64,000 bases of DNA, taken from the NCBI GenBank assembly GCA_035506295.1, contig DATJPR010000189.1, forward strand, positions 991 to 64,990. Direction: 5' to 3'. Positions 1 to 64,000 of this stretch are shown here, one piece after another. How positions within the stretch are numbered: the first letter of the stretch is position 1; each line of letters begins with the position of its first letter. The position numbers and the translations under genes are program-made. The notes beneath the pieces are model-generated. The model saw only the letters and a list, made by a program, of their open reading frames with translations. It made no database searches and had not been told where the DNA came from. The DNA comes from Bacteroidota bacterium (GTDB lineage Bacteria; Bacteroidota; Ignavibacteria; UBA10030; UBA6906).

Positions 1-1739
1 TGCAGCTGTTTGAAGCGGTAGAACTCTCCTTTCGCGTGCATGAGCTGATCGTGGGTTCCCGATTCCACGCATGACCCATGCTTCATCACGACAATCCGAT
101 CGGCAGTGCGGATCGTCGAAAGGCGGTGCGCTACGATCAATGTGGTGCGGCCTTTGATCAGCCGCTGGATTGCCTCCTGGATGAGCGACTCGGACACGAC
201 GTCGAGCGATGAGGTCGCCTCATCCAGGACAATCACGCGCGGATCGCGGATGAGCGCCCGGGCGATCGCGATTCTCTGGCGCTGGCCACCGGACAGCCGC
301 GCGCCATGTTCTCCGAGCGGCGTGTCAAGCCCTTCGGGCAATCGCGCAACGAATTCGGCGGCGTTCGCAATCTCCAGGATCTCCCAAATCCGTTGATCGC
401 TCACACCCTCGAGTCCGTACATAATATTCTCGCGCACCGAGCCGGCGAACAACAACGATGACTGCGGGACCACGGCAAGAAACCGGCGGTACTGCCGCAG
501 GTCGAGAGCCTGCATGTCCGCCCCGTCGAGCAGAATCCTCCCGGCTGTCGGCCTCCGGACGCCGATCACCAGGTTCATCAACGTCGACTTCCCTGAGCCG
601 GACTCCCCCACAAACGCCACAGCCTCTCCCGGCCGAATCTCCAGCGAAATGTGCGTCAGCGCTGGTTCGGTCATCCGCTCGTAGGTATACCCCACATCCT
701 CGAAGCGAAACTCACCGCTGACGGATGGCACGGGCCGTTTCCCTTCGTTCTGCTCGACCTCGGACGATTCGAGAATCTCGCTGATCGACCTGACCGATTC
801 GAAACCGCGCGACAGTTCCGGGTAGGAGTTGAGCACGAGATTGACGGCACCGACAATCATCACGAAGTAGCTCTGGAACAAGACGACGTCGCCGATCCCG
901 ATGATCTTGCGGTAAGCGAGGATCGAAGTGAAGATCAGGCACACGAGCATCACGACCTGGAATGACGTCCACGAACTCGCACCGAACACCGCTCCGAGGA
1001 CCTCGAGGCGCACGCCTTTGGATTTCACCGTGGCCAGCCGCGAATTCATCTTGGAGACTTCGACCTTTTCTGCTCCGTGCGCCCGCGTAATGGGAATCAT
1101 CTGGATCATTTCGACCACGCTCGCCGAGAGCGATTCGATTTCGGAGCGGTACTCCATATTGCGGGCGGCCATTTTCTTCGAAAACAGAAATACAAGGCTC
1201 GAGGCCACCGGCACAGAAATAATATAGAAACCCGCGACGAGCGGCTGTTTCACGACCGTCAGGGAGAAGGCGACGATGATCGTCAGGACCGCCGGGAAAA
1301 CGGAATTCATGAGGTTGCGCGAGAGGATCTCCAGCGTCTCCACATCGCGCAGGATCTTTGTCTGGAGCCTTCCCGACTGATAGCGGTCATGGAACGAGAT
1401 GGAAAGTTCCTGGAGCCGCTTGACGATCGAGGATCGAAGCTGCCACTGCATCGTGTTCAATGCGCCGCTGAACACCCGCACATACAACGTGTGCATCGGA
1501 ATATTCTGGATGATGATGACAAAGAAGATTCCGGTCACCAACCAGAGGTCCGAAATCGCATAAGCGCTCGTGTCGCTGATGATGGTGATCATCCGTGCCA
1601 TGACCACGGGGAGAATCCACACGGGCGAATGCTTGATCGCGAACAGGAGGATGGAAAGGAGGAGCTTGAGATACTGCCCTTCGTAAATGCGGAGGAAGTT
1701 CCGGAGAGCACGTCCCTGGGGATTCGCCGTCGGACTCAT
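1..1739 (-). CDS. ABC transporter, fused permease/ATP-binding protein (exporter type); C-terminus runs off the left window edge
   Basis: Absent from the ORF track because there is no stop in the window. My reverse-complement reading gives Walker A AFVGESGSGKST (~582-617). It also gives the ABC signature plus Walker B RLSGGQRQRIAIARALIRDPRVIVLDEATSSLD (~201-299). The ATG at 1739-1737 overlaps the TGA (1738-1736) of the upstream gene. Confidence 0.85.
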   Translation of the reverse strand, partial: MSPTANPQGRALRNFLRIYEGQYLKLLLSILLFAIKHSPVWILPVVMARMITIISDTSAYAISDLWLVTGIFFVIIIQNIPMHTLYVRVFSGALNTMQWQLRSSIVKRLQELSISFHDRYQSGRLQTKILRDVETLEILSRNLMNSVFPAVLTIIVAFSLTVVKQPLVAGFYIISVPVASSLVFLFSKKMAARNMEYRSEIESLSASVVEMIQMIPITRAHGAEKVEVSKMNSRLATVKSKGVRLEVLGAVFGASSWTSFQVVMLVCLIFTSILAYRKIIGIGDVVLFQSYFVMIVGAVNLVLNSYPELSRGFESVRSISEILESSEVEQNEGKRPVPSVSGEFRFEDVGYTYERMTEPALTHISLEIRPGEAVAFVGESGSGKSTLMNLVIGVRRPTAGRILLDGADMQALDLRQYRRFLAVVPQSSLLFAGSVRENIMYGLEGVSDQRIWEILEIANAAEFVARLPEGLDTPLGEHGARLSGGQRQRIAIARALIRDPRVIVLDEATSSLDVVSESLIQEAIQRLIKGRTTLIVAHRLSTIRTADRIVVMKHGSCVESGTHDQLMHAKGEFYRFKQL

Positions 1740-3997
1740 GGCTTCTCCCTGACCTCGAGCACGAGAACTCCGTCCGCCGGGACATCGACATGGAAGGTCG
1801 TGGTCCCTCTGTCATGCGCAAATAGAAGGGATGCATTCGAGAGGATGTCGACGATCTTCACAGGAACAGCCTTGCCGGTGCGAAGTGTGATCGTCCCCGA
1901 TTTGTCAAAGGAGTCGTGGTTCAAAAGATAGACGACCTTTGTGTCCCGTGCAGAATGGACTTTCAAATCCAGTCCCCCTTGTCCTTGAATCTCAAACGTC
2001 GCTTCGGGCCATACCCCGGCGTCGTGCACGAGATCCACGATCGCCCTGCATGCAAGCGTGTCGCGGTTTCCATAGCAGCTCCCCCCGAGGGGAATCGCAC
2101 TCAGAATGGCTCTGCCTTCGCCATAGGGATGAATGATGACCGCAGGAGCGCCATCGTCGACAAATCGTCCCGAGACCTCCACATCCTCCGTCGGTACGAG
2201 GTCATCCCGGAAGAACCTCCCTTCAACAACATACGTTGATGTGTCGGACAACGAATTCATCCTCACCGGGAAGAAACCGTTTTTCCCATCCCAATCTTTA
2301 CGCCGCGCGCCGAACACTTCGTCCAATCCTGCGCCGGGACTCCTGCGGTAGGCAACATCGAATTCGTCAATGGTGGCACTCCGCGCGTCCGCAACGAGCC
2401 GGCCTCCCCGGCGAACATATTCCTTGAGCATTTCCGCGACCCCCCGTCGAACGACGACCTGGAATGGGAGGAAAAGAATGCGATAGCGTTCAAGCTGGTC
2501 GAGCGTTACCCCGCGATCCATGCGCACGAGGTCGACGGGGATATTTTCCTCATACAGCGCTTTAAACAACCCTGCGTTGCTCTCATACATGAAGTTCGTT
2601 GTCAACGGCTCCACCGTCTGCTCGAGGGTTTTCAGCAGTCCGACCATGTCCATGAGGATTGCCACGCGCGGTGTATCCAGTCTGGCCTGGAACAGGATGT
2701 CGCCGTGCTCTTTCAGCACGCGGCCGATTTCCTTCACGGCCTCGCCGCGTGGAGCGAGTTCACCTTCGAGCGTGGTCAGCCCTCGACCCAGCGATTGCCG
2801 GCCCCGTCTGAACGGCTCCCACTTCCAGAAAATGATCCCTTTGCAGTCGTTGGAGAATGCCGTCCACACCAGTGCGTTCATCGCCTTCTTGTCAAGGTAT
2901 CCGTTCAGAGCGAAGCCGTTCTGCGCGAATGTATACATCTCCGTGAGAATGTAGTTCTTTGGCCCCGACGCGCAGCGGATCGTATTCAGTGCGAGATTCT
3001 GGAGCCACGCCGGGCACGGGAGGAGGTTGTGCGTGCGTTCCCAGCCGTCCGGATAGTAGGAGACACCGTTGATATCGTTGAACTCTGTGAATACCCAGTT
3101 ATCGGTTGCATACCATCCGAACTTGCTGAAGTCTGCCCACGGCGTCCCCACAGGGTTGGCGTTCACCGGGTGCACGGTGTCGTACATGCGAAGCGTCGAC
3201 CGCAAGCGCCCCAGCAATGATCCATCCAGCTCGTTACGGAAGAGCGCCCAGTCGATCTGCGGCATCGACGAATGCCAGTTGTCGGTGAGAAACGGCGACA
3301 CCTCATCCCACGCGTGATATGCGTCTCCCCAGACCGTGCCCAGCCTCTCGATTGTCCCGTACTTTTCTCTGAGCCATTTTCTGAATGCCTCCACCGTTCG
3401 GTCCGATGTCGCATGATAGTGAGGCTCGTTCCAGAGATTGTAGAAACTGAGGGCCGGGCTCTTCCCATAACGCGTCGCCACAGCCTTGATATACGACTCG
3501 AGGAGAGGAGAGACTTTGGGATCCACAAAATCGACGTTGTCCCGATTGTTCTTCTCACCGTTGTTCAGGTTGTAGGCGTCCCAGAGACCGTCGATATCCT
3601 TGAATTTCCACGGCGGAAAATAGTAACTGCACTGCTCTTCTTTCAGGAGAATCGGAACGAAATGGAGGTCCGCCTCTTCGATCTTCCTGATCAAGTAGTC
3701 CGTCCGCGTCCAGCGCAGTTCCTGCTTCCCGGGATCCCACTGACTCATCGGAAAGATCATGATCTGGTCGAGATTCGCATCCCTGATTGCAGCGATATCC
3801 TTGTCGACTTGTTGAAAGAACTCCTGGTCGGTTGGATATTCCTCGTGAAAAACATTGTAGACTGTTCCCCAGATCATGTGGTGCTGTATCTGAGCTGGTG
3901 CTTCCGCGGCAAAAAACGGGAGCACAACGATGAGTGCGAGCGTCACACTATGCGGGCAATGCCGGGGCAAGTTCGTCTCTCCTGAGGAGGTGCGCAT
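1736..3997 (-). CDS. Secreted glycoside hydrolase, GH42-like (beta-galactosidase family fold)
   Basis: 753-aa ORF with a hydrophobic N-terminal signal-like segment (VTLALIVVLPFFAAEAPAQ). It has a clan GH-A acid/base-type motif FYNLWNEPHY and a candidate nucleophile YILTEMY. A central-domain pattern RVAILMD...IPVDLV resembles GH42. Family call is from motif recall only. Confidence 0.6.
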   Translation of the reverse strand: MRTSSGETNLPRHCPHSVTLALIVVLPFFAAEAPAQIQHHMIWGTVYNVFHEEYPTDQEFFQQVDKDIAAIRDANLDQIMIFPMSQWDPGKQELRWTRTDYLIRKIEEADLHFVPILLKEEQCSYYFPPWKFKDIDGLWDAYNLNNGEKNNRDNVDFVDPKVSPLLESYIKAVATRYGKSPALSFYNLWNEPHYHATSDRTVEAFRKWLREKYGTIERLGTVWGDAYHAWDEVSPFLTDNWHSSMPQIDWALFRNELDGSLLGRLRSTLRMYDTVHPVNANPVGTPWADFSKFGWYATDNWVFTEFNDINGVSYYPDGWERTHNLLPCPAWLQNLALNTIRCASGPKNYILTEMYTFAQNGFALNGYLDKKAMNALVWTAFSNDCKGIIFWKWEPFRRGRQSLGRGLTTLEGELAPRGEAVKEIGRVLKEHGDILFQARLDTPRVAILMDMVGLLKTLEQTVEPLTTNFMYESNAGLFKALYEENIPVDLVRMDRGVTLDQLERYRILFLPFQVVVRRGVAEMLKEYVRRGGRLVADARSATIDEFDVAYRRSPGAGLDEVFGARRKDWDGKNGFFPVRMNSLSDTSTYVVEGRFFRDDLVPTEDVEVSGRFVDDGAPAVIIHPYGEGRAILSAIPLGGSCYGNRDTLACRAIVDLVHDAGVWPEATFEIQGQGGLDLKVHSARDTKVVYLLNHDSFDKSGTITLRTGKAVPVKIVDILSNASLLFAHDRGTTTFHVDVPADGVLVLEVREKP

Positions 3998-4136
3998 CGA
4001 ATACTACGAGATGGGACCTTCACATTCAACCGGCAATTCGACGAAGCGGCGACGAAAAACTTTCTTCCTGGAGAAGGAACGCTTGCAAAGACAGTTTGCC
4101 GTCTTTATCTTCAAGACGACTTCGAGGCATAGAACC

Positions 4137-4715
4137 ATGGATGACAGCAGCAAATACTCGCGGCGAGAGTTCCTCACCATAGCGGCACTGGGCGCAGGTT
4201 CCCTGACACTTGCCGGCAGCGGCCTGAGCATGTTGGAAGGATGCGCAAGTCCCGGCGGCACCGACAGGAACTTTCTCACCGACCCTGAATACCGGTTGAT
4301 GGAAGCGATCGCGGAACAGATCATTCCCACCGATGAATGGCCGGGAGGGCGCGATGCAGGAGTGGCGAATTTCATCGACATCCAGCTTGCCGGCCCCTAC
4401 AAGCGATTTCAGAGCGTCTATCGAAAAGGGTTGAAAGCAATCGAGGACTCCTGCGTCCAGAGCCACGGAGGAAAGTTCGAGGATCTGTCCTGGGATACCC
4501 AGACGAACTTTCTCCAGGACATGGAGGCGGGACGATTGAGCGGCGATGTTTGGGCTAACGGATTTGCCCCCAGATTTTTTGAGCTGCTTCGTTCACATTC
4601 CCTGCAAGGGTACTACGGAAGCCCGAGGCACGGTGGAAACAAGAACTTCGTGAGCTATAGGATGATGGGACTTGACGAAATCCAAACCGTCGGACAGAAC
4701 CGCTATGGGGCATGA
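4137..4715 (+). CDS. Gluconate 2-dehydrogenase subunit 3-family small subunit with twin-arginine (Tat) signal
   Basis: SRREFLTIAALGAGSL is a textbook Tat motif. The C-terminal LQGYYGSPRHGGNKN is typical of this small-subunit family. I chose ATG 4137 (Met70 of tracked ORF 3930..4715) because it starts directly before the Tat signal. Confidence 0.8.
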   Translation: MDDSSKYSRREFLTIAALGAGSLTLAGSGLSMLEGCASPGGTDRNFLTDPEYRLMEAIAEQIIPTDEWPGGRDAGVANFIDIQLAGPYKRFQSVYRKGLKAIEDSCVQSHGGKFEDLSWDTQTNFLQDMEAGRLSGDVWANGFAPRFFELLRSHSLQGYYGSPRHGGNKNFVSYRMMGLDEIQTVGQNRYGA

Positions 4716-4718
4716 CCT

Positions 4719-6374
4719 ATGAGCAACTCTCACGTGAATGCCATTGTGGTGGGAGCGGGGGCGGGCGGCGGTGTTGTCGCGAAAGAACTGAGCGAAGCCG
4801 GGATGTCTGTTGTCCTCTTCGAGCGCGGAGATTGGGTTCCCTTTGAAGCGCACGATACGGACGAGCTCGTCTCACAACGGACGACAGTCTTGGGAAACGC
4901 TTTCGGACCCGACGACGAACACTATCGACGGGTCGTCGTCAACGCCGACGGATCGACGGTTACGGTGTTGCCCAGCGAGAACGATTACAACAATGTCGCC
5001 GCTTGTGTCGGCTCCGGCACGGTCAGCTACGGGGCGATGGCATGGAGATTCATGGCCGAGGATTTCCGTATGAAATCCATCTATGGGACGGTCGAAGGGT
5101 CCACGCTCGATGACTGGCCGATCTCTTATGACGACCTCGAACCGTGTTATGAGAAAGCCGAATGGGAAATCGGCGTCGCAGGTGATGCGGGTGGAAACCC
5201 GTTTGCGGCCCCTCGCCGGAAGCCCTATCCGATGCCGCCATTCGCGTACAACAAGGAAGCGAAGATGCTGGAAACGGCGATGGATGGGATGGGATTGCAT
5301 CCGTTTCCGATACCCATGCTGAGGAATTCCGTCCCTTTCAACGATCGACCCGCGTGCGTTCGCCGACGTTCGTGCTGTGGCTTCGCCTGCCCGCTCAATG
5401 CAAAATCGGGGACACACAATACGGTCATCCCCAAAGCCCTGTCGACAGGCAATTGCGAACTTCGGACGAACTGCGTCGTGAGCGAAATTACGGTGACCGA
5501 CTCGGGACGACCCAACGGCGTCATCTACTTCGATCGCGACAATCACAAGCAGTCGCAGACAGCAGATGTCATCGTCGTCGCCGCCTCGGCAACGGAATCT
5601 GCAAGACTCCTGCTGAATTCGACATCGAAGTTCTTCCCCTCCGGTGTCGGCAATCGCCACGATTGGGTCGGCCGGAATTTCCAGGGACATGCCTATACGG
5701 GCGCGTTCGGACTTTTTGAGGAAGACATCTTCGATGATGTCGGCCCGGGGGCGTCGATCGCCATAAGCGATTTCAGCCATCACAACGCTGGGATCATCGG
5801 CGGGGGAATTCTGGCGAACGAATTCACGCGTCTTCCCTATTTCTTTACCGCCATCCGCCCACCCGGCTCTCCCACGTGGGGCAAAGCACACAAGGCATTT
5901 CAACGGAAGTACTTCCGAAGGAACGTCCAGGTCGTTGGGCCGATCCAGGAGATGCCGGTGTTCGACTCCCGCGTCCAGGTCGACCCCTCGGTGCGGGATT
6001 TCTGGGGGATACCTGTCGTCCGCCTCTCTGGGACCCGTCATCCAAGAGATTTCGAAGGCTGCAAGTTCCTCTCAGGCAAGGCCGAGGACATCCTGAAGGC
6101 TGCGGGTGCAGCGATCACCTGGCAGAGTGTTGGCGGTCGGGGCCTGAGCGGCGGACAGCACCAAGCAGGGACGTGCAGAATGGGGAACGACCCGCTGACG
6201 TCGGTCACCGACAAGTACGGGCGCGTTCATGAGACGCCCAACGTATTCGTGGCGGACGCAAGTCTCCATGTCACCAACGGCGGCTTCAACCCCGCGCTCA
6301 CCATCATGGCGTTGGGCTATTGGGTGGGTGGACATATTGCGAAGGAATGGAAGGGAGGGAACCGGTTTGCCTAG
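4719..6374 (+). CDS. GMC-family FAD-dependent oxidoreductase (flavoprotein dehydrogenase large subunit), no own signal peptide
   Basis: N-terminal Rossmann FAD motif AIVVGAGAGGGVVAKELSEAGMSVVLFERG. The C-terminal GTCRMG...ADASLHVTNGGFNPALTIMAL is typical of GMC_oxred_C. It starts 3 nt after the small subunit's stop. Confidence 0.85.
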   Translation: MSNSHVNAIVVGAGAGGGVVAKELSEAGMSVVLFERGDWVPFEAHDTDELVSQRTTVLGNAFGPDDEHYRRVVVNADGSTVTVLPSENDYNNVAACVGSGTVSYGAMAWRFMAEDFRMKSIYGTVEGSTLDDWPISYDDLEPCYEKAEWEIGVAGDAGGNPFAAPRRKPYPMPPFAYNKEAKMLETAMDGMGLHPFPIPMLRNSVPFNDRPACVRRRSCCGFACPLNAKSGTHNTVIPKALSTGNCELRTNCVVSEITVTDSGRPNGVIYFDRDNHKQSQTADVIVVAASATESARLLLNSTSKFFPSGVGNRHDWVGRNFQGHAYTGAFGLFEEDIFDDVGPGASIAISDFSHHNAGIIGGGILANEFTRLPYFFTAIRPPGSPTWGKAHKAFQRKYFRRNVQVVGPIQEMPVFDSRVQVDPSVRDFWGIPVVRLSGTRHPRDFEGCKFLSGKAEDILKAAGAAITWQSVGGRGLSGGQHQAGTCRMGNDPLTSVTDKYGRVHETPNVFVADASLHVTNGGFNPALTIMALGYWVGGHIAKEWKGGNRFA

Positions 6375-6404
6375 TCAACGCACCGATCGGAGCTCTCAAC
6401 AGGC

Positions 6405-7478
6405 ATGCTCATGAAATCTCCCCGCAGATTGTTGAATCGCATCGTAGTCATCGGAGGCTCCCTCCTCCTCGTGTTGGCCGGACTTGATGTGGTGTGGGAC
6501 ACCGCTTCGCCGCAAACGACGTGTGCGTCCTGCCACGAGATCGAAAGCTCATCGGCGGTCTGGGCGATGAGCGGCCACCGATCGTTCGGCTGCAAGGAGT
6601 GCCACGGCACGGCGTTCAGCAACGGGCTCCATAGCGTTCTTGAGAAAGGAAGCATGGTGGTCCACCACTTCACCGGCACCGCAGAGCAGGACGTGCGCCT
6701 CGACGAATCCCAGGTCGTGGAGATGATGGACAACTGCAAGAGGTGTCACGGCATGGAATACGCCAAATGGACGTCCGGCGGTCACTCCGCGACCTATGCG
6801 GCGATCTTTCTCAACGAAAAGCATAACGCCCGGGAGCAGCCGAACGCCGATTGCTTGCGGTGTCATGGGATGTATTTCGAGGGGACCATTCAGGACCTCG
6901 TTACGCCGGTCAGCACCAAAGGCCCATGGACGATCAAAACTCCCGGCGAGGCCCCGCGCCCTGCCATCCCTTGCCTCTCCTGCCACCAGATCCATCGACG
7001 GGGAACGCCCGCTGTAGCCCCGGACTATGCCGATCCCAAGAAGATTTTCTACGCGACGCCTACCGATTCGACGAACGTGCTCTATTACTATCGCTACGAA
7101 AAGACCAGCATCGAAGTGTCAGCGCTACCGGTGGTGACCGTTTACGACGGAGGAAAGGCAGTGAAGGGATCGACGGATCCACGGGAACGGGTCTGCTTGC
7201 AGTGTCACGCGCCGAACGCGTTTCATGCGGCGGGGACGGACGACGACAGAACACCACGCGGTGTGCATGAGGGGATCAGTTGCCTGGCATGCCACGACAG
7301 CCATAGCAACAGCGCGCGGCAGAGCTGCATCCGGTGCCACCCGGCGATTTCCAACTGCGGTTTGGATGTGACGAAGATGAATACGACGTTTGCCGACGGT
7401 AAGAGTCCGCACAATATCCATTTTGTGCGGTGCGAGGATTGCCACACGAAGGGGGTCCCGCCCAGGAAACGCCGGTAA
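6405..7478 (+). CDS. Membrane-anchored nine-haem c-type cytochrome (NapC/NirT-like N-terminus)
   Basis: One N-terminal TM helix (IVVIGGSLLLVLAGLDVVW) followed by nine CXXCH motifs: CASCH, CKECH, CKRCH, CLRCH, CLSCH, CLQCH, CLACH, CIRCH, CEDCH. Confidence 0.85.
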   Translation: MLMKSPRRLLNRIVVIGGSLLLVLAGLDVVWDTASPQTTCASCHEIESSSAVWAMSGHRSFGCKECHGTAFSNGLHSVLEKGSMVVHHFTGTAEQDVRLDESQVVEMMDNCKRCHGMEYAKWTSGGHSATYAAIFLNEKHNAREQPNADCLRCHGMYFEGTIQDLVTPVSTKGPWTIKTPGEAPRPAIPCLSCHQIHRRGTPAVAPDYADPKKIFYATPTDSTNVLYYYRYEKTSIEVSALPVVTVYDGGKAVKGSTDPRERVCLQCHAPNAFHAAGTDDDRTPRGVHEGISCLACHDSHSNSARQSCIRCHPAISNCGLDVTKMNTTFADGKSPHNIHFVRCEDCHTKGVPPRKRR

Positions 7479-7479
7479 T

Positions 7480-10400
7480 TCAGCCTGGGAATTCGATCTG
7501 GAACGAAGTCCCGCCTGTTCTCTCCAGCCTGATCGTCCCCGAAATCTGTTCGGTCAGGGATACAATCAGCGTCATTCCCATCGACCGCATCTCGCGGAAA
7601 TCCTTGTCGACAGGAAATCCCTTCCCATCGTCGCTGACGCGGAGCCGGATCAGCTCCGGGCCACCCCGTGAGAGGGTGACCGTCACCGATCCTTCCCGTC
7701 CGTCCGAAAATCCGTGTTTGAGCGCGTTGGTGACAAGCTCGTTGACGATCAGGCCGCAAGGGATCGCCGTGTCGATCTGCAGGCGGATGGGTTCGACCTG
7801 CGGCACGATGCTCACACCGCCCACGCCGAACGACCGACGGAGGTCTCTGGTCACCGCCTTGATATATTCGCCGAAGTCGACACTGGAAAGATTATCGGCC
7901 TGATACAGCTTTTCGTGGATGAGCGCCATGGCGCGGACACGCTGCTGGCTTTCGCCCAACAGTCCCCGGAGCTTCTGGTCCTGGACTTCCCCCGCCTGCA
8001 GGCTGAGCAGACTCGAGACCACCTGAAGGTTGTTCTTCACGCGATGGTGGATCTCCTTGAGCAACACCTCTTTCTCATGGAGCGACACCTTCACCAGTTC
8101 CTCCGCGCGCTTCCGCTCCGTGATGTCGATCGCGACGCCCAGCATCTGATCGGCCTTCCCTGATTCCGACACGATCGGGATCTTGATGACCTGCTTCCAG
8201 TGTTTCTCGCCCGTGCTGTCCGTGAACTCTTCCTCCGGATCGAACTTCTCCTTGAGGGTGTCCATGACCTGGAGGTCGTCCTGCCGGAACTTGTTCACCT
8301 GGTCCTTGTTGCTGTTGAAATCCGCGTCGGTCTTGCCGACGAGGTCCTCCGCCTCAGCCCCGTACTCGGATGCCAGGGCGCGATTCGCGAGCGTGAATCG
8401 TCCTTCCCGGTCCTTCGCGAAAATGAAACTGGGGTTAAGATCGATGATTGTTCGCAGAAACGATCGCTGGCTCTGCAATTCTTTCGTGCGTTGTTGCACC
8501 AGCTCTTCCAGTTGACGCCCGCGTTGCTTTAACGTCTTCACTCTCAACCGGAAGGCACCCGCGATGACGAGCGCCCCGGCGAACACGCAGAGGCCGTAGA
8601 ACCAGATGGACTGGATGAACCGGGGAGCGACGGTAAACTCGAGGCTCGCCCCCTGCTCATTCCACACGCCGTCATTGTTGCAGGCGATCACGCGGAAGGT
8701 GTAGCGATCCGGACGCAACCCGGTGTAATAGGCAACACGACGGGTATCGGCATTGACCCAGTCCCGGTCGTACCCTTCGAGCCTATACTTGAAATGCACC
8801 CTGGTCGGAACAAGGAGACTGAGTGCTGTATAATGAATCTCGAATTTGTCACCTCCCGGCGGTATCGCGATGGCGCCGTTGAGAGGCACGTCGTGTTCGT
8901 CGACAACAAGATTCTCAATGAGCACCGGTGGAGGGATCGTATTCGTCTTCAGGGTCTTCGGGTCGATGACCACCGCGCCCTTCTTCGTGGGGAACCACAA
9001 CCGGCCGTCCTGCGCCTTCCACCCTGCCGGTTGCCAGAGATTGAAACACTCATCCGTCTTCATCCCGTCGGCGGTTTCGAAGACACGGGTATGAAACGAC
9101 GTAATGCGCTTCGCGGCGAAATCGTCCAGTTCCTTTCGGCTCACAAGGCCGATCCCTCTCGGGCTGCTCAACCAGAGGTCGCCGTTGTCGTCCGCCAACG
9201 CACAATCGATCTCATTGGTGAAGAGGCCGTCGCGAGTTGTATGGGGAATGAACTTGCCACTCATATATCGCGTCACACCGGCGTGAGGCGAGGTGAACCA
9301 GAGAGATCCGTGGTGATCATCAAGGATCGAATTCACGAAGACGTCCACCAGGCCGTCGGAGGTGCTGAAGCTCTGCATCTCCCCGTTCTCAATCCTCAAA
9401 AGGCCGTTTGACGTCCCGATCCACAGAACGCCGTCATCTCCGCAGTACATCGACGAAACATATTCCGTGGACGTGTACGGTCCGCTCTTGAGAAGGAACG
9501 GAGACAGACGACCGTCCCTGAACCTCCGGAGGCCGATCTCATCAATATAGATGAGAAGTCCTCCCTGGTCTTCGCCGATTGCGGTGATCCACCGGTTCGG
9601 CATTCCGCCCGCGGTATCGTACCGGGTGATGCGGGCGTTGTCGATCTTCTCTAACAAACCTGTTTGCCCGATCCAGATCGACCCGTCTTTGGAGAGGAAT
9701 GCCGGCCCCACCGAGGTCTTGAGGACCGTGCTCTTTCCATTGGTCAGATGCGTGACCAAGGAGGAAACATCGCTGAGGAAGTACATGCTGCCGTCGGGGG
9801 CCTGAAGAATGCTGGAGACATGATCGCTGGCGAGACCCTCCTTTGTCGTAAAGGGGGTGATCGGAACATCTTTGAGCCGGTCGAGCCCCTCGGAGGTGCC
9901 GATCCAGAGACTCCCTTCCCGGTCTTCCAGAAGAGACGACACGTTGTTGCCGGTAAGACCGTCCACGGCAGTAAACGACGTCCATCGTCCATTCAGCAGC
10001 CGATTCAACCCACCGCTGTTCGTTCCCACCCAGAGATTACCGTCGCGGTCCTCGCATATGGCCGTGACATACGAATCGGTCATCCCTTCGGAGGTGGAGT
10101 ACGCGCGGAAAGAATTTCCGTCATAGCAGAACAACCCGTTGAACGTACCGATCCAGATTCTCCCCTGATGGTCGACATACACCGACGTTGTCACCTGATT
10201 CCGGGTGCCAGCAGTGATGGGCACCTCCCGGGCTTCCCGCCCGTTTTCGAAAACGCGCAGGCCCCCATACGTCCCGACCCATAGTCGCCCCGCACGATCT
10301 TCCGCGAGTGAACTGATGTACTTCGGTTCAATGGGGATCGATGTGAATTCGCCGTTACTGAATCTGTACAGTCCCGATGATGTGCCGAGCCAGACATGTC

Positions 10401-10854
10401 CGTCTTGTCGCTCACACAGCGCGAGCGAATTCCTCGCCATAATTCCCTCGGCCTGCCCGTAGCGCCGTAGCCGGCCGTCCTTGAGGTAGCTCAACCAACT
10501 GTTGGCTGTTCCGATCCAGAGACTTCCGTCGTGCCCCTCGCAAAGCGAATAAATGGTTTCAGGGTTGTCTGCGTTCGATGTGTCTGTGGGAATGCGGGTG
10601 AACTGGTAGCCGTCGAACCGGAACAGTCCCGCGGTGGTGCCGAACCACAGGTAGCCGTCATGCGTCTGGAGGGAGACATGGACCCCGTTTGCAGGCAATC
10701 CGTTCTGGCGAAGCCAAACGTCATGGCCGTATTGGCTGGCCGATTTCAGAGGGTCAAGCGCCCAGGCGTTGAACGAGGGGAAAAAGAGATGAAAAAGAAA
10801 TACAGCAACGATTGCCCGGGAAATACCCAGCGTGCTGCCTGCACGTGCATCCAT
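7480..10854 (-). CDS. Sensor histidine kinase with periplasmic two-component-regulator beta-propeller repeats + Y_Y_Y domain, TM, PAS, HisKA_2-type kinase core
   Basis: Repeated LW(I/V)GT...GL propeller motifs and Y_Y_Y signature FKYRLEGYDRDWV...YTFRV. A TM segment is followed by PAS and the H-box EIHHRVKNNLQVVSSLL, then an ATPase domain. The tracked ORF starts at TTG 10923. I prefer ATG 10854 (MDARAGSTLGISRAIVAVFLF...NAWA), which gives a signal-like N-terminus. Confidence 0.85.
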   Translation of the reverse strand: MDARAGSTLGISRAIVAVFLFHLFFPSFNAWALDPLKSASQYGHDVWLRQNGLPANGVHVSLQTHDGYLWFGTTAGLFRFDGYQFTRIPTDTSNADNPETIYSLCEGHDGSLWIGTANSWLSYLKDGRLRRYGQAEGIMARNSLALCERQDGHVWLGTSSGLYRFSNGEFTSIPIEPKYISSLAEDRAGRLWVGTYGGLRVFENGREAREVPITAGTRNQVTTSVYVDHQGRIWIGTFNGLFCYDGNSFRAYSTSEGMTDSYVTAICEDRDGNLWVGTNSGGLNRLLNGRWTSFTAVDGLTGNNVSSLLEDREGSLWIGTSEGLDRLKDVPITPFTTKEGLASDHVSSILQAPDGSMYFLSDVSSLVTHLTNGKSTVLKTSVGPAFLSKDGSIWIGQTGLLEKIDNARITRYDTAGGMPNRWITAIGEDQGGLLIYIDEIGLRRFRDGRLSPFLLKSGPYTSTEYVSSMYCGDDGVLWIGTSNGLLRIENGEMQSFSTSDGLVDVFVNSILDDHHGSLWFTSPHAGVTRYMSGKFIPHTTRDGLFTNEIDCALADDNGDLWLSSPRGIGLVSRKELDDFAAKRITSFHTRVFETADGMKTDECFNLWQPAGWKAQDGRLWFPTKKGAVVIDPKTLKTNTIPPPVLIENLVVDEHDVPLNGAIAIPPGGDKFEIHYTALSLLVPTRVHFKYRLEGYDRDWVNADTRRVAYYTGLRPDRYTFRVIACNNDGVWNEQGASLEFTVAPRFIQSIWFYGLCVFAGALVIAGAFRLRVKTLKQRGRQLEELVQQRTKELQSQRSFLRTIIDLNPSFIFAKDREGRFTLANRALASEYGAEAEDLVGKTDADFNSNKDQVNKFRQDDLQVMDTLKEKFDPEEEFTDSTGEKHWKQVIKIPIVSESGKADQMLGVAIDITERKRAEELVKVSLHEKEVLLKEIHHRVKNNLQVVSSLLSLQAGEVQDQKLRGLLGESQQRVRAMALIHEKLYQADNLSSVDFGEYIKAVTRDLRRSFGVGGVSIVPQVEPIRLQIDTAIPCGLIVNELVTNALKHGFSDGREGSVTVTLSRGGPELIRLRVSDDGKGFPVDKDFREMRSMGMTLIVSLTEQISGTIRLERTGGTSFQIEFPG

Positions 10855-11147
10855 GAAGCACCTTGTCGACTGAACTTCGTCCGCGGCCGACGGCGATGTT
10901 CTGCCGAGCCGCATTTGAGACAATCAATGACCCCCCCTCTTGGGTAGTGCAACAAACGTGCCTCGGGTCTGGATCCTTTGCCACTAACAATACCCACAAT
11001 TTAAGGCGAAAATGGCACCTTTCTTTGTGCCGGAAGGTTTTGGTGAACCGGCATGTTTGGCATTCAGGTTAAAATTCCCGCTCGCAAGAACTTAGATCCC
11101 TCCTCCGGGCCAGTGATCGTGCAACCCGACCTTGTGGACGACCGTAC

Positions 11148-11176
11148 TTGAAAATCCCGTCTCCCCAACGTAGTAT
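11148..11176 (+). promoter_or_regulatory. Candidate sigma70-type promoter TTGAAA-N17-TAGTAT for the downstream hydrolase gene
   Basis: Hexamers read directly at 11148-11153 and 11171-11176 with 17-nt spacing, about 100 nt upstream of ATG 11280. Confidence 0.4.
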
Positions 11177-11279
11177 AAGCAGGATTTCCTGCGGGATCCC
11201 ATCCAAGGAGTGTTGAACACTGCACTCCGCGAATGCATCTGATTCCCATCGTACGAAATTACTACAGGGAGTTTCTGCA

Positions 11280-13112
11280 ATGAAGCGTCGCGCTCTCGTC
11301 CTGTTTGCCTTGTCCCTTGCAGCCTCGCCACTGCTATTTGCCGCCGCACGCATTCACGTGTGGGAGAAGCAGGAGCTTGCCTTCACCGCTGCCGGTTCCT
11401 ACAAGAATCCCTACACGGACGTCACCGTCTGGATCGATCTTACCGGGCCCGGCTTCAGCAAGCGGGTCTACGGATTCTGGGACGGTGGGCGGACTTTTCG
11501 TGTGCGCATGGTCGCGACACAGCCAGGCACGTGGTCCTGGAAGAGCGGTTCGCATCCCCTCGATGACGGTCTTGCCGGCAAGGGAGGAACATTCACCGCC
11601 GTTTCATGGACCGATCAGGAGGAGAAGGAAAATCCGACAAGGCACGGGTTCATTCGCGCGACGCTGAACCAGCATGCGCTGCAATACGACGACGGCACGC
11701 CGTTCTTTGCCATCGGCGATACCTGGTACGCGGTCGGGACGAACCGCTTCCGCTGGTACGACGACACACTCGAACGTCCGATCGGGCCCACCGCGGGGTT
11801 CAAGGACTATGTACGATATCGCAAAGCGCAAGGGTACAACTGGGTCAACGTCATCGCCGCGTTTCCCAATTGGATCACTGACGACAAGCCGTGGCATCTT
11901 GTCATGAACGATTCGGCGCACACCACCGTCCGTTCGGCGTGGGTCGAGTTCGGCACCGGGAGCGCCAAGAATATGGATAACGAAGGCGGCCGGCCCTTCC
12001 TCTTCCCCGGGAAGGTCCCGGGGTACGAGAACGAGTTCCCCGATGTGAACCGTATCAACCCCGTGTATTTCAGATACCTCGACCGCAAAATCGACTACCT
12101 TAACGCCAACGGCTTCGTTCCGTTCATTGAAGTCTCCCGGCGTGATGCCGGGCTCTGCTGGTACAAATACTATGGATGGCCTGAATCATACGCGCGATTC
12201 ATCGAATATATCTTTGCCCGGTACCAGGCGAACAACACCATTCTCAGCCCGATTCATCTCGACATCATCGACGAAACTGTGAGCCCCGCGGACTACACCG
12301 CCGCCGTCGATCTCGTTATGCGAAAATTCGGCCCTCCGCCATTCGGCACTCTGCTCTCCGCCAACGCGAATCCCTCGACGCTGGAAAATTGGGGAGACCA
12401 TTCGTGGGTCACGCTTCACCAGATCGGCAACATGCGAGAACACAACAATTACTGGTACCTGACCGAGATCTTCGACCTCAGAGATCCCAGGCCCGCCTTA
12501 AATGGAGAGCCGTATTATGCCGGCTACCGTGACGCTCGCGGCCCGGGAGCGGCCAACTACACCCGCGGGGCAACAGGGGGCTCGCAGCTGGACGACGCGT
12601 TTGTTCGATCGGGAATGTACGGTAGCTTTCTTTCAGGAGGACTTGCGGGTCACGTCTACGGCGCCGAGGGAATATGGGGGGCGGACATCGAACCGACGGC
12701 GCCGGTGCATATGTGGGAAGCATTTCAGTGGCCGTCGGGCGCACAGATGCAGTTTCTTCGGACGTTTGCCTTCTCGATTGGTCGTCGCTATCAGGACCTC
12801 GTTCCGATCGCCGACCTCGTATCGCCGAACAAGACTTCTGTCATTCTGGGGTACCAGCAGTGGGCTTATTGCGCTCGGACCGATGACAGGGAGATTTTTC
12901 TAGCCTACTTCGAACGGGGGTGCCCGCAGGCGCAAATCCGTGGCGCCAGGTTGAACAGCACGTACTCTGCGGAGTGGTTCAATCCTCGCAATGGGACGTG
13001 GTCGGGAGTGGGAGAGGGCAAGGTCACTTCCAACAAAATCGGCATCATCGAGCTCCCGGCTTTCCCCGATAGCACAGACTGGGCCCTCAAGCTGGTGCTC
13101 GTCCGGAATTAG
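11280..13112 (+). CDS. Secreted DUF5060/DUF4038-type glycoside hydrolase (GH140-like)
   Basis: Signal peptide MKRRALVLFALSLAASPLLFAAA. The N-terminal WEKQELAFTA...YKNPY...V...F.GPG....V.GFWDGG..F.VR pattern is what I associate with DUF5060, followed by a large (beta/alpha)-barrel-sized region. Family call is from memory and not verified. Confidence 0.5.
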   Translation: MKRRALVLFALSLAASPLLFAAARIHVWEKQELAFTAAGSYKNPYTDVTVWIDLTGPGFSKRVYGFWDGGRTFRVRMVATQPGTWSWKSGSHPLDDGLAGKGGTFTAVSWTDQEEKENPTRHGFIRATLNQHALQYDDGTPFFAIGDTWYAVGTNRFRWYDDTLERPIGPTAGFKDYVRYRKAQGYNWVNVIAAFPNWITDDKPWHLVMNDSAHTTVRSAWVEFGTGSAKNMDNEGGRPFLFPGKVPGYENEFPDVNRINPVYFRYLDRKIDYLNANGFVPFIEVSRRDAGLCWYKYYGWPESYARFIEYIFARYQANNTILSPIHLDIIDETVSPADYTAAVDLVMRKFGPPPFGTLLSANANPSTLENWGDHSWVTLHQIGNMREHNNYWYLTEIFDLRDPRPALNGEPYYAGYRDARGPGAANYTRGATGGSQLDDAFVRSGMYGSFLSGGLAGHVYGAEGIWGADIEPTAPVHMWEAFQWPSGAQMQFLRTFAFSIGRRYQDLVPIADLVSPNKTSVILGYQQWAYCARTDDREIFLAYFERGCPQAQIRGARLNSTYSAEWFNPRNGTWSGVGEGKVTSNKIGIIELPAFPDSTDWALKLVLVRN

Positions 13113-13125
13113 ACCTGCACTGTTT

Positions 13126-14373
13126 CTACACCCACCCTCGCAGTTTGCATGCCTGTGCCACGCGGGCCACTGCCACAACCATGGCGGCCATTCTCGGATG
13201 GACCTTTTTTTCCCGCACTGCGTCCTGGACGGTTCTGTACGACTTTGCGAGCCGGGCGTCCAGCCGCTCATGCACGGTGTGTTCATCCCAGAAATACGAA
13301 TAGCTGTCCTGGACGATCTCGAAGTACGATACGGTCACGCCGCCGGCGCTCGCGAGAATGTCGGGAATGACATGGATCCCTTTTTTGTGAAGGATCATGT
13401 CCGCCTCCGGCGTCGTGGGTCCGTTTGCCAGCTCGCAGATCACCCGGGCCTTGATCACATCGGCATTGTCTTTGGTAATGGAATTCTCGAGCGCGGCCGG
13501 ATACAGGATCTCAACATCCAGTTCGAGCAGGGACTCCCGCTGAATGGGCGTTGACCCGGGGAAGTTCAGGACGGAACCTGTCTTCAGCTTGTGCATCACC
13601 AGCTCCTTCGGATCCAATCCGGACGGGCAATAGATGGCGCCCCGGGAATCGCTGACCGCAATCAATCTCCCTCCCCCCAGGATCTCCTGGTGCAGGAGGG
13701 CTGCCCGCTGCCCCGCGTTGCCGAACCCCTGGATCGCGTAGTTGCGAGTCGGATCGAACCCGTGCATGGCACATGCCTCGCGCACGGCGATGACTCCCCC
13801 ACGGGCGGTCGCGTCCCGGCGGCCTTCCGTTCCGCCGACCTGCTGCGGCTTGTCCGTCATGACCCCCGGATGGTGCCCTCGCGTCATGGTTTCGTACTCG
13901 TCCATCATCCACGCCATCGTTTGCGGATTCGTATACACATCGGGAGCCGGGATGTCGCGGTCTTCGCCGATGAGTTCCGATAGCCCGCGAACATACTCGC
14001 GCGATAGCGCCTCCAACTCGCGTTCAGACATCTCTTTCGGATCGCAGCGGATCCCACCCTTGGCCCCTCCGAGCGGCAGGTCCATCACCGCCGTTTTCCA
14101 GGTCATCCACGAGGCAAGGGCCCTGATCGTATCGATGGTTTCATCGGGATGAAAGCGGATTCCTCCTTTCGCCGGTCCCCGGGCATGATTGTGCTGGACC
14201 CGATACGCGTGAAAGATCCTGGCTCTCCCGGAGTCCATCTTCACGTGCAGGGTAAATGAGAACTCCCGCTGGGGCCACCGCAGGAGCTCGATCGTCGCTT
14301 CGTCGAGGTGAAGCAATCGGGCGGCCTCCGTGACATGTTGCTGGGCGACGGCGAATGAATTGTAGGATTCCAT
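13126..14373 (-). CDS. gdh: Glutamate dehydrogenase, ~415-aa hexameric class (Glu/Leu/Phe/Val dehydrogenase family)
   Basis: PAKGGIRFHP, the catalytic-Lys motif LPLGGAKGGIRCDP and the dinucleotide fold IQGFGNAG. Length is 415 aa. Confidence 0.9.
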   Translation of the reverse strand: MESYNSFAVAQQHVTEAARLLHLDEATIELLRWPQREFSFTLHVKMDSGRARIFHAYRVQHNHARGPAKGGIRFHPDETIDTIRALASWMTWKTAVMDLPLGGAKGGIRCDPKEMSERELEALSREYVRGLSELIGEDRDIPAPDVYTNPQTMAWMMDEYETMTRGHHPGVMTDKPQQVGGTEGRRDATARGGVIAVREACAMHGFDPTRNYAIQGFGNAGQRAALLHQEILGGGRLIAVSDSRGAIYCPSGLDPKELVMHKLKTGSVLNFPGSTPIQRESLLELDVEILYPAALENSITKDNADVIKARVICELANGPTTPEADMILHKKGIHVIPDILASAGGVTVSYFEIVQDSYSYFWDEHTVHERLDARLAKSYRTVQDAVREKKVHPRMAAMVVAVARVAQACKLRGWV

Positions 14374-14376
14374 AGA

Positions 14377-14586
14377 TCAGTGGCCCGATGGTGGTGGTTT
14401 GATCCCTGACGGCGGGGTCTTCTGTTCTTCGTCGTCGACATCAAGAATGATCCGGTACCAGCAGTTGCGACACATGAGAGCCCGATCGACGCTCAGCAGA
14501 ACCTGTTGCCACGGGCTCAGCTTGCGCCCGCAATGAGGGCAGGCATCATAGACCCGGCGGTGCTGTGTGCGTTCATCGTCTTCCAT
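14377..14586 (-). CDS. Small (69 aa) zinc-ribbon-like protein
   Basis: Two CXXC pairs (CPHCGRK ... CRNCWYR). The ATG overlaps the 3' end of the upstream gene by 14 nt, and the stop lies 3 nt before the gdh ATG. No family recognised. Confidence 0.4.
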   Translation of the reverse strand: MEDDERTQHRRVYDACPHCGRKLSPWQQVLLSVDRALMCRNCWYRIILDVDDEEQKTPPSGIKPPPSGH

Positions 14587-17500
14587 GATTGCTCCCCGGT
14601 TTGAGCACGATGCCGATGCCTTGATGTCCGTTGATCTTGATTGTCAATGGTCTCTCACACCGGACACGGCGGGTAAATGCAAGAGCCTCGTACGGCTCCT
14701 GCGCGAGGAGCCAGTCCCAGTCGACGAACCCCTGGGTGTCATCGGACCCAATGGAGAAGTAGCCGACCATGAATGAGGTGATATTCTGGAAGAAGTGGGA
14801 TCCCTGGGACGGGGCGACCGAGAGTTCTTTGAAGCTCGCTTCCACGATGGCCTTCGCCCCTGCGATTTGCTCCCATGTGACCGGGATCCCGAGCCAGGGA
14901 TCAAGCGATCCCCAACGTCCCAGTCCGACAAGAAGGTAGGGGCGGTGTTCGGCGATTAACTCGCGGTTGAACCGGCTGACTTCCTGGGCAATCTCACGGC
15001 TCTTAGCCCTTTCGAACAGCCTATAGTCCACGACGACAATGTCGCGGATGTCTTCGATCAGGCCATGTCCCAAAACCTGGGAGCTCCTGCAAACGACATC
15101 GCGAGGATCCACCACGCCGACCTCAAGTTCCTCCGGCTCGCGTTGCACGACCAGCGGCCGCATCTGCAGAAGGGCAAACTCCCTGGGTTGACCCTGCGGA
15201 ACCGACATCCGCACGGCAAACTCGATTTCGACCGGTGTCCCCATTCCCCACGTCCCCATGTCGAGGAGGAGGTCGATGATGTCCGCAATCGGGAATACCT
15301 TGTGCTTCAGGACCGGGCTGAAAGTGACCACGCGAATGCCGGTTCTGGAAAGCCCGTCCGTGATGGTGTCGTTGTCAGAAGAGAATGTCGAGCCGACGAA
15401 ACGCAATGGACCGTCCTGTTCCGCCACCTCGAGCGGAAACCGTTTCACCAGCACATCGTGAGTCTCAAACCCGGGATCGGTGGCCGCCGCGAGATCCAGG
15501 GCGAAGAAATCCCGCTGACTGGTGTTGATCGACTCCTCGGTGGTGTAGAATTGAATGAGATCGGTAGGGTACCGCGGGCAAAAGCGTACGGTGTTGCCGC
15601 CGTCCACCACCATCTTCCCGAGGCCGAGGGCGGCAGAGACGATACCGTCCGCGGGTTTTGCCGGCGCGTACGGATAGAAGTTGTAGGACTTTGCGACCCC
15701 CGAGAAATCAGGATAGAACCGCTCGTCATGGCGTGTGCCGGCCATGCGTTGCACGATCACCGCCATCTTTTCCTCTTCGAGGCGGTACGAAGTCACTCCG
15801 ATATACTCCTTCGCACTCTGATAAAATGTTGACGCGTACACGCGCTTGATGCTGCTCAGGAGATCGTTCAGCCGCACCAGCGGATTCTGATGCTGGTTCG
15901 GGATCATGTACGTTTCATACACACCGGCGAATGGATGATATTGCGAATCCTCGAGGAGCGAGGAGGAGCGGACCGCCAGCGGAGTACGGATGATGTCAAG
16001 AAATGCCGCGAGCTCGCCGAGGATCGACTCGGGGAAAGTTGGGGCTTCCAGAAAGCGTCTGGTGATCTCCCGATCGTCCGTACAGGTGATGGCAAATTCC
16101 CGCAATCCATTCGCATCCACGAACTCATCGAAGACATCGGTCCCGATCACGACCGCGCACGGGACGGAAATCACGATGTCCTCAAACCGGTCGCGCACAG
16201 CATAGTCGTTGATGATGGTGTTGACGAAGCCGAGGCCGCGGGCTTTCCCTCCGAGCGATCCCCCGCCGATCCTGGCAAAACTTGTCTCGGGGTCGAATGT
16301 CTCCTTGGCGAAATCCGCGATGATGCCGCGCTGTCGGATGTTCCGGTACTGGTGCAGCGATTGGATGAGGTCGCGACGGAGAGCGGCGGCATTCGGGTAG
16401 TCGCTGACCTTTCTCGGACGGAGCTGGTGCGCGAGCCAGAACTCCGTCCGTGCCTTCAACCAATTGGAAAAATGGTTCCGCTCTCCATGATAGACGATGC
16501 TTTCATCAGGAGCGATTTTGAGCTGCTCTTCGAGACTCCGAAGATCCGTCGCCCTGCCGACCTCCACACCTTCGGTGGTCCGGAAGACAAAATCGCCGAA
16601 GCTGAAATGCTCAACCATGAATTGCCGCAGCTCGTTCAAAAAGAGCGAGGAACCCTTCATGATGAAGGAAGCACCCAGAACATGTGCCTGCGCCCGATTT
16701 TCCTCCATGTTGGAGAGCATGAGGACCGCAAGATCCTGCTGATCGTCCTTTACACGGCGCACAAGTTCAAGCCCGGCCTCGGCGTCTTCTTTTCCCCTGT
16801 GCGGGAAGTCGATGTCCGTGATGATGCCGAGCAAATGCTCCTTGTACGTCTCGTAGTCTTTCCATGCCTCCTCGAATGTCGAAGAGAGGAGGATCTTCGG
16901 CCGCGCCCTCATCCTCAGGAATTTGTGCGTCAGGTTGATTCCTTCGGCGATCAGGCGCTGTGATTGTTTCAGGATTTCCGTGTAGATGCTCGGCAGGATC
17001 GACGAATAGTCCTTGATGTTGTCTTCGACGACCATGATCACCTGAACGCCGACCAGCTTCGTATCGTGTTCGACGTTCATGCGATCCTCGAGGGATTTGA
17101 CGATCGCAATGATGATCCGGAAGTCTCCCTGCCAGATCGCAATCAGATCAAAGACCGAAGTGTCTTTGGTGAGAAGGAGATCCTTCAGCTCCCGGTTGTC
17201 GTACGCGAGAAGCACCACCGGGATGTTCAGTCCCGACTGCTTCACGAGACGAGCAAAGTCCAGGGCGTGCATATCGTCGATGTGCAACGTCGTGATGATC
17301 AGATCAAACCGCCGCTCATCCTTGGCGAGCTGGATCGCATCCGCACCATTCGAGACGCGGGTCAACTCCGGAGAATGACTGAGGTTGAACCCTTCGTACT
17401 CGTTGCGGATCAGCTCGTACAGGCGCCCATCTTCCTCGAAGAGATACAGATCGTACAGGCTCGACACAAGGAGAATATCACGGATGCGGAGACGCATCAG

Positions 17501-17608
17501 GTTTTGAAAACCCTGGAAGCGGTTCCCGTAGCCGTGCTCCACCCAGAGCGGGTCGAACGTCTTCGAAGTATCAACGAAATCGATGGGCATGGGTGCAGGT
17601 TCGATCAC
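14573..17608 (-). CDS. Pseudo-receiver + receiver + PPDK_N (PEP/pyruvate-binding, ATP-grasp) domain protein, paralogue A
   Basis: ILLVSSLYD / DLIITT is a degenerate receiver. VMVVEDN ... GIITDIDFP ... LMLSN ... IMKGS is a canonical receiver. GGGSLGGKARGLGFVN and PLAVRSSSLLEDSQYHPFAGVYETY are PPDK_N hallmarks. The tracked start is GTG 17608; an alternative ATG lies at 17590. Confidence 0.8.
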   Translation of the reverse strand: MIEPAPMPIDFVDTSKTFDPLWVEHGYGNRFQGFQNLMRLRIRDILLVSSLYDLYLFEEDGRLYELIRNEYEGFNLSHSPELTRVSNGADAIQLAKDERRFDLIITTLHIDDMHALDFARLVKQSGLNIPVVLLAYDNRELKDLLLTKDTSVFDLIAIWQGDFRIIIAIVKSLEDRMNVEHDTKLVGVQVIMVVEDNIKDYSSILPSIYTEILKQSQRLIAEGINLTHKFLRMRARPKILLSSTFEEAWKDYETYKEHLLGIITDIDFPHRGKEDAEAGLELVRRVKDDQQDLAVLMLSNMEENRAQAHVLGASFIMKGSSLFLNELRQFMVEHFSFGDFVFRTTEGVEVGRATDLRSLEEQLKIAPDESIVYHGERNHFSNWLKARTEFWLAHQLRPRKVSDYPNAAALRRDLIQSLHQYRNIRQRGIIADFAKETFDPETSFARIGGGSLGGKARGLGFVNTIINDYAVRDRFEDIVISVPCAVVIGTDVFDEFVDANGLREFAITCTDDREITRRFLEAPTFPESILGELAAFLDIIRTPLAVRSSSLLEDSQYHPFAGVYETYMIPNQHQNPLVRLNDLLSSIKRVYASTFYQSAKEYIGVTSYRLEEEKMAVIVQRMAGTRHDERFYPDFSGVAKSYNFYPYAPAKPADGIVSAALGLGKMVVDGGNTVRFCPRYPTDLIQFYTTEESINTSQRDFFALDLAAATDPGFETHDVLVKRFPLEVAEQDGPLRFVGSTFSSDNDTITDGLSRTGIRVVTFSPVLKHKVFPIADIIDLLLDMGTWGMGTPVEIEFAVRMSVPQGQPREFALLQMRPLVVQREPEELEVGVVDPRDVVCRSSQVLGHGLIEDIRDIVVVDYRLFERAKSREIAQEVSRFNRELIAEHRPYLLVGLGRWGSLDPWLGIPVTWEQIAGAKAIVEASFKELSVAPSQGSHFFQNITSFMVGYFSIGSDDTQGFVDWDWLLAQEPYEALAFTRRVRCERPLTIKINGHQGIGIVLKPGSNHGRR

Positions 17609-17620
17609 GCGGTAAAGGAC

Positions 17621-18982
17621 TTAGTTGACCCCTTGATCCATCATGGCATCGGCGACTTTCAGGAACCCCCCGATGTTTGCTCCATTGACGTAATTGCCGG
17701 GCGTGCCGAACCGATCTGCCACCTCAACGCATGTCCGGTGAATGCTGCTCATGATCATCCGCAACCGGGTGTCGACTTCCTCCCGGGTCCACGGGAGACG
17801 CATGCTGTTTTGCGCCATCTCCAGCCCGGACACCGCGACGCCGCCGGCATTGGCCGCCTTCCCCGGACCATAGAGGATTTTGGCATCGAGAAATTGCTTT
17901 ACCCCTTCCAGGGCGGTCGGCATATTGGCGCCTTCAGCAACGACGTACACGCCGTTCTTAATGAGGTTGGCTGCGTCAATCCCGTTGACCTCATTCTGAG
18001 TCGCACTGGGGAAGGCGCAATCGGCCTTGTGGTTCCACAGCGGATTGTAATTCATTTTTGGATCCACGGGGGTGTACACAGAACCCTTGTATTTGGCCGC
18101 ATAGTCCTCGATTCTGCCGCGCCGCACGTTTTTCAGATCCATCACGAACGCCAGCTTGTCCTTCGTCACTCCCTGCTCATCATAAATATAACCGTTGGAA
18201 TCGGAAAGTGTGACCACCTTGCCGCCAAGATCGAGGATCTTTTCGACGGTGTACTGTGCGACATTTCCGCTTCCGGACACAAGGCAGATTTTTCCTTCAA
18301 GAGTCTGGCGTCTGGTCGACAGCATTTCGCTCGCGAAATACACACATCCGTACCCCGTCGCTTCGGGTCGAATAAGAGACCCTCCCCAATTGAGACCCTT
18401 TCCCGTGAGAACGCCGGTGAATTCGTTCCGAAGCTTCTTGTACCGCCCGAACAGGAAGCCGATTTCCCGCCCTCCGACGCCGATGTCGCCTGCGGGAACA
18501 TCCGTATCAGGCCCGATATGGCGGTGGAGCTCATCCATGAACGCCTGGCAGAACCGCATGATTTTCAAATCGCTCTTTCCCTTGGGGTCAAAATCCGACC
18601 CTCCCTTTCCGCCGCCCATGGGGAGAGTCGTCAGGCTGTTCTTGAACACCTGTTCGAAAGCGAGGAATTTCAAAATGCCAAGCGTCACCGAGGGATGGAA
18701 TCGGAGCCCGCCCTTATATGGTCCAATCGCGCTGTTCATCTCGATGCGGTAGCCACGGTTGATCTGAATCTCACCCTGATCGTCCACCCATGCGACGCGG
18801 AAGGTGATCACGCGCTCCGGCTCGATGATACGCTCGAGGATGCGCGCCGTCCGATATTCAGGATGGCGCTCGAGAAGGATCGCCAGTGATTCGGCCACTT
18901 CTTCGACAGCCTGATGGAACTCCGGTTGCGCGGGGTTCTTCGCTTTGACTTCTTCCATAAGATCACGAACATACGGTGACAT
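17621..18982 (-). CDS. gdhA: NADP-specific-type glutamate dehydrogenase (GdhA class, ~450 aa)
   Basis: YKGGLRFHPSV, PMGGGKGGSDFDPKGKS and VSGSGNVAQY. I chose ATG 18982 (MSPYVRDLMEEVKAKNP) because AGGAGGA lies 4 nt upstream; the tracked ORF extends to 19030. Confidence 0.9.
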   Translation of the reverse strand: MSPYVRDLMEEVKAKNPAQPEFHQAVEEVAESLAILLERHPEYRTARILERIIEPERVITFRVAWVDDQGEIQINRGYRIEMNSAIGPYKGGLRFHPSVTLGILKFLAFEQVFKNSLTTLPMGGGKGGSDFDPKGKSDLKIMRFCQAFMDELHRHIGPDTDVPAGDIGVGGREIGFLFGRYKKLRNEFTGVLTGKGLNWGGSLIRPEATGYGCVYFASEMLSTRRQTLEGKICLVSGSGNVAQYTVEKILDLGGKVVTLSDSNGYIYDEQGVTKDKLAFVMDLKNVRRGRIEDYAAKYKGSVYTPVDPKMNYNPLWNHKADCAFPSATQNEVNGIDAANLIKNGVYVVAEGANMPTALEGVKQFLDAKILYGPGKAANAGGVAVSGLEMAQNSMRLPWTREEVDTRLRMIMSSIHRTCVEVADRFGTPGNYVNGANIGGFLKVADAMMDQGVN

Positions 18983-19113
18983 GGTTCCTCCTGCGACGAA
19001 ATGTGCGGTTGGATTGGCCCGCGCGTCCACGCGTACGCGGGTCGCTGTGGAACGAGATGTGACGAACGGTGGTTGATGTGTTGGTCATTGCATTGAACGA
19101 CGTACGACAAGGT

Positions 19114-22110
19114 TCAGGGTTCAGGCTTCAGGATGACTCCTTTGTTCCGGTAGCCGTTGATCTTCACCGTCAGCGGACGCTGAAACTGCAGGTGGCGAGT
19201 ATAGTGCCCTTCTTCCGCCGTCCGGCATCCGCGCATCCACTCCCAGTCGATGCAACCCAGGGGCGGAGACTCGCTCACCGTGAAATACCCGATGCGAAAC
19301 GAGGTAATGTTCTGAAAGAAATGGGATCCCTGCGACGGAGTCACCGCAAGGTCTTTGAAGCCGGATTCCACGATGACACGGGCCCCTGAGATCTGCCCGT
19401 ACGTCACCGGGATCCCCAACCAGCGGTCGAGACTTCCCCACCGACCGACACCGATCAAGATGTACGGCCGCCCCGCTTTGACAAGACTCTCGTTGAACTC
19501 CGCAACTTCGTTTGCAACGACTTCACTTTTCCCCCGGTCGAATGTCTGGATGTCGACCACAACGAGATCGCGAAGCCCCGTAATCACCCCGTTGCCCAAG
19601 ACCTGCTCGCTCCGGACCAGGAGTGATGCAGCAGGAACGGACTCCACATCAAGCTCTTCCATCTCGAGACTCAAGACGAGCGGTCGGATTTGCAGCAGGG
19701 AAAATTCCTTCTTCTCGCCGGGCGCTGTGCTCAGGTTCGCCGCGAATTCGATCTCCACGTGGGTGCCCATTCCCCAATGACCGAGGTCAAGCACTGCCTC
19801 CATGATTTCCGGCAAGGGGAAGATCTTGTGTTTGAGAATAGGAGCGAAGGTGACGACACGTCTACCACTCCGTGCAATGCCATCGTATACCGAATCGTTC
19901 TCCCGGGAATAAGTGGATCCGACAAAGAGCAGTGTCTGGTCCCGTTCTGCTTTCTCGAGGTCATACGTCTTCACAAACGTCGCAGGGTCGTCGTTTCCCT
20001 GGAGGGCGAACGAACCGTTCAAATCGAGCGCCGCGAAATTCTGTTGAGCATTTTGAATGGTCTCCAGCGTGGAAAAGAACTGGAGGAGATGGCGCGGGTA
20101 CTTCGGACAGAAGCGCACGGTGTTCCCGCCTTCCACGACGGTCTTCCCCAGGCCAAGGGCCACCATGACGATGCCGTCATCCGATTTCTGTGGTGGGATG
20201 GGATAGAAGTTATATGACTTCGCAACGCCGGCGAACTCCGGGTAGAACGTTTCTCCGTGGGCCGATCCCACCATCCTCTGGATGATGACCGCCATCTTCT
20301 CTTCTTCGAGCCGGTAGGACGTGGCTGCCATGTACGCCTTCGCCTTTGTCGCAAAGGTTGAGGCGTAAACGAGTTTGATGCTGTCGAGGAGCTCCCGAAG
20401 CCTGACCGCGGGGTCAGGATGATTGTTCGGGATCATGAATGTATCGTAGACCCCTGCAAAGGGCTGGTACTGCGAATCTTCCAGGAGGCTGGACGACCGT
20501 ACGGCCAGGGGAACATGGACGATCTCGAGGAACATCCGGAGCTGTTCCAGAATATCGTGCGGGAAATACTCCGCACAGAGAAATTTCTTTTGCAGAGCAT
20601 GATCGTCCGTGCAACTCATGGCAAACGATTCAAGACTGTTCTGCGCGAGGAACCTGTCGAAGGCATCCGTCGCCACGACGATCGCCGACGGGACCTCGAT
20701 GCGCACGTCTTCAAATCGGCCCGCAACGCCGCTCTGGCTCATCAACAGATTCAGGAATCCGAGGCCGCGGGCCTTTCCACCCATCGACCCCGTTCCGACC
20801 CGGGCAAAGCTGTTCTTCACATCGAATGAATCCCGTTGGAATTCCGAGACCACACCTCGCTTGCGTGCCTCCCGGTAGGTGTTGAGGGCGCTCAGGAGAT
20901 CCCCGCGAAGATCCTCCACAGAGGCAAAGTCTTCCGGGCGCCTCGGTCGAAGGTGGTACGCCAGCGAGAATTCCGTCCTGGCCTTCAGCCAGTTCGAGAA
21001 GTGATTCTGTCGCGCGTGGAAGAGAATGCTCTCGCCCGGAACGATTCGGAGCTGCTCCGCCAATCCGGAAAGATCCCGCGCCCTGCCGACCTCCTCTCCT
21101 GTCGGCATCCGGAAAACAAAGTCCCCAAAGCCAAACCGCTCCAGCATGAATTGCCGGAGCTCATGCAGCAGGCGGGGAGACGTCTTCACAAGGAAGTCCG
21201 CATCGATCTCCTTTGCCCTCCCGGCAAACGCCGGATTGCTCGACTGGAGGAGGATAGGGATATCGGCGTGACGGGACCTCACGCGCACGGCGAAATGGAT
21301 TCCGCCCTCCGGATCGCGCCCCCCGTCCCGGAGAATGTCGATGTCGGAAATAATGGCGAGGATATAGTTCTCGTACTGCTCATAGAACCGCCACGCCTCT
21401 TCGTACGAACTACAAAAGAGGATTTTCGGCCGGGCTCGCTGACGCAGGTAACGGTGCGTGAGATTGACTCCTTCGGCGATGAGGCGGCGAGATTGGTTGA
21501 AGACTTCGGTGTAGATCAAAGGCAGGTAGAGCGAAGCGAAATTCACATTGTCTTCTACGAGGATGATCGACTGGACACCGACCGCCGTGGTGTCCTCGGC
21601 CACGTTCGCGCGGTCTTCGATCGACTTGATGATCGCCACGAGCAGGCGGTAGTCGCCTTTCCAGATAAATACCTGGTTGAAGACCGAAACGTCGGCGGCT
21701 TGCATGAGCTCCTTGCGTTCCTGGTTGTCATAGGCAAGAAGGACTATCGGCGTCTGCGGGGAGATCTGCCGGATCGCTGCGGCCAGACGGACAACGCGCA
21801 TGTCCTCGACATGGATCGTCGTGATCACAAGATCGAAATGCTCGCCGCTTCGAAGGAGATCCAGGGCCTCCCGGCCGCTGGTGAGGTTGGTGACTTCGGG
21901 GAGGTGACTGAGGTCAAGGGCCTGGAATTCGCGCCGGATGAGCTCGTGCAACTGCCCATCCTCTTCAAAGAGGTAGCTGTCGTACAGGCTCGAAACCAGA
22001 AGGATGTCTCTGATCTTGAAGCGGATCAGACGCTGTAGAGCCTTCAGGCGGCTGCCGTACAGATCCTCGTCGTCGGGATGGTGAATGCCACCCACGAGAG
22101 AAGGCTCCAT
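19114..22110 (-). CDS. Pseudo-receiver + receiver + PPDK_N (ATP-grasp) domain protein, paralogue B
   Basis: Same architecture and many identical blocks as 14573..17608 (IRDILLVSSLYD, LVEDN, ISDIDI, GGKARGLGF, PLAVRSSSLLEDSQYQPFAGVYDT, SQGSHFFQNITSF). ATG 22110 (MEPSLVGG...) is preceded by AAGGGAGAG and aligns with the N-terminus of paralogue A. The tracked ORF extends to 22320. Confidence 0.8.
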   Translation of the reverse strand: MEPSLVGGIHHPDDEDLYGSRLKALQRLIRFKIRDILLVSSLYDSYLFEEDGQLHELIRREFQALDLSHLPEVTNLTSGREALDLLRSGEHFDLVITTIHVEDMRVVRLAAAIRQISPQTPIVLLAYDNQERKELMQAADVSVFNQVFIWKGDYRLLVAIIKSIEDRANVAEDTTAVGVQSIILVEDNVNFASLYLPLIYTEVFNQSRRLIAEGVNLTHRYLRQRARPKILFCSSYEEAWRFYEQYENYILAIISDIDILRDGGRDPEGGIHFAVRVRSRHADIPILLQSSNPAFAGRAKEIDADFLVKTSPRLLHELRQFMLERFGFGDFVFRMPTGEEVGRARDLSGLAEQLRIVPGESILFHARQNHFSNWLKARTEFSLAYHLRPRRPEDFASVEDLRGDLLSALNTYREARKRGVVSEFQRDSFDVKNSFARVGTGSMGGKARGLGFLNLLMSQSGVAGRFEDVRIEVPSAIVVATDAFDRFLAQNSLESFAMSCTDDHALQKKFLCAEYFPHDILEQLRMFLEIVHVPLAVRSSSLLEDSQYQPFAGVYDTFMIPNNHPDPAVRLRELLDSIKLVYASTFATKAKAYMAATSYRLEEEKMAVIIQRMVGSAHGETFYPEFAGVAKSYNFYPIPPQKSDDGIVMVALGLGKTVVEGGNTVRFCPKYPRHLLQFFSTLETIQNAQQNFAALDLNGSFALQGNDDPATFVKTYDLEKAERDQTLLFVGSTYSRENDSVYDGIARSGRRVVTFAPILKHKIFPLPEIMEAVLDLGHWGMGTHVEIEFAANLSTAPGEKKEFSLLQIRPLVLSLEMEELDVESVPAASLLVRSEQVLGNGVITGLRDLVVVDIQTFDRGKSEVVANEVAEFNESLVKAGRPYILIGVGRWGSLDRWLGIPVTYGQISGARVIVESGFKDLAVTPSQGSHFFQNITSFRIGYFTVSESPPLGCIDWEWMRGCRTAEEGHYTRHLQFQRPLTVKINGYRNKGVILKPEP

Positions 22111-22675
22111 GGTCTCTCCCTTCGGCAATTGCGGAGCATGAGACTTCCGGAAATTCGATCTGCAGACTGCACGTACGCGAGAGATGTCGGCACGCACGTC
22201 AAACGCATCGAGTTCAGAGAAGCAGGCGCCGAACAGCGGCAAGCTGTGGGAAGAAAAGGTGGGAATGGCCGTCGTCGTCCGGTTCTGGGTGGGCCGGAGC
22301 GATGAGCGGGGATCGGACACCAGGATCGCTGGTTGTTCGACGCGGGATATCTTTGAAAGAACGCAACCCTCAGGACTCGCAACAACCTGACCAGACGAAT
22401 TGATTGCACACCACTGCAGGCCGTCCGGTCTCGTGCTTAGGAAATGAAACGCTGTTGCGATGCCGCTGGAGAAGTCGTGCGAGAAGTTAAGAGAAAATGG
22501 CCGACAGAGTCAAGTGAAGCGCCGCCGGGGGGAGCGGCTCCACACCGGAAAGTAGTCGGCAGAGACGGCAGACTCAAACAATGGCTGCAACATCAAGGGA
22601 TGCAAGTCCGTATTATTGCTGGTGTTGCACCACCTACAACCGACTTTCTTCATCCCTTTCTCAATAAACCTATCA

Positions 22676-23233
22676 ATGGCAGAACACATTTGTCCCTGGT
22701 GGCTCGGGTATGCCCTGGCCAATCCTCTTCGGAAACTCATCAACAACCCCGACAGTATACTCAAGCCGTTCGTTGCGGAGGGAATGCGAGTGTTGGAGGT
22801 CGGACCCGGCATGGGATTCTTCAGCGTTCCGATAGCCCGCCTCGTCGGTCCCCGCGGCCGACTCTATTGTGTGGACGTTCAGCAGAAGATGATCGACGGC
22901 CTGAAACGACGTCTGGAGAAGAAAGGGGTGATTGACCGTGTGGAAGCCCGCGTTTGCCCGGGAGATTCCCTCGCAATCGACGACCTTCGTCAGTCGATCG
23001 ATGTTGTCCTGGCGATTGCCGTGATCCACGAGATCCCGAGAGCCAACCAATCGATTGCCGAAATGGCGGGCGCGTTGCGATCAGGCGGGAAAATGGTCAT
23101 CTCCGAGCCCGCAGGACATGTGACCCCAGCCGGTTTTGCCGAGACCACGGCCCTGGCACGGAACTGCGGCCTGCTGGTCATCGCAAACCCTGTTCTCCGA
23201 GGGACCCTGTCGGTCGTTCTGCAGAAACTGTGA
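22676..23233 (+). CDS. Class I SAM-dependent methyltransferase
   Basis: Motif I VLEVGPGMGFFS, post-I YCVDVQ, and IAVIHEIP. Start chosen at MAEHICPWWLGY (Met21 of the tracked ORF). Confidence 0.7.
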   Translation: MAEHICPWWLGYALANPLRKLINNPDSILKPFVAEGMRVLEVGPGMGFFSVPIARLVGPRGRLYCVDVQQKMIDGLKRRLEKKGVIDRVEARVCPGDSLAIDDLRQSIDVVLAIAVIHEIPRANQSIAEMAGALRSGGKMVISEPAGHVTPAGFAETTALARNCGLLVIANPVLRGTLSVVLQKL

Positions 23234-23242
23234 CCGATGTTC

Positions 23243-24088
23243 TCAGAAGACGAAGCTGCCCGTGAGCGTGACGCCGTACTGTTGCGTCCTGCTTGCGGGT
23301 TCGTAAATGTACGCGTACTGCTGCCCGAGGATCACTTCAGGAGAATTGTTGCTCTGGCCGATCGCAGAATATTCATACCAGAACGTCACGGCGAGCCCCC
23401 AAAAATCCCGCGACGTGTATTCCACTGGAAGCGCGACGTGCCATCCCACTTTGTTCCCAAGAGTGAGCGTCGGGCTGTCGAACTGCGGCAGCGCTATCGC
23501 AATCGACCCCGACACCATGATCCGGCAGGCTGCATCAAGCGCAAGGCTCCAGTGGCGATCGAAGGCTAGCCTGCACTTCAGGCCGACGGGAATGTAACTC
23601 CAGGAATACTCCTCGCGGTACCCCTGCAGATCGTTGTGGTTCGAGATATCCCGCCTCCAGAATCTATATCCGTAGCCGCTGTAAGGTGTGAGATCCAGAG
23701 AGGAGCCGCCAATCCGGTAGAACGTGAAGCCGGCGTCGACCTCGAACCGGGAAAACCAGTCGCTGGTATTCTCCGTGAAGTCCTTCGACTGACCATAGAA
23801 GTCAGTTTCATTCGATCCGTATTGCGTCCCGCTCGGGGAGAAATCCCACTGCGCCCGACCCCAGAGGGGCAAAGATTTCCCTCCGTCAAACTCATATCCA
23901 AATGCGACGCCGAACAGCCACCCGTTCTCTGTGCTCTTTCCAGGAGGGTCCCATTGTTCCTCGTAGTCGAACGAGTGAAGGATCATGGAGAGCGACAGCT
24001 TCTGCGTCGGAGAGGCCGGCGGAGACGGCGATGCGGCCAGCGCTATGCTGCAACTGAACAGAAGAAGGACGAGAGGAGAGCGTACCAT
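23243..24088 (-). CDS. Outer-membrane beta-barrel protein (unknown family)
   Basis: Signal peptide MVRSPLVLLLFSCSIALAA. Alternating aromatic/hydrophilic strand pattern rich in Y/W/G, with a C-terminal ...LTGSFVF ending in Phe. Confidence 0.5.
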   Translation of the reverse strand: MVRSPLVLLLFSCSIALAASPSPPASPTQKLSLSMILHSFDYEEQWDPPGKSTENGWLFGVAFGYEFDGGKSLPLWGRAQWDFSPSGTQYGSNETDFYGQSKDFTENTSDWFSRFEVDAGFTFYRIGGSSLDLTPYSGYGYRFWRRDISNHNDLQGYREEYSWSYIPVGLKCRLAFDRHWSLALDAACRIMVSGSIAIALPQFDSPTLTLGNKVGWHVALPVEYTSRDFWGLAVTFWYEYSAIGQSNNSPEVILGQQYAYIYEPASRTQQYGVTLTGSFVF

Positions 24089-24129
24089 GGTCTGACCCTC
24101 GATGATGGCGTGAGGAACAACAACACGGC

Positions 24130-25008
24130 TCAGCGGTGGGGGTTGCCCCGTGCGGGGTCCTGCTGGCGAAGGATTCTTCGAAGTTCAGACTCGACGAGGC
24201 GAAGGTCTTCGTCGAGGAAATGACGTGAGAACCTCCGGGCGCGGCGGACGTCATCGTCGTCGATGTCCCCGACCACCAGGTCCTGGTCGAACAATTTGGC
24301 AGCGACCTCATTCTCACCGTCAGGCGAGACGATTTCCGATCCGCCCCAGAAACTCACGCCATCTTCGATGCCGACGCGATTGCAGAACACGAGGAAGACC
24401 GACAGCAGACGGGCGAGAGCGCGGTGGTTTTCCCCGTTCGCGGTCGCGATCGCCGGAATGGCGCCGGGCCCTGCCACGCGCGTCGGGCTGGCAACGAGCG
24501 TGATGATGGTCGTCGCGCCGTCGGCGGCGAGCAGATACGGCAGGGAAAGGTGCCACAGGTCTTCGCAGATCAGGACACCGATGCGTCCGACCGACGTGTC
24601 GATGGCCTGCACGCTTCTGCCGGCGCTGAAGTAGCGAAGCTCTTCAAACATCCCGTATGTCGGCGGGTAGATCTTCCGGTGAACGGTCCGCATCGTCCCT
24701 CCCTCGATGAGGAAGGCCGAGTTGTAGATGCCATAATCCTCCCCTTCCGATATTCCTCCGACGAGGAGCGAGATCCCCTTGCTCAGATCGAGAAGCGGTG
24801 CAAGGCTTGACGGCGGACTGGACGGCCTGAAGCAGAGTTCCCAGTGCATGTCCTTGACCGAGTACCCCGTCAGACTGAGCTCCGGGAACACTGCGAGCTT
24901 TGCGCCCTGAGCACGCGCGCGCTCCGCGAACGCGGCGTGCGTCTCGACGTTCTTTGCAATATCGCCGAGGACAGGATCAATTTGTGCGAGGGCGAGACGG
25001 GTGGTCAT
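24130..25008 (-). CDS. Carbon-nitrogen hydrolase (nitrilase superfamily)
   Basis: Glu-Lys-Cys triad contexts: VFPELSLTGY, HRKIYPP, GVLICEDLWH. The ATG at 25008 overlaps the TGA of the receiver gene (ATGA). Confidence 0.8.
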   Translation of the reverse strand: MTTRLALAQIDPVLGDIAKNVETHAAFAERARAQGAKLAVFPELSLTGYSVKDMHWELCFRPSSPPSSLAPLLDLSKGISLLVGGISEGEDYGIYNSAFLIEGGTMRTVHRKIYPPTYGMFEELRYFSAGRSVQAIDTSVGRIGVLICEDLWHLSLPYLLAADGATTIITLVASPTRVAGPGAIPAIATANGENHRALARLLSVFLVFCNRVGIEDGVSFWGGSEIVSPDGENEVAAKLFDQDLVVGDIDDDDVRRARRFSRHFLDEDLRLVESELRRILRQQDPARGNPHR

Positions 25009-25685
25009 TCGGATAGATCGAACATACGGATGTCACGGATGTAGGGAATCGTCTTGTCGCTCTTGAGTTCCTTGAGCTGGGAGATCTTCTTCTCGATCCG
25101 CTGCAGGTTGTCTCTGATGATCACCAGATACGACGTGAGTCCGTCGTTGGTGTGCGCCTCCATGAGCTGGTTCACGCGGAGGGCCATCACGTCGAGGGGG
25201 CCGCGGAGATCCGTGGTCATCTTCCCCACCATTTCCTGGATCGCCTCGAGGCGCTTTCGTGTCACCTCCAGGCTCACCCGTTGTTCTTCGAGCCGTTGCT
25301 GCTCGATCACTTTCAGGATGGTCCCGGGGAGCACCGGCGTCGTTGCGTCCTCCTTCAGGAGATAGTCGGCCACCCCGAGCTTCAGCACTTCGACGGCAAG
25401 ATCGAAATCCTTGTTGACCGTAAGAAAGATGATCGGAACGTTGACACCCTGCGACCGAAGCGATTTGGTGATCTCCAACCCGTTCTGGCCGGGAAGAAAA
25501 TAGTCCATCAGGATCACGTCGAACGGGCCGTCGTTCCTGACTGCGGCTTCCGCGCTCACGCTGTCCCCGCGCCACGTCACGGTGAATTTCTGGGGTTGGT
25601 GCCTCCGGAGAAACACCTGCACCAGCGTGGCGAAATCGCGATTATCGTCGACCAGGAGAACCTTGATGGTGCTTGACGACTCCAT
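25005..25685 (-). CDS. Response-regulator receiver protein with C-terminal coiled-coil/degenerate DHp-like domain
   Basis: KVLLVDDN ... VILMDYFLPGQNG ... IIFLTV ... DYLLKE is a canonical receiver. The C-terminal MTTDLRGPLDVMALRVNQL resembles an H-box (xHELRTPL) without the His. No DNA-binding or ATPase domain was seen. Confidence 0.8.
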   Translation of the reverse strand: MESSSTIKVLLVDDNRDFATLVQVFLRRHQPQKFTVTWRGDSVSAEAAVRNDGPFDVILMDYFLPGQNGLEITKSLRSQGVNVPIIFLTVNKDFDLAVEVLKLGVADYLLKEDATTPVLPGTILKVIEQQRLEEQRVSLEVTRKRLEAIQEMVGKMTTDLRGPLDVMALRVNQLMEAHTNDGLTSYLVIIRDNLQRIEKKISQLKELKSDKTIPYIRDIRMFDLSE

Positions 25686-25689
25686 AGCC

Positions 25690-28600
25690 CTATTTAGCCG
25701 TGGTGGTTGTCCGGCGCGGAACGGAGAAGGAGAAGCGCGTCCCTTGTCCGACAGTGGAATCGACCCAGATCTTCCCGCCGTGTCGCTCCACGATCTTTTT
25801 GACGATCGTGAGGCCGGCGCCCGTTCCCGGGAAGACTTCTGCCGGGTGCAGTCGTTGGAAAATGACGAAGATCTTCTCGAAATATTCCTGGGGAATGCCG
25901 ATGCCGTTGTCCGCGATACAGAACGTATAAAACTCCCGCGAAGTCTCCACGGAGATGGTCACACGCGGGTGTTCGCTATTGTTGAACTTGATCCCGTTCG
26001 ATATCAAATTCCGGAAGACCAGTCCCAGTTGAGTTCCGTTGTAGTGGACCGACGGGAGGGAGTCGGGAACCTCCACCGTAGCGCCGCGTTCCCGGATGCG
26101 GTATTCGAGGTCGCGGAGAACCGCGCTGACGACCTGCTTCGCATCGACCGTCGAAGTTTCGTAGCGCGCCCGGCCCACCCGGGACAACGTCAAAAGATCA
26201 TCGATCAAACGCTTGAGCCGCTCCGTTGCTTGAACGATCGAGCGGAGGTAGTCGACCGCCTCGGCATTCAGTTCGCCGGCGAACTCTTGCTGCACGACGG
26301 TGCTGTATCCTTCGATCGTGATCAGCGGCTCTTTCAGGTCGTGCGAAACGACGTACGTAAAATCGTCAAGGTCGCGGTTGCGCGCCTCGATTTCGGCCGC
26401 CTTCTCCAGCGTATCTTCATACAGGACAATACGATCGAGCGCTATGCCCGCCAAAGTACCAATACTTTGCGCGAGACGCAAGTCGCTCTCCTCGAAGGAT
26501 GCATCCGACGATCGGCAGACCGTAAATACGCCGTGCATGAGATCTTTGCCACGCACACTGACCGCAATACACTGACGGGAATCGCCTTCCCCCTCGTGGA
26601 TCCCCTCACCTCTATCGATCAGCAAGCGGTCCTGTTCCCGGATCTCCGAAGGTAAGAGGCGCCCGCCGCCTGTCACGAACACGCGCGACGCGCGGAGTGC
26701 ACCGTCATTCCCCGTTGCCGCGTACACGAACCGATCGTACTCGACGGAGTGGAGGACCTCTTCCGCGATCACGGCGATGACATGTTCGCTGTCCAGCGCT
26801 CCCGCGAGCGACTCTCCCACCTTCGAAAGCGCCTGGACGCGATGCACCTGGGCCTGAATTTCGCCGTACAAGAGAGCATTCTGCACTGCAGGCCCGAGCT
26901 GATCCGCGATCGGCTGCAGCACGCTGATGTCGTCGGGGGCAAACATCGTCTTCGTCTTTCCCGCGAGCTCGAGCGTGCCGATCACTCGTTCCTTGAGGAT
27001 GACCGGGATGCTCATGTACGATGCGAATCCCGAGAAATAGCCGGGAAGCGTGTCACCGCTTTCATCCATATCGTTGTAGAGCACGGGCTCCCGCGTCTCG
27101 ATGACCCTCTGCGCCGGCGTTCCTTCAACGGCCGCTGTATTGCCCGGCACCGGCCGGCCAGACCCTTCCGGCGTGAAACTCGCCACGATCTCGAGCGATT
27201 TCCCGTCCTTCGAGAGAAGGTCGAGCACGGCAACGTCGCAGGGAACGATGGCAATGATCTCCGCCGCAACCACGTCAAAAATAGCCGTGATGTCGAGCGA
27301 CGCATTCGCCGCGCTGACAATCCTGTTGAGCATCACGACCTGGCGGTTGGTGCGGGCCAGCGTATCGGAGAGAGTCTTCCGTTCCGTGATGTTCCTCGCG
27401 ATGTTCAACATCGCGTAAGGTTCACCGGCGGCGTTCATGAGAAGCGACGTATTCAGGCTGATGGCCAGACGCCGTCCGTCGCGGGCCACCCAGTTCATGT
27501 CGAAGTCACGAAGCGATTTCTTTTCCCGCAGCGCGGTGATCCATCGCATGATCGTCCCGTATTCCTCATCCAGCAGCCAGGGATAGGGAAGATGCATGCC
27601 GATCGCTTCGTGGCGGGAGTATCCTGTGAGCCGCGTGAACTCCGTGTTCACTTCGGCGATCTTCCCTTGCAGGTCGGTGATGCTGAAGGCATCTCCCATC
27701 TTGTCGATCACCGTCGCCATGATGGCATCCGACCCGGCGATGGTCACCGGGGCATCCACATCCCGCGGGTGCTTGTCCGCCTTTGCGGGACGCGATTCCT
27801 CAAGAATCTCTGTTATGTCGGTCACGAGACCGCGGATCGATGACAATCGTCCCTCGCCGTCGAACGAGTACCGGAAGTGGTCCCGCACCGTGCGTGGCTC
27901 CGCCTTCCCCTTCGGCAACATCCGGTACTGTACCTCCCCTTCCTTCTCCTCCGAGTGCTGTTTGCCGATCCGTGCGGCGTATGACGTACGATCATCCGGA
28001 TGCACGCATTGCCGCCACAGATCCGGGTTCCGGTAAAATTCCACCGGTTCGTGACCGAGGAGCACCCTGACATTCCCCGTGAGAAGCACGAACGCTCCGT
28101 CAGCTCCGAGCTCATACGCGACCCCGGACAGCGAGTCGAGGAGCACGCGCTCCCGGTGTTCATTCTCGCCAAGCTTCGTGTAGCGCACGGCGAAATCCAC
28201 CGCTTCCCCTGCTTCACGGGAGAGTCGCTCTTGAAAAGCCTGAGTCAGTTCGGACGCATCGATGGACTTCCGAGAACAGAGCAGGAGCATGCCACGCAGG
28301 GAGCCGCGGGCAGCAAGCGGGAGGTACACCATGGTTCGGAATCCCGCGGATTCGAAGAGGACCTTGTACGGAAGATGCGCCGGGTAGTTTTCAAGCTGGA
28401 GATGAAGCGGCGCCTGCGTGCGCGCCACGAACCCGGTGATCCCTTCCTGGAGCGATTGCGATTCCAGCGTACCAAAGGCCGTCTCCGGGATGTTCTCGAC
28501 CGCCGCAACGTGCAAGGAGCCGTCGGGCGTTACGGCTTCGTAGCCGATACCGGCATCAAGGCCGAGATATTTCAAAGAAGAGAAGAGCAAGGCGCGTATG

Positions 28601-30453
28601 CATGCCGCGGGCTCCAGCTCGACCCTGCCCGCCGCCAGGATCTTCTCAAGACGTCCGTGCTCGTCAAGCTTCTCCCTCAACTCCTGGGTCGACGTCAGCT
28701 TCCCGGTGACATTCCGAAGGTAGGCTATTCCTGCGGGCTCATCGTTGAACAGGATCCGCTGGACGGCCGCCTCCAGGCGGAGCGGTTTCCCCTCTCGCAC
28801 AGCGATGGAGAATTCAAACGTGTCACTCTCGCCCGTTTCAAGGCTCTCCGCGCCCAACCGCGAAGGGACGGCGCGGCGATCGCGCGGCACGATGAAGTCG
28901 GCGATCGGTCTGCTGATTCCCTCCTCTGCGGTCCCGAGTCCGAAGAGGGAAGCGCAGCCCCGATTGAACCAGAGAATCTCCCCCTGCCGCACGACGAGCG
29001 ACGGGGCGACGTCCACATCGGCGATCGCGCGGAGCGACGCGGAATTCTGTTCGAGTTCCCGGATTCGTTGCTCGCGCCTTGTGTTGTCGAAGATGGAAAC
29101 AAGCACCGCGTTTCGGTCGCCGCCTGAGATCCTGTTCGCCACGATATCGATGAGACGCGAGGAGCCATCAGCGAAACCGAGCCGGATTCCCGTGAGTGTG
29201 CGCTCCGCCGGACCATTCGCGTCGCCAACATGACCGAGCGACCGTCCGACCGCAGCCAACTCGCGACCGAACAATTGCTGGAACGTCGGATCCGCATTCC
29301 CGGCGAGCGTGCCGGCAAACAGCTCACGAAAAGCATGGTTCGCCTCCTTGAGCTTTCGACCGGCAAAGACGGCCTGCGGCAGCGGAGAGGTCTGGAACCG
29401 CCTTGCGGCTTCTTCGACCTGAGCCTTAAGTTCTCGTTCCGACTTCCTGACCCCGGTCGCCTCATGCATCGTCGCCACAGCAAGATGGGACTGGAGAAGC
29501 GTTCCGGCAATATCCACAGAGATCGTTTCTCCACCCTGCCGACGCAAGGTGATGCGGTCGGATACTTTCCTGCGTGTCAGAAGCAAGGCCAGAAGCCGAA
29601 GAGCATGCCGGAGATCGGCAGCGTCGACGTACTCCCGGAATCCTGTCGCCTGGAATTCATCTACCGACATGCCGAGAATCTCAAGTGCCTTCCGGTTGGC
29701 TTCCTTGTACGTTCCTTGCGGATCGAAGAGAATCATGCCTTCGCCGGCGTCGACAAATGCACGACGATACAATTCCCGGAGGGCATCAGATTCTGGAAAC
29801 TCTTTCCCTGGGACCGGGAGGACGGGTCCGGAAACTTTGAACGTCGTCTCCGAAACCTTCACGGGTCTTGGAAGCCGCGACAAGGCGTCGCACCCGGGAG
29901 GAGCCTTCGCAAACTGAAGATACAGCCACGGTCCGACAGCGAACACCTGAATCTGGATCGTTGCGTTTTCGAGGAGATCGCCGAACTCTCCTGAGGAGAC
30001 CAGCCGTTGCGGGACGCAGGCGATCGCGGAGCAGCGAATCTTGTGAAGGCCCGAGATGGTCTCGTGGAGGAGTCGGCCCGCTAGGCGCGGCCGGGCCATC
30101 CAGTCGGGAAGAGTCCCTGTCGCGTCGAGGAGGAACGTGTTCGAAGTGGGGAGGCTTTGAATACTGCTCTTCAATGCGGCAGCAGTGCGGTGTGCGCCGG
30201 GGAAAACGATCGGGGAACCTGGAAGACTTCTCTGTTTCGAAGGATGATTGACCGCAGCAACTGCCGCAGCGAATCCCTGGACAAAGGGGGTCGGGTCAAG
30301 ATGATCGGGGATAACGCATACCGTCGTGCCCGCCGGAGGGAGAATGCGTAGGATATCCTGCGGCGTCGACAATTCGACAGTTAGAATGTCATCGTTCGGA
30401 GTTTCCAAGGAAGCCATGAACACCATGCGAGAGCCGGTCTGACCGGGCGGCAT
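25690..30453 (-). CDS. Large soluble multi-PAS/GAF sensor histidine kinase (~1587 aa)
   Basis: C-terminal HisKA H-box YVVSHDLKEPLITIEGY plus HATPase (ISNGIKFN, DNGIGI, GTGAGLTIVKKIV). Several PAS-like and GAF-like segments lie upstream, and I saw no TM helix. Start set to ATG 30453, which forms ATGA with the stop of the TPM gene. The tracked 38-aa Arg-rich extension is an out-of-frame reading of the neighbouring Gly-rich tail. Confidence 0.85.
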   Translation of the reverse strand: MPPGQTGSRMVFMASLETPNDDILTVELSTPQDILRILPPAGTTVCVIPDHLDPTPFVQGFAAAVAAVNHPSKQRSLPGSPIVFPGAHRTAAALKSSIQSLPTSNTFLLDATGTLPDWMARPRLAGRLLHETISGLHKIRCSAIACVPQRLVSSGEFGDLLENATIQIQVFAVGPWLYLQFAKAPPGCDALSRLPRPVKVSETTFKVSGPVLPVPGKEFPESDALRELYRRAFVDAGEGMILFDPQGTYKEANRKALEILGMSVDEFQATGFREYVDAADLRHALRLLALLLTRRKVSDRITLRRQGGETISVDIAGTLLQSHLAVATMHEATGVRKSERELKAQVEEAARRFQTSPLPQAVFAGRKLKEANHAFRELFAGTLAGNADPTFQQLFGRELAAVGRSLGHVGDANGPAERTLTGIRLGFADGSSRLIDIVANRISGGDRNAVLVSIFDNTRREQRIRELEQNSASLRAIADVDVAPSLVVRQGEILWFNRGCASLFGLGTAEEGISRPIADFIVPRDRRAVPSRLGAESLETGESDTFEFSIAVREGKPLRLEAAVQRILFNDEPAGIAYLRNVTGKLTSTQELREKLDEHGRLEKILAAGRVELEPAACIRALLFSSLKYLGLDAGIGYEAVTPDGSLHVAAVENIPETAFGTLESQSLQEGITGFVARTQAPLHLQLENYPAHLPYKVLFESAGFRTMVYLPLAARGSLRGMLLLCSRKSIDASELTQAFQERLSREAGEAVDFAVRYTKLGENEHRERVLLDSLSGVAYELGADGAFVLLTGNVRVLLGHEPVEFYRNPDLWRQCVHPDDRTSYAARIGKQHSEEKEGEVQYRMLPKGKAEPRTVRDHFRYSFDGEGRLSSIRGLVTDITEILEESRPAKADKHPRDVDAPVTIAGSDAIMATVIDKMGDAFSITDLQGKIAEVNTEFTRLTGYSRHEAIGMHLPYPWLLDEEYGTIMRWITALREKKSLRDFDMNWVARDGRRLAISLNTSLLMNAAGEPYAMLNIARNITERKTLSDTLARTNRQVVMLNRIVSAANASLDITAIFDVVAAEIIAIVPCDVAVLDLLSKDGKSLEIVASFTPEGSGRPVPGNTAAVEGTPAQRVIETREPVLYNDMDESGDTLPGYFSGFASYMSIPVILKERVIGTLELAGKTKTMFAPDDISVLQPIADQLGPAVQNALLYGEIQAQVHRVQALSKVGESLAGALDSEHVIAVIAEEVLHSVEYDRFVYAATGNDGALRASRVFVTGGGRLLPSEIREQDRLLIDRGEGIHEGEGDSRQCIAVSVRGKDLMHGVFTVCRSSDASFEESDLRLAQSIGTLAGIALDRIVLYEDTLEKAAEIEARNRDLDDFTYVVSHDLKEPLITIEGYSTVVQQEFAGELNAEAVDYLRSIVQATERLKRLIDDLLTLSRVGRARYETSTVDAKQVVSAVLRDLEYRIRERGATVEVPDSLPSVHYNGTQLGLVFRNLISNGIKFNNSEHPRVTISVETSREFYTFCIADNGIGIPQEYFEKIFVIFQRLHPAEVFPGTGAGLTIVKKIVERHGGKIWVDSTVGQGTRFSFSVPRRTTTTAK

Positions 30454-31184
30454 CACCAGCCGCCGCTCGCACCTCCGCCGCCGAATGATCCCCCGCCGCC
30501 GCTGAACCCTCCGAATCCTCCTCCTCCGCCAAATCCGCCGCCTCGTCCGCTCCCCCACCCGCCCCACATCATCGGGCCGAATCCCCCGAAGAAGGTTCGC
30601 CGGGGGCGAATGATATTTCGGATGAACGCAAAGACAACGAAGAACAGCACGACGAACGGGATGATGTTGCCGGTTCGTTCCTGGCGACTCTTCTTTTCTG
30701 CTTTGTACTCGCCCCTGGTCGCGAGCATGATCGCGTCAATGCCGGCACTGATCCCCCCGAAATAGTCCCCGTCCCGGAAGCGGGGCGAGATCTCGCGTCG
30801 GATGATCTGCCCGGACAGTATGTCGGGGAGGGCCCCTTCCAGTCCGTAGCCAACCTCGATCCGCATCTTCCGATCATCCTTGGCGACAAGCAGGAGCACT
30901 CCGTTGTTCCGGTCCTTTGCGCCGATCTTGTTTTCTTCCGTGACCTTAAGCGAATAATCCTCGATCGCCTCGTCCCCGATGGTTGGGACCATCAGCACTA
31001 CAACCTGATTGGACGTTGAATCGTCGAAGGCCCGAAGCCTGGCACTCAGGAGGTCCACCTGTCCGGCGTCGAGAGTGCCGGTCAGGTCGGTCACGTAACG
31101 GGTGAGCTTGGGAACCTGGGCATCGTCGGCAACAGCGACGAGGACACAACCGAGTAGTGCCGCGATCAGGAATCGGATTCTCAT
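30453..31184 (-). CDS. TPM-domain (YgcG-like) protein with C-terminal TM helix and Gly-rich tail
   Basis: Signal peptide MRIRFLIAALLGCVLVA. TPM pattern YVTDLTGTL...Q.. L...L......TSNQVVVLMVPT, then a TM helix IIPFVVLFFVVFAFI and the tail GGGGFGGFSGGGGSFGGGGASGGW. Start chosen at Met31 of the tracked ORF. Confidence 0.75.
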   Translation of the reverse strand: MRIRFLIAALLGCVLVAVADDAQVPKLTRYVTDLTGTLDAGQVDLLSARLRAFDDSTSNQVVVLMVPTIGDEAIEDYSLKVTEENKIGAKDRNNGVLLLVAKDDRKMRIEVGYGLEGALPDILSGQIIRREISPRFRDGDYFGGISAGIDAIMLATRGEYKAEKKSRQERTGNIIPFVVLFFVVFAFIRNIIRPRRTFFGGFGPMMWGGWGSGRGGGFGGGGGFGGFSGGGGSFGGGGASGGW

Positions 31185-31228
31185 CGGAGAAGGAAACTTG
31201 GATTTACACTGGAATTCAAAAAGGCCAG

Positions 31229-31310
31229 GAGAAGGAAGTAGAACGTAGGAAGTAGAAAGAAAGAATCGCATCATCTTTCTTCCTACGTCATTCTTTCTAC
31301 TTCCTACTCT
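31229..31310. repeat. Imperfect ~80-nt palindrome built from heptamer-like units (GGAAGTA/GAACGTA/GGAAGTA...), in the lemA-TPM spacer
   Basis: gtaggaagtagaaagaa (31245-31261) is the perfect reverse complement of ttctttctacttcctac (31291-31307). Alternative pairings are acgtaggaag (31243-52) with cttcctacgt (31279-88), and ggaagtagaa (31234-43) with ttctacttcc (31295-304). Confidence 0.65.
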
Positions 31311-31322
31311 TGGCGTTTCTTG

Positions 31323-31931
31323 TTAGAAGCTGACCTTCGGCGCGTTTTCCGCACCTTCCTTGGCCTGGAAATACTGCTTCTCATGAAACCCCGTGATGCC
31401 GGCGATCATAGAAGCCGGGAACCTTCTGATCGTCGTGTTGTAGTTCTGAACCGTCTGATTGAACCTCTGGCGTTCGACGGCAATGCGATTTTCCGTGCCT
31501 TCGAGTTGGGTCTGGAGCGCCATGAAATTCTCGTTCGATTTCAGGTTCGGGTAATTCTCCGAAACGGCGAGCAGACGGGATAGTGCGCCGGAAAGCTGGT
31601 CCTGGGCAGCCTGGAACCGCTGGAATGCTTGCGGATCGTCCAGCACCTCCTTGGTGACGGTGATTTGTCCCACTTTTGCGCGAGCTTCCGTGACACCCAG
31701 AAGCACATCCTTTTCCTGCGTAGCGTATCCTTTGACGGTGTTCACCAGGTTAGGGATCAGGTCCGCACGGCGTTGATATTGGCTTTCCACCTGACTCCAG
31801 GACGATCGGACGCCCTCATCCAGAGAAACAAGAGAGTTATAGACGCCCAGGCCCCAACCGACCAGAACGATTGCGACAAGAGCGATGACACCGACGACAA
31901 GAGCCGCAATAAGGCATCCACGTGATTTCAT
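31323..31931 (-). CDS. lemA: LemA family protein
   Basis: N-terminal TM helix followed by YNSLV.L.E.V...WSQVE.QYQRRADLIPNLV..VKGYA..E...L..V..AR. This is the characteristic LemA pattern. Confidence 0.85.
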   Translation of the reverse strand: MKSRGCLIAALVVGVIALVAIVLVGWGLGVYNSLVSLDEGVRSSWSQVESQYQRRADLIPNLVNTVKGYATQEKDVLLGVTEARAKVGQITVTKEVLDDPQAFQRFQAAQDQLSGALSRLLAVSENYPNLKSNENFMALQTQLEGTENRIAVERQRFNQTVQNYNTTIRRFPASMIAGITGFHEKQYFQAKEGAENAPKVSF

Positions 31932-31976
31932 TTCTACTCCAGAAGGTTGCGTGGAAGAATAAGGGGGTACCTGTGC

Positions 31977-32005
31977 AAAGTACCAAAATCACGGCCTGGA
32001 TTCAA
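31977..32005 (-). promoter_or_regulatory. Candidate promoter for lemA operon: TTGAAT-N17-(TGg)TACTTT
   Basis: Read on the minus strand: -35 at 32005-32000, -10 at 31982-31977, with a TG dinucleotide in the extended -10 position. It lies about 45 nt upstream of the lemA ATG. Confidence 0.4.
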
Positions 32006-32034
32006 CAACAAAAGGAAGCCGGGCGGCTTCCTTT
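32001..32034 (-). terminator. Rho-independent terminator after the 183-aa OMP gene
   Basis: Minus-strand RNA reads AAAGGAAGCC-GCCC-GGCUUCCUUU followed by UGUUGUUG. This is a 10-bp stem, a 4-nt loop and a U-rich tail, about 35 nt downstream of the stop at 32069. Confidence 0.7.
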
Positions 32035-32068
32035 TGCTATTGTTCTGCATTTGCGATCGACGAGGCGA

Positions 32069-32620
32069 TCAAAGCTTGTAGGAGATCCCTGCGGTGAGGA
32101 TGCCTGCGCCGTAGCCGAGCTCGGCGAACACGCCGAACTTGGGAGAGAAGTAGTACCGGCCGCCGACAAACGCGCCAAACAGCATGTAGCTGGCTGATGC
32201 GCTGGAATAGTACGGCTGAGCCTGGGATCCGTTCCACGAAGCGGAAACAACGTTGTACCCGAGAAGAATGCCGGCGTACGCATCGATGTTCTTGTTGTCC
32301 TCGAGGAAATGGTATGCGCCGCGTGCACCGATCACGATATACGTGTACTTCCAGCTATAGCCGAATCCGAAATCGTCAGTCGAGCTGGCGTATCCGACAA
32401 TTCCACCCACGGAAATCTTCGGCACGTCGAGACCATAGTCGAAGCCCAGGCTGATCGTGGGCATGCTCGTGGATCCGTACAGCCCTCCGAGACCACCAAA
32501 CCCGATTCCCGCCGACACGACCTTGTCCCCTTTGTTGTACGCGTTGGATTGGGCAAACATCGGTGTGGCGACCAGGACAAGACAGAGAAGCATCGCAAGA
32601 ATTGCAAGCAGTTGTTTCAT
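32069..32620 (-). CDS. Small outer-membrane beta-barrel protein (OmpA-beta-barrel/OmpW-like porin family)
   Basis: Signal peptide MKQLLAILAMLLCLVLVATPMFAQ. Gly/Tyr-rich amphipathic strands (GIGFGGLGGLYGS, GYSWKYTYIVIGARGAYHF, YYFSPKFGVFAELGYG). Confidence 0.6.
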   Translation of the reverse strand: MKQLLAILAMLLCLVLVATPMFAQSNAYNKGDKVVSAGIGFGGLGGLYGSTSMPTISLGFDYGLDVPKISVGGIVGYASSTDDFGFGYSWKYTYIVIGARGAYHFLEDNKNIDAYAGILLGYNVVSASWNGSQAQPYYSSASASYMLFGAFVGGRYYFSPKFGVFAELGYGAGILTAGISYKL

Positions 32621-32750
32621 TGCAATTTCCCTTCGGGAACGTGAATTGATATGGATGGATTATTGGAGACGCGATTTCGCCTGACCTAATTACCCGCGCA
32701 AATCGGCCACACACAAGGGCAGGGGTTCCCCCATTAGGTTGAGGTGCCGT

Positions 32751-32779
32751 ATGGTAATGAAAAATATAAGATTTGTCAA
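32751..32779 (-). promoter_or_regulatory. Candidate sigma70-type promoter TTGACA-N17-TACCAT for the OMP gene
   Basis: -35 at 32779-32774 and -10 at 32756-32751 on the minus strand. It is back-to-back with the plus-strand promoter at 32792. Confidence 0.45.
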
Positions 32780-32791
32780 GACGGGGAAGGC

Positions 32792-32820
32792 TTGACTGAC
32801 GTTCGGTGAATCCTTATCAT
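32792..32820 (+). promoter_or_regulatory. Candidate sigma70-type promoter TTGACT-N17-TATCAT driving the SAM riboswitch leader
   Basis: Hexamers at 32792-32797 and 32815-32820, about 25 nt upstream of the riboswitch P1 helix. Confidence 0.55.
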
Positions 32821-32844
32821 GAAAAAGCGACACCCCCCCAATCG

Positions 32845-32960
32845 CAATCATCAAGAACGGCCGAGGGAACAGGCCCGAGGACGCCGTAGCAACCAGTCTG
32901 CGCACATTTGGCCAGATGCTGGTGCTAACTCCTGCCCCACTCCGGGGACAGATGAGAAGA
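32845..32960 (+). promoter_or_regulatory. SAM-I (S-box) riboswitch aptamer
   Basis: The sequence AUCAUCAAGAACGGCCGAGGGAACAGGCCCGAGGACGCCGUAGCAACC...CUGGUGCUAACUCCUGCCCCACUCCGGGGACAGAUGAGAAG matches the S-box core: AUCAAGAG, GAGGGA, GGCCCGAuGA, GCAACC, GGUGCUAAuUCCuGC, AGAUGAG. The P1 strands are UCAUC (32848-52) and GAUGA (32951-55). Confidence 0.85.
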
Positions 32961-32980
32961 AGACGCAGACATCTTCCGAT

Positions 32981-33013
32981 GCCTCTTCTGATCATCAGAA
33001 GGGGCATTTTCGT
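32981..33013 (+). terminator. Intrinsic terminator (riboswitch expression platform)
   Basis: GCCUCUUCUGA-UCA-UCAGAAGGGGC is an 11-bp stem with one G-U pair, followed by AUUUUCGUU. An alternative antiterminator can form between GAUGA/AAGAAG (32951-62) and UCUUCU/UCAUC (32984-96). Confidence 0.7.
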
Positions 33014-33033
33014 TCATCTCAAGGGAGATCTGC

Positions 33034-34173
33034 ATGCGATTCACAACGTGTACCGTGCACTCGGGCGTCGACAAGGACGCCACCTTCAATAGTGTTACCA
33101 CTCCGCTGTATCAAACCTCGACCTTCCGTTTTCTCGAACCCGGAAAGACGTCGGGCTACGACTACACGAGGACGGCGAACCCTACGCGAACAGCCCTCGA
33201 GGAAAATATCGCCGCGCTGGAAGGCGGGCTTTCAGCAGCCGCAGTGGCGACCGGGATGGCGGCGGTCACCACTGCCCTTCATTTCCTGAAGTCCGGAGAT
33301 CATCTCCTTTGTACTCACGACTGTTACGGAGGGACGGAGCGAATCCTTCGTCTCTACCGGGAGCAGTTCGGGATCGAGGTGGAATGGATCGATATGTCTG
33401 ATCTTGCAGGCGTTCGACGTGCAATACGCCCGACGACCCGGGGGATCTGGATCGAGACGCCCAGCAATCCCCTTCTCCGGGTAATCGACATCGCCGCCCT
33501 CACTGCCCTGGCCCATGGGCATGGAGCACTGGCGTTCATCGACAACACGTTCCTCTCTCCGTATTTCCAGCGTCCGTTCGAATTCGGCGCGGACATCATC
33601 ATCCATTCAACGACGAAGTATCTCAACGGCCATAGCGACGTCGTGGGTGGCGCCGTCGTCGTCCGTACGCCTGCGCACGCGGAACGACTCCGATTTCTCA
33701 CCAACGCTCTCGGTCAAGGTGCTTCCCCCTTCGATTGCTGGCTTGTTCTGCGCGGCATCAAAACGCTCGTTCCAAGGATGAAAGCTCACGAGCACAACGC
33801 CGCAGCGGTCGCAGAGTTTCTGTCAGGTCATAGAAATGTCCGGAAGGTCTTCTATCCCGGCCTGCCGGATCACCCGGGACATGAACTCGCGAAACGTCAA
33901 CAGAAGGGGTTCGGCGGAATGGTGTCGTTCGAAGTCGATGGTGGGGAAAAAGAGGTGAACCGTGCACTTCGAAATGTGCACATATTTACACTTGCCGAAT
34001 CGCTGGGCGGTGTGGAATCCCTCGTTGAGCACCCGGTGACTATGAGCCACGGATCGATGGAGCCGGCTCGTCGCGACGCAGCCGGGATCAACGCGAGAGT
34101 GATACGGCTTTCGGTAGGGATCGAAGATGAAGCCGACTTGCTGGAAGATCTGGAGCAAGCGCTGAACTTTTAG
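33034..34173 (+). CDS. Cys/Met-metabolism PLP-dependent enzyme (cystathionine gamma-synthase / beta-lyase / gamma-lyase family)
   Basis: HSTTKYLNGHSDVVGG (PLP-lysine motif), YTRTANPTR and ESLGGVESL. The RBS AAGGGAG lies 7 nt upstream of the ATG. Confidence 0.85.
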   Translation: MRFTTCTVHSGVDKDATFNSVTTPLYQTSTFRFLEPGKTSGYDYTRTANPTRTALEENIAALEGGLSAAAVATGMAAVTTALHFLKSGDHLLCTHDCYGGTERILRLYREQFGIEVEWIDMSDLAGVRRAIRPTTRGIWIETPSNPLLRVIDIAALTALAHGHGALAFIDNTFLSPYFQRPFEFGADIIIHSTTKYLNGHSDVVGGAVVVRTPAHAERLRFLTNALGQGASPFDCWLVLRGIKTLVPRMKAHEHNAAAVAEFLSGHRNVRKVFYPGLPDHPGHELAKRQQKGFGGMVSFEVDGGEKEVNRALRNVHIFTLAESLGGVESLVEHPVTMSHGSMEPARRDAAGINARVIRLSVGIEDEADLLEDLEQALNF

Positions 34174-34264
34174 ACACCGCGCCCTGTGCTTCCCTTCTCC
34201 CAATCTCTCTGTCTCCCCCTCCATGCAAAGAGATGGGGAGAGGGGGAAAACGGAGAATTGATGA

Positions 34265-36070
34265 TCATGGATACTCCGGTGCCGCCAGTCCCTGCAGCGT
34301 GAGGTGGCTGCCTCCGGTCATATCGAACACCACGACGTCGTTCCTCCCTGAACGGAGCCAGACTCCCGGCACATAGAGTCGATGCTGGGGGCCGACATTC
34401 CAGAACCTTCCGATGTTTTTTCCATTGACCCAGACCGCCCCCTGATTCCACGACGACATGTCGAGAAAAGTATCCCCGGGCTTGTCGATCGAGAACGACC
34501 CGCGATACACCTTCGGGCCTGCAAGGGTGTCGGCCGCGTGGAATTGGAGAGAAGAGAGGTAGGAAGGTTCGAACGGCAAAAGATACACGTCCCAATTCAT
34601 GAGGGTCACCCCGTCCAGCGTGACGCGTTCCGTTATTCCTTTTCGGTCAAGCAATCGCGCTCCGAAATTCACTCGGCCGAACGCGCACACGAGAATGTCC
34701 AGACGATGCGATGGTGGTTCCGTCCGCGGCACATCGATCGACGATTGCCCCTTCGTCCGATCGAGCGTCCCCAGAATTTTCCCGTCCAGCATGACGAGGG
34801 CAATGTCGTGCGGCTCCGTGACCGTGAGTCTGCCGGCATGGGGCCCAATCAGATTGGTGCGATACAGGATGTACCCGAACGATTGACCGTAATGCTCCAT
34901 GCTCGCGGGCTGCACCGCGTGAATCGGCCGTGGAAGATTCTCCAGCAATGCAGCAGATTCACCGAGCGGAAATGACGCGACAGCGATGAGCGGACGTGGA
35001 GGAGCGGGCGACATCCCGGCGGTGTCGGGCGTGATCGCAGCCCTCATCGCAAAGTACTTTGCTCGCGGCCGGCCTGTCTCATCGACGGGCGCATCGTAGT
35101 CGTAACTTGTCACGTCGGGTTCGAAAACTTGCTGGTCGTTGGCTCCGGCCATCCAGCCGAAGTTCGTTCCCCCATGGGCCATATAGAGATTGAAGGACTT
35201 CCCCGTGGCGATCATCCACCGGAGATCTTCGAGCTGCCGTTTCGTGTCGGCGGTTCCCCACAGCGAGTCTCTCCAATGCGTAAACCATCCGCACCAATAT
35301 TCGCCACTCATCTCCGGGACGCCGGGTCGGAACGCCTCAAGCTCCTGGAATGCTTCTTTTGCATCACCGCCAAAGTTGACCACGGGAATGATTCCCCCGA
35401 CCGTCCCCGCTTCGAGAAGAGCACGAGATGGGCCGTCCGAAGTGTAGAAGGGAACAGTGAACCCCGCCTTCCGGAGATACGTGGCAATCGTGCGCGTGTA
35501 GTTCGTGTCGTTCCCAAAACTGCCGTACTCGTTCTCGACCTGCACCATCAGGATTGGTCCACCATGGTCGATTTGCAGAGGAACAAGCTCCTTCGCCAGT
35601 CGGTTGATGTATTCCCGCACTGCGTGAAGATAGCGCGGATCCATGCAACGCACTTTGATGTCCGGCTCTTTCAGGAGCCAGGGAGGAAGACCGCCGAAAT
35701 CCCATTCCGAACAGACATACGGGCCCGGGCGGATCAGGACGTGAAGCCCTTCCTTCTGGGCGAGACGGATGAACGCCGCGACATCGTTCCCACCGGTGAA
35801 GTCCCATTTCCCCTGCTCGGGTTCGTGGATGTCCCAGAAGATGTACGTGCATATAGTGTTGAGCCCCATCGCGTGTACCGTGTGAAGCCGCTCACGCCAG
35901 TACTCCCGGGGGATCCGTGCGTAATGGATCTCGCCCGAGTGAACGAGGAAGGGCTTCCCATCGAGCAGGAAGGTGTTCCCGGCAATCTGAAACGATCCAG
36001 CGACAACAGGAGGCGTCGGGCGAAGGAGCAACAAGAGGAAAGTGAAGCCGAGGAAGAACGAGTGCTTCAT
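34265..36070 (-). CDS. Beta-galactosidase, glycoside hydrolase family 35, secreted
   Basis: Signal peptide. GEIHYARIPREYWRERL...MGLNTICTYIFWDIHEPEQGKWDF, GPYVCSEWDFGGLPPWL and MVQVENEYGSFG are classic GH35 motifs. Confidence 0.85.
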   Translation of the reverse strand: MKHSFFLGFTFLLLLLRPTPPVVAGSFQIAGNTFLLDGKPFLVHSGEIHYARIPREYWRERLHTVHAMGLNTICTYIFWDIHEPEQGKWDFTGGNDVAAFIRLAQKEGLHVLIRPGPYVCSEWDFGGLPPWLLKEPDIKVRCMDPRYLHAVREYINRLAKELVPLQIDHGGPILMVQVENEYGSFGNDTNYTRTIATYLRKAGFTVPFYTSDGPSRALLEAGTVGGIIPVVNFGGDAKEAFQELEAFRPGVPEMSGEYWCGWFTHWRDSLWGTADTKRQLEDLRWMIATGKSFNLYMAHGGTNFGWMAGANDQQVFEPDVTSYDYDAPVDETGRPRAKYFAMRAAITPDTAGMSPAPPRPLIAVASFPLGESAALLENLPRPIHAVQPASMEHYGQSFGYILYRTNLIGPHAGRLTVTEPHDIALVMLDGKILGTLDRTKGQSSIDVPRTEPPSHRLDILVCAFGRVNFGARLLDRKGITERVTLDGVTLMNWDVYLLPFEPSYLSSLQFHAADTLAGPKVYRGSFSIDKPGDTFLDMSSWNQGAVWVNGKNIGRFWNVGPQHRLYVPGVWLRSGRNDVVVFDMTGGSHLTLQGLAAPEYP

Positions 36071-36102
36071 GGATGTTCCTGAAAGTTCCGAAAGGATCGA
36101 AC

Positions 36103-37503
36103 CTAAAAGTACGGTCGAACGGAAAACTCCGCCCCGACTTCCCGGGCAATCGCCATCGCCTGCGGCTTCTCGATTTCGGGGATGTCCACGATCGTGAGGA
36201 CGACTCTCGGAAAAAGCTTCACGGCTTCACGGGCAAAGTCGAGCATCGCATTGAAAAACGTCGGACCGTTGAGGCGCATGAGCCGCCCGTACTCTTCAGG
36301 ATCGGTTGCGTTCAGACTGATGGACATCGCATCGATCAACCCGACAAGCTCAGGCAGGATATTCCGTTTGTTGATGACGTTCCCGTGTCCGTTGGTGTTG
36401 AGCCGAGTTCTCCCTCCACGCTGTTTCACCCAGCGCGCGACCGTCTTCATGTCCTCAAGCCGGATGGTGGGCTCACCGTAGCCACAGAAAACGATCTCCT
36501 TGTATCGGGTGGGATCGCCGATCTCGGCCATGACCTCCTCCGCGGTCGGCTCCTTTTCGATCTTCAGGTTGATTCCTTTGATGATGGCGTCGCCGCCGCG
36601 ATCGCAAAAAATGCAATCGGCGTTGCATCGGATCGTCAGATTCACATAGAGCGCGTCCCGTAGAGTATAGGTAAACTGAGGCGCACCGACCGTTCCTATC
36701 CCGAAGAGTTTGAGCGCTGCGTAGTTCGTTGCGCGCGCGACGTCTGATGAGGAGAGACCCTGAAGGCTCGCGATCGCCGCGGCAACCAGGGGAATGTTCG
36801 CCGGCTCGTTGCGCTTGCCGCGCAGCGGGACCGGCGCGAGGTACGGACTGTCGGTTTCGAGGAGGATGTGTTCGATCGGGATGGCACCCGCGACCTCTTT
36901 CGCGCTACCGCTGTTCTTGAATGTGACGATCCCCGGGAAGGATAGGGAGAACCCGAGTCCAAGGAGTCGCCACGCCGTCGTCAAATCACCCGGATAACAG
37001 TGGAACACCCCCTTGGGGTGAGGATAGCGCGACACAAAGGTCTGATCATCCCGCCACGAGCCATCGTTTTCAAGGACCTGCTCGACAATGGCCAGGGTGC
37101 GGTCCATCGACTCGCGTGTGTGAATAACCACGGGGAGGTTCCGCTCGCGGGCCAGGTCCAGCTGCTCCCGAAAGACTCGTTCCTGGACATCACGGGGTGA
37201 GAAGTCGTAGTGGAAATCAAGCCCGATTTCTCCGATCGCGACGACTTTCGGCTGCGCGGACAACTCTCGCAGTTCCTCGAGCATCCGGTCGCCGGCTTTT
37301 GCCGCTTCGTGCGGATGCACCCCGACGCAGGCATAGACGGAGTCATATTTCGAGGCGAGCTCCACGGCACGGCGGGAATCTTCAATCGTTGTGCCCGGGC
37401 ACACCATCGCATGAACTCCGGCGTCGAGCGCCCGCTGAAGCACTTCCTCCCGGTCCGCGTCGAATTCCTTTGCCGTCAAATGACAGTGAGAATCAATGAA
37501 CAT
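36103..37503 (-). CDS. Fusion protein: TatD-family metal-dependent hydrolase (N-term) + radical SAM domain (C-term)
   Basis: The TatD part has MFIDSHCHL, AIGEIGLDFHY, PVVIHTR and LLETDSPYLAP (residues 1-~265). The radical SAM part has the CNADCIFC (CX3CX2C, nt 36604-36627) cluster motif and FCGYGEPT (residues ~285-466). Confidence 0.8.
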   Translation of the reverse strand: MFIDSHCHLTAKEFDADREEVLQRALDAGVHAMVCPGTTIEDSRRAVELASKYDSVYACVGVHPHEAAKAGDRMLEELRELSAQPKVVAIGEIGLDFHYDFSPRDVQERVFREQLDLARERNLPVVIHTRESMDRTLAIVEQVLENDGSWRDDQTFVSRYPHPKGVFHCYPGDLTTAWRLLGLGFSLSFPGIVTFKNSGSAKEVAGAIPIEHILLETDSPYLAPVPLRGKRNEPANIPLVAAAIASLQGLSSSDVARATNYAALKLFGIGTVGAPQFTYTLRDALYVNLTIRCNADCIFCDRGGDAIIKGINLKIEKEPTAEEVMAEIGDPTRYKEIVFCGYGEPTIRLEDMKTVARWVKQRGGRTRLNTNGHGNVINKRNILPELVGLIDAMSISLNATDPEEYGRLMRLNGPTFFNAMLDFAREAVKLFPRVVLTIVDIPEIEKPQAMAIAREVGAEFSVRPYF

Positions 37504-37521
37504 GTCCGGCCCTCAGTCTTA

Positions 37522-39600
37522 TCACCGGACCTTGCTCCCGCTCCCGATGTCTCCCTTGGGGCCGATGAGGAGCAGCTTGCCGCTTTCGTCGGATGCCGCG
37601 AGGACCATGCCCCGCGACTCCTGTCCCATCAGCGTCGCCGGCTGCAGATTATAGACGACAATGACCGACTGGCCGATCAGCGCCTCCGGCTGATAATGTT
37701 GCGCGATTCCCGCCACGATCGTTCTCCGTTCCGATCCGACCTCGACTTCGATCTTGATAAGCTTCTTCGATTTGGGAACGGCTTCCGCGGCGAGGATCTT
37801 CGCCACGCGGAGATCCAATTTCTTGAAATCATCGATCGTGGCAACCACTGCGGATTCAGCCGGCGCAGGAGCCGGTGCCGGGGGTGTGCCGTCGGCGGGT
37901 TGACCGAGCATGGAAAGCTCCTTCTCTATGGTCGCATCTTCAATTTTCGTGAACAGGATTTCGGGTGTGCCGAGCCGGTGACCGGCAGCGATCACGCACT
38001 CCGCCCCGCTTTCCCACGCCTGTTGCTCGGGGCTTCCTTCAAGGTTCAGCATCTTCCAGATGGTGCGGGCCGCGTCCGGGACAACCGGCGAGGACAGGAT
38101 AGCGAGCGCACGTGCAACCTGGACGCTCAAGTTGATCGTCGTCGCACACCGGGCCCGGTCGCTCTTTGCCGTTTTCCACGGTTCGCTGTCGTTGAAGTAC
38201 TTGTTCGCGGCGCGTGCGAGGTTCATCATCTCGTTGACGCCGTCACGGAAATGATAGTGCTCGAACCGCTCGGCGACGAGCGCCGGAGCCTTGCGGAGCG
38301 CCGCCAGCAATGTTGCATCGAGGGTGTTGTCCACGCCGCGTTCCGGGACGACACCGTCAAAGTTCCGCGCGGCGAACGCGAGCGCGCGATTGATGAAATT
38401 GCCGAGGATGTCCGCCAGCTCGCTGTTCGTCTTCGCCTGAAACTCCTTCCAATAGAAATCGGAATCACGAGACTCCGGGAGCGTGACGGCGAGATAGTAC
38501 CGGAGCGTATCGGCAGGATAGCGTTCAAGAAAATCCTGCACATCGATCCCCCACCCCCTGCTCTTGGAGAACTTCTGCCCCTCGAAGTTGAGGAACTCGT
38601 TCGCCGGCACGTTGGCGGGAAGGACATACTTTTCCTTGCCGCCGTCGTTCCACGCCATTAACATCGCAGGAAACACGATGCAATGAAAGACCACATTGTC
38701 TTTGCCGATGAACGCGACGTACTTCGTCCCCGCGTCGTTCCAGAACCGTTTCCAGGCGTCGGGCTCTCCCTTGTTTTCCGCCCATTCCCGGGTCGACGAA
38801 ATGTAACCGAGGACCGCATCGAACCAGACATAGATCACTTTCCGCTCATACCCGTTGAGCGGAACGCGAACGCCCCAGTCGAGGTCGCGCGTGACGGCCC
38901 GATCCTGAAGTCCGTCCTTGAACCACCCCCTGCAATACTGCAGCACGTTCTCCTTCCACCCATCCTTCTCCGCGGCGTCGCGGATATACGCCTCGAGGCG
39001 TTGTTGATACTCGCCGAGCGGAAAGTACCAGTGCGAGGTTTCGCGCACCACCGGCGTCTTTCCCGTGATCTTGCTCCGCGGGTTGATCAGCTCGAGCGGG
39101 TTCAAGAACGTGCCGCACTTTTCGCATTGGTCACCCCGCGCCTCGGGGTTCGCACACACCGGGCATGTCCCCTCGACGTAGCGATCCGGCAGAAACATGC
39201 CGGCCTCGTTGTCGTAGAACTGCTTTTCCTGCTTTTCCCGGAGGATACCCCTCCGGTGAAATTCGAGGAAAAACTCCTGGGCGGTCCGGTGATGCAGCGG
39301 CAAGGACGTCCTCGAATAGTTGTCGAAGCTCATGCCGAATTTCCTGAACGCCTCTTTGTTCATGGCGTGGTATTCGTCGACGACCGCCTGCGGACTGGTC
39401 TTCTGCTTCTCGGCCGTGATGGTGATCGGGACGCCGTGCTCGTCGGAACCGCAGATGAACACCACATCCCTTCGGCGCAGCCGCTGATACCGGACGTAGA
39501 TGTCCGCCGGGAGATAGGCTCCGGAAAGATGTCCGAGATGAATCGGGCCGTTGGCATACGGGAGAGCGGCGGTGACAAGAATGCGTTTCGGTTCGGTCAT
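37522..39600 (-). CDS. metG: Methionine--tRNA ligase with C-terminal tRNA-binding (EMAP-like) domain
   Basis: ALPYANGPIHLGHL (HIGH), CPVCANPEARGDQCEKCG zinc knuckle, KFSKSRG (KMSKS) and a C-terminal DLRVAKIL...KLIKIEVEVG. Confidence 0.95.
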   Translation of the reverse strand: MTEPKRILVTAALPYANGPIHLGHLSGAYLPADIYVRYQRLRRRDVVFICGSDEHGVPITITAEKQKTSPQAVVDEYHAMNKEAFRKFGMSFDNYSRTSLPLHHRTAQEFFLEFHRRGILREKQEKQFYDNEAGMFLPDRYVEGTCPVCANPEARGDQCEKCGTFLNPLELINPRSKITGKTPVVRETSHWYFPLGEYQQRLEAYIRDAAEKDGWKENVLQYCRGWFKDGLQDRAVTRDLDWGVRVPLNGYERKVIYVWFDAVLGYISSTREWAENKGEPDAWKRFWNDAGTKYVAFIGKDNVVFHCIVFPAMLMAWNDGGKEKYVLPANVPANEFLNFEGQKFSKSRGWGIDVQDFLERYPADTLRYYLAVTLPESRDSDFYWKEFQAKTNSELADILGNFINRALAFAARNFDGVVPERGVDNTLDATLLAALRKAPALVAERFEHYHFRDGVNEMMNLARAANKYFNDSEPWKTAKSDRARCATTINLSVQVARALAILSSPVVPDAARTIWKMLNLEGSPEQQAWESGAECVIAAGHRLGTPEILFTKIEDATIEKELSMLGQPADGTPPAPAPAPAESAVVATIDDFKKLDLRVAKILAAEAVPKSKKLIKIEVEVGSERRTIVAGIAQHYQPEALIGQSVIVVYNLQPATLMGQESRGMVLAASDESGKLLLIGPKGDIGSGSKVR

Positions 39601-40754
39601 AGCATCTCCATCGGAACGAGACCCCCGGGGTGTCCGAGCGGCTGCGGCGGAACCGCCGATCGCAGGAGCAAGACAATATTGACGAGCAGCAGGCGCGGGT
39701 AAATGTTGCGTTCGAGCAACGCGAGCGCCCGATCGATCCCGGCCAGCACGCGCGGAAGATCGGCCTCAGGGAACTTCGCGACGAATTTCCCCAGGCCCTC
39801 CTCCTGATCCTGATTGATGATGGTTCCTCCTGCCGCGAGGACCATGGCGTCGCGGCACCACAGAAGGAGAAGCTGGAGGAATCTCCGGTATGGTTCTTTG
39901 TCTTTTTGCTCTGTCATCCGGTCGATTTCTTCGAGAACACCGAGCATGCTCGTGGTCAGGGCAAGCCGGACGAACTGCACCACCTGTTCTCGTTCCTCCT
40001 TCAGGTTCTCGGACACCAGCTCGACGGCTCGTGTGTACCCCCCGCCGGCAACTCGTGCGGTCAGAGCCGCGTTCTCCGGCGCAACGCCCCGCCGGCCGAT
40101 CAATGCCTCGCGGATCTCCGCCTCCCCGAGCGGATCGAACCTCACCAGCTGACAGCGCGAGACGATCGTCGGGAGAATCTGCTCCCTCTTTGACGTCGTC
40201 AGAATGAACATTGTCTCATCCGACGGCTCCTCGAGCGTCTTCAGGAGCATGTTCGATGATTCTTCGTTCATCCGCTCGGCGTGGGAAATGATCGTCACAC
40301 GCTTCCGCCGATCGGAGGTGGTCATCGAAGACTCCGCGCGAACTTCCCGGATGCTGTTGACCTTGATGACGTTCGCTCTGGGGAAGACGATTTGACGATA
40401 CGGGTCTTCCGCCTTGGCTTTATACTCTTCCTGAACGAGCCGTATGTCGTCCGGGCTCAGCTTCTCGAGAGGTCCGTGATCATCCGTCTCGTCTTTTCCC
40501 CTGGGCAGTGCAGTGACAAAATGCACGTCAGGGTGGCTCATGGACTGCATCCTGTGACATGACGGGCACTCGCCGCAGGACTCGTCTCCACCGCGCTCGC
40601 AGTGGATCACTTTTGCGAGCTCGAGAGCCGCCGCATCCTTGCCTGTTCCCTCAGGGCCAACGAACAAATACGCGTGCGCCAGCCGTCCGGAGCGGATCGC
40701 GTGGCGGAAGTAGTCTTTGACGCGCTGCTGGCCGATAACGGAGTTCCAGGGCAT
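39597..40754 (-). CDS. holB: DNA polymerase III subunit delta' (clamp-loader AAA+)
   Basis: GRLAHAYLFVGPEGTGK, the zinc module CGECPSCHR, and TIVSRCQLVRF (SRC motif). The stop overlaps the metG ATG (ATGA). The tracked ORF starts at TTG 40787; I prefer ATG 40754 (MPWNSVIGQQ). Confidence 0.75.
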   Translation of the reverse strand: MPWNSVIGQQRVKDYFRHAIRSGRLAHAYLFVGPEGTGKDAAALELAKVIHCERGGDESCGECPSCHRMQSMSHPDVHFVTALPRGKDETDDHGPLEKLSPDDIRLVQEEYKAKAEDPYRQIVFPRANVIKVNSIREVRAESSMTTSDRRKRVTIISHAERMNEESSNMLLKTLEEPSDETMFILTTSKREQILPTIVSRCQLVRFDPLGEAEIREALIGRRGVAPENAALTARVAGGGYTRAVELVSENLKEEREQVVQFVRLALTTSMLGVLEEIDRMTEQKDKEPYRRFLQLLLLWCRDAMVLAAGGTIINQDQEEGLGKFVAKFPEADLPRVLAGIDRALALLERNIYPRLLLVNIVLLLRSAVPPQPLGHPGGLVPMEML

Positions 40755-40792
40755 CTCGTGTATTATCCCAAATATATCTTCGTTCAATGTGA

Positions 40793-40890
40793 GTATGCAG
40801 TAGGGAGTACGGAGTACGCAGAAAGAGGATTCCTGATTGCCAGATCGAATTCTTCTGCATACTGCTTACTGCCTACTGCCTACTGCATAC
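40793..40890. repeat. Imperfect ~98-nt palindrome built from tandem heptamers (GTATGCA GTAGGGA GTACGGA GTACGCA ... CATACTG CTTACTG CCTACTG CCTACTG), between the BamA-family gene and holB
   Basis: The outer 12 bp are perfect: gtatgcagtagg (40793-40804) pairs with cctactgcatac (40879-40890). The inner arms pair imperfectly, e.g. agtacgcagaa (40813-23) with ttctgcatact (40853-63) and one mismatch. Both arms show 7-nt periodicity. Confidence 0.65.
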
Positions 40891-40949
40891 CCCCCCAGGC
40901 CTCCCTGTGCTCGCCATGCCTCACGAGACGTTCTGAGGTGCGTTGTAGG

Positions 40950-43058
40950 CTAGAACGCATGACCGATCCCAAAATGAAACACCCCCGTCTTGAACGTTTC
41001 TCCGAGGAGTCTCTTCTGAGTGATCCAATATCGTCCATTCGGATCCGTCGGGTCGTAAATGCGGAAACCCCAGTCGATACGGAACGGCCCGAAGAATGTA
41101 TCATAACGGAATCCGAGTCCTGCTGCAAGTGCCACATCCCGGACGCGGAAATCCGTGGCTTTCGGCCAGAGGTTGCCGAAGTCGAGGAACTCCACGATCC
41201 ACATCTTGTCCCAAAAACCGTCTCGAAGCGCCTGCAGGGGATTGGTGCGCATCTCAATGCTCCCATCGATGAGCAGATTGCCCCCCAGTTGCGGGTCGCC
41301 ATGTGCGATGAGGCTTCTCGAGTTCCACCCCCGGACGCTCCCGGACCCGCCGGCAAAGAAGAGATACGTCAGCGGGATCGTGCGCGAGGTGTCAGACCTG
41401 GACGCGCCGTACTTCTCCTCGAGTCCCGCCCGGAGTTTGATCGCCAGGATGGAGAATCGCTTCGTGGGGCCAACGTCAAAGTACCATCTGCCGAGAGCGC
41501 TTGCGCTGTAGAATTGGGTGTACGGAAGATTCGGGACAAGGGAGCGCAGCAACAAAGGAAGAATCCCCGACTCCTGCAGCGTCATCGAATGCACGAATCC
41601 TTCCGACGGCGAGAAGATGTCGTTCGTCATGTCTCGTTGGATAGTGAACGAGAACACGGAGTTGAACTGGCGGGGATTGAGCAGGAGTAGCGACAGCTGG
41701 CGCAACGCCACAGGATCGAGAAGCGTCGAGTCGATGGGACGAATGCGGTAGTCGATGGCTTCGAGCGTCCAGTCGAACTGTCCCGTCGTATACTCCGCGA
41801 ATCTGTCGCTGATCCCGAATTTGGTCCGGACGATGTTGAGCTTATACGGAAGCTGTTTATCGATGATGTAGGATGCGGAAAACGTTCCCTTCACCGCATT
41901 GCTGAAAATGTACGGCTGCAGCAGCTCCAGGGTCAGGTCGAGGTTGGAAACCGCATCGTTGTTAAGCTTGAAGTAGTCCGGGAACGCGGTGATGGTCTGC
42001 GTCCGGAAGCGCAGGCGGGTGGTAAGGATCCGCGCTCCGCCGAGGAAATTGCGGTTGGTATACCCCAGCCCGGCGCCGATGTTGAACGCGTCATTGTCGT
42101 TGCTGACGATGAGCTCCGGGGCAAGTTCGTGCTTGTCCTTGGGCCGGATGACAATATCGCTCGGCACCATGATGCCGGTATCGGAGAGCGCGGGGATGGC
42201 GACATCGATCTTCCGCAGGTCGAAAATCCCGAGGCGGTTGAGATTCCGCTCGCTTTTCTGGCGGACTTCTTCACTGTAGAAATCGTTGGGCTTGTAATCC
42301 AGGTGCTCCAGCACGATGTCGTCCGTGATGTCATCGCGGCGCATCACCCCTCGTAGCGTGTCGACTTCCTGTTCGACGGTGATCGGGCCGAAGCGGTAGC
42401 GGCGCCCCGCCTTGAAGGCGAGCGTGATCTTGAAATTCCCGTCGCTGGCAAAATGATCCGCTTTCGAACTATCCCGAAGGAACGACGCCCTGGGAAATCC
42501 GTTGTCAGCAAAGATCCGTAATACCCGTCTGACTTCCTCTTCGAGCAGGCTCGAGTTGTAATAGTCGCCCTGGCTGATGGCGGGACTCGAACGGATATCC
42601 TGCCAGATGGTCTCCGGCCCCGACGGAATTCCCCGATAGACGAGGCTGTCGAGGATCGATCGGTAGCCTTCCTGGATGTTCAGGGTAATGTCGACCTTTG
42701 AGCCGTCGTCGAAGAACGCCAGGCTCGTATCGATCTTCACTTCCTCATATCCCCTGTTCCGGTAGAACTTCCTCAGCCGGTCCAGGTCCGCGCCGAGGGT
42801 CACGTAGTTCAGGTACTCGTTTTTCCGTCCGAGCTTTTCGCTGATGGTGTTGAAAAGGAATTTGTTCAGAAACCCCGGGGTCTCTTTGATCTGGATCTGT
42901 GACCGCAGCTCCGGTGTGGAGAAGCCTGCGTTGCCTTCGAATCGTATGCTGCTGATCTCAGGATTGCCGCCGGCGTCCTGGGGCGACTGCCCGGCAAGGG
43001 AAGCCGGGGTCCACATGATGGCGAGGAGAATCAGGGAAACCGGGAGATGTGAAGACAC
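40950..43058 (-). CDS. BamA/TamA-family outer-membrane protein assembly factor (POTRA repeats + Omp85 barrel)
   Basis: Signal peptide and POTRA-like repeats (I..I.FEGN..FS...L). The C-terminal barrel has FFAGGSGSVRGW and ends in ...HFGIGHAF. GTG start at 43058. Confidence 0.8.
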   Translation of the reverse strand: MSSHLPVSLILLAIMWTPASLAGQSPQDAGGNPEISSIRFEGNAGFSTPELRSQIQIKETPGFLNKFLFNTISEKLGRKNEYLNYVTLGADLDRLRKFYRNRGYEEVKIDTSLAFFDDGSKVDITLNIQEGYRSILDSLVYRGIPSGPETIWQDIRSSPAISQGDYYNSSLLEEEVRRVLRIFADNGFPRASFLRDSSKADHFASDGNFKITLAFKAGRRYRFGPITVEQEVDTLRGVMRRDDITDDIVLEHLDYKPNDFYSEEVRQKSERNLNRLGIFDLRKIDVAIPALSDTGIMVPSDIVIRPKDKHELAPELIVSNDNDAFNIGAGLGYTNRNFLGGARILTTRLRFRTQTITAFPDYFKLNNDAVSNLDLTLELLQPYIFSNAVKGTFSASYIIDKQLPYKLNIVRTKFGISDRFAEYTTGQFDWTLEAIDYRIRPIDSTLLDPVALRQLSLLLLNPRQFNSVFSFTIQRDMTNDIFSPSEGFVHSMTLQESGILPLLLRSLVPNLPYTQFYSASALGRWYFDVGPTKRFSILAIKLRAGLEEKYGASRSDTSRTIPLTYLFFAGGSGSVRGWNSRSLIAHGDPQLGGNLLIDGSIEMRTNPLQALRDGFWDKMWIVEFLDFGNLWPKATDFRVRDVALAAGLGFRYDTFFGPFRIDWGFRIYDPTDPNGRYWITQKRLLGETFKTGVFHFGIGHAF

Positions 43059-43086
43059 GGGCGGATTCGTATGACCGGAGAAGAAT

Positions 43087-43110
43087 AAAAAACCCAGCCT
43101 GAAGGCCGGG
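43087..43110 (-). terminator. Rho-independent terminator after the DUF2795 gene
   Basis: Minus-strand RNA reads CCCGGCC-UUCA-GGCUGGG followed by UUUUUU, about 45 nt downstream of the stop at 43157. Confidence 0.65.
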
Positions 43111-43156
43111 TGGGTATACTACCATAATCGCTCAACAAATGCAACCTGCGTCCCTG

Positions 43157-43408
43157 TCAGTATTCGTTGTCCTCGTCGAAGAAAAAATCCTCATCTGTCG
43201 GGTAGTCGGGCCAGATTTCATCCATGCTCTCGTACGGCTCTTCGCTGTCCTCAAGTTCCTGGAGATTGTCCACAACTTCCCTTGGGGCACCGGTGCGTAT
43301 TGCGTAATCGATCAGTTCCTCCTTCGTTGCAGGCCAAGGGGCATCATCGAGATAGGAAGCAAGTTCCATTGTCCAAATCACAGTGAACCTCTTCTGATCA
43401 AAGTTCAA
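43157..43408 (-). CDS. DUF2795-like small acidic protein
   Basis: The YL....WPATKEELIDYA...GAP.EV...L..L pattern is what I associate with DUF2795. It has an acidic C-terminus and lies contiguous with the stop of the upstream M23 gene. Confidence 0.55.
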   Translation of the reverse strand: MNFDQKRFTVIWTMELASYLDDAPWPATKEELIDYAIRTGAPREVVDNLQELEDSEEPYESMDEIWPDYPTDEDFFFDEDNEY

Positions 43409-44431
43409 TCAGCCATGATGTTGGTCCTGGGCCGCTGCAAGCGCGCTCCTGTAGCGCGCGGCTTCCACATCATCAAAGAAGAAGTCTACCGGATTCAACT
43501 TTCGACCATTCTTGCGAACTTCGTAATGAAGGTGAGGACCACTCACTAGACCCGAACGTCCGCATTTTCCGATAAGTTCCCCTCGTTGAACTCGTTGACC
43601 TGCGCGAACAAGCGCTGCTGCCAGGTGGGCGTAGATGGTGGAGTACCCGTAGCCATGTTGGATTTCGATCACCGTCCCGTAGCCACCGGCTGTCCGCCCG
43701 GCGAAATGGACCACGCCGTCTCCCGCGGCATACACGTTGGTCCCCACATCATTGACGATGTCGATGCCGTCATGCATCCTGTAGACGTGCAACACCGGAT
43801 GCAGGCGCATGCCGAAGCCGTTGATCGAATAGTACCCGGCCATGGGTTTGATGGCCGGGAGGTGTTCAAAAAGATCTTTGTTGTATTCCAGCCGTTTGGT
43901 GATCTCTTCGTAGCTCGTCTGCTGCAGCCGGATCTCCCTGCTCAATCGATCGATCAACGACTGGGACGTGGAGATTATTTGCGCAGCTTCCCCGGTGAGA
44001 AACGCGTTCGCCTGGGGCGCAACCGATCCTCCGGTCGCTGCCTGCTTTGTATCGTCGTCGAGCTTCGAGAGGTCGACCATCAGCCGCAGCTCGTTCCCGC
44101 GGTCTGACAACTTGTCAATCGTCTTCTGGACGACGGAGATTTTCGACGTCAGCGACTGCACCTGCTCCTTCAGCAGACGGTTCTCCGTTGCCATCACGCT
44201 CATCCGGTTGTACCCGATGCCCAGGATGTCGCTGAAGAAGTAATTGGTGACGAGAATCAGTCCAATGACGAGAACTCCGAGGATCATTCCCGAGCTGACG
44301 AGCTTGGTGCGGAAGAACCGCAGCTCGCGCAGATCAAGCGAACTGCTCGAGAATCGGAGTATTTTTTCCCTGTGCCTGCCCCGGATTGAGCGCATAAGTT
44401 CGCGTATGTTTTCAAGAAGTCTAATGAACAC
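43409..44431 (-). CDS. M23-family metallopeptidase (LytM/murein DD-endopeptidase-like) with N-terminal TM and coiled coil
   Basis: HDGIDI, YGTVIEIQHGYGYSTIYAHL and GRSGLVSGPHLHYEV (HxxxD and HxH motifs). The tracked start is GTG 44431; an alternative ATG lies at 44395. Confidence 0.85.
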   Translation of the reverse strand: MFIRLLENIRELMRSIRGRHREKILRFSSSSLDLRELRFFRTKLVSSGMILGVLVIGLILVTNYFFSDILGIGYNRMSVMATENRLLKEQVQSLTSKISVVQKTIDKLSDRGNELRLMVDLSKLDDDTKQAATGGSVAPQANAFLTGEAAQIISTSQSLIDRLSREIRLQQTSYEEITKRLEYNKDLFEHLPAIKPMAGYYSINGFGMRLHPVLHVYRMHDGIDIVNDVGTNVYAAGDGVVHFAGRTAGGYGTVIEIQHGYGYSTIYAHLAAALVRAGQRVQRGELIGKCGRSGLVSGPHLHYEVRKNGRKLNPVDFFFDDVEAARYRSALAAAQDQHHG

Positions 44432-44528
44432 GGAATTTACGTCGGGCTATGAGAACAGAAACGACAGATGTCGTGCCACTTCCGTAGGAGGGACCCCTCA
44501 TTCGCAATATTGCGTGGCAGGCTCGGAA

Positions 44529-44557
44529 AAAGTAAAAAAAACCAAAGTTGATGTCAA
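44529..44557 (-). promoter_or_regulatory. Candidate sigma70-type promoter TTGACA-N17-TACTTT for the M23 peptidase operon
   Basis: -35 at 44557-44552 and -10 at 44534-44529 on the minus strand. Confidence 0.35.
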
Positions 44558-44633
44558 GGGAAAAATTGAAGATTCTTCCACCTGCATAATCTTGTGCCAG
44601 TGGCTGAAAAAGCGATGGATCGAGTGTCCACCA

Positions 44634-45641
44634 TCACTCGAAATCGTGTTCGAAGTAGTTTATCGCCCTGGTTCCCTTCTTTTTCCGGTCAATCATCCCT
44701 TCGAGACGCTTCGCAAACTCCTTGGCGGCATCGTAGCCGTAGTGCTTCAGGAGATAATTGAGCGCTATGACCTCGGAAATGACCGTAACGTTTTTACCGG
44801 GGAAAATCGGTAGTTTTACCATGGGAAGCTCGACATCGAGAATGGAAACCCTCTGATCGTCAAGTCCTGTACGCGTGTACTCCTCGCTGACCTTCCAATC
44901 TTCCAATTCGATGACCACTTCGACGCGTTTCTGGTACCGGATGGCCCTGATCCCGAAGAGGCTTCTCACGTCCAGAAGGCCGAGGCCCCGGATCTCCATG
45001 AAGTGTTTCACGAGATCGGTGCCGGAACCAAGGAGGATCCCCTCCCCCTTCCGGGTAACCATCACGACATCGTCTGCCACCAGGCGGTGACCTCGCTCCA
45101 CCAGATCGAGGGCGATCTCGCTTTTACCGATCCCTGATCTGCCCGTGAGGAGCACGCCGACACCATAGACATCCACCAGCGATCCATGGAGGACAACCTG
45201 GGGGGAGAACTGATCGTCAAGAAAGTCGGCGAGGAAGTAGGAGATCTTGGTGGTCTCGAACGGCGTGCCGAAAATCGGAATGTTCTTCGCCGACGCTGCC
45301 GCGAGAAGACCCTCATCGAAATGGTTGTCGTTCGTCAGGATGATGCACGGCAACTTGTAGCTGATGATCCGGTCGAATGCCTTGCGCCGTTCCTCGGGAG
45401 AAAGAGACTGGAGATAATGAACCTCGGTGTTGCCGATCAACTGGACACGGTCGAAGGTGAACAGGCCGAGGTAGCCGGCCAGAGCGAGTCCCGGCCGGTT
45501 CAGGTTCTTGTCGCGAATCACGTTGTCGAACCCGTTCTCGCCGTTCATGGGGAGAAGTCTGAAACGGTCGTGCGTGGTCTCATACAGAAATCCCACGGTG
45601 ATGCTCTTCTTCCGGGTTTCTCGAGATTTGTCGATTTTCAT
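44634..45641 (-). CDS. hprK: HPr kinase/phosphorylase
   Basis: HGSLVDVYGVGVLLTGRSGIGKSEIALDLVERGHRLVADD (P-loop and signature). Start chosen at MKIDKSRE (Met14 of the tracked ORF). Confidence 0.9.
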   Translation of the reverse strand: MKIDKSRETRKKSITVGFLYETTHDRFRLLPMNGENGFDNVIRDKNLNRPGLALAGYLGLFTFDRVQLIGNTEVHYLQSLSPEERRKAFDRIISYKLPCIILTNDNHFDEGLLAAASAKNIPIFGTPFETTKISYFLADFLDDQFSPQVVLHGSLVDVYGVGVLLTGRSGIGKSEIALDLVERGHRLVADDVVMVTRKGEGILLGSGTDLVKHFMEIRGLGLLDVRSLFGIRAIRYQKRVEVVIELEDWKVSEEYTRTGLDDQRVSILDVELPMVKLPIFPGKNVTVISEVIALNYLLKHYGYDAAKEFAKRLEGMIDRKKKGTRAINYFEHDFE

Positions 45642-45695
45642 GGCGGACGTCCTGGCAATCGATGGAAAGGGGCATCGCACGATGCCCCCGCCGGA

Positions 45696-46031
45696 TTACT
45701 CCTGTTCCTCCTTGATCGCTCGTACCTTCGTCTTGTCCTTCAAGCGAAGCTTGGATTTGTACTTCCGGAGTTGCATCGTCAACTTTTCCACGGCCGCATC
45801 AACGGACTTGATGTAGTCGTCAGTGGATTCCCTGGCAGTCAACACGCCGCCGTAGACGTGCAGGTTGATCTCGGCGGATTTGACGCTGTTTGCCGCCCGC
45901 TCGTAGCTGAAAATGACGGCTGCCGAGACGATGCCGTCGTAGAAGTGATCAAGTTTTCCGACCGCGTCGAGGGTGTGTTGCCGGAGCTCTTCTCGGGCGC
46001 GGAACCTGCGTGCCGTAATCTTGATCTGCAT
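45696..46031 (-). CDS. hpf: Ribosome hibernation promoting factor (short HPF/RaiA type)
   Basis: MQIKITARRF....LR......V.KL..FYD.I....V.....R.......E..L.V.G. This is the sigma54-modulation-protein/S30EA pattern. Start is at Met75 of the tracked ORF 45696..46253. Confidence 0.85.
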   Translation of the reverse strand: MQIKITARRFRAREELRQHTLDAVGKLDHFYDGIVSAAVIFSYERAANSVKSAEINLHVYGGVLTARESTDDYIKSVDAAVEKLTMQLRKYKSKLRLKDKTKVRAIKEEQE

Positions 46032-46956
46032 AGGGGGTCTCCTTTGTTGCGGTGTTGTGTTCGACTTGTGCCCTCGGGTGGGCGAGGGCATAGAGTTCAC
46101 GAAGCCGGTCCACGCTGACGTGGGTATAGACCTGTGTCGTCGAGAGGTTCGCGTGGCCCAGCAATTCGCGGACAGCCTGGAGGTCCGCGCCGCGATTGAG
46201 TAGGTGTGTCGCGGTAGTATGACGGAGGGTATGGGGGCTGCGTTTTGCAGCATCGGTCACGCGCCCCATGGCCGCGGTGACGATGCGATGAACTGCCTTC
46301 GGACTCATGTTGTTCCCGCGCGCCGAGAGAAAGAGCGCCCCCGGATCGCCGGAAGAAGCCGGAGAGCGGACGGTCAGATACTCCCTGACCGCTTCTGCGG
46401 CATGCTCTCCGAACGGAACAATGCGTTGTTTTCGTCCTTTGCCAGACACTTTCAACGTCCGCGCACGGAAATCGACGTCCTCCGCCCGCAGGCCCGTCAA
46501 CTCGCTGACGCGGATCCCGCTGCTGTAGAACAGCTCCAACACTGCGGCCGCGAGCTTTCCCCGGGGCGAAGAACGATCAACGGCGCTCAGCGCGCGGAGC
46601 ATGGTCTCCTCATCGAAGAACCGGGGGAGGCGCTTCTCCAATTTGGGCGTGGGAATCGCGGCCGTGGGGTTCGCATCGAGAAGGCGGGAGCGACGAAGGA
46701 ACTTAAAGAAGGAGCGGACCGCTGCGAGGTACCGGGCAACTGTTCTGCGCGACATCCCTTGCGCAACGAGCGCCCCCAGGAATGCGCGGACGGTGTCCCG
46801 GTCGATCGAAGACGCCTTCCACGTCGAAGAGCCCTGAGCGGTCGCAACGAATGCATCGAACACGCTCAGGTCCTTCCGATACGCGATCACGGTGTGCCGT
46901 GAATAATTCCGGTCCTGTTCAAGATGCCGCAGAAATGCCGCCACCTGCTGGTGCAT
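45949..46956 (-). CDS. Tyrosine recombinase, XerC/XerD family
   Basis: N-terminal SAM-like domain (FLRHLEQDRNYSRHTVIAYRKDL). The catalytic residues are in context: SGIRVSEL (R), HTLRHTTATHLL (HxxR), LLGHANLSTTQVYTHV (H...Y). The ~35-aa C-terminal extension overlaps hpf by 83 nt. Confidence 0.85.
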   Translation of the reverse strand: MHQQVAAFLRHLEQDRNYSRHTVIAYRKDLSVFDAFVATAQGSSTWKASSIDRDTVRAFLGALVAQGMSRRTVARYLAAVRSFFKFLRRSRLLDANPTAAIPTPKLEKRLPRFFDEETMLRALSAVDRSSPRGKLAAAVLELFYSSGIRVSELTGLRAEDVDFRARTLKVSGKGRKQRIVPFGEHAAEAVREYLTVRSPASSGDPGALFLSARGNNMSPKAVHRIVTAAMGRVTDAAKRSPHTLRHTTATHLLNRGADLQAVRELLGHANLSTTQVYTHVSVDRLRELYALAHPRAQVEHNTATKETPYADQDYGTQVPRPRRAPATHPRRGRKT

Positions 46957-46983
46957 GCATCACCACGAGGGATTATCGTCTCA

Positions 46984-49350
46984 TCATCCGTTGGCCGCCT
47001 GCGTTTCTTCTTTTGCGATCTCCGCTTTGCATGACGGACACGCAAGGTACTCCCCCCGGCTCTGATTGTACTTCTGGACCATGTAGGGGTTGCCGCAGGT
47101 ATCGCACTGCCGGTCCACGGGCCTGTCCCATGAGGCAAAATCGCAATCCGGATAGCGCGAGCACCCGAAGAACGTACGCTTCCTTTTCGTTTTGCGCTCG
47201 ATAATGTCGCCCTGCTTGCATTTCGGGCACTTCACGCCGATGCCGATCGGCCGTGTGTTGGTGCACTTGGGATAATTCGAGCACCCGAGAAACGCGCCGA
47301 ATCGTCCTCCTTTGACCACCATATCGCCGCCGCAAACTTCACACTTGATCCCCGAGGCAAGGCGCAGTTGCTCCTGTTCATGGGGCAGCGGTTTTGTGTT
47401 CTTGCATTCGGGATACCCGCTGCACGCCATGAACCGACCGTTCCTGCCCCATTTGATGATCATGGGTTTGCCGCAGAGCTCGCACGTTTCGCTCGTCGAT
47501 TCCTGAAGCGACCGCTTGATGGCGGCGCTCTGCTTGCTTACGCCTTCCACGGACAGGATAAACGGGCGGTAGAAATCATCCATGACCTGGAGATAGGTCT
47601 GCTTGCCCGATGCGATCGTGTCGAGTTCTTCTTCCATCTGGGCGGTGAAGGCGACATCGAACAGTCTCGGAAAATTCTCGACAAGGATCTTATTGATGGC
47701 TTTCCCGAGGTCGGTGGGATACAGCCGGCGGTCCTTCTGGAGGACGTACTTTCTTGCCTGGATCGTATCCACGATCAGCGCATAAGTGCTCGGCCGCCCG
47801 ATGCCCAGCGATTCGAGTTCCTTGACGAGCGTGCTTTCGGTAAACCTGGCCGGTGGCTTCGTGAAATGCTGGTGTGGCTGCACGTCCCGGACGTCGGCGT
47901 GATCGCCTGCCGTAACATTGGCAGGGACACGCGAAACGGGGTCTTCGTCGCTGTCCGGCCGTTCGGCCTCGTCCACGAGGTCGTCGTACACCTGGAGGAA
48001 GCCTCGGAACTGCGGCACCGAGTCCGTCGCGCGGAAGAGGTACTTCCCTCCCCGGACATCGACGGTGATCTGTTCAAAGACCGCCGCACTCATCTGGCAG
48101 GCCACGAATCGGTTCCAGATCAGCTCGTACAAGTCATACATTTCCTTGTCGAGGTACTGCCTCACCGCCTTCGGCGCATATTGCGTGGAGGTCGGTCGAA
48201 TCGCCTCGTGCGCGTCCTGCGAGCTCTTTCCCTTTTTGAATTGACGGACTTCGTCAGGAAGGAACTCCTTGCCATACTGCGAGAGAATGTACTCACGAAC
48301 CTCGGCGACCGCGCCGTCGCTGAGCCTCGTCGAGTCCGTGCGCATGTACGTAATGAGCCCGACGCGTCCTTCCGCTCCGAGCTCGACGCCCTCGTAGAGT
48401 TTCTGTGCGAGCATCATCGTCCGCTTCGCGGGGAACCGGAGCCTGCGGGCCGCTTCCTGCTGCAGGGTGCTGGTGATGAACGGCGGATTGGGGTTGCGGC
48501 GGACGGGTTTTCGCTGGACGTCATCGATGCGAAACTGTTCAGCCCGGATCGCAGCAAGGTGCTGTTGCGCGGTCTCGCCGTTCCCGATGACCGGGTCCTG
48601 GTCGCCGATCTTGAACAGCTTCGCAAGAAACGGATCGCTGTGCTCCGTGCCGAACTCCGCGACGATCGACCAGTACTCGTTCGGGACGAACGCGTCGATC
48701 TCCGCTTCCCGTTCGCAGATCAATCGGACGGCCACCGATTGGACGCGGCCGGCCGAGAGTCCGTAGTACACGGTCTTCCAGAGAAACGGCGAGATCTTGT
48801 ACCCGACAAGCCGGTCCATCACCCGTCGCGCCTGCTGGGAGTCCACGAGCGATTGGTCGATCGACGTGGGATTGGCCATCGCTTCGGAGACGCCGCGCTC
48901 GGTGATCTCATGGAACAGCACACGGTAGACGTTGTCGTTCGCATGATCGATCTCCTTCGCGATATGCCAGGCAATCGCTTCTCCCTCACGGTCAGGGTCG
49001 GTGGCGATGAAGACCGCGCTCGCATGGGCCGCATGCGATCGCAGGCGGTCGATCACTTCGTCCTTCCCCGTGATCGTCTCGTACACGGGCTGAAAGCCGT
49101 TTTCGACGTCGACGCCGATTTTGCTTTTCGGGAGGTTCTTGATATGCCCGACAGACGCCTCAACGACGAATTTCGCGCCGAGATATTTGCTGATCGTTTT
49201 GGCCTTTGCCGGAGATTCCACGACGACCAGCGACCGGCCCTGTGGATCGGGCGGGCTCTTTCGCCCGCGCTTGTGAGGTGTTGCCGCAGTGGTGTCCGCT
49301 ACTGCAGAGGGTGTGTCCGAATCTGACTGCTTCTTCGTTCGTTTCGCCAT
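46984..49350 (-). CDS. topA: DNA topoisomerase I with C-terminal zinc-ribbon repeats
   Basis: TOPRIM VVESPAKAKTISKYLG and DPDREGEAIAWH, the catalytic region GLITYMRTDSTR, and four C-terminal CxxC...CxxC zinc ribbons. Confidence 0.95.
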   Translation of the reverse strand: MAKRTKKQSDSDTPSAVADTTAATPHKRGRKSPPDPQGRSLVVVESPAKAKTISKYLGAKFVVEASVGHIKNLPKSKIGVDVENGFQPVYETITGKDEVIDRLRSHAAHASAVFIATDPDREGEAIAWHIAKEIDHANDNVYRVLFHEITERGVSEAMANPTSIDQSLVDSQQARRVMDRLVGYKISPFLWKTVYYGLSAGRVQSVAVRLICEREAEIDAFVPNEYWSIVAEFGTEHSDPFLAKLFKIGDQDPVIGNGETAQQHLAAIRAEQFRIDDVQRKPVRRNPNPPFITSTLQQEAARRLRFPAKRTMMLAQKLYEGVELGAEGRVGLITYMRTDSTRLSDGAVAEVREYILSQYGKEFLPDEVRQFKKGKSSQDAHEAIRPTSTQYAPKAVRQYLDKEMYDLYELIWNRFVACQMSAAVFEQITVDVRGGKYLFRATDSVPQFRGFLQVYDDLVDEAERPDSDEDPVSRVPANVTAGDHADVRDVQPHQHFTKPPARFTESTLVKELESLGIGRPSTYALIVDTIQARKYVLQKDRRLYPTDLGKAINKILVENFPRLFDVAFTAQMEEELDTIASGKQTYLQVMDDFYRPFILSVEGVSKQSAAIKRSLQESTSETCELCGKPMIIKWGRNGRFMACSGYPECKNTKPLPHEQEQLRLASGIKCEVCGGDMVVKGGRFGAFLGCSNYPKCTNTRPIGIGVKCPKCKQGDIIERKTKRKRTFFGCSRYPDCDFASWDRPVDRQCDTCGNPYMVQKYNQSRGEYLACPSCKAEIAKEETQAANG

Positions 49351-49808
49351 TAATGAATCGTATCCCCATTATTCAGCATTGTCCGTCCCGCGCGATCGTT
49401 CCCGGGTTCCCGCGCGAACAGCACGGTGGCAACGATCTGTCTCAACTCAGGCAGCGAGACCCTTTCGTACCCGGCCATCATCGACCGCTCAATCACTGTT
49501 TCGAGGTCGTGTTGCGTGAGGAGTCCAAGCTCGACAAGCTGAATGAGATATCCCTGACCCTCCGGTGACAGCATGGCCTTCTCCGCTTCATGGAAGGACC
49601 GGCGCGACTCCAGCGACGGTTTGGTGGGGACGCGCATCCCCGCAGGACCTGCAGGCAGGTTATCATACAGCCAGCTGAAAGCCGCGCTGATCTCGGTCTG
49701 CGTGTAACCTTGATCGCGCAGATCATCGAGGTCGACGTCGCTCAGCCGCTTGTTCTCCTGTATAGCGGACATGAGGTAAATCAGAATTTCGACGACTTTT
49801 TCTTTCAT
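49350..49808 (-). CDS. smg: Smg (DUF494) family protein
   Basis: The pattern MKEKVVEILIYLM.....L.......L...GY...EI..A..WL, the 152-aa length and the position directly upstream of topA (TAATG overlap). Confidence 0.75.
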   Translation of the reverse strand: MKEKVVEILIYLMSAIQENKRLSDVDLDDLRDQGYTQTEISAAFSWLYDNLPAGPAGMRVPTKPSLESRRSFHEAEKAMLSPEGQGYLIQLVELGLLTQHDLETVIERSMMAGYERVSLPELRQIVATVLFAREPGNDRAGRTMLNNGDTIH

Positions 49809-50239
49809 CGCCCGGTCGCGTCGTTCCCGGCCAGAAGGCCGACATAGAAATCTTCCCGCCGCTTCATCCGTGCTGCGGCGTTCGCCTGAATATCATCATA
49901 GCCCAGGAGGTGCAACGTGCCGTGGATCACCAGCCTCGCGGTCTCATTGGCCAGGCTGACGCCATAAGTGCGCGCCTGGCGAGCAGCCTTGTCGAGGTTC
50001 ACGTACACTTCCCCCTCAATGGCCCCGACTTCCAGAGGAAAGCTCATGACGTCCGTCGGACGGTCATGGCGGAAATACGTCCTGTTGATCCTCCGGGACA
50101 GCCGGTCGTCGGTGAACACGACCGACACCGATGCTGCGCGTCGCCGCTCGCGGAGGAGCACCCCACGCACCATCTGTTGCACCCCGCGCTTCGCCACACG
50201 CCGCGAGTGATGGGCGTTGTGGACGATCACTTCGATCAT
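49805..50239 (-). CDS. ybeY: rRNA maturation endoribonuclease YbeY
   Basis: VSVVFTDDRLSRRINRTYFRHDRPTDVMSFP and the zinc motif HGTLHLLGYDD. ATG 50239 forms ATGA with the upstream stop. The tracked ORF extends to 50404. Confidence 0.9.
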   Translation of the reverse strand: MIEVIVHNAHHSRRVAKRGVQQMVRGVLLRERRRAASVSVVFTDDRLSRRINRTYFRHDRPTDVMSFPLEVGAIEGEVYVNLDKAARQARTYGVSLANETARLVIHGTLHLLGYDDIQANAAARMKRREDFYVGLLAGNDATGR

Positions 50240-50718
50240 GACCGGACGCCCGCCTTGCGCCGTTTCTTCCTGCCCTTTCCCCGCTGGCGGTCCAGGATCC
50301 CGTCGGTCAGCGACAGGGCGATCCCGGAGAGCATCACTTCCGGACCGAGCCGTGTGAAGTCTCCCGAGACCAGCGCGCGGTCGACGTTTGCATAGAGGGA
50401 GCACCCCCCCTGCTTCTCGACGATCAGGCCCGACAGCTTGCCGTCATGTTCTCCGACAAAGGTCACCTCCCCGAGGATATCGCTCATCACGAAGCCGGAG
50501 CAGTAGTGCAGCTGCAGGTGCGCGTTCACGGTATAGACCGACACCAGGTCGCCTTTGCCGGTGCCGATCTTCGTGTTGGGATAGAGCTCGAGTGCCGTCC
50601 TCCGCGCAGGATCGTTCAACGCAATCTCGAACCGGTAATTCGCCCCCATCTGTTTCGCAGGGACGCCGAACAGCTTCTCGAGCTTTCTGATATCCGATGC
50701 TTTGAACACGGAGGACAT
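50236..50718 (-). CDS. Hypothetical protein (~160 aa) with strongly basic C-terminal tail
   Basis: No family recognised. It ends in DRQRGKGRKKRRKAGVRS. I prefer ATG 50718 (MSSVFKAS), which is preceded by GAGGG. The tracked GTG start at 50763 sits inside the U-tract of the upstream terminator. Confidence 0.4.
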   Translation of the reverse strand: MSSVFKASDIRKLEKLFGVPAKQMGANYRFEIALNDPARRTALELYPNTKIGTGKGDLVSVYTVNAHLQLHYCSGFVMSDILGEVTFVGEHDGKLSGLIVEKQGGCSLYANVDRALVSGDFTRLGPEVMLSGIALSLTDGILDRQRGKGRKKRRKAGVRS

Positions 50719-50756
50719 GTGACCCTCGGTCGATTCTCGATCGGCGATCGACGCCG

Positions 50757-50790
50757 AAAACACAAAACCCCGGCTTGCGTGCTACCGGGG
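50757..50790 (-). terminator. Intrinsic terminator-like hairpin + U-tract directly upstream of the ybeY operon
   Basis: Minus-strand RNA reads CCCCGG-UAGCACGCAAG-CCGGGG followed by UUUUGUGUUUU. The stems are at 50790-50785 and 50773-50768. Confidence 0.55.
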
Positions 50791-50885
50791 CTGCTGCTCA
50801 CAAAGACAACTGCAGGCAAACCTCCACCCTTGTTGATGTTGCCGCGGTTTGTTGTGCGCTGCGCGATCTCATGGTGCGTTCAACT
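50757..50885 (-). ncRNA. Candidate ~125-nt leader RNA or small RNA bounded by its own promoter and terminator
   Basis: It is defined only by the promoter at 50892-50920 and the terminator at 50757-50790. No known RNA family was recognised. Confidence 0.35.
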
Positions 50886-50891
50886 GCCGAA

Positions 50892-50920
50892 AATATACCG
50901 ACATCAGGAGTGATTGTCAA
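50892..50920 (-). promoter_or_regulatory. Strong sigma70-type promoter TTGACA-N17-TATATT
   Basis: The minus strand reads ggcggttttcTTGACAatcactcctgatgtcggTATATTttcggcA. The -35 is at 50920-50915 and the -10 at 50897-50892. It begins 11 nt after the stop of the MBL gene. Confidence 0.6.
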
Positions 50921-50931
50921 GAAAACCGCCT

Positions 50932-51828
50932 CTACCACTCGAGCTCCATCCCTTCGGCCGCGGCGACGCATTCGAACCCGTGATGTCGCATGCGGATTTC
51001 GTTGCGGCACTTGAGGACAATCTCGTCGATCTTGTCGTCGTCATGCCCGGGGTCATGATGGAAGAGGACGAGCTTTTTCACGCCCGCTTGCTCCGCCAGC
51101 GAGAGGGAAAACAGATAGTGGGAGTGACCCCACCCGACGTGGCTCACGTATTCTTCCGGCGTGTAGGTGGTGTCGTGAATGAGGATGTCGGCCCCGCGCG
51201 CGAAGTCGATCACTCGCCGGTTCGGATCGCCGCGTTCCGCCATGTACAGGTCGACAATGTGCTTCTCCACGTTGCGCAGCGAGCGCGCAAACTCGCGGTC
51301 GAACGGTTCGTTGTCGCTGATGTACACAATGGAATGGTTCCCGGCGTTCAGGCGATAGCCGACGGCAAAGGCCGGGTGATTGACATAGAGCGACGACAGG
51401 GTCGCATCGAACAGCTGGAGCGTTTGTTCCTTGACCGGCAGGAAGTTGATCTTCGCCTTCAGTTCGCTCAACTGGATCGGGAAAAACACCTTGTTCATCT
51501 GGGCGGCGATCGCCGTGCGGAGCGTCAGACGCTTGGTCTGCGGACCGATCACCGTGAATTCGTTTCCGGAAATGAAGGCCGGTTTGAAGAACGGAAACCC
51601 CTGGATGTGGTCCCAGTGCGGATGGCTGATTGCGATGAACGCCTTGACCGACTCTCCCCGCGCGATCAGCGTGTCGCCGAGATCGCGGATCCCGGTTCCT
51701 GCATCAAAGATCACGAGGTTGTCGTGGGCGAGCCGCACCTCGAGGCAGGGCGTATTGCCCCCGTACCGGACCGTTTTCGGACCCGGGGTCGGGAGAGAGC
51801 CACGGGTCCCCCAGAAGCGGATCAGCAT
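50932..51828 (-). CDS. MBL-fold metallo-hydrolase
   Basis: MLIRFWGTRGS.P......YGGNT.C..V, DAGTG and the metal motif ISHPHWDHIQG. Confidence 0.8.
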   Translation of the reverse strand: MLIRFWGTRGSLPTPGPKTVRYGGNTPCLEVRLAHDNLVIFDAGTGIRDLGDTLIARGESVKAFIAISHPHWDHIQGFPFFKPAFISGNEFTVIGPQTKRLTLRTAIAAQMNKVFFPIQLSELKAKINFLPVKEQTLQLFDATLSSLYVNHPAFAVGYRLNAGNHSIVYISDNEPFDREFARSLRNVEKHIVDLYMAERGDPNRRVIDFARGADILIHDTTYTPEEYVSHVGWGHSHYLFSLSLAEQAGVKKLVLFHHDPGHDDDKIDEIVLKCRNEIRMRHHGFECVAAAEGMELEW

Positions 51829-51871
51829 GTCTTGGTCCCCATGAGATGTTCACCCCTCCTTTCGGAGGCGC

Positions 51872-52390
51872 CTAGCGGGAGGCGGGTGTGAGAAAACTCC
51901 CCGCATAGGCAACATAGTGCTCGGCGGATCGCACGAGCGCGGCGCGCTCTTCCCCGGTAAGGTCGCGCACGATGCGCGCGGGCACGCCGGCAACCAGGAC
52001 ACCGGGCGGGACAATGAAGCGTTCCCTGACCACCGCGCCCGCCGCCACGACGGCATCGGGTCCGACCACCGCCCCATCGAGGACGGTGGCGTTCATGCCG
52101 ATGAGACAGCGGTCGCGGATCGTGCACCCGTGAACCATCGCCAGATGCCCGACCGTCACTTCGGCCCCCACGACCGCCGGCAATTCGTGTGTCACATGAA
52201 GAACAGCGCCGTCCTGAATGTTCGACCGTTCACCGACGGTGATGGCGTTGATGTCGCCGCGCAGAACAGCATTGAACCACACGCTCGCGAAGTCCCCGAG
52301 ACGCACATCGCCGATGACCATCGCGCCTTCAGCAAGGTAAACGGAATGCCCCAGGGTCGGCGAGACGCCATGGTGCAGGATAGGCGGCAC
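51872..52390 (-). CDS. Gamma-carbonic anhydrase family / left-handed beta-helix (hexapeptide repeat) protein
   Basis: Hexapeptide repeats and the His pattern VLRGDIN.I.VGERSNIQDGAVLHV...VGH.A.VHGC. Length is 172 aa, with a GTG start. Confidence 0.85.
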   Translation of the reverse strand: MPPILHHGVSPTLGHSVYLAEGAMVIGDVRLGDFASVWFNAVLRGDINAITVGERSNIQDGAVLHVTHELPAVVGAEVTVGHLAMVHGCTIRDRCLIGMNATVLDGAVVGPDAVVAAGAVVRERFIVPPGVLVAGVPARIVRDLTGEERAALVRSAEHYVAYAGSFLTPASR

Positions 52391-52393
52391 GCC

Positions 52394-53197
52394 CTATCCT
52401 TTCGCCCGCGGCGGCACCCACCCCGCGCGGGTCCATTGCATCAACTCGATCGTCACGCTTCCGAGGATCACCTTCATCTTGGCCATGATCGGCACACGGG
52501 CTTCGTCATTACTGAACCATCCTTCGAAATCGCCCGTCAGGCCGAAGATCCCCACGAAATTCGCCGTCCCCTCGAACTTGACCGCATCCACCGGGTAATC
52601 GATCGCGTCGACCTCCACCGGGTCACGCTCCCCGGAAAAATTGATCCGCGTCGTCACCTTTTGCTCGTTGATGATTGTCGGGATGGTCATCGTGCGCCCG
52701 CTGAGCAGATACTGCCGTGCGGTGAAGAACAGCGACAGACCGTCTTCATAGACCTGGTCGAGCGCCATCGTATCCCGTTTCTCAACGACGGTGTCGTGCT
52801 CCCCCTTCTCCAGGAACACCATCTTGCGGTCATAGTCGAAGGTGTAGCGCGAGAAATCCCACCAGTCGTCCTGCTTGAGCTTCCCGATGAATTTGTGGGA
52901 GTACATCATGGTGTCGATGTAGCTCTCATACGTCGCGTGCAGGTCGACGAACGGAACCTTCGGGTACGAATTGATCAGCGCCTTCGTATGGTAGACGAGG
53001 TGGTTCGGTATTTCCTCGCGCTTGAGCGCCAGAACCCGGATCGAGCCGAGATCGAAGGGACCGTACCGGACATTGTACACGAGGTCCTCTCCCACCTGGA
53101 AGATGTGGGGTTCTGCGGCCGACTGTCCACGCAGCACGTCGGGATGGATCGCGATACAGAGCAGGGCGCCCAACAGACAACACTGGAAATGGTGCAA
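52394..53197 (-). CDS. Secreted DUF3108-like protein
   Basis: Signal peptide, and GEDLVYNVRYGPFDLGSIRV resembles the DUF3108 N-terminal pattern. Weak assignment from memory. Confidence 0.4.
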   Translation of the reverse strand: MHHFQCCLLGALLCIAIHPDVLRGQSAAEPHIFQVGEDLVYNVRYGPFDLGSIRVLALKREEIPNHLVYHTKALINSYPKVPFVDLHATYESYIDTMMYSHKFIGKLKQDDWWDFSRYTFDYDRKMVFLEKGEHDTVVEKRDTMALDQVYEDGLSLFFTARQYLLSGRTMTIPTIINEQKVTTRINFSGERDPVEVDAIDYPVDAVKFEGTANFVGIFGLTGDFEGWFSNDEARVPIMAKMKVILGSVTIELMQWTRAGWVPPRAKG

Positions 53198-53209
53198 GGT
53201 CCCGTCCTG

Positions 53210-54826
53210 TCAGTGAAGGCTGGTCATGTGCGCGTTGATGCGCTCGGCTTCGTCGAAGAGTTTCATCGCCTTCGCGAACTGATTGTCCTCCCCGAGAATG
53301 GTCCTGGAGCTTCCTTCGTTGCCGAAGAGGCTCCGCGCGATATATGCCTTGGCGAATGCCTTGATGAAGTGGAGGTCCTGCTCGTAGGACGAGTCCCGGA
53401 ATTCGACCTTCTGCTCCTTGCCGAGCGCGACGATCTGGTCCAGCATCGGCCTCGTCATTTCGAAATCCTTCACAAACCGCGCGCAGTCCTTGCCGTATTC
53501 CTGGCGCAAGGCAGTGCCGTGCTGCTCGAGGTAGCGGTTCGCGAATTCGGGGAACACGTTGTGGCTGCGCAGCTGGACCGTGTATTCGTTCAGCCGGTCC
53601 GCCTTCACGATGTAGTCCGGCGTGATCCCGCCGCCGCCGTACACGACGCGCCCGCCCATCGTCTTGAATTTCGGTCTGGTGGAATCCTGCTCTTCCGTAT
53701 GGGTGATGTTCTCTCCCTCGACTTCGGTCCGTTCAAACGCCTCGCGCGCGTAATTGGCCCTGTCGTGATCGTACGGCCGCTGGATGAGACGGCCACTCGG
53801 TGTATAATACCGGGCGGTGGTGAGCCGGAACGCCGACCCGTCACGCAGCATATACTGACGCTGAACGAGGCCCTTGCCAAACGTTGTCTCGCCGACGATG
53901 AGCCCGCGGTCCCAGTCCTGGATGGCGCCCGCGACGATCTCGCTGGCTGACGCTGAGGCGTTGTTCACAAGAATGATCAGCGGGACGTTCGTGTATTTTC
54001 CGTTCCCTGAAGAGACATACTCCTCGTCGAATTCCGACCGCCGCCCTTTGGTGTACACGATCTTCCGGTCGCCGGGCATCAGTTCATCCACCATCTTGAA
54101 GGCCTGCTCCAGGTAGCCCCCGGCGTTCTGACGGAGATCGAGGACCATTCGCTGCATCCCCGCCGCTTTGAGTTTCGTCATCGCTTCCATGAATTCGTCG
54201 TGCGTCGTGGCGGCGAAGCGCGAGACGCTGATGTACCCTGTCTGATCGTCGACCATGTAGGCCGCGTCAACCGTGTAGATCGGGATATTGTCGCGCGTGA
54301 TGTCGAAGTCCAGGGGATTCTTGATCCCCGCCCTCACGATGGTCACTTTGACATGGGTGCCTTTCGGCCCACGGAGTTTCTTTTGAACCCCTTCCTGCGT
54401 GATCCCGACGCAGGAGGAGTCATTGATCTTGACGATCTTGTCGCCCCCCAGAATGCCGAGCGCCTCACTCGGGCCCCCGGTGACGGGCGAAACCACCATC
54501 AGGGTGTCGTTGAGAACCTGGAATTCGATGCCGATCCCCTCGAAGCTCCCCTGGAATTCCTCCGTGACCCGCTGCATCTGGCTCGCAGGGATGTAGACGG
54601 AATGCGGATCCAGTTGACCCAGCAAACCGTTGATCGCAGCTTCGGTGAGCTTTTGCGGGTCGACGTTGTCGACATAGTTCTTTTGTGTGAGACTCAGGAC
54701 ATCCTGAAATTTCGTGATTTGGTCATAAATGCTGTCGGCAGAGAGCACGTGATTCAGCATGGCACCCAACCCAAGACTCAGCACAATAACGCCCAACAGC
54801 GTGCCCACAGAAAAACGCTTTCGCAT
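53210..54826 (-). CDS. S41-family C-terminal processing peptidase (PDZ-containing)
   Basis: PDZ segment GIGIEF....L.VVSPV.GGPSE..GIL.GDKIVKIN. Catalytic Ser/Lys contexts are NNASASASEIVAGA and TFGKGLVQ. Start chosen at MRKRFSVGTLLGVIV (Met57 of the tracked ORF), which gives a TM/signal. Confidence 0.85.
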   Translation of the reverse strand: MRKRFSVGTLLGVIVLSLGLGAMLNHVLSADSIYDQITKFQDVLSLTQKNYVDNVDPQKLTEAAINGLLGQLDPHSVYIPASQMQRVTEEFQGSFEGIGIEFQVLNDTLMVVSPVTGGPSEALGILGGDKIVKINDSSCVGITQEGVQKKLRGPKGTHVKVTIVRAGIKNPLDFDITRDNIPIYTVDAAYMVDDQTGYISVSRFAATTHDEFMEAMTKLKAAGMQRMVLDLRQNAGGYLEQAFKMVDELMPGDRKIVYTKGRRSEFDEEYVSSGNGKYTNVPLIILVNNASASASEIVAGAIQDWDRGLIVGETTFGKGLVQRQYMLRDGSAFRLTTARYYTPSGRLIQRPYDHDRANYAREAFERTEVEGENITHTEEQDSTRPKFKTMGGRVVYGGGGITPDYIVKADRLNEYTVQLRSHNVFPEFANRYLEQHGTALRQEYGKDCARFVKDFEMTRPMLDQIVALGKEQKVEFRDSSYEQDLHFIKAFAKAYIARSLFGNEGSSRTILGEDNQFAKAMKLFDEAERINAHMTSLH

Positions 54827-54921
54827 GAATATCTCCCTGAAGAATGTTTGTCCCGTAATCACGGTAGTCAGAGAATAATGTAATGAATTGACCGGACAAT
54901 CAAAAAACAGTGAACTGCGGC

Positions 54922-55677
54922 CTACCGGACCGGCTTCCAGTGCGAGGAAACCGATCGGTGGAGTATCGTCACCCAGAGATAGTTCACGAACCACGATCCC
55001 ATAACGCCGAGATAGCCGTATCGCCGGAACCTCCGGGGCGATTCATAGACCACCATGTCGTCAAAATACACGATGCGACCCAGTTTGCCGAGCCGGCGGA
55101 AAAGGTCGTAGTCTTCTCCCGCGGCGATCGTTGCGTCGTAACCGTGCGCCGTCATGAATATGCTGCGGCGCACCACGTGACACTCCCCCCGGCCCATCGA
55201 CATCCCGACCTTGTTCATCATCGAGAAGAGCCAGTTGAAGAACCCGTGAAACACCAGATCGGACAGGCGGCGATCGTCGGGAAACACCTCGACCCTGCAC
55301 GTGGCCGCGATCACCGCGGGATCCTGGAGCGCCGCTTCCAACCGGGTGAAGAACTCGTCGGCGTCACCGATCAGGGTGTCCGCGTTCATGAACACCAACG
55401 TCGCGCCCCGCGCCCGCGCCGCCCCGAGGTTTCTCCCGAGCGCGATCGTCTGACGGACGCCATCGGTATTCTCGACCACCGGATCGCCATAGCGACGGGC
55501 AATCGAGAGCGTCCTATCCGTGCTCCCGCCGTCGCTGATGATGACTTCAAGGCCGAAGCGCTTCCTTCGATCGGCGGTAAATTGCGCGAGCATTCCCGCG
55601 AGGAGTTTTTCCTCGTTGAGCGTCGGGACGATGATGCTGAACGCCGGAGTGTCGGACGGGAGCGGACGCGGTTCCAT
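54922..55677 (-). CDS. Family 2 glycosyltransferase
   Basis: FSIIVPTLNEE, SDGGSTD and NADTL (DxD-like). ATG 55677 overlaps the TGA of the GH57 gene by 1 nt. Confidence 0.8.
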   Translation of the reverse strand: MEPRPLPSDTPAFSIIVPTLNEEKLLAGMLAQFTADRRKRFGLEVIISDGGSTDRTLSIARRYGDPVVENTDGVRQTIALGRNLGAARARGATLVFMNADTLIGDADEFFTRLEAALQDPAVIAATCRVEVFPDDRRLSDLVFHGFFNWLFSMMNKVGMSMGRGECHVVRRSIFMTAHGYDATIAAGEDYDLFRRLGKLGRIVYFDDMVVYESPRRFRRYGYLGVMGSWFVNYLWVTILHRSVSSHWKPVR

Positions 55678-57830
55678 CACGCCGAGGTCACCGCCTGACT
55701 GATCCGCACTTTGAACTGGTGAGCGCCCGATTGCGCCCCGCCTGCCGGCTCAAGACGGAACCGCCAATGGGGAATGACGACCGCGGCCTGGAACACACGC
55801 TCGAACCCGGCTTCGGACAACGAGACGGTTTCGAGCGGAAACCGCCACAAGGTCGCAGGGCGGTCAAGACTGAACGTCGTCTGCAGCCGGAGCCAGCGAT
55901 CGACGAGCTTGACACTCCTGACGTTCGGTTCCTCTCCCTGGCTCATGATCCGTCGATCCTGGAGCGGGCGTCCTTCGATATCGTAGAACCGGTCCGGGGC
56001 GTCGCCTGCCATCGCACCGATGCACCATTCGATGCCGAGCCAGAGGTCGATGGGGCGCGGCTCCCTGTTGGTGACGACATAGTCCACGGAAAATGCGTCG
56101 CGCCCGTCCTCATAACGAAGAGTCTTCCTGACCGACAGCTTGTGGGGGAGGGCCGTGCGCCAGATTCCCCCCTCGCGTTCAAAATCGATTTCCACCTCTT
56201 TCCCGTTCACACGCTGGGCAACCGTGTATGGCTGATTGACGAAGTCGCCGAGTTCCGGATATCGGCATTCCTGCACTTCGTGCAATGTGGTCGCCTCGCC
56301 GAAGAAGTGATCGATCATCGAGCCGTGCCGGTACCAGTCATAGGAGAGATACCGGTCGAGCCCCGCTTCTTTCACTTCCCCGGGTTCCGTTCCGCCCGGC
56401 CGCTGACCATGCGCCGCTTCAATGACGCGCCGGTGGTACCCTTCTTCTCTCCTGCTGACAATGTCGAGGAGGTTGACGGCCTCGGGCTTCACCGAGAGCT
56501 CGACCATCGTGGCTCCCGATGCCGGCGTGAAACACATGTCCAGACGCCCGGATTCGACAATGACCTCCGTGTGTCCATCGGCGTCAAAATCCGTTTCTTC
56601 GACCTGGGGCGCGTGCAATGGCTGAAGACCGTCGAGCCCGGCCTCCGCGCGGAGCAGGCTGCGGTACACCGGCATCCGGAGGTTCGGAAGGTAGAGCCCT
56701 CCGAAGACGCCGTGCCAGTACGGATCGTTGCATTGCCCTGCCCAGAGAGCATCAAGGATTTCCTGGGGGACGTGACCCCGGTGCAATGCGTGCACGCGGG
56801 AGGCGATCCGGAGCATCTTCTTGTGCATATGGTTCGACTCGGGGTACTTGGCGAGGAAATTCCGCCAATACCCTCCGCGCACGAACACCGCAAACTCTTC
56901 AAACAATCCGTGGTCCTTCAACGCCTGCTCGAACTTCTCGAACCCGGCATAGGCCCGGGGCGTCAGGGCCCATTTGAGCATCTCGCCGTACGCTGCCGCG
57001 GGAAGATACACCCGGCCGGCCGGAGAGAACAGGTTTACAATCGTTCCCGCGTGGATCGGCTTCACCCACGACGATTCCTGCTCGATCATCCTGCAGAAGG
57101 ACTCGAGCCAGCCTTCTTCATAGACGCTGTGATACGTCTTCGGCCACACCCCGAACTTCTCGCCATCGTCGCCGTGGATGACGAACCTTCTCCCGTCCAG
57201 TGAAGCGACCGTCCGGAAGTAGTCGAAGGATTCCGACAGAGATTTGAACGGGATCGCATAGCGCAGGACGCGGTTGATGGGAAGGACGGCCAGCGCCTTC
57301 CCGTTGTCTTCCGTGATGTAGTAGCCCGTGAGCTGTTCATCGCGCAGCCCCGCGTAGCGGAAATGGGTGTCGTCGATCATAACGAATTCCACGCCCGCCT
57401 CCACCAGGGAGGTCACGAGGTGTTGCTCCCACACGCGCTCTGCAAGCCACATCCCCCTCGGTTGCACTCCGAACAGATCCTTTAAAAGCGTCGTCAGCTT
57501 GCGGATCTGGCCGACACGATCCTCCGGGGGAATGACGGGAAGGATGGCCTCGTAGTACGCGCCGGTCAGGAGTTCGATCTGCCCGCGTTGCACCATCCCC
57601 TTGATCCTGTCGATCAGTTCCGGATGGTGGTCGACGACCCACTCGAGAAGCGTCCCCGTCCAGTGCTGCGTGAACTTCACCGAGGGATGACGCTCGAGCA
57701 CGTCCAGAAACGGCTTGTACGCGGCCTGGTACGCTTCTTCGAAGACAGAATCGAAGTTGCCGATCGGCTGGTGGCTATGGACGGCAAAAACGAAATTGAC
57801 GGTCTGCATGAATTCCTGAAGGTCCGACAA
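55677..57830 (-). CDS. GH57-family alpha-amylase / 4-alpha-glucanotransferase
   Basis: FVFAVHSHQPIGNF, WLAERVWE and HGDDGEKFG are GH57 conserved regions that include the catalytic Glu/Asp contexts. A long C-terminal beta-rich region follows. Confidence 0.85.
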   Translation of the reverse strand: MSDLQEFMQTVNFVFAVHSHQPIGNFDSVFEEAYQAAYKPFLDVLERHPSVKFTQHWTGTLLEWVVDHHPELIDRIKGMVQRGQIELLTGAYYEAILPVIPPEDRVGQIRKLTTLLKDLFGVQPRGMWLAERVWEQHLVTSLVEAGVEFVMIDDTHFRYAGLRDEQLTGYYITEDNGKALAVLPINRVLRYAIPFKSLSESFDYFRTVASLDGRRFVIHGDDGEKFGVWPKTYHSVYEEGWLESFCRMIEQESSWVKPIHAGTIVNLFSPAGRVYLPAAAYGEMLKWALTPRAYAGFEKFEQALKDHGLFEEFAVFVRGGYWRNFLAKYPESNHMHKKMLRIASRVHALHRGHVPQEILDALWAGQCNDPYWHGVFGGLYLPNLRMPVYRSLLRAEAGLDGLQPLHAPQVEETDFDADGHTEVIVESGRLDMCFTPASGATMVELSVKPEAVNLLDIVSRREEGYHRRVIEAAHGQRPGGTEPGEVKEAGLDRYLSYDWYRHGSMIDHFFGEATTLHEVQECRYPELGDFVNQPYTVAQRVNGKEVEIDFEREGGIWRTALPHKLSVRKTLRYEDGRDAFSVDYVVTNREPRPIDLWLGIEWCIGAMAGDAPDRFYDIEGRPLQDRRIMSQGEEPNVRSVKLVDRWLRLQTTFSLDRPATLWRFPLETVSLSEAGFERVFQAAVVIPHWRFRLEPAGGAQSGAHQFKVRISQAVTSA

Positions 57831-57893
57831 CCATACTGATCCCGCGTCTGTCCGGCACGGAGGATCCGTCCGGGGGCTCCTGTGCGGCTTGCC

Positions 57894-59405
57894 TTACTGC
57901 TCCGGCTTCATTTGCGGGAAGAACATGACGTCGCGGATCGATTCCTGACCGGTCATGAGCATGGTTAGCCGGTCGATCCCCATCCCCATGCCCGCGGTGG
58001 GAGGCATCCCATATTCGAGCGCTCGGAGATAGTCCTCGTCGAGCGGCTGGATCTCCTCTTCCCCCCGCGCCCTCGCCTTCATCTGCTGCTCGAAGCGCTG
58101 GCGCTGGTCGAGAGGATCGTTCAATTCGCTAAAGGCGTTGCAGAGCTCCTGTCCGTCGCAGATGACTTCAAACCGTTCGACCAGTCCCTCCTCGCTCCTG
58201 TGCTTCTTCGCGAGCGGGGACATGGAAAGCGGATAATCAGTGATGAACGTGGGCTGAAGCAGTTTCGGTTCAACGTGCGCACTGAAGATCTCATCGATGA
58301 TTTTCCCCGCGCCGTCTCCCGGCGCGACGTCAACATGAAGCTCCCGTGCTGCAGCACGCAATTGCTGCTCGTCGAGATTGCGGAGCGCACGCCCGGTATG
58401 TTTCTCAATCGCCTGGAACATCGTGAGACGCTCCCACGGCGGCGTGAAGTCGATCGTCTTTCCGTGGCGCTCAACGACGAGCGATCCGTGGAGGGCCCGG
58501 GCGACCCGCCCGATCATTTCCTCGACGGAATTCATCATCCAGACATAGTCTCGATACGCGACATACACTTCCAGCATTGTGAATTCGGGATTGTGGTTCT
58601 TGTCCATCCCTTCGTTGCGGAAGTCCTTGGAGATTTCATAGACCCCATCAAAGCCGCCGACAATGAGGCGCTTGAGGTAGAGTTCATCCGCGATGCGGAG
58701 ATACAGATCGATGTCGAGGGCGTGGTGATGCGTCACAAACGGCCTCGCGAACGCGCCGCCGTATTGCGGCTGGAGCACGGGCGTTTCCACCTCCAGGATT
58801 CCCCGTTCATCAAGGAACTGGCGGAGCGTGGAGACGATCCTCGCGCGCTGGACGAACACGTCGCGGACGCCCCGGTTCACGATGAGATCGACATACCGCT
58901 GCCTGTACCGGAGCTCTTTGTCGGCAAACGGGTCGTAGACCGTGCGATCCCCGTGCTCGTCGGTTTTTTCCTTCGCCACCGGCAGCGGGCGGAGCGACTT
59001 CGAGAGCAGGGTCAGCTCTTTGGCGTGGACGGTCACCTCGCCGGTCTTTGTCCGGAAGACAAACCCGTGTACGCCGACCAGGTCGCCGATGTCGAGGAGC
59101 TTGAACGCATGGTACGTCTCGCCCAGGTCATCCTGCTTGAGATAGACCTGGATTCTTCCCTTGCTGTCTTCAAGATGAAAAAACGATGCCTTTCCCATCC
59201 TGCGCAGGGACATGATCCGTCCTGCAATCGCCACGTTCATCGCGGGGGAATCCTCCTTGAAGGATCCGAGGATCTCCGCCGAACTTGTCGATTGCTCGAA
59301 CGCGTACGGATAGGGATTGACTCCCCGGGCGCGAAGAAGGTCGTGTTCCTCACGGCGCCGGGCCATGAGATCGTTGAGTTCCTGCAGATTCTGGTCGTTG
59401 TCCAC
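57894..59405 (-). CDS. lysS: Lysine--tRNA ligase (class II)
   Basis: OB-fold N-domain ([28 protein letters not shown]), motif 2 [16 protein letters not shown] and motif 3 [12 protein letters not shown] start with GGAG upstream. Confidence 0.95.
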
Positions 59406-59529
59406 GAATTCTCCGGCGAACCTCCTATGATGATTTGATTTTAGTTAAGTATTGTACCCACAAATTCATGTAGAAGCAATAACTCTGGGGCAGGGGCATC
59501 GAAGAGCAGATGAGGCGGGATGGGCGGGA

Positions 59530-60000
59530 CTACGCGGACCGGCCTTCGGGAAAGTGCGGGGGGGCTGGGATCCGCATCTGGTGCACTTTGCGCCGGAAAG
59601 GCTCAGGCACCGTGCCGATGGTTTTCTTTTCGTAATCGTACACGGCGATGCCGGTCTTCACGCGTGCGATTTCCTTCTGGTCCGATTGCCGGCTGATGCG
59701 AAACAGCATATCGAACGTGTGTTTCTGGACGTCGTCAACCGCGACATCGATACTGAGAAGGTCACCGTGGAACGCCTCCGCGCGATAGACGACGACGGCG
59801 TCGGTCATGATGATCCCCAGTCCCTCGATGTCTTTTTCGGAATATCCGAGCGATGCAAGAAAACGGATGCGCGCTTCCTGGACGAGCGTGAGGACGGCGC
59901 CGTTGCCGAGATGCCCGCCGTAGTTGATGTCGGAAATCCGGACCGTGAGATCCGTGCTGAAAGGGAAAACCTCGGGGAGGGAAACGCTCGCGCGGGCCAT
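59530..60000 (-). CDS. 4HBT-fold acyl-CoA thioesterase (YbgC-like)
   Basis: The pattern VRISDINYGGHLGNGAVLTLVQEARIRFL is a hot-dog fold. ATG 60000 avoids overlap with lspA; the tracked ORF extends to 60117. Confidence 0.7.
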   Translation of the reverse strand: MARASVSLPEVFPFSTDLTVRISDINYGGHLGNGAVLTLVQEARIRFLASLGYSEKDIEGLGIIMTDAVVVYRAEAFHGDLLSIDVAVDDVQKHTFDMLFRISRQSDQKEIARVKTGIAVYDYEKKTIGTVPEPFRRKVHQMRIPAPPHFPEGRSA

Positions 60001-60007
60001 GAGGGCG

Positions 60008-60517
60008 TTACGTGGAACGGTGACGGACCATACGGTAGCTGACGCTCCCGACAAGCAGCGCCACGCCTCCGAGAACAGCGACATCGGCAATGTTGAAGAT
60101 CGCGGTGCGGATGCCACCCACCCCGACGTTGAGAAAATCGATCACCACCCCGTTGTAGACGATGCGATCGATCAGATTGCCGAGCCCGCCGCCGACGATC
60201 ATGGCGATGGCCGCGCGTTCGCTCAGCCCGACGTCCCGCGAGAACGAAGCGTAGGCCGTCAACAGGATCAGCATGGTGCCTACGGTCACGGTGAACAACA
60301 GGAACCGGAGCCCCGGGTTGAGCTCGGCACCGAAACTCAGCATCCCCCCACGATTCTCCTCATATTGAAGCCGGAACAGATCGCCGAAAATCGATTGCCT
60401 GACCCCCGGCTCCAAACGCTCCCGCGCAAAGTCTTTCGCAACACGGTCACACCCGATACACATGATCGAAATCACGAGCACGATGACAAGGTTTCGAAAT
60501 GTTCGGCCTTCGAGCAT
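60008..60517 (-). CDS. lspA: Lipoprotein signal peptidase (signal peptidase II)
   Basis: GGGLGNLIDRI..G.VIDF and AIFNIADVAV (catalytic Asp contexts), with four TM segments. I prefer ATG 60517; the tracked start is TTG 60523. Confidence 0.9.
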   Translation of the reverse strand: MLEGRTFRNLVIVLVISIMCIGCDRVAKDFARERLEPGVRQSIFGDLFRLQYEENRGGMLSFGAELNPGLRFLLFTVTVGTMLILLTAYASFSRDVGLSERAAIAMIVGGGLGNLIDRIVYNGVVIDFLNVGVGGIRTAIFNIADVAVLGGVALLVGSVSYRMVRHRST

Positions 60518-60709
60518 GCGCAAAACTGCCCCCGGTATTGATTGGTGAGGCCGGAACAGGGATCACGCCCGGCCGGAGCTGCTCCATCTGTGTACGGAAA
60601 ACAGGGTCCTCTCGTTGCACGACACTCTGCAAAATCCCCGGCACCCCTCTTTCCCTGTGACACTTTCCCCTCCTCGAAGGTTTAGGGGAATTTACGCGAA
60701 GCGCCGCCC

Positions 60710-63145
60710 TCACGCATGGACTTTCACCGCGACAATGGTCATATCATCGTGCTGTGCGACGTTGCCCACGTAGGCGCGAACGTCTTCAACGATCGCCTGG
60801 ATAAGGAGATCGACCGGTTCGGCGCGGTGACGGCGCACGGACTCCAGGAACCGTGATTCCCCGAATTCCTCATTCCTGACGTTCATGGCCTCCGTGAAAC
60901 CGTCCGTGTAGAACACCAGCAATTCACCCGGCTGTAGCTTCAGCTCGACTTCTTCGAGAACGTTATTGAACGTATCGCCCCGTTCGAGGCCAAGCGCCAT
61001 CCCTTTTGTCGTCAGGAAGCGTTCGTCCCCTCCGGCCCCCGCCGTGAGCAGGATCGGACACTGGCCCGCGCGCGCAAAGCGCAATGTTGAGGCGTCGCCG
61101 TCGAGCACGGCATAGAGCATGCTCACAAACGAATTCCGTTCGATCGTGCGGTACATCAGCCCATTCACCTTCGTGAGGACGGCTTTCGGCGTAACGCTCT
61201 CCTCGGCGTTCGACTGGAGGATGCCTTTTGTTAGGGTCATGTAGATTGCGGCAGGGACCCCCTTGCCCGAAACATCGCCGAGCGCGATCCCGAGTTTTCT
61301 CGCGCCGAGCCGGACGAAGTCAAAATAGTCGCCCCCGACTTCCTGGGCGGGGATGCAGAGCCCGGCGATCTCGTACCCTTCGATCTTCGGGTGCTCCTTG
61401 GGGAGCAGGCTCATCTGCACATTGCGCGCGATCTCCAGTTCCTTTGCCATACGCACGCGTTCGCTGATCCGGAGGATGTGATTGGGCATGATCTCCGGAG
61501 TGAATTCAAAGCGTTTCCGTCGAACAATCCCGATCACCGCCACGAGAAGAGGGACGACCATGGCCGCACAGAACATCACACGGCTTCCCGCGAACGCGTC
61601 CCCCGTAGAGCTGAAGAGCGGGATCGCCACGCCGAGAGCAACCGCAACAAAATGCGCCGTCAGCGCAGTCAGAAGATCGTATCGGAGGAAGAGGACAATG
61701 AAGAGCACGCCGTACGACGCCACGATGACGAGGTTCCACGGCCTGGCCAAACTCCCGATCGGGATCTCCCATTGCCAGAGTGCCGTGCATGTCCACACCA
61801 GCACCGAGACGACCACCCCGAGCCATACGCGCCCTGTCTTCTCACGCAGATAGGACACAAAGAAGAGTCGCGTCACCACCTCACCAAAGAGCGCGGCAGT
61901 CAGGGCGAAGAGCACAGGCTGAAGCCCGGGGAGGTAGGATTCGGGGAGTCCTTGGAGGCTGACAGGGTACATCACTTTTCCTGCACGGACGAGAACTGCA
62001 AGGACGACGGCGTGGACCCCAAGGATCGCGAGCCCCCATCCGTACCCTCGGATGAGGGATTCGCCGCCATTGCTGGTAAAGAACCGTCTTGAAAGCAGCG
62101 CGTCCATTGACGTCATCTTGCCGGCCCAGACGCTTCTCGACGACGATTCGCCGACACTCCAGGCGGAAAATGCCAGTACGGCCATGAAGAGCTGCAGAAC
62201 GAATACCCAGAGAAGGGTGGTGATCAACCGGACGTAGGTCTTGTTCAGATCGCCTATCATCGTCGACGCGCCGATGCCCGGGAACTGATTGAGCACGGAC
62301 AGCACACCGACAGCGAAATAGCCCAGGAAGACAAGGAAGGCCATGCGTGTCCCGACCTCCCCTTCGTGGTATTTTTTCAGAAAGAGAATGACCACGAAGA
62401 AGAAGAGGAGGAAGCTTGCCACCATCGAGACGGTATAGAAGAACGCCGCCGTCGTGAACTCTCCGCTAAGGCGCGAATTAAACTCGCGGTCGATGGTCGC
62501 GTCCCACCTGATCTCCGCCACTTCGTCGCCCTGCACGCGCGCGAAGAGGTCAAGCTCGACGCCATGTTCGTGCCGCTCGTAGATGAACTCGTGGTCCACC
62601 CTCTTCGTCTGTTTGATATCGGACGAAGTCTTCAGGGTATACGCCGGAAAATCAGGATGGAACTTCGCGAGTACCGCTTCCGCCATTCGACGCGCGGTGT
62701 CGGGTGCAATGGTGGGGCGCGCGACGGTGTCGAGAATCTCATGGCTGTACCGCAGGACCCGACCAGCCGGTGACATGTACACGGTGAATCGCTCGGGGTT
62801 CTCGCTGATGGAGAGATTCCTGTTATACCATGAGACTTCCCAGTGCGAGGCGGGGATCGAATCGGAGCGGACGATCTCATTCGCCCTGGCGATACCGTAT
62901 TCCTGTTGGAGGAAGAGGTTCGGGACGGGATTTTGGACGATCCATGCGTCGACCGTGAGGCCCGACAGATCGTACCCCAGGCCTTTCATGAACGTTGCGG
63001 CGCTGTCGATGACCTGAACACGCGTCAACCGAAAGTCAAACGAAGCCTGCGGGGAGATCGAACCGGCGAAATGCAGGAAGGCCAGGAAACCGAGCACGCC
63101 GAAGAGTGTCGGTATCCAGAGTCGTTCTCGCGTAAATTCTGCCAT
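60710..63145 (-). CDS. Polytopic membrane SpoIIE/PP2C-family protein phosphatase
   Basis: An extracytoplasmic N-domain is followed by about 10 hydrophobic helices. The C-terminal PPM domain has GGDYFDF, LGDVSGKGVPAA, LVFYTDGFTEA and HDDMTIVAVKV. Confidence 0.85.
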   Translation of the reverse strand: MAEFTRERLWIPTLFGVLGFLAFLHFAGSISPQASFDFRLTRVQVIDSAATFMKGLGYDLSGLTVDAWIVQNPVPNLFLQQEYGIARANEIVRSDSIPASHWEVSWYNRNLSISENPERFTVYMSPAGRVLRYSHEILDTVARPTIAPDTARRMAEAVLAKFHPDFPAYTLKTSSDIKQTKRVDHEFIYERHEHGVELDLFARVQGDEVAEIRWDATIDREFNSRLSGEFTTAAFFYTVSMVASFLLFFFVVILFLKKYHEGEVGTRMAFLVFLGYFAVGVLSVLNQFPGIGASTMIGDLNKTYVRLITTLLWVFVLQLFMAVLAFSAWSVGESSSRSVWAGKMTSMDALLSRRFFTSNGGESLIRGYGWGLAILGVHAVVLAVLVRAGKVMYPVSLQGLPESYLPGLQPVLFALTAALFGEVVTRLFFVSYLREKTGRVWLGVVVSVLVWTCTALWQWEIPIGSLARPWNLVIVASYGVLFIVLFLRYDLLTALTAHFVAVALGVAIPLFSSTGDAFAGSRVMFCAAMVVPLLVAVIGIVRRKRFEFTPEIMPNHILRISERVRMAKELEIARNVQMSLLPKEHPKIEGYEIAGLCIPAQEVGGDYFDFVRLGARKLGIALGDVSGKGVPAAIYMTLTKGILQSNAEESVTPKAVLTKVNGLMYRTIERNSFVSMLYAVLDGDASTLRFARAGQCPILLTAGAGGDERFLTTKGMALGLERGDTFNNVLEEVELKLQPGELLVFYTDGFTEAMNVRNEEFGESRFLESVRRHRAEPVDLLIQAIVEDVRAYVGNVAQHDDMTIVAVKVHA

Positions 63146-63207
63146 GGTATGTCCGTATCGTGTGGGTTAACGGTCAGACGGACTGTGGAGCACGCCGGAA
63201 GCGGGCT

Positions 63208-63669
63208 CTACTTCGACGCAAGCTGACAGGCCATCTTGACGACAATCTTGTGCAGTGTGCCGTCCGAGACCATCGGAGCATGCGCGTCGTGCGGGAAAAA
63301 GAGCGCGAAACTGTCCGGAACGAGATGGAGATACGTTGCCGGACGTTCCGTGAAGAAGACGATGTCTTTTTCCACATCGAAGGGGGCAACTTCTCTCCGG
63401 CAATCCGCTCGCGCTCTCCACCCGATGCTTTCGTCACCGTCAAGCAGAACCTGAATATCGATGTACTTCTCATGCGCTTCAAGCACTGCATCGCTCTGCC
63501 GGACTCCGGCCTTGCGTATCACGCTCGCATACAGCGAGTCTCCGTCGATTCCGAACCTGCCATCCGGCAGAGTCCGGAGATCGGTCCGCGCAAGGAAGGC
63601 AATGACTTCCGGCATCCGAGGGTGCAGCACGCTATAGGTATGAAGGTTCGACAACGTGTCGAGGATCAT
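63208..63669 (-). CDS. YhcH/YjgK/YiaL family (DUF386) protein
   Basis: MILD.L.N...Y..LHP........L...DL..L.DG...IDGD.LYA, H..YIDIQ and FFP.D.H.P. This is the typical family pattern at 153 aa. Confidence 0.75.
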   Translation of the reverse strand: MILDTLSNLHTYSVLHPRMPEVIAFLARTDLRTLPDGRFGIDGDSLYASVIRKAGVRQSDAVLEAHEKYIDIQVLLDGDESIGWRARADCRREVAPFDVEKDIVFFTERPATYLHLVPDSFALFFPHDAHAPMVSDGTLHKIVVKMACQLASK

Positions 63670-63687
63670 CGATGAGCGATCTCCAGT

Positions 63688-64000
63688 CTACCAGGATCCA
63701 GACGCTCCCCCGCCCGAGAATCCCCCTCCCCCACCCGAAAAACTCGACGAGCTCCCCGAGGATGAGGAACTCCACGAACTCCAGCCGTGCGACCCGGCCG
63801 TAGACGTCCCCGCCCAGGTGCCCATCCGCTTTCCCATGGAGGTTTTGGGAAGAAGAATTCTCGCGAGAGGATAGAGAACGATATATGCGCCCAACAGCGA
63901 CATTCCGAAGGTTACTCCGTACACTGCCGTTGGGAACGCTGCATAGAACGGAATGAGAAAAACATAGAGGAACCACCCTACACCCCCGGGACTGGCGATC
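63688..64000 (-). CDS. C-terminal part of a membrane protein with Gly/Ser-rich tail (TPM/YgcG- or DUF2207-like); N-terminus beyond the right window edge
   Basis: My reverse-complement reading shows the frame stays open to nt 64000 (…GVGWFLYVFLIPFYAAFPTAVYGVTFGMSLLGAYIVLYPL…). It ends in SSSFSGGGGGFSGGGASGSW, the same tail type as the TPM protein at 30453..31184. Confidence 0.4.
   Translation of the reverse strand, partial: IASPGGVGWFLYVFLIPFYAAFPTAVYGVTFGMSLLGAYIVLYPLARILLPKTSMGKRMGTWAGTSTAGSHGWSSWSSSSSGSSSSFSGGGGGFSGGGASGSW

Follow-up and report, generated by a model that had tools for sequence, protein, structure and literature searches.

Dedicated regulators are known for several central metabolic enzymes: AceK for isocitrate dehydrogenase, GlnE for glutamine synthetase (GS), GarA for glutamate dehydrogenase (GDH) in actinobacteria, and IF7 and IF17 for GS in cyanobacteria. 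The control of nitrogen-assimilation enzymes by small proteins has precedents, and in Thermus thermophilus, GdhA and GdhB form a hetero-complex with the APRTh regulators. The PPDK_N-type ATP-grasp module belongs to another setting. To our knowledge, all characterised PPDK_N enzymes use a phosphohistidine swivel domain, and the substrates of phosphoenolpyruvate (PEP) synthase, PPDK, rifampin phosphotransferase (RPH), PigC/RedH and the glucan water dikinases are small molecules or glucans, not proteins. No functional description of a system joining receivers, an ATP-grasp module and GDH was found in the literature searched, in keeping with the initial annotation of the locus described here, which knew of none.

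The window, the 64,000-nucleotide stretch of DNA that was analysed, contains five tightly packed minus-strand genes in which two GDHs are interleaved with two copies of a receiver/ATP-grasp protein, A and B, and a tiny zinc-ribbon protein, ZnR (Table 1). They run in the order B, GDH453, A, ZnR, GDH415, with intergenic gaps of 131, 12, −14 and 3 nt, so that 14 nt at the end of A are shared with ZnR, and 3 nt separate ZnR from GDH415. The gaps were recomputed with the same values as before, and the open reading frame coordinates and translations given earlier also match. A public gene call for A (P0001) begins six codons later, at ATG 17590, giving a protein of 1005 residues and an A–GDH453 gap of 30 nt instead of 12. 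A longer frame for B is possible from GTG 22320; the ATG at 22110 has the Shine-Dalgarno sequence GGGAGAG, and GGAGGA stands ahead of the ATG of GDH453.

Table 1. Genes of the cluster and domains of paralogue A
Feature	Coordinates	Strand	Extent	Basis
Paralogue B	19114..22110	-	998 aa	Translation; Pfam PPDK_N 3.6e-37, Response_reg 2.5e-8, DUF5752 2.8e-4
GDH453, GdhA-type (hexameric, ~450 aa) NADP-specific GDH	17621..18982	-	453 aa	NF006929; ELFV_dehydrog_N + ELFV_dehydrog
Paralogue A, domain order as in B	14573..17608	-	1011 aa	Translation; Pfam; AF2; Foldseek
REC1 pseudo-receiver, without phospho-acceptor	17069..17491	-	A residues ~40-180	Pfam Response_reg
REC2, predicted phospho-acceptor receiver	16604..17047	-	A residues ~188-335	Weak Response_reg; PleD tandem-REC fold
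DUF5752-like linker (FGDFVFR ... NHFSNWLKARTEF)	16319..16603	-	A residues ~336-430	Sub-threshold DUF5752
PPDK_N-type ATP-grasp nucleotide-binding domain	15131..16276	-	A residues ~445-826	Pfam PPDK_N 1.9e-36
C-terminal alpha/beta domain (GRWG, E923, PSQGSHFFQN)	14585..15127	-	A residues 828-1008	Conservation; AF2
ZnR, zinc-ribbon protein	14377..14586	-	69 aa	Conserved core, no Pfam domain
GDH415, archaeal/Bacillus-like class GDH	13126..14373	-	415 aa	ELFV_dehydrog_N 1.2e-56; ELFV_dehydrog 1.4e-67

Both dehydrogenases carry the ELFV_dehydrog_N and ELFV_dehydrog domains. Against NF006929, the equivalog for NADP-specific GDH, GDH453 reaches 743 bits (cutoff 536), whereas the best models for GDH415 are of archaeal/Bacillus type, with NF040817 at 538 bits, below its equivalog cutoff of 750. 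With 29% identity between them and different best models, the two enzymes are, as first thought, of different classes and not recent copies of one another.

Alignment of A with B gives 55% identity and 73% similarity over 979 residues with a single gap, which bears out the paralogy originally judged by eye from more than half of the residues being identical; all the shared sequence blocks quoted at that time were found. The orthologues close to A, in genomes labelled Ignavibacteria and Bacteroidota, are 69–75% identical to it. Judged from their sequences, A and B are members of a large, deeply conserved response-regulator family with enzymatic output. Conservation was assessed over 118 members, comprising 116 representatives of 50%-identity clusters together with A and B. 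Pfam matches both Response_reg and PPDK_N in the two proteins, as proposed, and the full domain order is pseudo-receiver, receiver, DUF5752-like region, PPDK_N ATP-grasp and a conserved C-terminal domain. A full-length AF2 model of A (mean pLDDT 76) matched the ATP-grasp domain of rifampin phosphotransferase 5hv2 (Foldseek E 1e-9) and the tandem receivers of PleD (E 5e-7, about 320 aligned columns).

The initial annotation gave each protein a single receiver; the assignment of a receiver stands, but there are two in each protein, of which only the second is predicted to be capable of phosphorylation. The REC1 sites matching CheY D12, D13 and D57 are S49, S50 and T107 in A; the 118 members have S/A/C, S/T and M/T/F there, and no acidic residue. 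REC2, which carries an insertion of some 30 residues in helix 1, gives a weak Response_reg match when scanned alone (E 8.7e-4). Its acidic pocket, Asp, Ser/Thr and Lys are retained, with E195 in 113 of 118 members, D196 in 101, D265 in 106, S/T299 (Ser in A) in 112 and K318 in 110, and it is predicted to be a true receiver with Asp265 of A as the acceptor. The DUF5752-like region that follows scores 16.6 bits in A and 20.8 bits in B against a cutoff of 23, and is above threshold in a relative, P0183 (25.5 bits); W383 is present in 118/118 members and H374 in 104/118.

The PPDK_N match in A spans profile positions 3–316 of 328, and G453, G454, K455, R547, S548, S549, E553, D554, Q620, E796, Q815 and R817 are each found in at least 113 of the 118 sequences. 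With its nucleotide- and Mg-binding residues nearly invariant, the ATP-grasp domain of A and B is evidently intact. Beyond it lies a feature missing from the initial picture of the architecture, which was otherwise sound as to receiver and ATP-grasp: a separate, strongly conserved domain of about 180 residues with the invariant motifs GRWG, E and S-x-G-S/T-H-F. Residues G897, R898, E923, S934, G936, H938 and F939 are each retained in 114–116 of the 118 members. Modelled alone with AF2, this domain reaches a pLDDT of 95.8 and a pTM of 0.92; compared with PDB folds, it gave nothing significant (best E 0.02, TM 0.30), and its sequence has no match in Pfam or the PDB. It is common to a second family, in which it accompanies PPDK_N and a nucleotidyltransferase. 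That family also adjoins gdh, an observation that fits a theme of protein modification.

Automated database names, 'phosphoenolpyruvate synthase' and 'PEP/pyruvate-binding domain-containing protein', would make A and B PEP synthases or PPDKs, whether ordinary or degenerate, with an incidental position beside gdh, and the PPDK_N match fits such naming. Against this, the swivel-His domain (PEP-utilizers) and the TIM barrel (PEP-utilizers_C) are absent from both proteins by Pfam, the scan for which the initial annotation had called, and by fold search too, and the NCBIfam PEP synthase scores of 44–64 bits are far under the cutoffs of 598–883. The domain tests refute a PEP synthase or PPDK identity, and, with adjacency to gdh conserved across phyla, we give the whole reading practically no weight.

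This adjacency was assessed in 80 homologous genome loci from Ignavibacteriota, Bacteroidota, Calditrichota, Acidobacteriota and KSB1, for which all 1047 open reading frames of at least 90 residues within ±10 kb were clustered all against all. A GDH gene directly adjoins in 58 of the 62 fully assessable loci, from at least five phyla, and none adjoins in the other 4. In 62 of 74 assessable loci the gene immediately upstream, on the same strand, is a GDH, and in 48 of 64 a GDH follows downstream. Apart from the family itself, the clustering shows only GDH to be conserved within this range (144 genes at 72 loci), the next cluster being present at 14 loci. GDHs make up 144 of the 1047 frames; as genomes usually carry one to three gdh genes, chance falls far short of explaining the arrangement, although the counts are not independent events because the loci come from related genomes.

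The partnership is seen again in six phyla or more, cultured gut Bacteroidales included; Phocaeicola plebeius and Bacteroides finegoldii are examples of culturable carriers. Relatives of 33–41% identity adjoin gdh, among them P0256 (33%), P0246 and P0238 (34–35%), P0183, the planctomycetotal P0126 and members from gut Bacteroidales. In a Bacteroidales clade of about 40% identity, 19 of 53 loci have gdh as the adjoining gene, in divergent orientation at 17 of the 19, and 10 more have it within 6 kb; the adjacency therefore survives changes in gene orientation. No gdh was found near P0275 and P0216 of Muribaculaceae, or in 42 of 80 Bacteroidales-clade metagenome loci within the DNA retrieved around each. 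The linkage is therefore very strong but not universal, and the functional link to GDH suggested earlier gains strongly from this enrichment. A Pfam scan of six family representatives of unusual length or divergence revealed no fusion to GDH. No histidine kinase is conserved within ±10 kb of the 80 loci; in some relatives a PAS-HisKA_3 kinase, a candidate kinase, is encoded within the cluster.

The gene order in relatives bears on which GDH goes with which paralogue. A-type genes have a GDH453 orthologue directly upstream in 50 of 64 cases, and B-type genes are preceded in 11 of 15 by a second GdhA paralogue, GdhA', which is 60–75% (mostly 66–70%) identical to GDH453 and is absent from the window. 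Downstream of A, ZnR and GDH415 make up a tight pair of their own. These pairings point to the units GdhA'→B and GdhA→A→ZnR→GDH415, and the original proposal that each paralogue stands upstream of its own GDH was probably out of register.

Of 64 assessable loci, 46 have ZnR downstream of A. Where GDH415 is downstream of A, ZnR almost always precedes it, at gaps of 3–5 nt, and each of the ten ZnR genes whose position was checked is flanked by a REC-PPDK_N gene on one side and a 415-residue GDH on the other. The family comprises 882 clusters and has no Pfam domain; 54 orthologues retain the core CPHCGxxLSPWQQVLLSVDRALxCKNCWYRIILD, and their tails vary. The pairing of a small zinc-ribbon protein, whose tail is acidic and rich in Lys, with a neighbouring ATP-grasp enzyme in a glutamate-metabolism setting recalls the amino-group carrier system LysW/LysX, in which case glutamate would be ligated to the ZnR tail. 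The LysW tail is conserved and of EDWGE type, however, whereas the C-terminal tail of ZnR differs among orthologues in both length and sequence; PPDK_N and RimK/LysX are distinct ATP-grasp subfamilies, carrier-dependent downstream enzymes are absent from the neighbourhoods (±10 kb, 80 loci), and A occurs without ZnR in many loci. The sequences already disfavour this idea, which we consider very improbable.

Building on the observed architecture, conservation of catalytic-type residues and GDH linkage, A and B may well be two-component-gated, ATP-dependent post-translational regulators of GDH, a reading that we hold with about even confidence. REC1 and REC2 would gate the ATP-grasp module, which would work together with the C-terminal domain and its invariant Arg/Glu/Ser/His cluster. 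Phosphorylation of REC2 by an unlinked histidine kinase would turn on the ATP-dependent action of these two domains on the neighbouring GDH, the protein that we infer to be the target. The action could be covalent modification, by phosphoryl or nucleotidyl transfer, or ATP-driven binding. Since the C-terminal domain is not a phosphohistidine swivel domain, a dikinase-type phosphotransfer route is unproven for A and B. GDH activity would in this way be tuned to nitrogen and carbon status, as with AceK and GlnE and their targets. Each paralogue would serve a single GdhA-type enzyme, the one whose gene immediately precedes its own, and ZnR may be a co-translated partner or adaptor bringing GDH415 under the same control.

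The protein might instead act without catalysis, as a regulatory subunit or energy-charge sensor whose binding to the GDH hexamer is altered by ATP/ADP and REC2 phosphorylation, with ZnR a small inhibitor or adaptor like IF7 and IF17. The tight coupling of A, ZnR and GDH415, the small-protein precedents and the failure of fold searches to find a phospho-carrier domain agree with this. The catalytic-type ATP-grasp residues are all nearly invariant, however, among them E796 and Q815, which bind Mg, and the R547/S548/S549/E553/D554 block; this suggests that the domain turns ATP over and does not simply bind it, and we regard the proposal as distinctly unlikely. Somewhat less doubtful, though still a minority view, is that A and B are signal-gated enzymes acting on small molecules at the glutamate/2-oxoglutarate node, or makers of a signalling metabolite or nucleotide, so that adjacency to gdh would reflect a shared pathway or regulon. 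The substrates of characterised PPDK_N enzymes speak for it, and the glycine-rich loops, Arg, Glu, Ser and His of the C-terminal domain would suit a site for a small ligand or phosphate. Yet no other metabolic enzyme that might use the product is conserved within ±10 kb of the 80 loci, A and B lack the domains with which known dikinases bind their substrates, and one regulator per GdhA paralogue is more easily explained by protein–protein specificity. Overall, the recurrence of this partnership suggests that a central nitrogen enzyme is subject to a form of control not yet described.

The T. thermophilus system resembles this locus in that two GDH paralogues are encoded alongside accessory regulatory proteins, but those proteins are unrelated to A and B, the two GDHs here are of different size classes, and there is no sign of a GDH453/GDH415 hetero-hexamer. 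With the dikinase superfamily (PEP synthase/PPDK/RPH/PigC-RedH), A and B share the PPDK_N motifs GGK, VRSS..ED, VQ and E-x-E...Q-x-R. Their nearest solved structural relative is Listeria RPH (5hv2/5fbs), which likewise lacks the PEP/pyruvate TIM barrel and has an extra C-terminal domain. They differ from dikinases in having no swivel domain detectable by HMM or fold, in scoring far under every NCBIfam equivalog cutoff, and in adding the tandem receivers and DUF5752-like domain at the N-terminus and their own alpha/beta domain at the C-terminus. As in PleD, two receivers, one catalytic and the other a degenerate adaptor, precede an enzyme domain; the receiver order is reversed, however, the pseudo-receiver coming first and the Asp-bearing receiver second, and the output is ATP-grasp rather than GGDEF. 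The proposed logic, a dedicated modifier or binding protein acting on a carbon/nitrogen branch-point enzyme, is that of AceK, GlnE, GarA and IF7/IF17, and the nucleotidyltransferase-bearing sister family beside gdh adds a likeness to GlnE. A and B show homology to none of these, in sequence or in fold; here we infer the target and the chemistry, and the regulating protein is a two-component response regulator in its own right.

The five minus-strand ORFs of the cluster encode, in order of transcription, the large paralogue B, the GdhA-type glutamate dehydrogenase (GDH) GDH453, the second large paralogue A, the zinc-ribbon protein ZnR and the shorter GDH415. They lie where they were initially annotated, with the intergenic distances then given (131, 12, -14 and 3 nt), and it is plausible that they form a single transcription unit. 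Shine-Dalgarno-like sequences stand in front of the B and GDH453 starts, the public gene call begins A six codons later, at ATG 17590, and the end of a convergent gene is found 13 nt past GDH415. Scans for sigma-70 promoters and terminators were uninformative, their matches being at or below shuffle expectation, and all terminator-like sites on the minus strand fall inside coding sequence. Searching Rfam at gathering thresholds revealed no riboswitch or leader RNA in the cluster. A SAM riboswitch (RF00162, 65.4 bits against a gathering threshold of 44.4) is present elsewhere in the window, some 75 nt upstream of an ORF.

Coordinates of the cluster genes and of further features in the window and in related loci
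Feature	Locus	Position (nt)	Strand	Length
B	window	19114-22110	-	998 aa
GDH453	window	17621-18982	-	453 aa
A	window	14573-17608	-	1011 aa
Motif QGSHFFQNITSF, A residues 935-946	window	14768-14803		
ZnR	window	14377-14586	-	69 aa
GDH415	window	13126-14373	-	415 aa
Sensor kinase, PAS/GAF/HisKA/HATPase	window	25690-30567	-	1625 aa
Region of this kinase and the genes after it	window	23243-30567	-	
Sensor kinase, Reg_prop/Y_Y_Y/PAS/HisKA_2	window	7480-10923	-	1147 aa
SAM riboswitch	window	32845-32958	+	
ORF downstream of riboswitch	window	33034-34173	+	
PAS-HisKA_3 kinase and response regulator	L003	5688-7133, 7557-8189		
PAS-HisKA_3 kinase and response regulator	L044	4780-5853, 5846-6481		
Sister family	L044	1488-4673		
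Sister family	L084	8071-11295		
Sister family	L087	4187-6259		
Sister family	L168	3692-4087		
Fourth GDH-like class	L016	15007-16443	-	
Fourth GDH-like class	L022	6804-8222	+	
Fourth GDH-like class	L050	4704-6215	+	
B12-binding radical SAM gene	L175	6520-7707		
B12-binding radical SAM-type gene	L048	14532-15722		
Split A-type gene	L181	1962-4988		224 aa + 752 aa
Long variant P0183	L083	6001-10674		

Alignment bears out the proposal that A and B are paralogues (55% identity over 979 residues, with one gap) and that the two GDHs, at 29% identity, are not recent copies of each other. GDH453, which has the ELFV_dehydrog_N and ELFV_dehydrog domains and the motifs KGGLRFHP and GGGKGGSDFDPKGKS, scores 743 bits against NF006929 (cutoff 536) and is assigned at equivalog level as an NADP-specific GdhA. 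Both ELFV Pfam domains are also strong in GDH415; its score against NF040817 is 538 bits, under the cutoff of 750, and it is assigned below the equivalog threshold as a GDH-family enzyme, probably of the archaeal/Bacillus-like class of about 415 aa.

The surroundings of related genes were examined in 80 genome loci chosen solely by similarity to A, whose flanks were read by tblastn with the window proteins. A GDH gene lies directly upstream on the same strand in 62 of 74 assessable loci and downstream in 48 of 64, with ZnR downstream in 46 of 64. Where both flanks are assessable, an adjacent GDH is found in 58 of 62 loci, a strongly positive outcome for the enrichment of gdh neighbours expected from the initial annotation. 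When the 1,047 ORFs of 90 aa or more from the 80 loci were all clustered without supervision, only two families proved to be widely shared, the receiver-PPDK_N proteins (79 loci) and the GDHs (144 genes in 72 loci); the third-ranked cluster reaches only 14. Farther out in the family, gdh also adjoins five of the seven lineages that are informative, namely P0256 (33% identity), P0183 (divergent from a GDH-paralogue pair), P0246, P0238 and P0126 of the Planctomycetota; no gdh stands alongside P0216 or P0275 of the Muribaculaceae. A metagenome scan seeded with 30-40%-identical members returned a Bacteroidales-rich clade in which 19 of 53 assessable loci have gdh as the immediate upstream neighbour (divergent in 17) and ten more have it within 6 kb; it is the convergent neighbour on a B. 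finegoldii-like contig and the divergent one on a P. plebeius contig. That the linkage is kept across phyla and changes of orientation argues that it is functional rather than a case of operon hitch-hiking. The association is among the strongest obtainable from synteny, and we consider a functional tie between the family and GDH very likely.

A fourth GDH-like class of about 470-500 aa, 38-47% identical to GDH415 and with a divergent C-terminus, recurs beside the cluster, so that in some loci as many as four genes for ELFV-family dehydrogenases lie within 12 kb. On one metagenome contig (L181) the A-type gene of an otherwise intact GdhA-A-ZnR-GDH415 cluster is split by either a frameshift or an assembly error.

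In its complete form, seen in relatives such as L001, L003, L004, L009, L011, L018, L033, L039 and L073, the cluster reads GdhA'-B-GdhA-A-ZnR-GDH415, where GdhA' is a second GdhA paralogue. Orthologues of GDH453 (at least 75% identity) precede A-type genes in 50 of 64 cases, and a distinct GdhA paralogue, 60-75% and mostly 66-70% identical to GDH453, precedes B-type genes in 11 of 15. ZnR occurs solely in the slot between a family member and a 415-aa GDH, spaced a few nucleotides from its neighbours, and this is so both in the loci chosen through A and in all ten of the places chosen through ZnR itself. These specific partners and the placement of ZnR define two modules, GdhA'→B and GdhA→A→ZnR→GDH415. 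B does stand upstream of GDH453, as initially annotated, but GDH453 is probably not the dedicated partner of B. GdhA' is missing from the window, where no GDH remnant was found upstream of B. The B-GdhA spacing is 2.3 kb in some relatives; where this insert was examined (L003), it encodes a PAS-HisKA_3 kinase and a NarL-type regulator. Since relatives carry up to 2.3 kb of extra DNA at this point, the 131-nt gap separating B from GDH453 is the likeliest site for an internal promoter.

ZnR represents a new family of small zinc-ribbon proteins. Its position next to an ATP-grasp protein recalls LysW/LysX, in which a carrier with a conserved acidic C-terminal tail and a ligation Glu is served by a RimK/LysX-type partner. 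The tail of ZnR varies in length and sequence among 54 orthologues, and the adjoining ATP-grasp is of the PPDK_N rather than the RimK/LysX type, making a carrier system of this kind very improbable. In the loci found via ZnR (L175-L184), a B12-binding radical SAM gene (about 395 aa) lies directly 3' of GDH415; all-against-all comparison places a gene of this type from L048 in an ORF cluster that spans seven of the 80 genome loci. The window has no such gene.

Pfam analysis of A and B revealed Response_reg, PPDK_N (PF01326, 126-129 bits, cutoff 27) and a sub-threshold DUF5752 linker (PF19027; 16.6 bits in A and 20.8 in B against a gathering threshold of 23, and 25.5 in the relative P0183). The receiver and PPDK_N domains first reported are therefore both present, but the anatomy is corrected to two receivers and a separate C-terminal domain formed by the last 180 or so residues. 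REC1, the first receiver, is matched by Response_reg directly and REC2, the second, once scanned alone. In a Foldseek search, the AlphaFold2 model of full-length A (pLDDT 76) matched PleD in its tandem receivers (E 5e-7) and rifampin phosphotransferase 5hv2 in its ATP-grasp (E 1e-9); the receiver fold also matched PhoB, DivK and others. Conservation was assessed in 118 full-length sequences, comprising 116 representatives of 50%-identity clusters together with A and B. At the equivalents of CheY D12/D13/D57, REC1 has S/A/C, S/T and M/T/F, and its residues mark it as a pseudo-receiver without the phospho-acceptor set. REC2 retains E195 in 113 sequences, D196 in 101, D265 in 106, S/T299 in 112 and K318 in 110 (numbering of A), and with this complete set is predicted to be a phosphorylatable receiver. 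The nucleotide-binding and Mg-binding residues of the ATP-grasp are retained, G453, G454, K455, R547, S548, S549, E553, D554, Q620, E796, Q815 and R817 each being conserved in at least 113 of the 118. No DNA-binding domain was found in A or B.

PPDK_N dikinases have three defining domains, of which A and B have one, PPDK_N, and lack two. The proteins end about 180 aa past the ATP-grasp; they have no match to the PEP-utilizers_C TIM barrel (PF02896), and none to the PEP-utilizers swivel domain with its phospho-His motif GG-x-TSH-AA (PF00391), even when the C-terminus is scanned by itself at E 10. Their scores against the PEP synthase and PPDK equivalogs are 44-64 bits, compared with cutoffs of 598-883. 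Because the swivel domain was sought and not found, a dikinase-type phospho-relay is unproven, and we conclude from the profiles and models that A and B are not PEP synthases or PPDKs. Identity as an ordinary PEP synthase is scarcely credible.

Modelled alone from a diverse alignment (AlphaFold2), the C-terminal domain gave pLDDT 95.8 and pTM 0.92. Foldseek found no significant fold neighbour in the PDB (best E 0.02, TM 0.30), although PPDK, PEPS, EI and RPH are represented there, and a sequence-profile search against the PDB gave no match. We regard it as a new conserved domain lacking a solved structural relative. Its invariant residues are G897, R898, G900, E923, S934, G936, H938 and F939, an Arg/Glu/Ser/His cluster that is catalytic-looking, with H938 a candidate catalytic residue on grounds of conservation. 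The invariant PSQGSHFFQN was suspected to mark a divergent swivel domain, with G-S/T-H at a helix N-terminus; this gained no support from Pfam at E 10, the PDB sequence profile or Foldseek on the domain model. The domain's most conserved motif, QGSHFFQNITSF, has pLDDT below 50 in the full-length model versus at least 88 in the domain-only model, which may point to a loop that is mobile or part of an interface, or to the shallower alignment behind the full-length model.

ORF clustering over the 80 loci revealed no histidine kinase conserved around the family. A PAS-HisKA_3-HATPase kinase with a NarL/LuxR-type response regulator is present in about 7-10 loci and, where checked, inside the gdh cluster, in the B-GdhA interval of L003 and after a sister-family gene in L044; this kinase is a candidate partner for REC2. 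In the window the cluster is flanked by 1625-aa and 1147-aa sensor kinases, and behind the former come genes for a 226-aa receiver protein, a CN_hydrolase and an OMP beta-barrel. As neither kinase is conserved beside relatives of A and B, the cognate kinase cannot be identified with either.

The same neighbourhoods define a sister PPDK_N-nucleotidyltransferase family of about 1060-1085 aa, with an unknown N-terminus, PPDK_N, the same GRWG/G-T-HFFQ C-terminal domain as in A and B, and an NTP_transf_2 nucleotidyltransferase domain that recalls the logic of GlnE/GlnD. Its genes adjoin gdh and/or receiver-PPDK_N genes (L044, L084-L087, L168).

The family of A and B is large, very strongly conserved and entirely uncharacterised. 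A word-indexed search saturated, 7,958 of 8,000 scored candidates having E ≤ 1e-10, so that it comprises at least 7,958 clusters at 90% identity; the best 120 matches all have a length near 1,000 aa and share 69-100% identity with A. An exhaustive search of 50%-identity representatives gave 5,004 at E ≤ 1e-3, of which 1,282 reach E ≤ 1e-30, and the full-length architecture is kept down to 33% identity. Labelled members come from Ignavibacteriota, Bacteroidota, Calditrichota, Acidobacteriota, KSB1, Planctomycetota and one Thermoplasmatota-labelled MAG, under automatic names such as 'CheY-like chemotaxis protein', 'histidine kinase', 'PEP/pyruvate-binding domain-containing protein' and 'phosphoenolpyruvate synthase'. 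Pfam scans of six family representatives of unusual length or divergence showed no fusion to GDH; the long variants P0183 and P0220 (1524-1557 aa) carry a different N-terminal extension of about 560-590 aa, which has no Pfam domain and in P0183 is partly similar to the N-terminus of the sister family (36% identity over 127 aa). An assignment of this arrangement to B. thetaiotaomicron BT1970-BT1973 was not confirmed, BT1971 being a catalase. Full-text literature searches outside the subscription journals turned up a single relevant item, a census remark in PMC5847659, and no functional work on the family, so that a description elsewhere may exist.

The initial interpretation was right in outline, once the gene pairing and the domain anatomy are corrected. 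Several features lead us to a model in which A and B are post-translational regulators acting on the GDH protein: the receiver, the intact ATP-grasp, the conserved extra domain and the lack of a DNA-binding domain, together with gdh as sole conserved partner, one regulator per GdhA paralogue and the coupled ZnR. Target and chemistry are what we infer, and we judge the model's chances to be even. Phosphorylation of REC2 (D265 in A) would license an ATP-dependent action on the cognate GDH, by covalent modification or nucleotide-dependent binding, and ZnR would recruit or control GDH415. Two other roles for the ATP-grasp proteins have been weighed: a small-molecule enzyme at the glutamate/2-oxoglutarate node, which seems unlikely, and a non-covalent ATP-sensing subunit, which seems distinctly improbable. 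A stronger form of the regulator model, possible but doubtful, makes the family a previously unrecognised covalent-modification system for GDH, an 'AceK/GlnE equivalent'. A two-component signal would then license phosphoryl or nucleotidyl transfer via His938, Arg898 and Glu923 onto a specific GdhA hexamer, with ZnR as an adaptor extending control to the 415-aa GDH and the sister family supplying a complementary or reverse activity. Old physiological reports describe reversible inactivation of GDH in vivo in Bacteroides, for which such a system, if real, would be a molecular candidate.

GDH lies where carbon and nitrogen metabolism meet, and for Bacteroidota and their relatives, dominant gut commensals included, it is one of the main routes by which ammonium is assimilated. 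Its post-translational control is, to our knowledge, poorly understood beyond a few model systems. Should the target be GDH itself, a textbook enzyme would have a regulator of a new class, and two-component signalling a new type of output. With gdh as its sole conserved genomic partner, the family yields a concrete hypothesis. It is directly testable because cultured gut Bacteroidales carry the family (Phocaeicola plebeius, WP_007561130.1; Bacteroides finegoldii, WP_195589266.1; B. salyersiae; and Paraprevotella clara), and the test can be genetic in Phocaeicola, Bacteroides and Paraprevotella.

The family relates to two known kinds of protein, the response regulator with an enzymatic output and the PPDK_N ATP-grasp enzyme. 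By homology it comes closest to the PPDK_N dikinases, rifampin phosphotransferase above all, and to regulators with tandem receivers such as PleD. By logic the closest systems are AceK acting on IDH, GlnE on GS, GarA on GDH and IF7-IF17 on GS, none of which is homologous to A and B.
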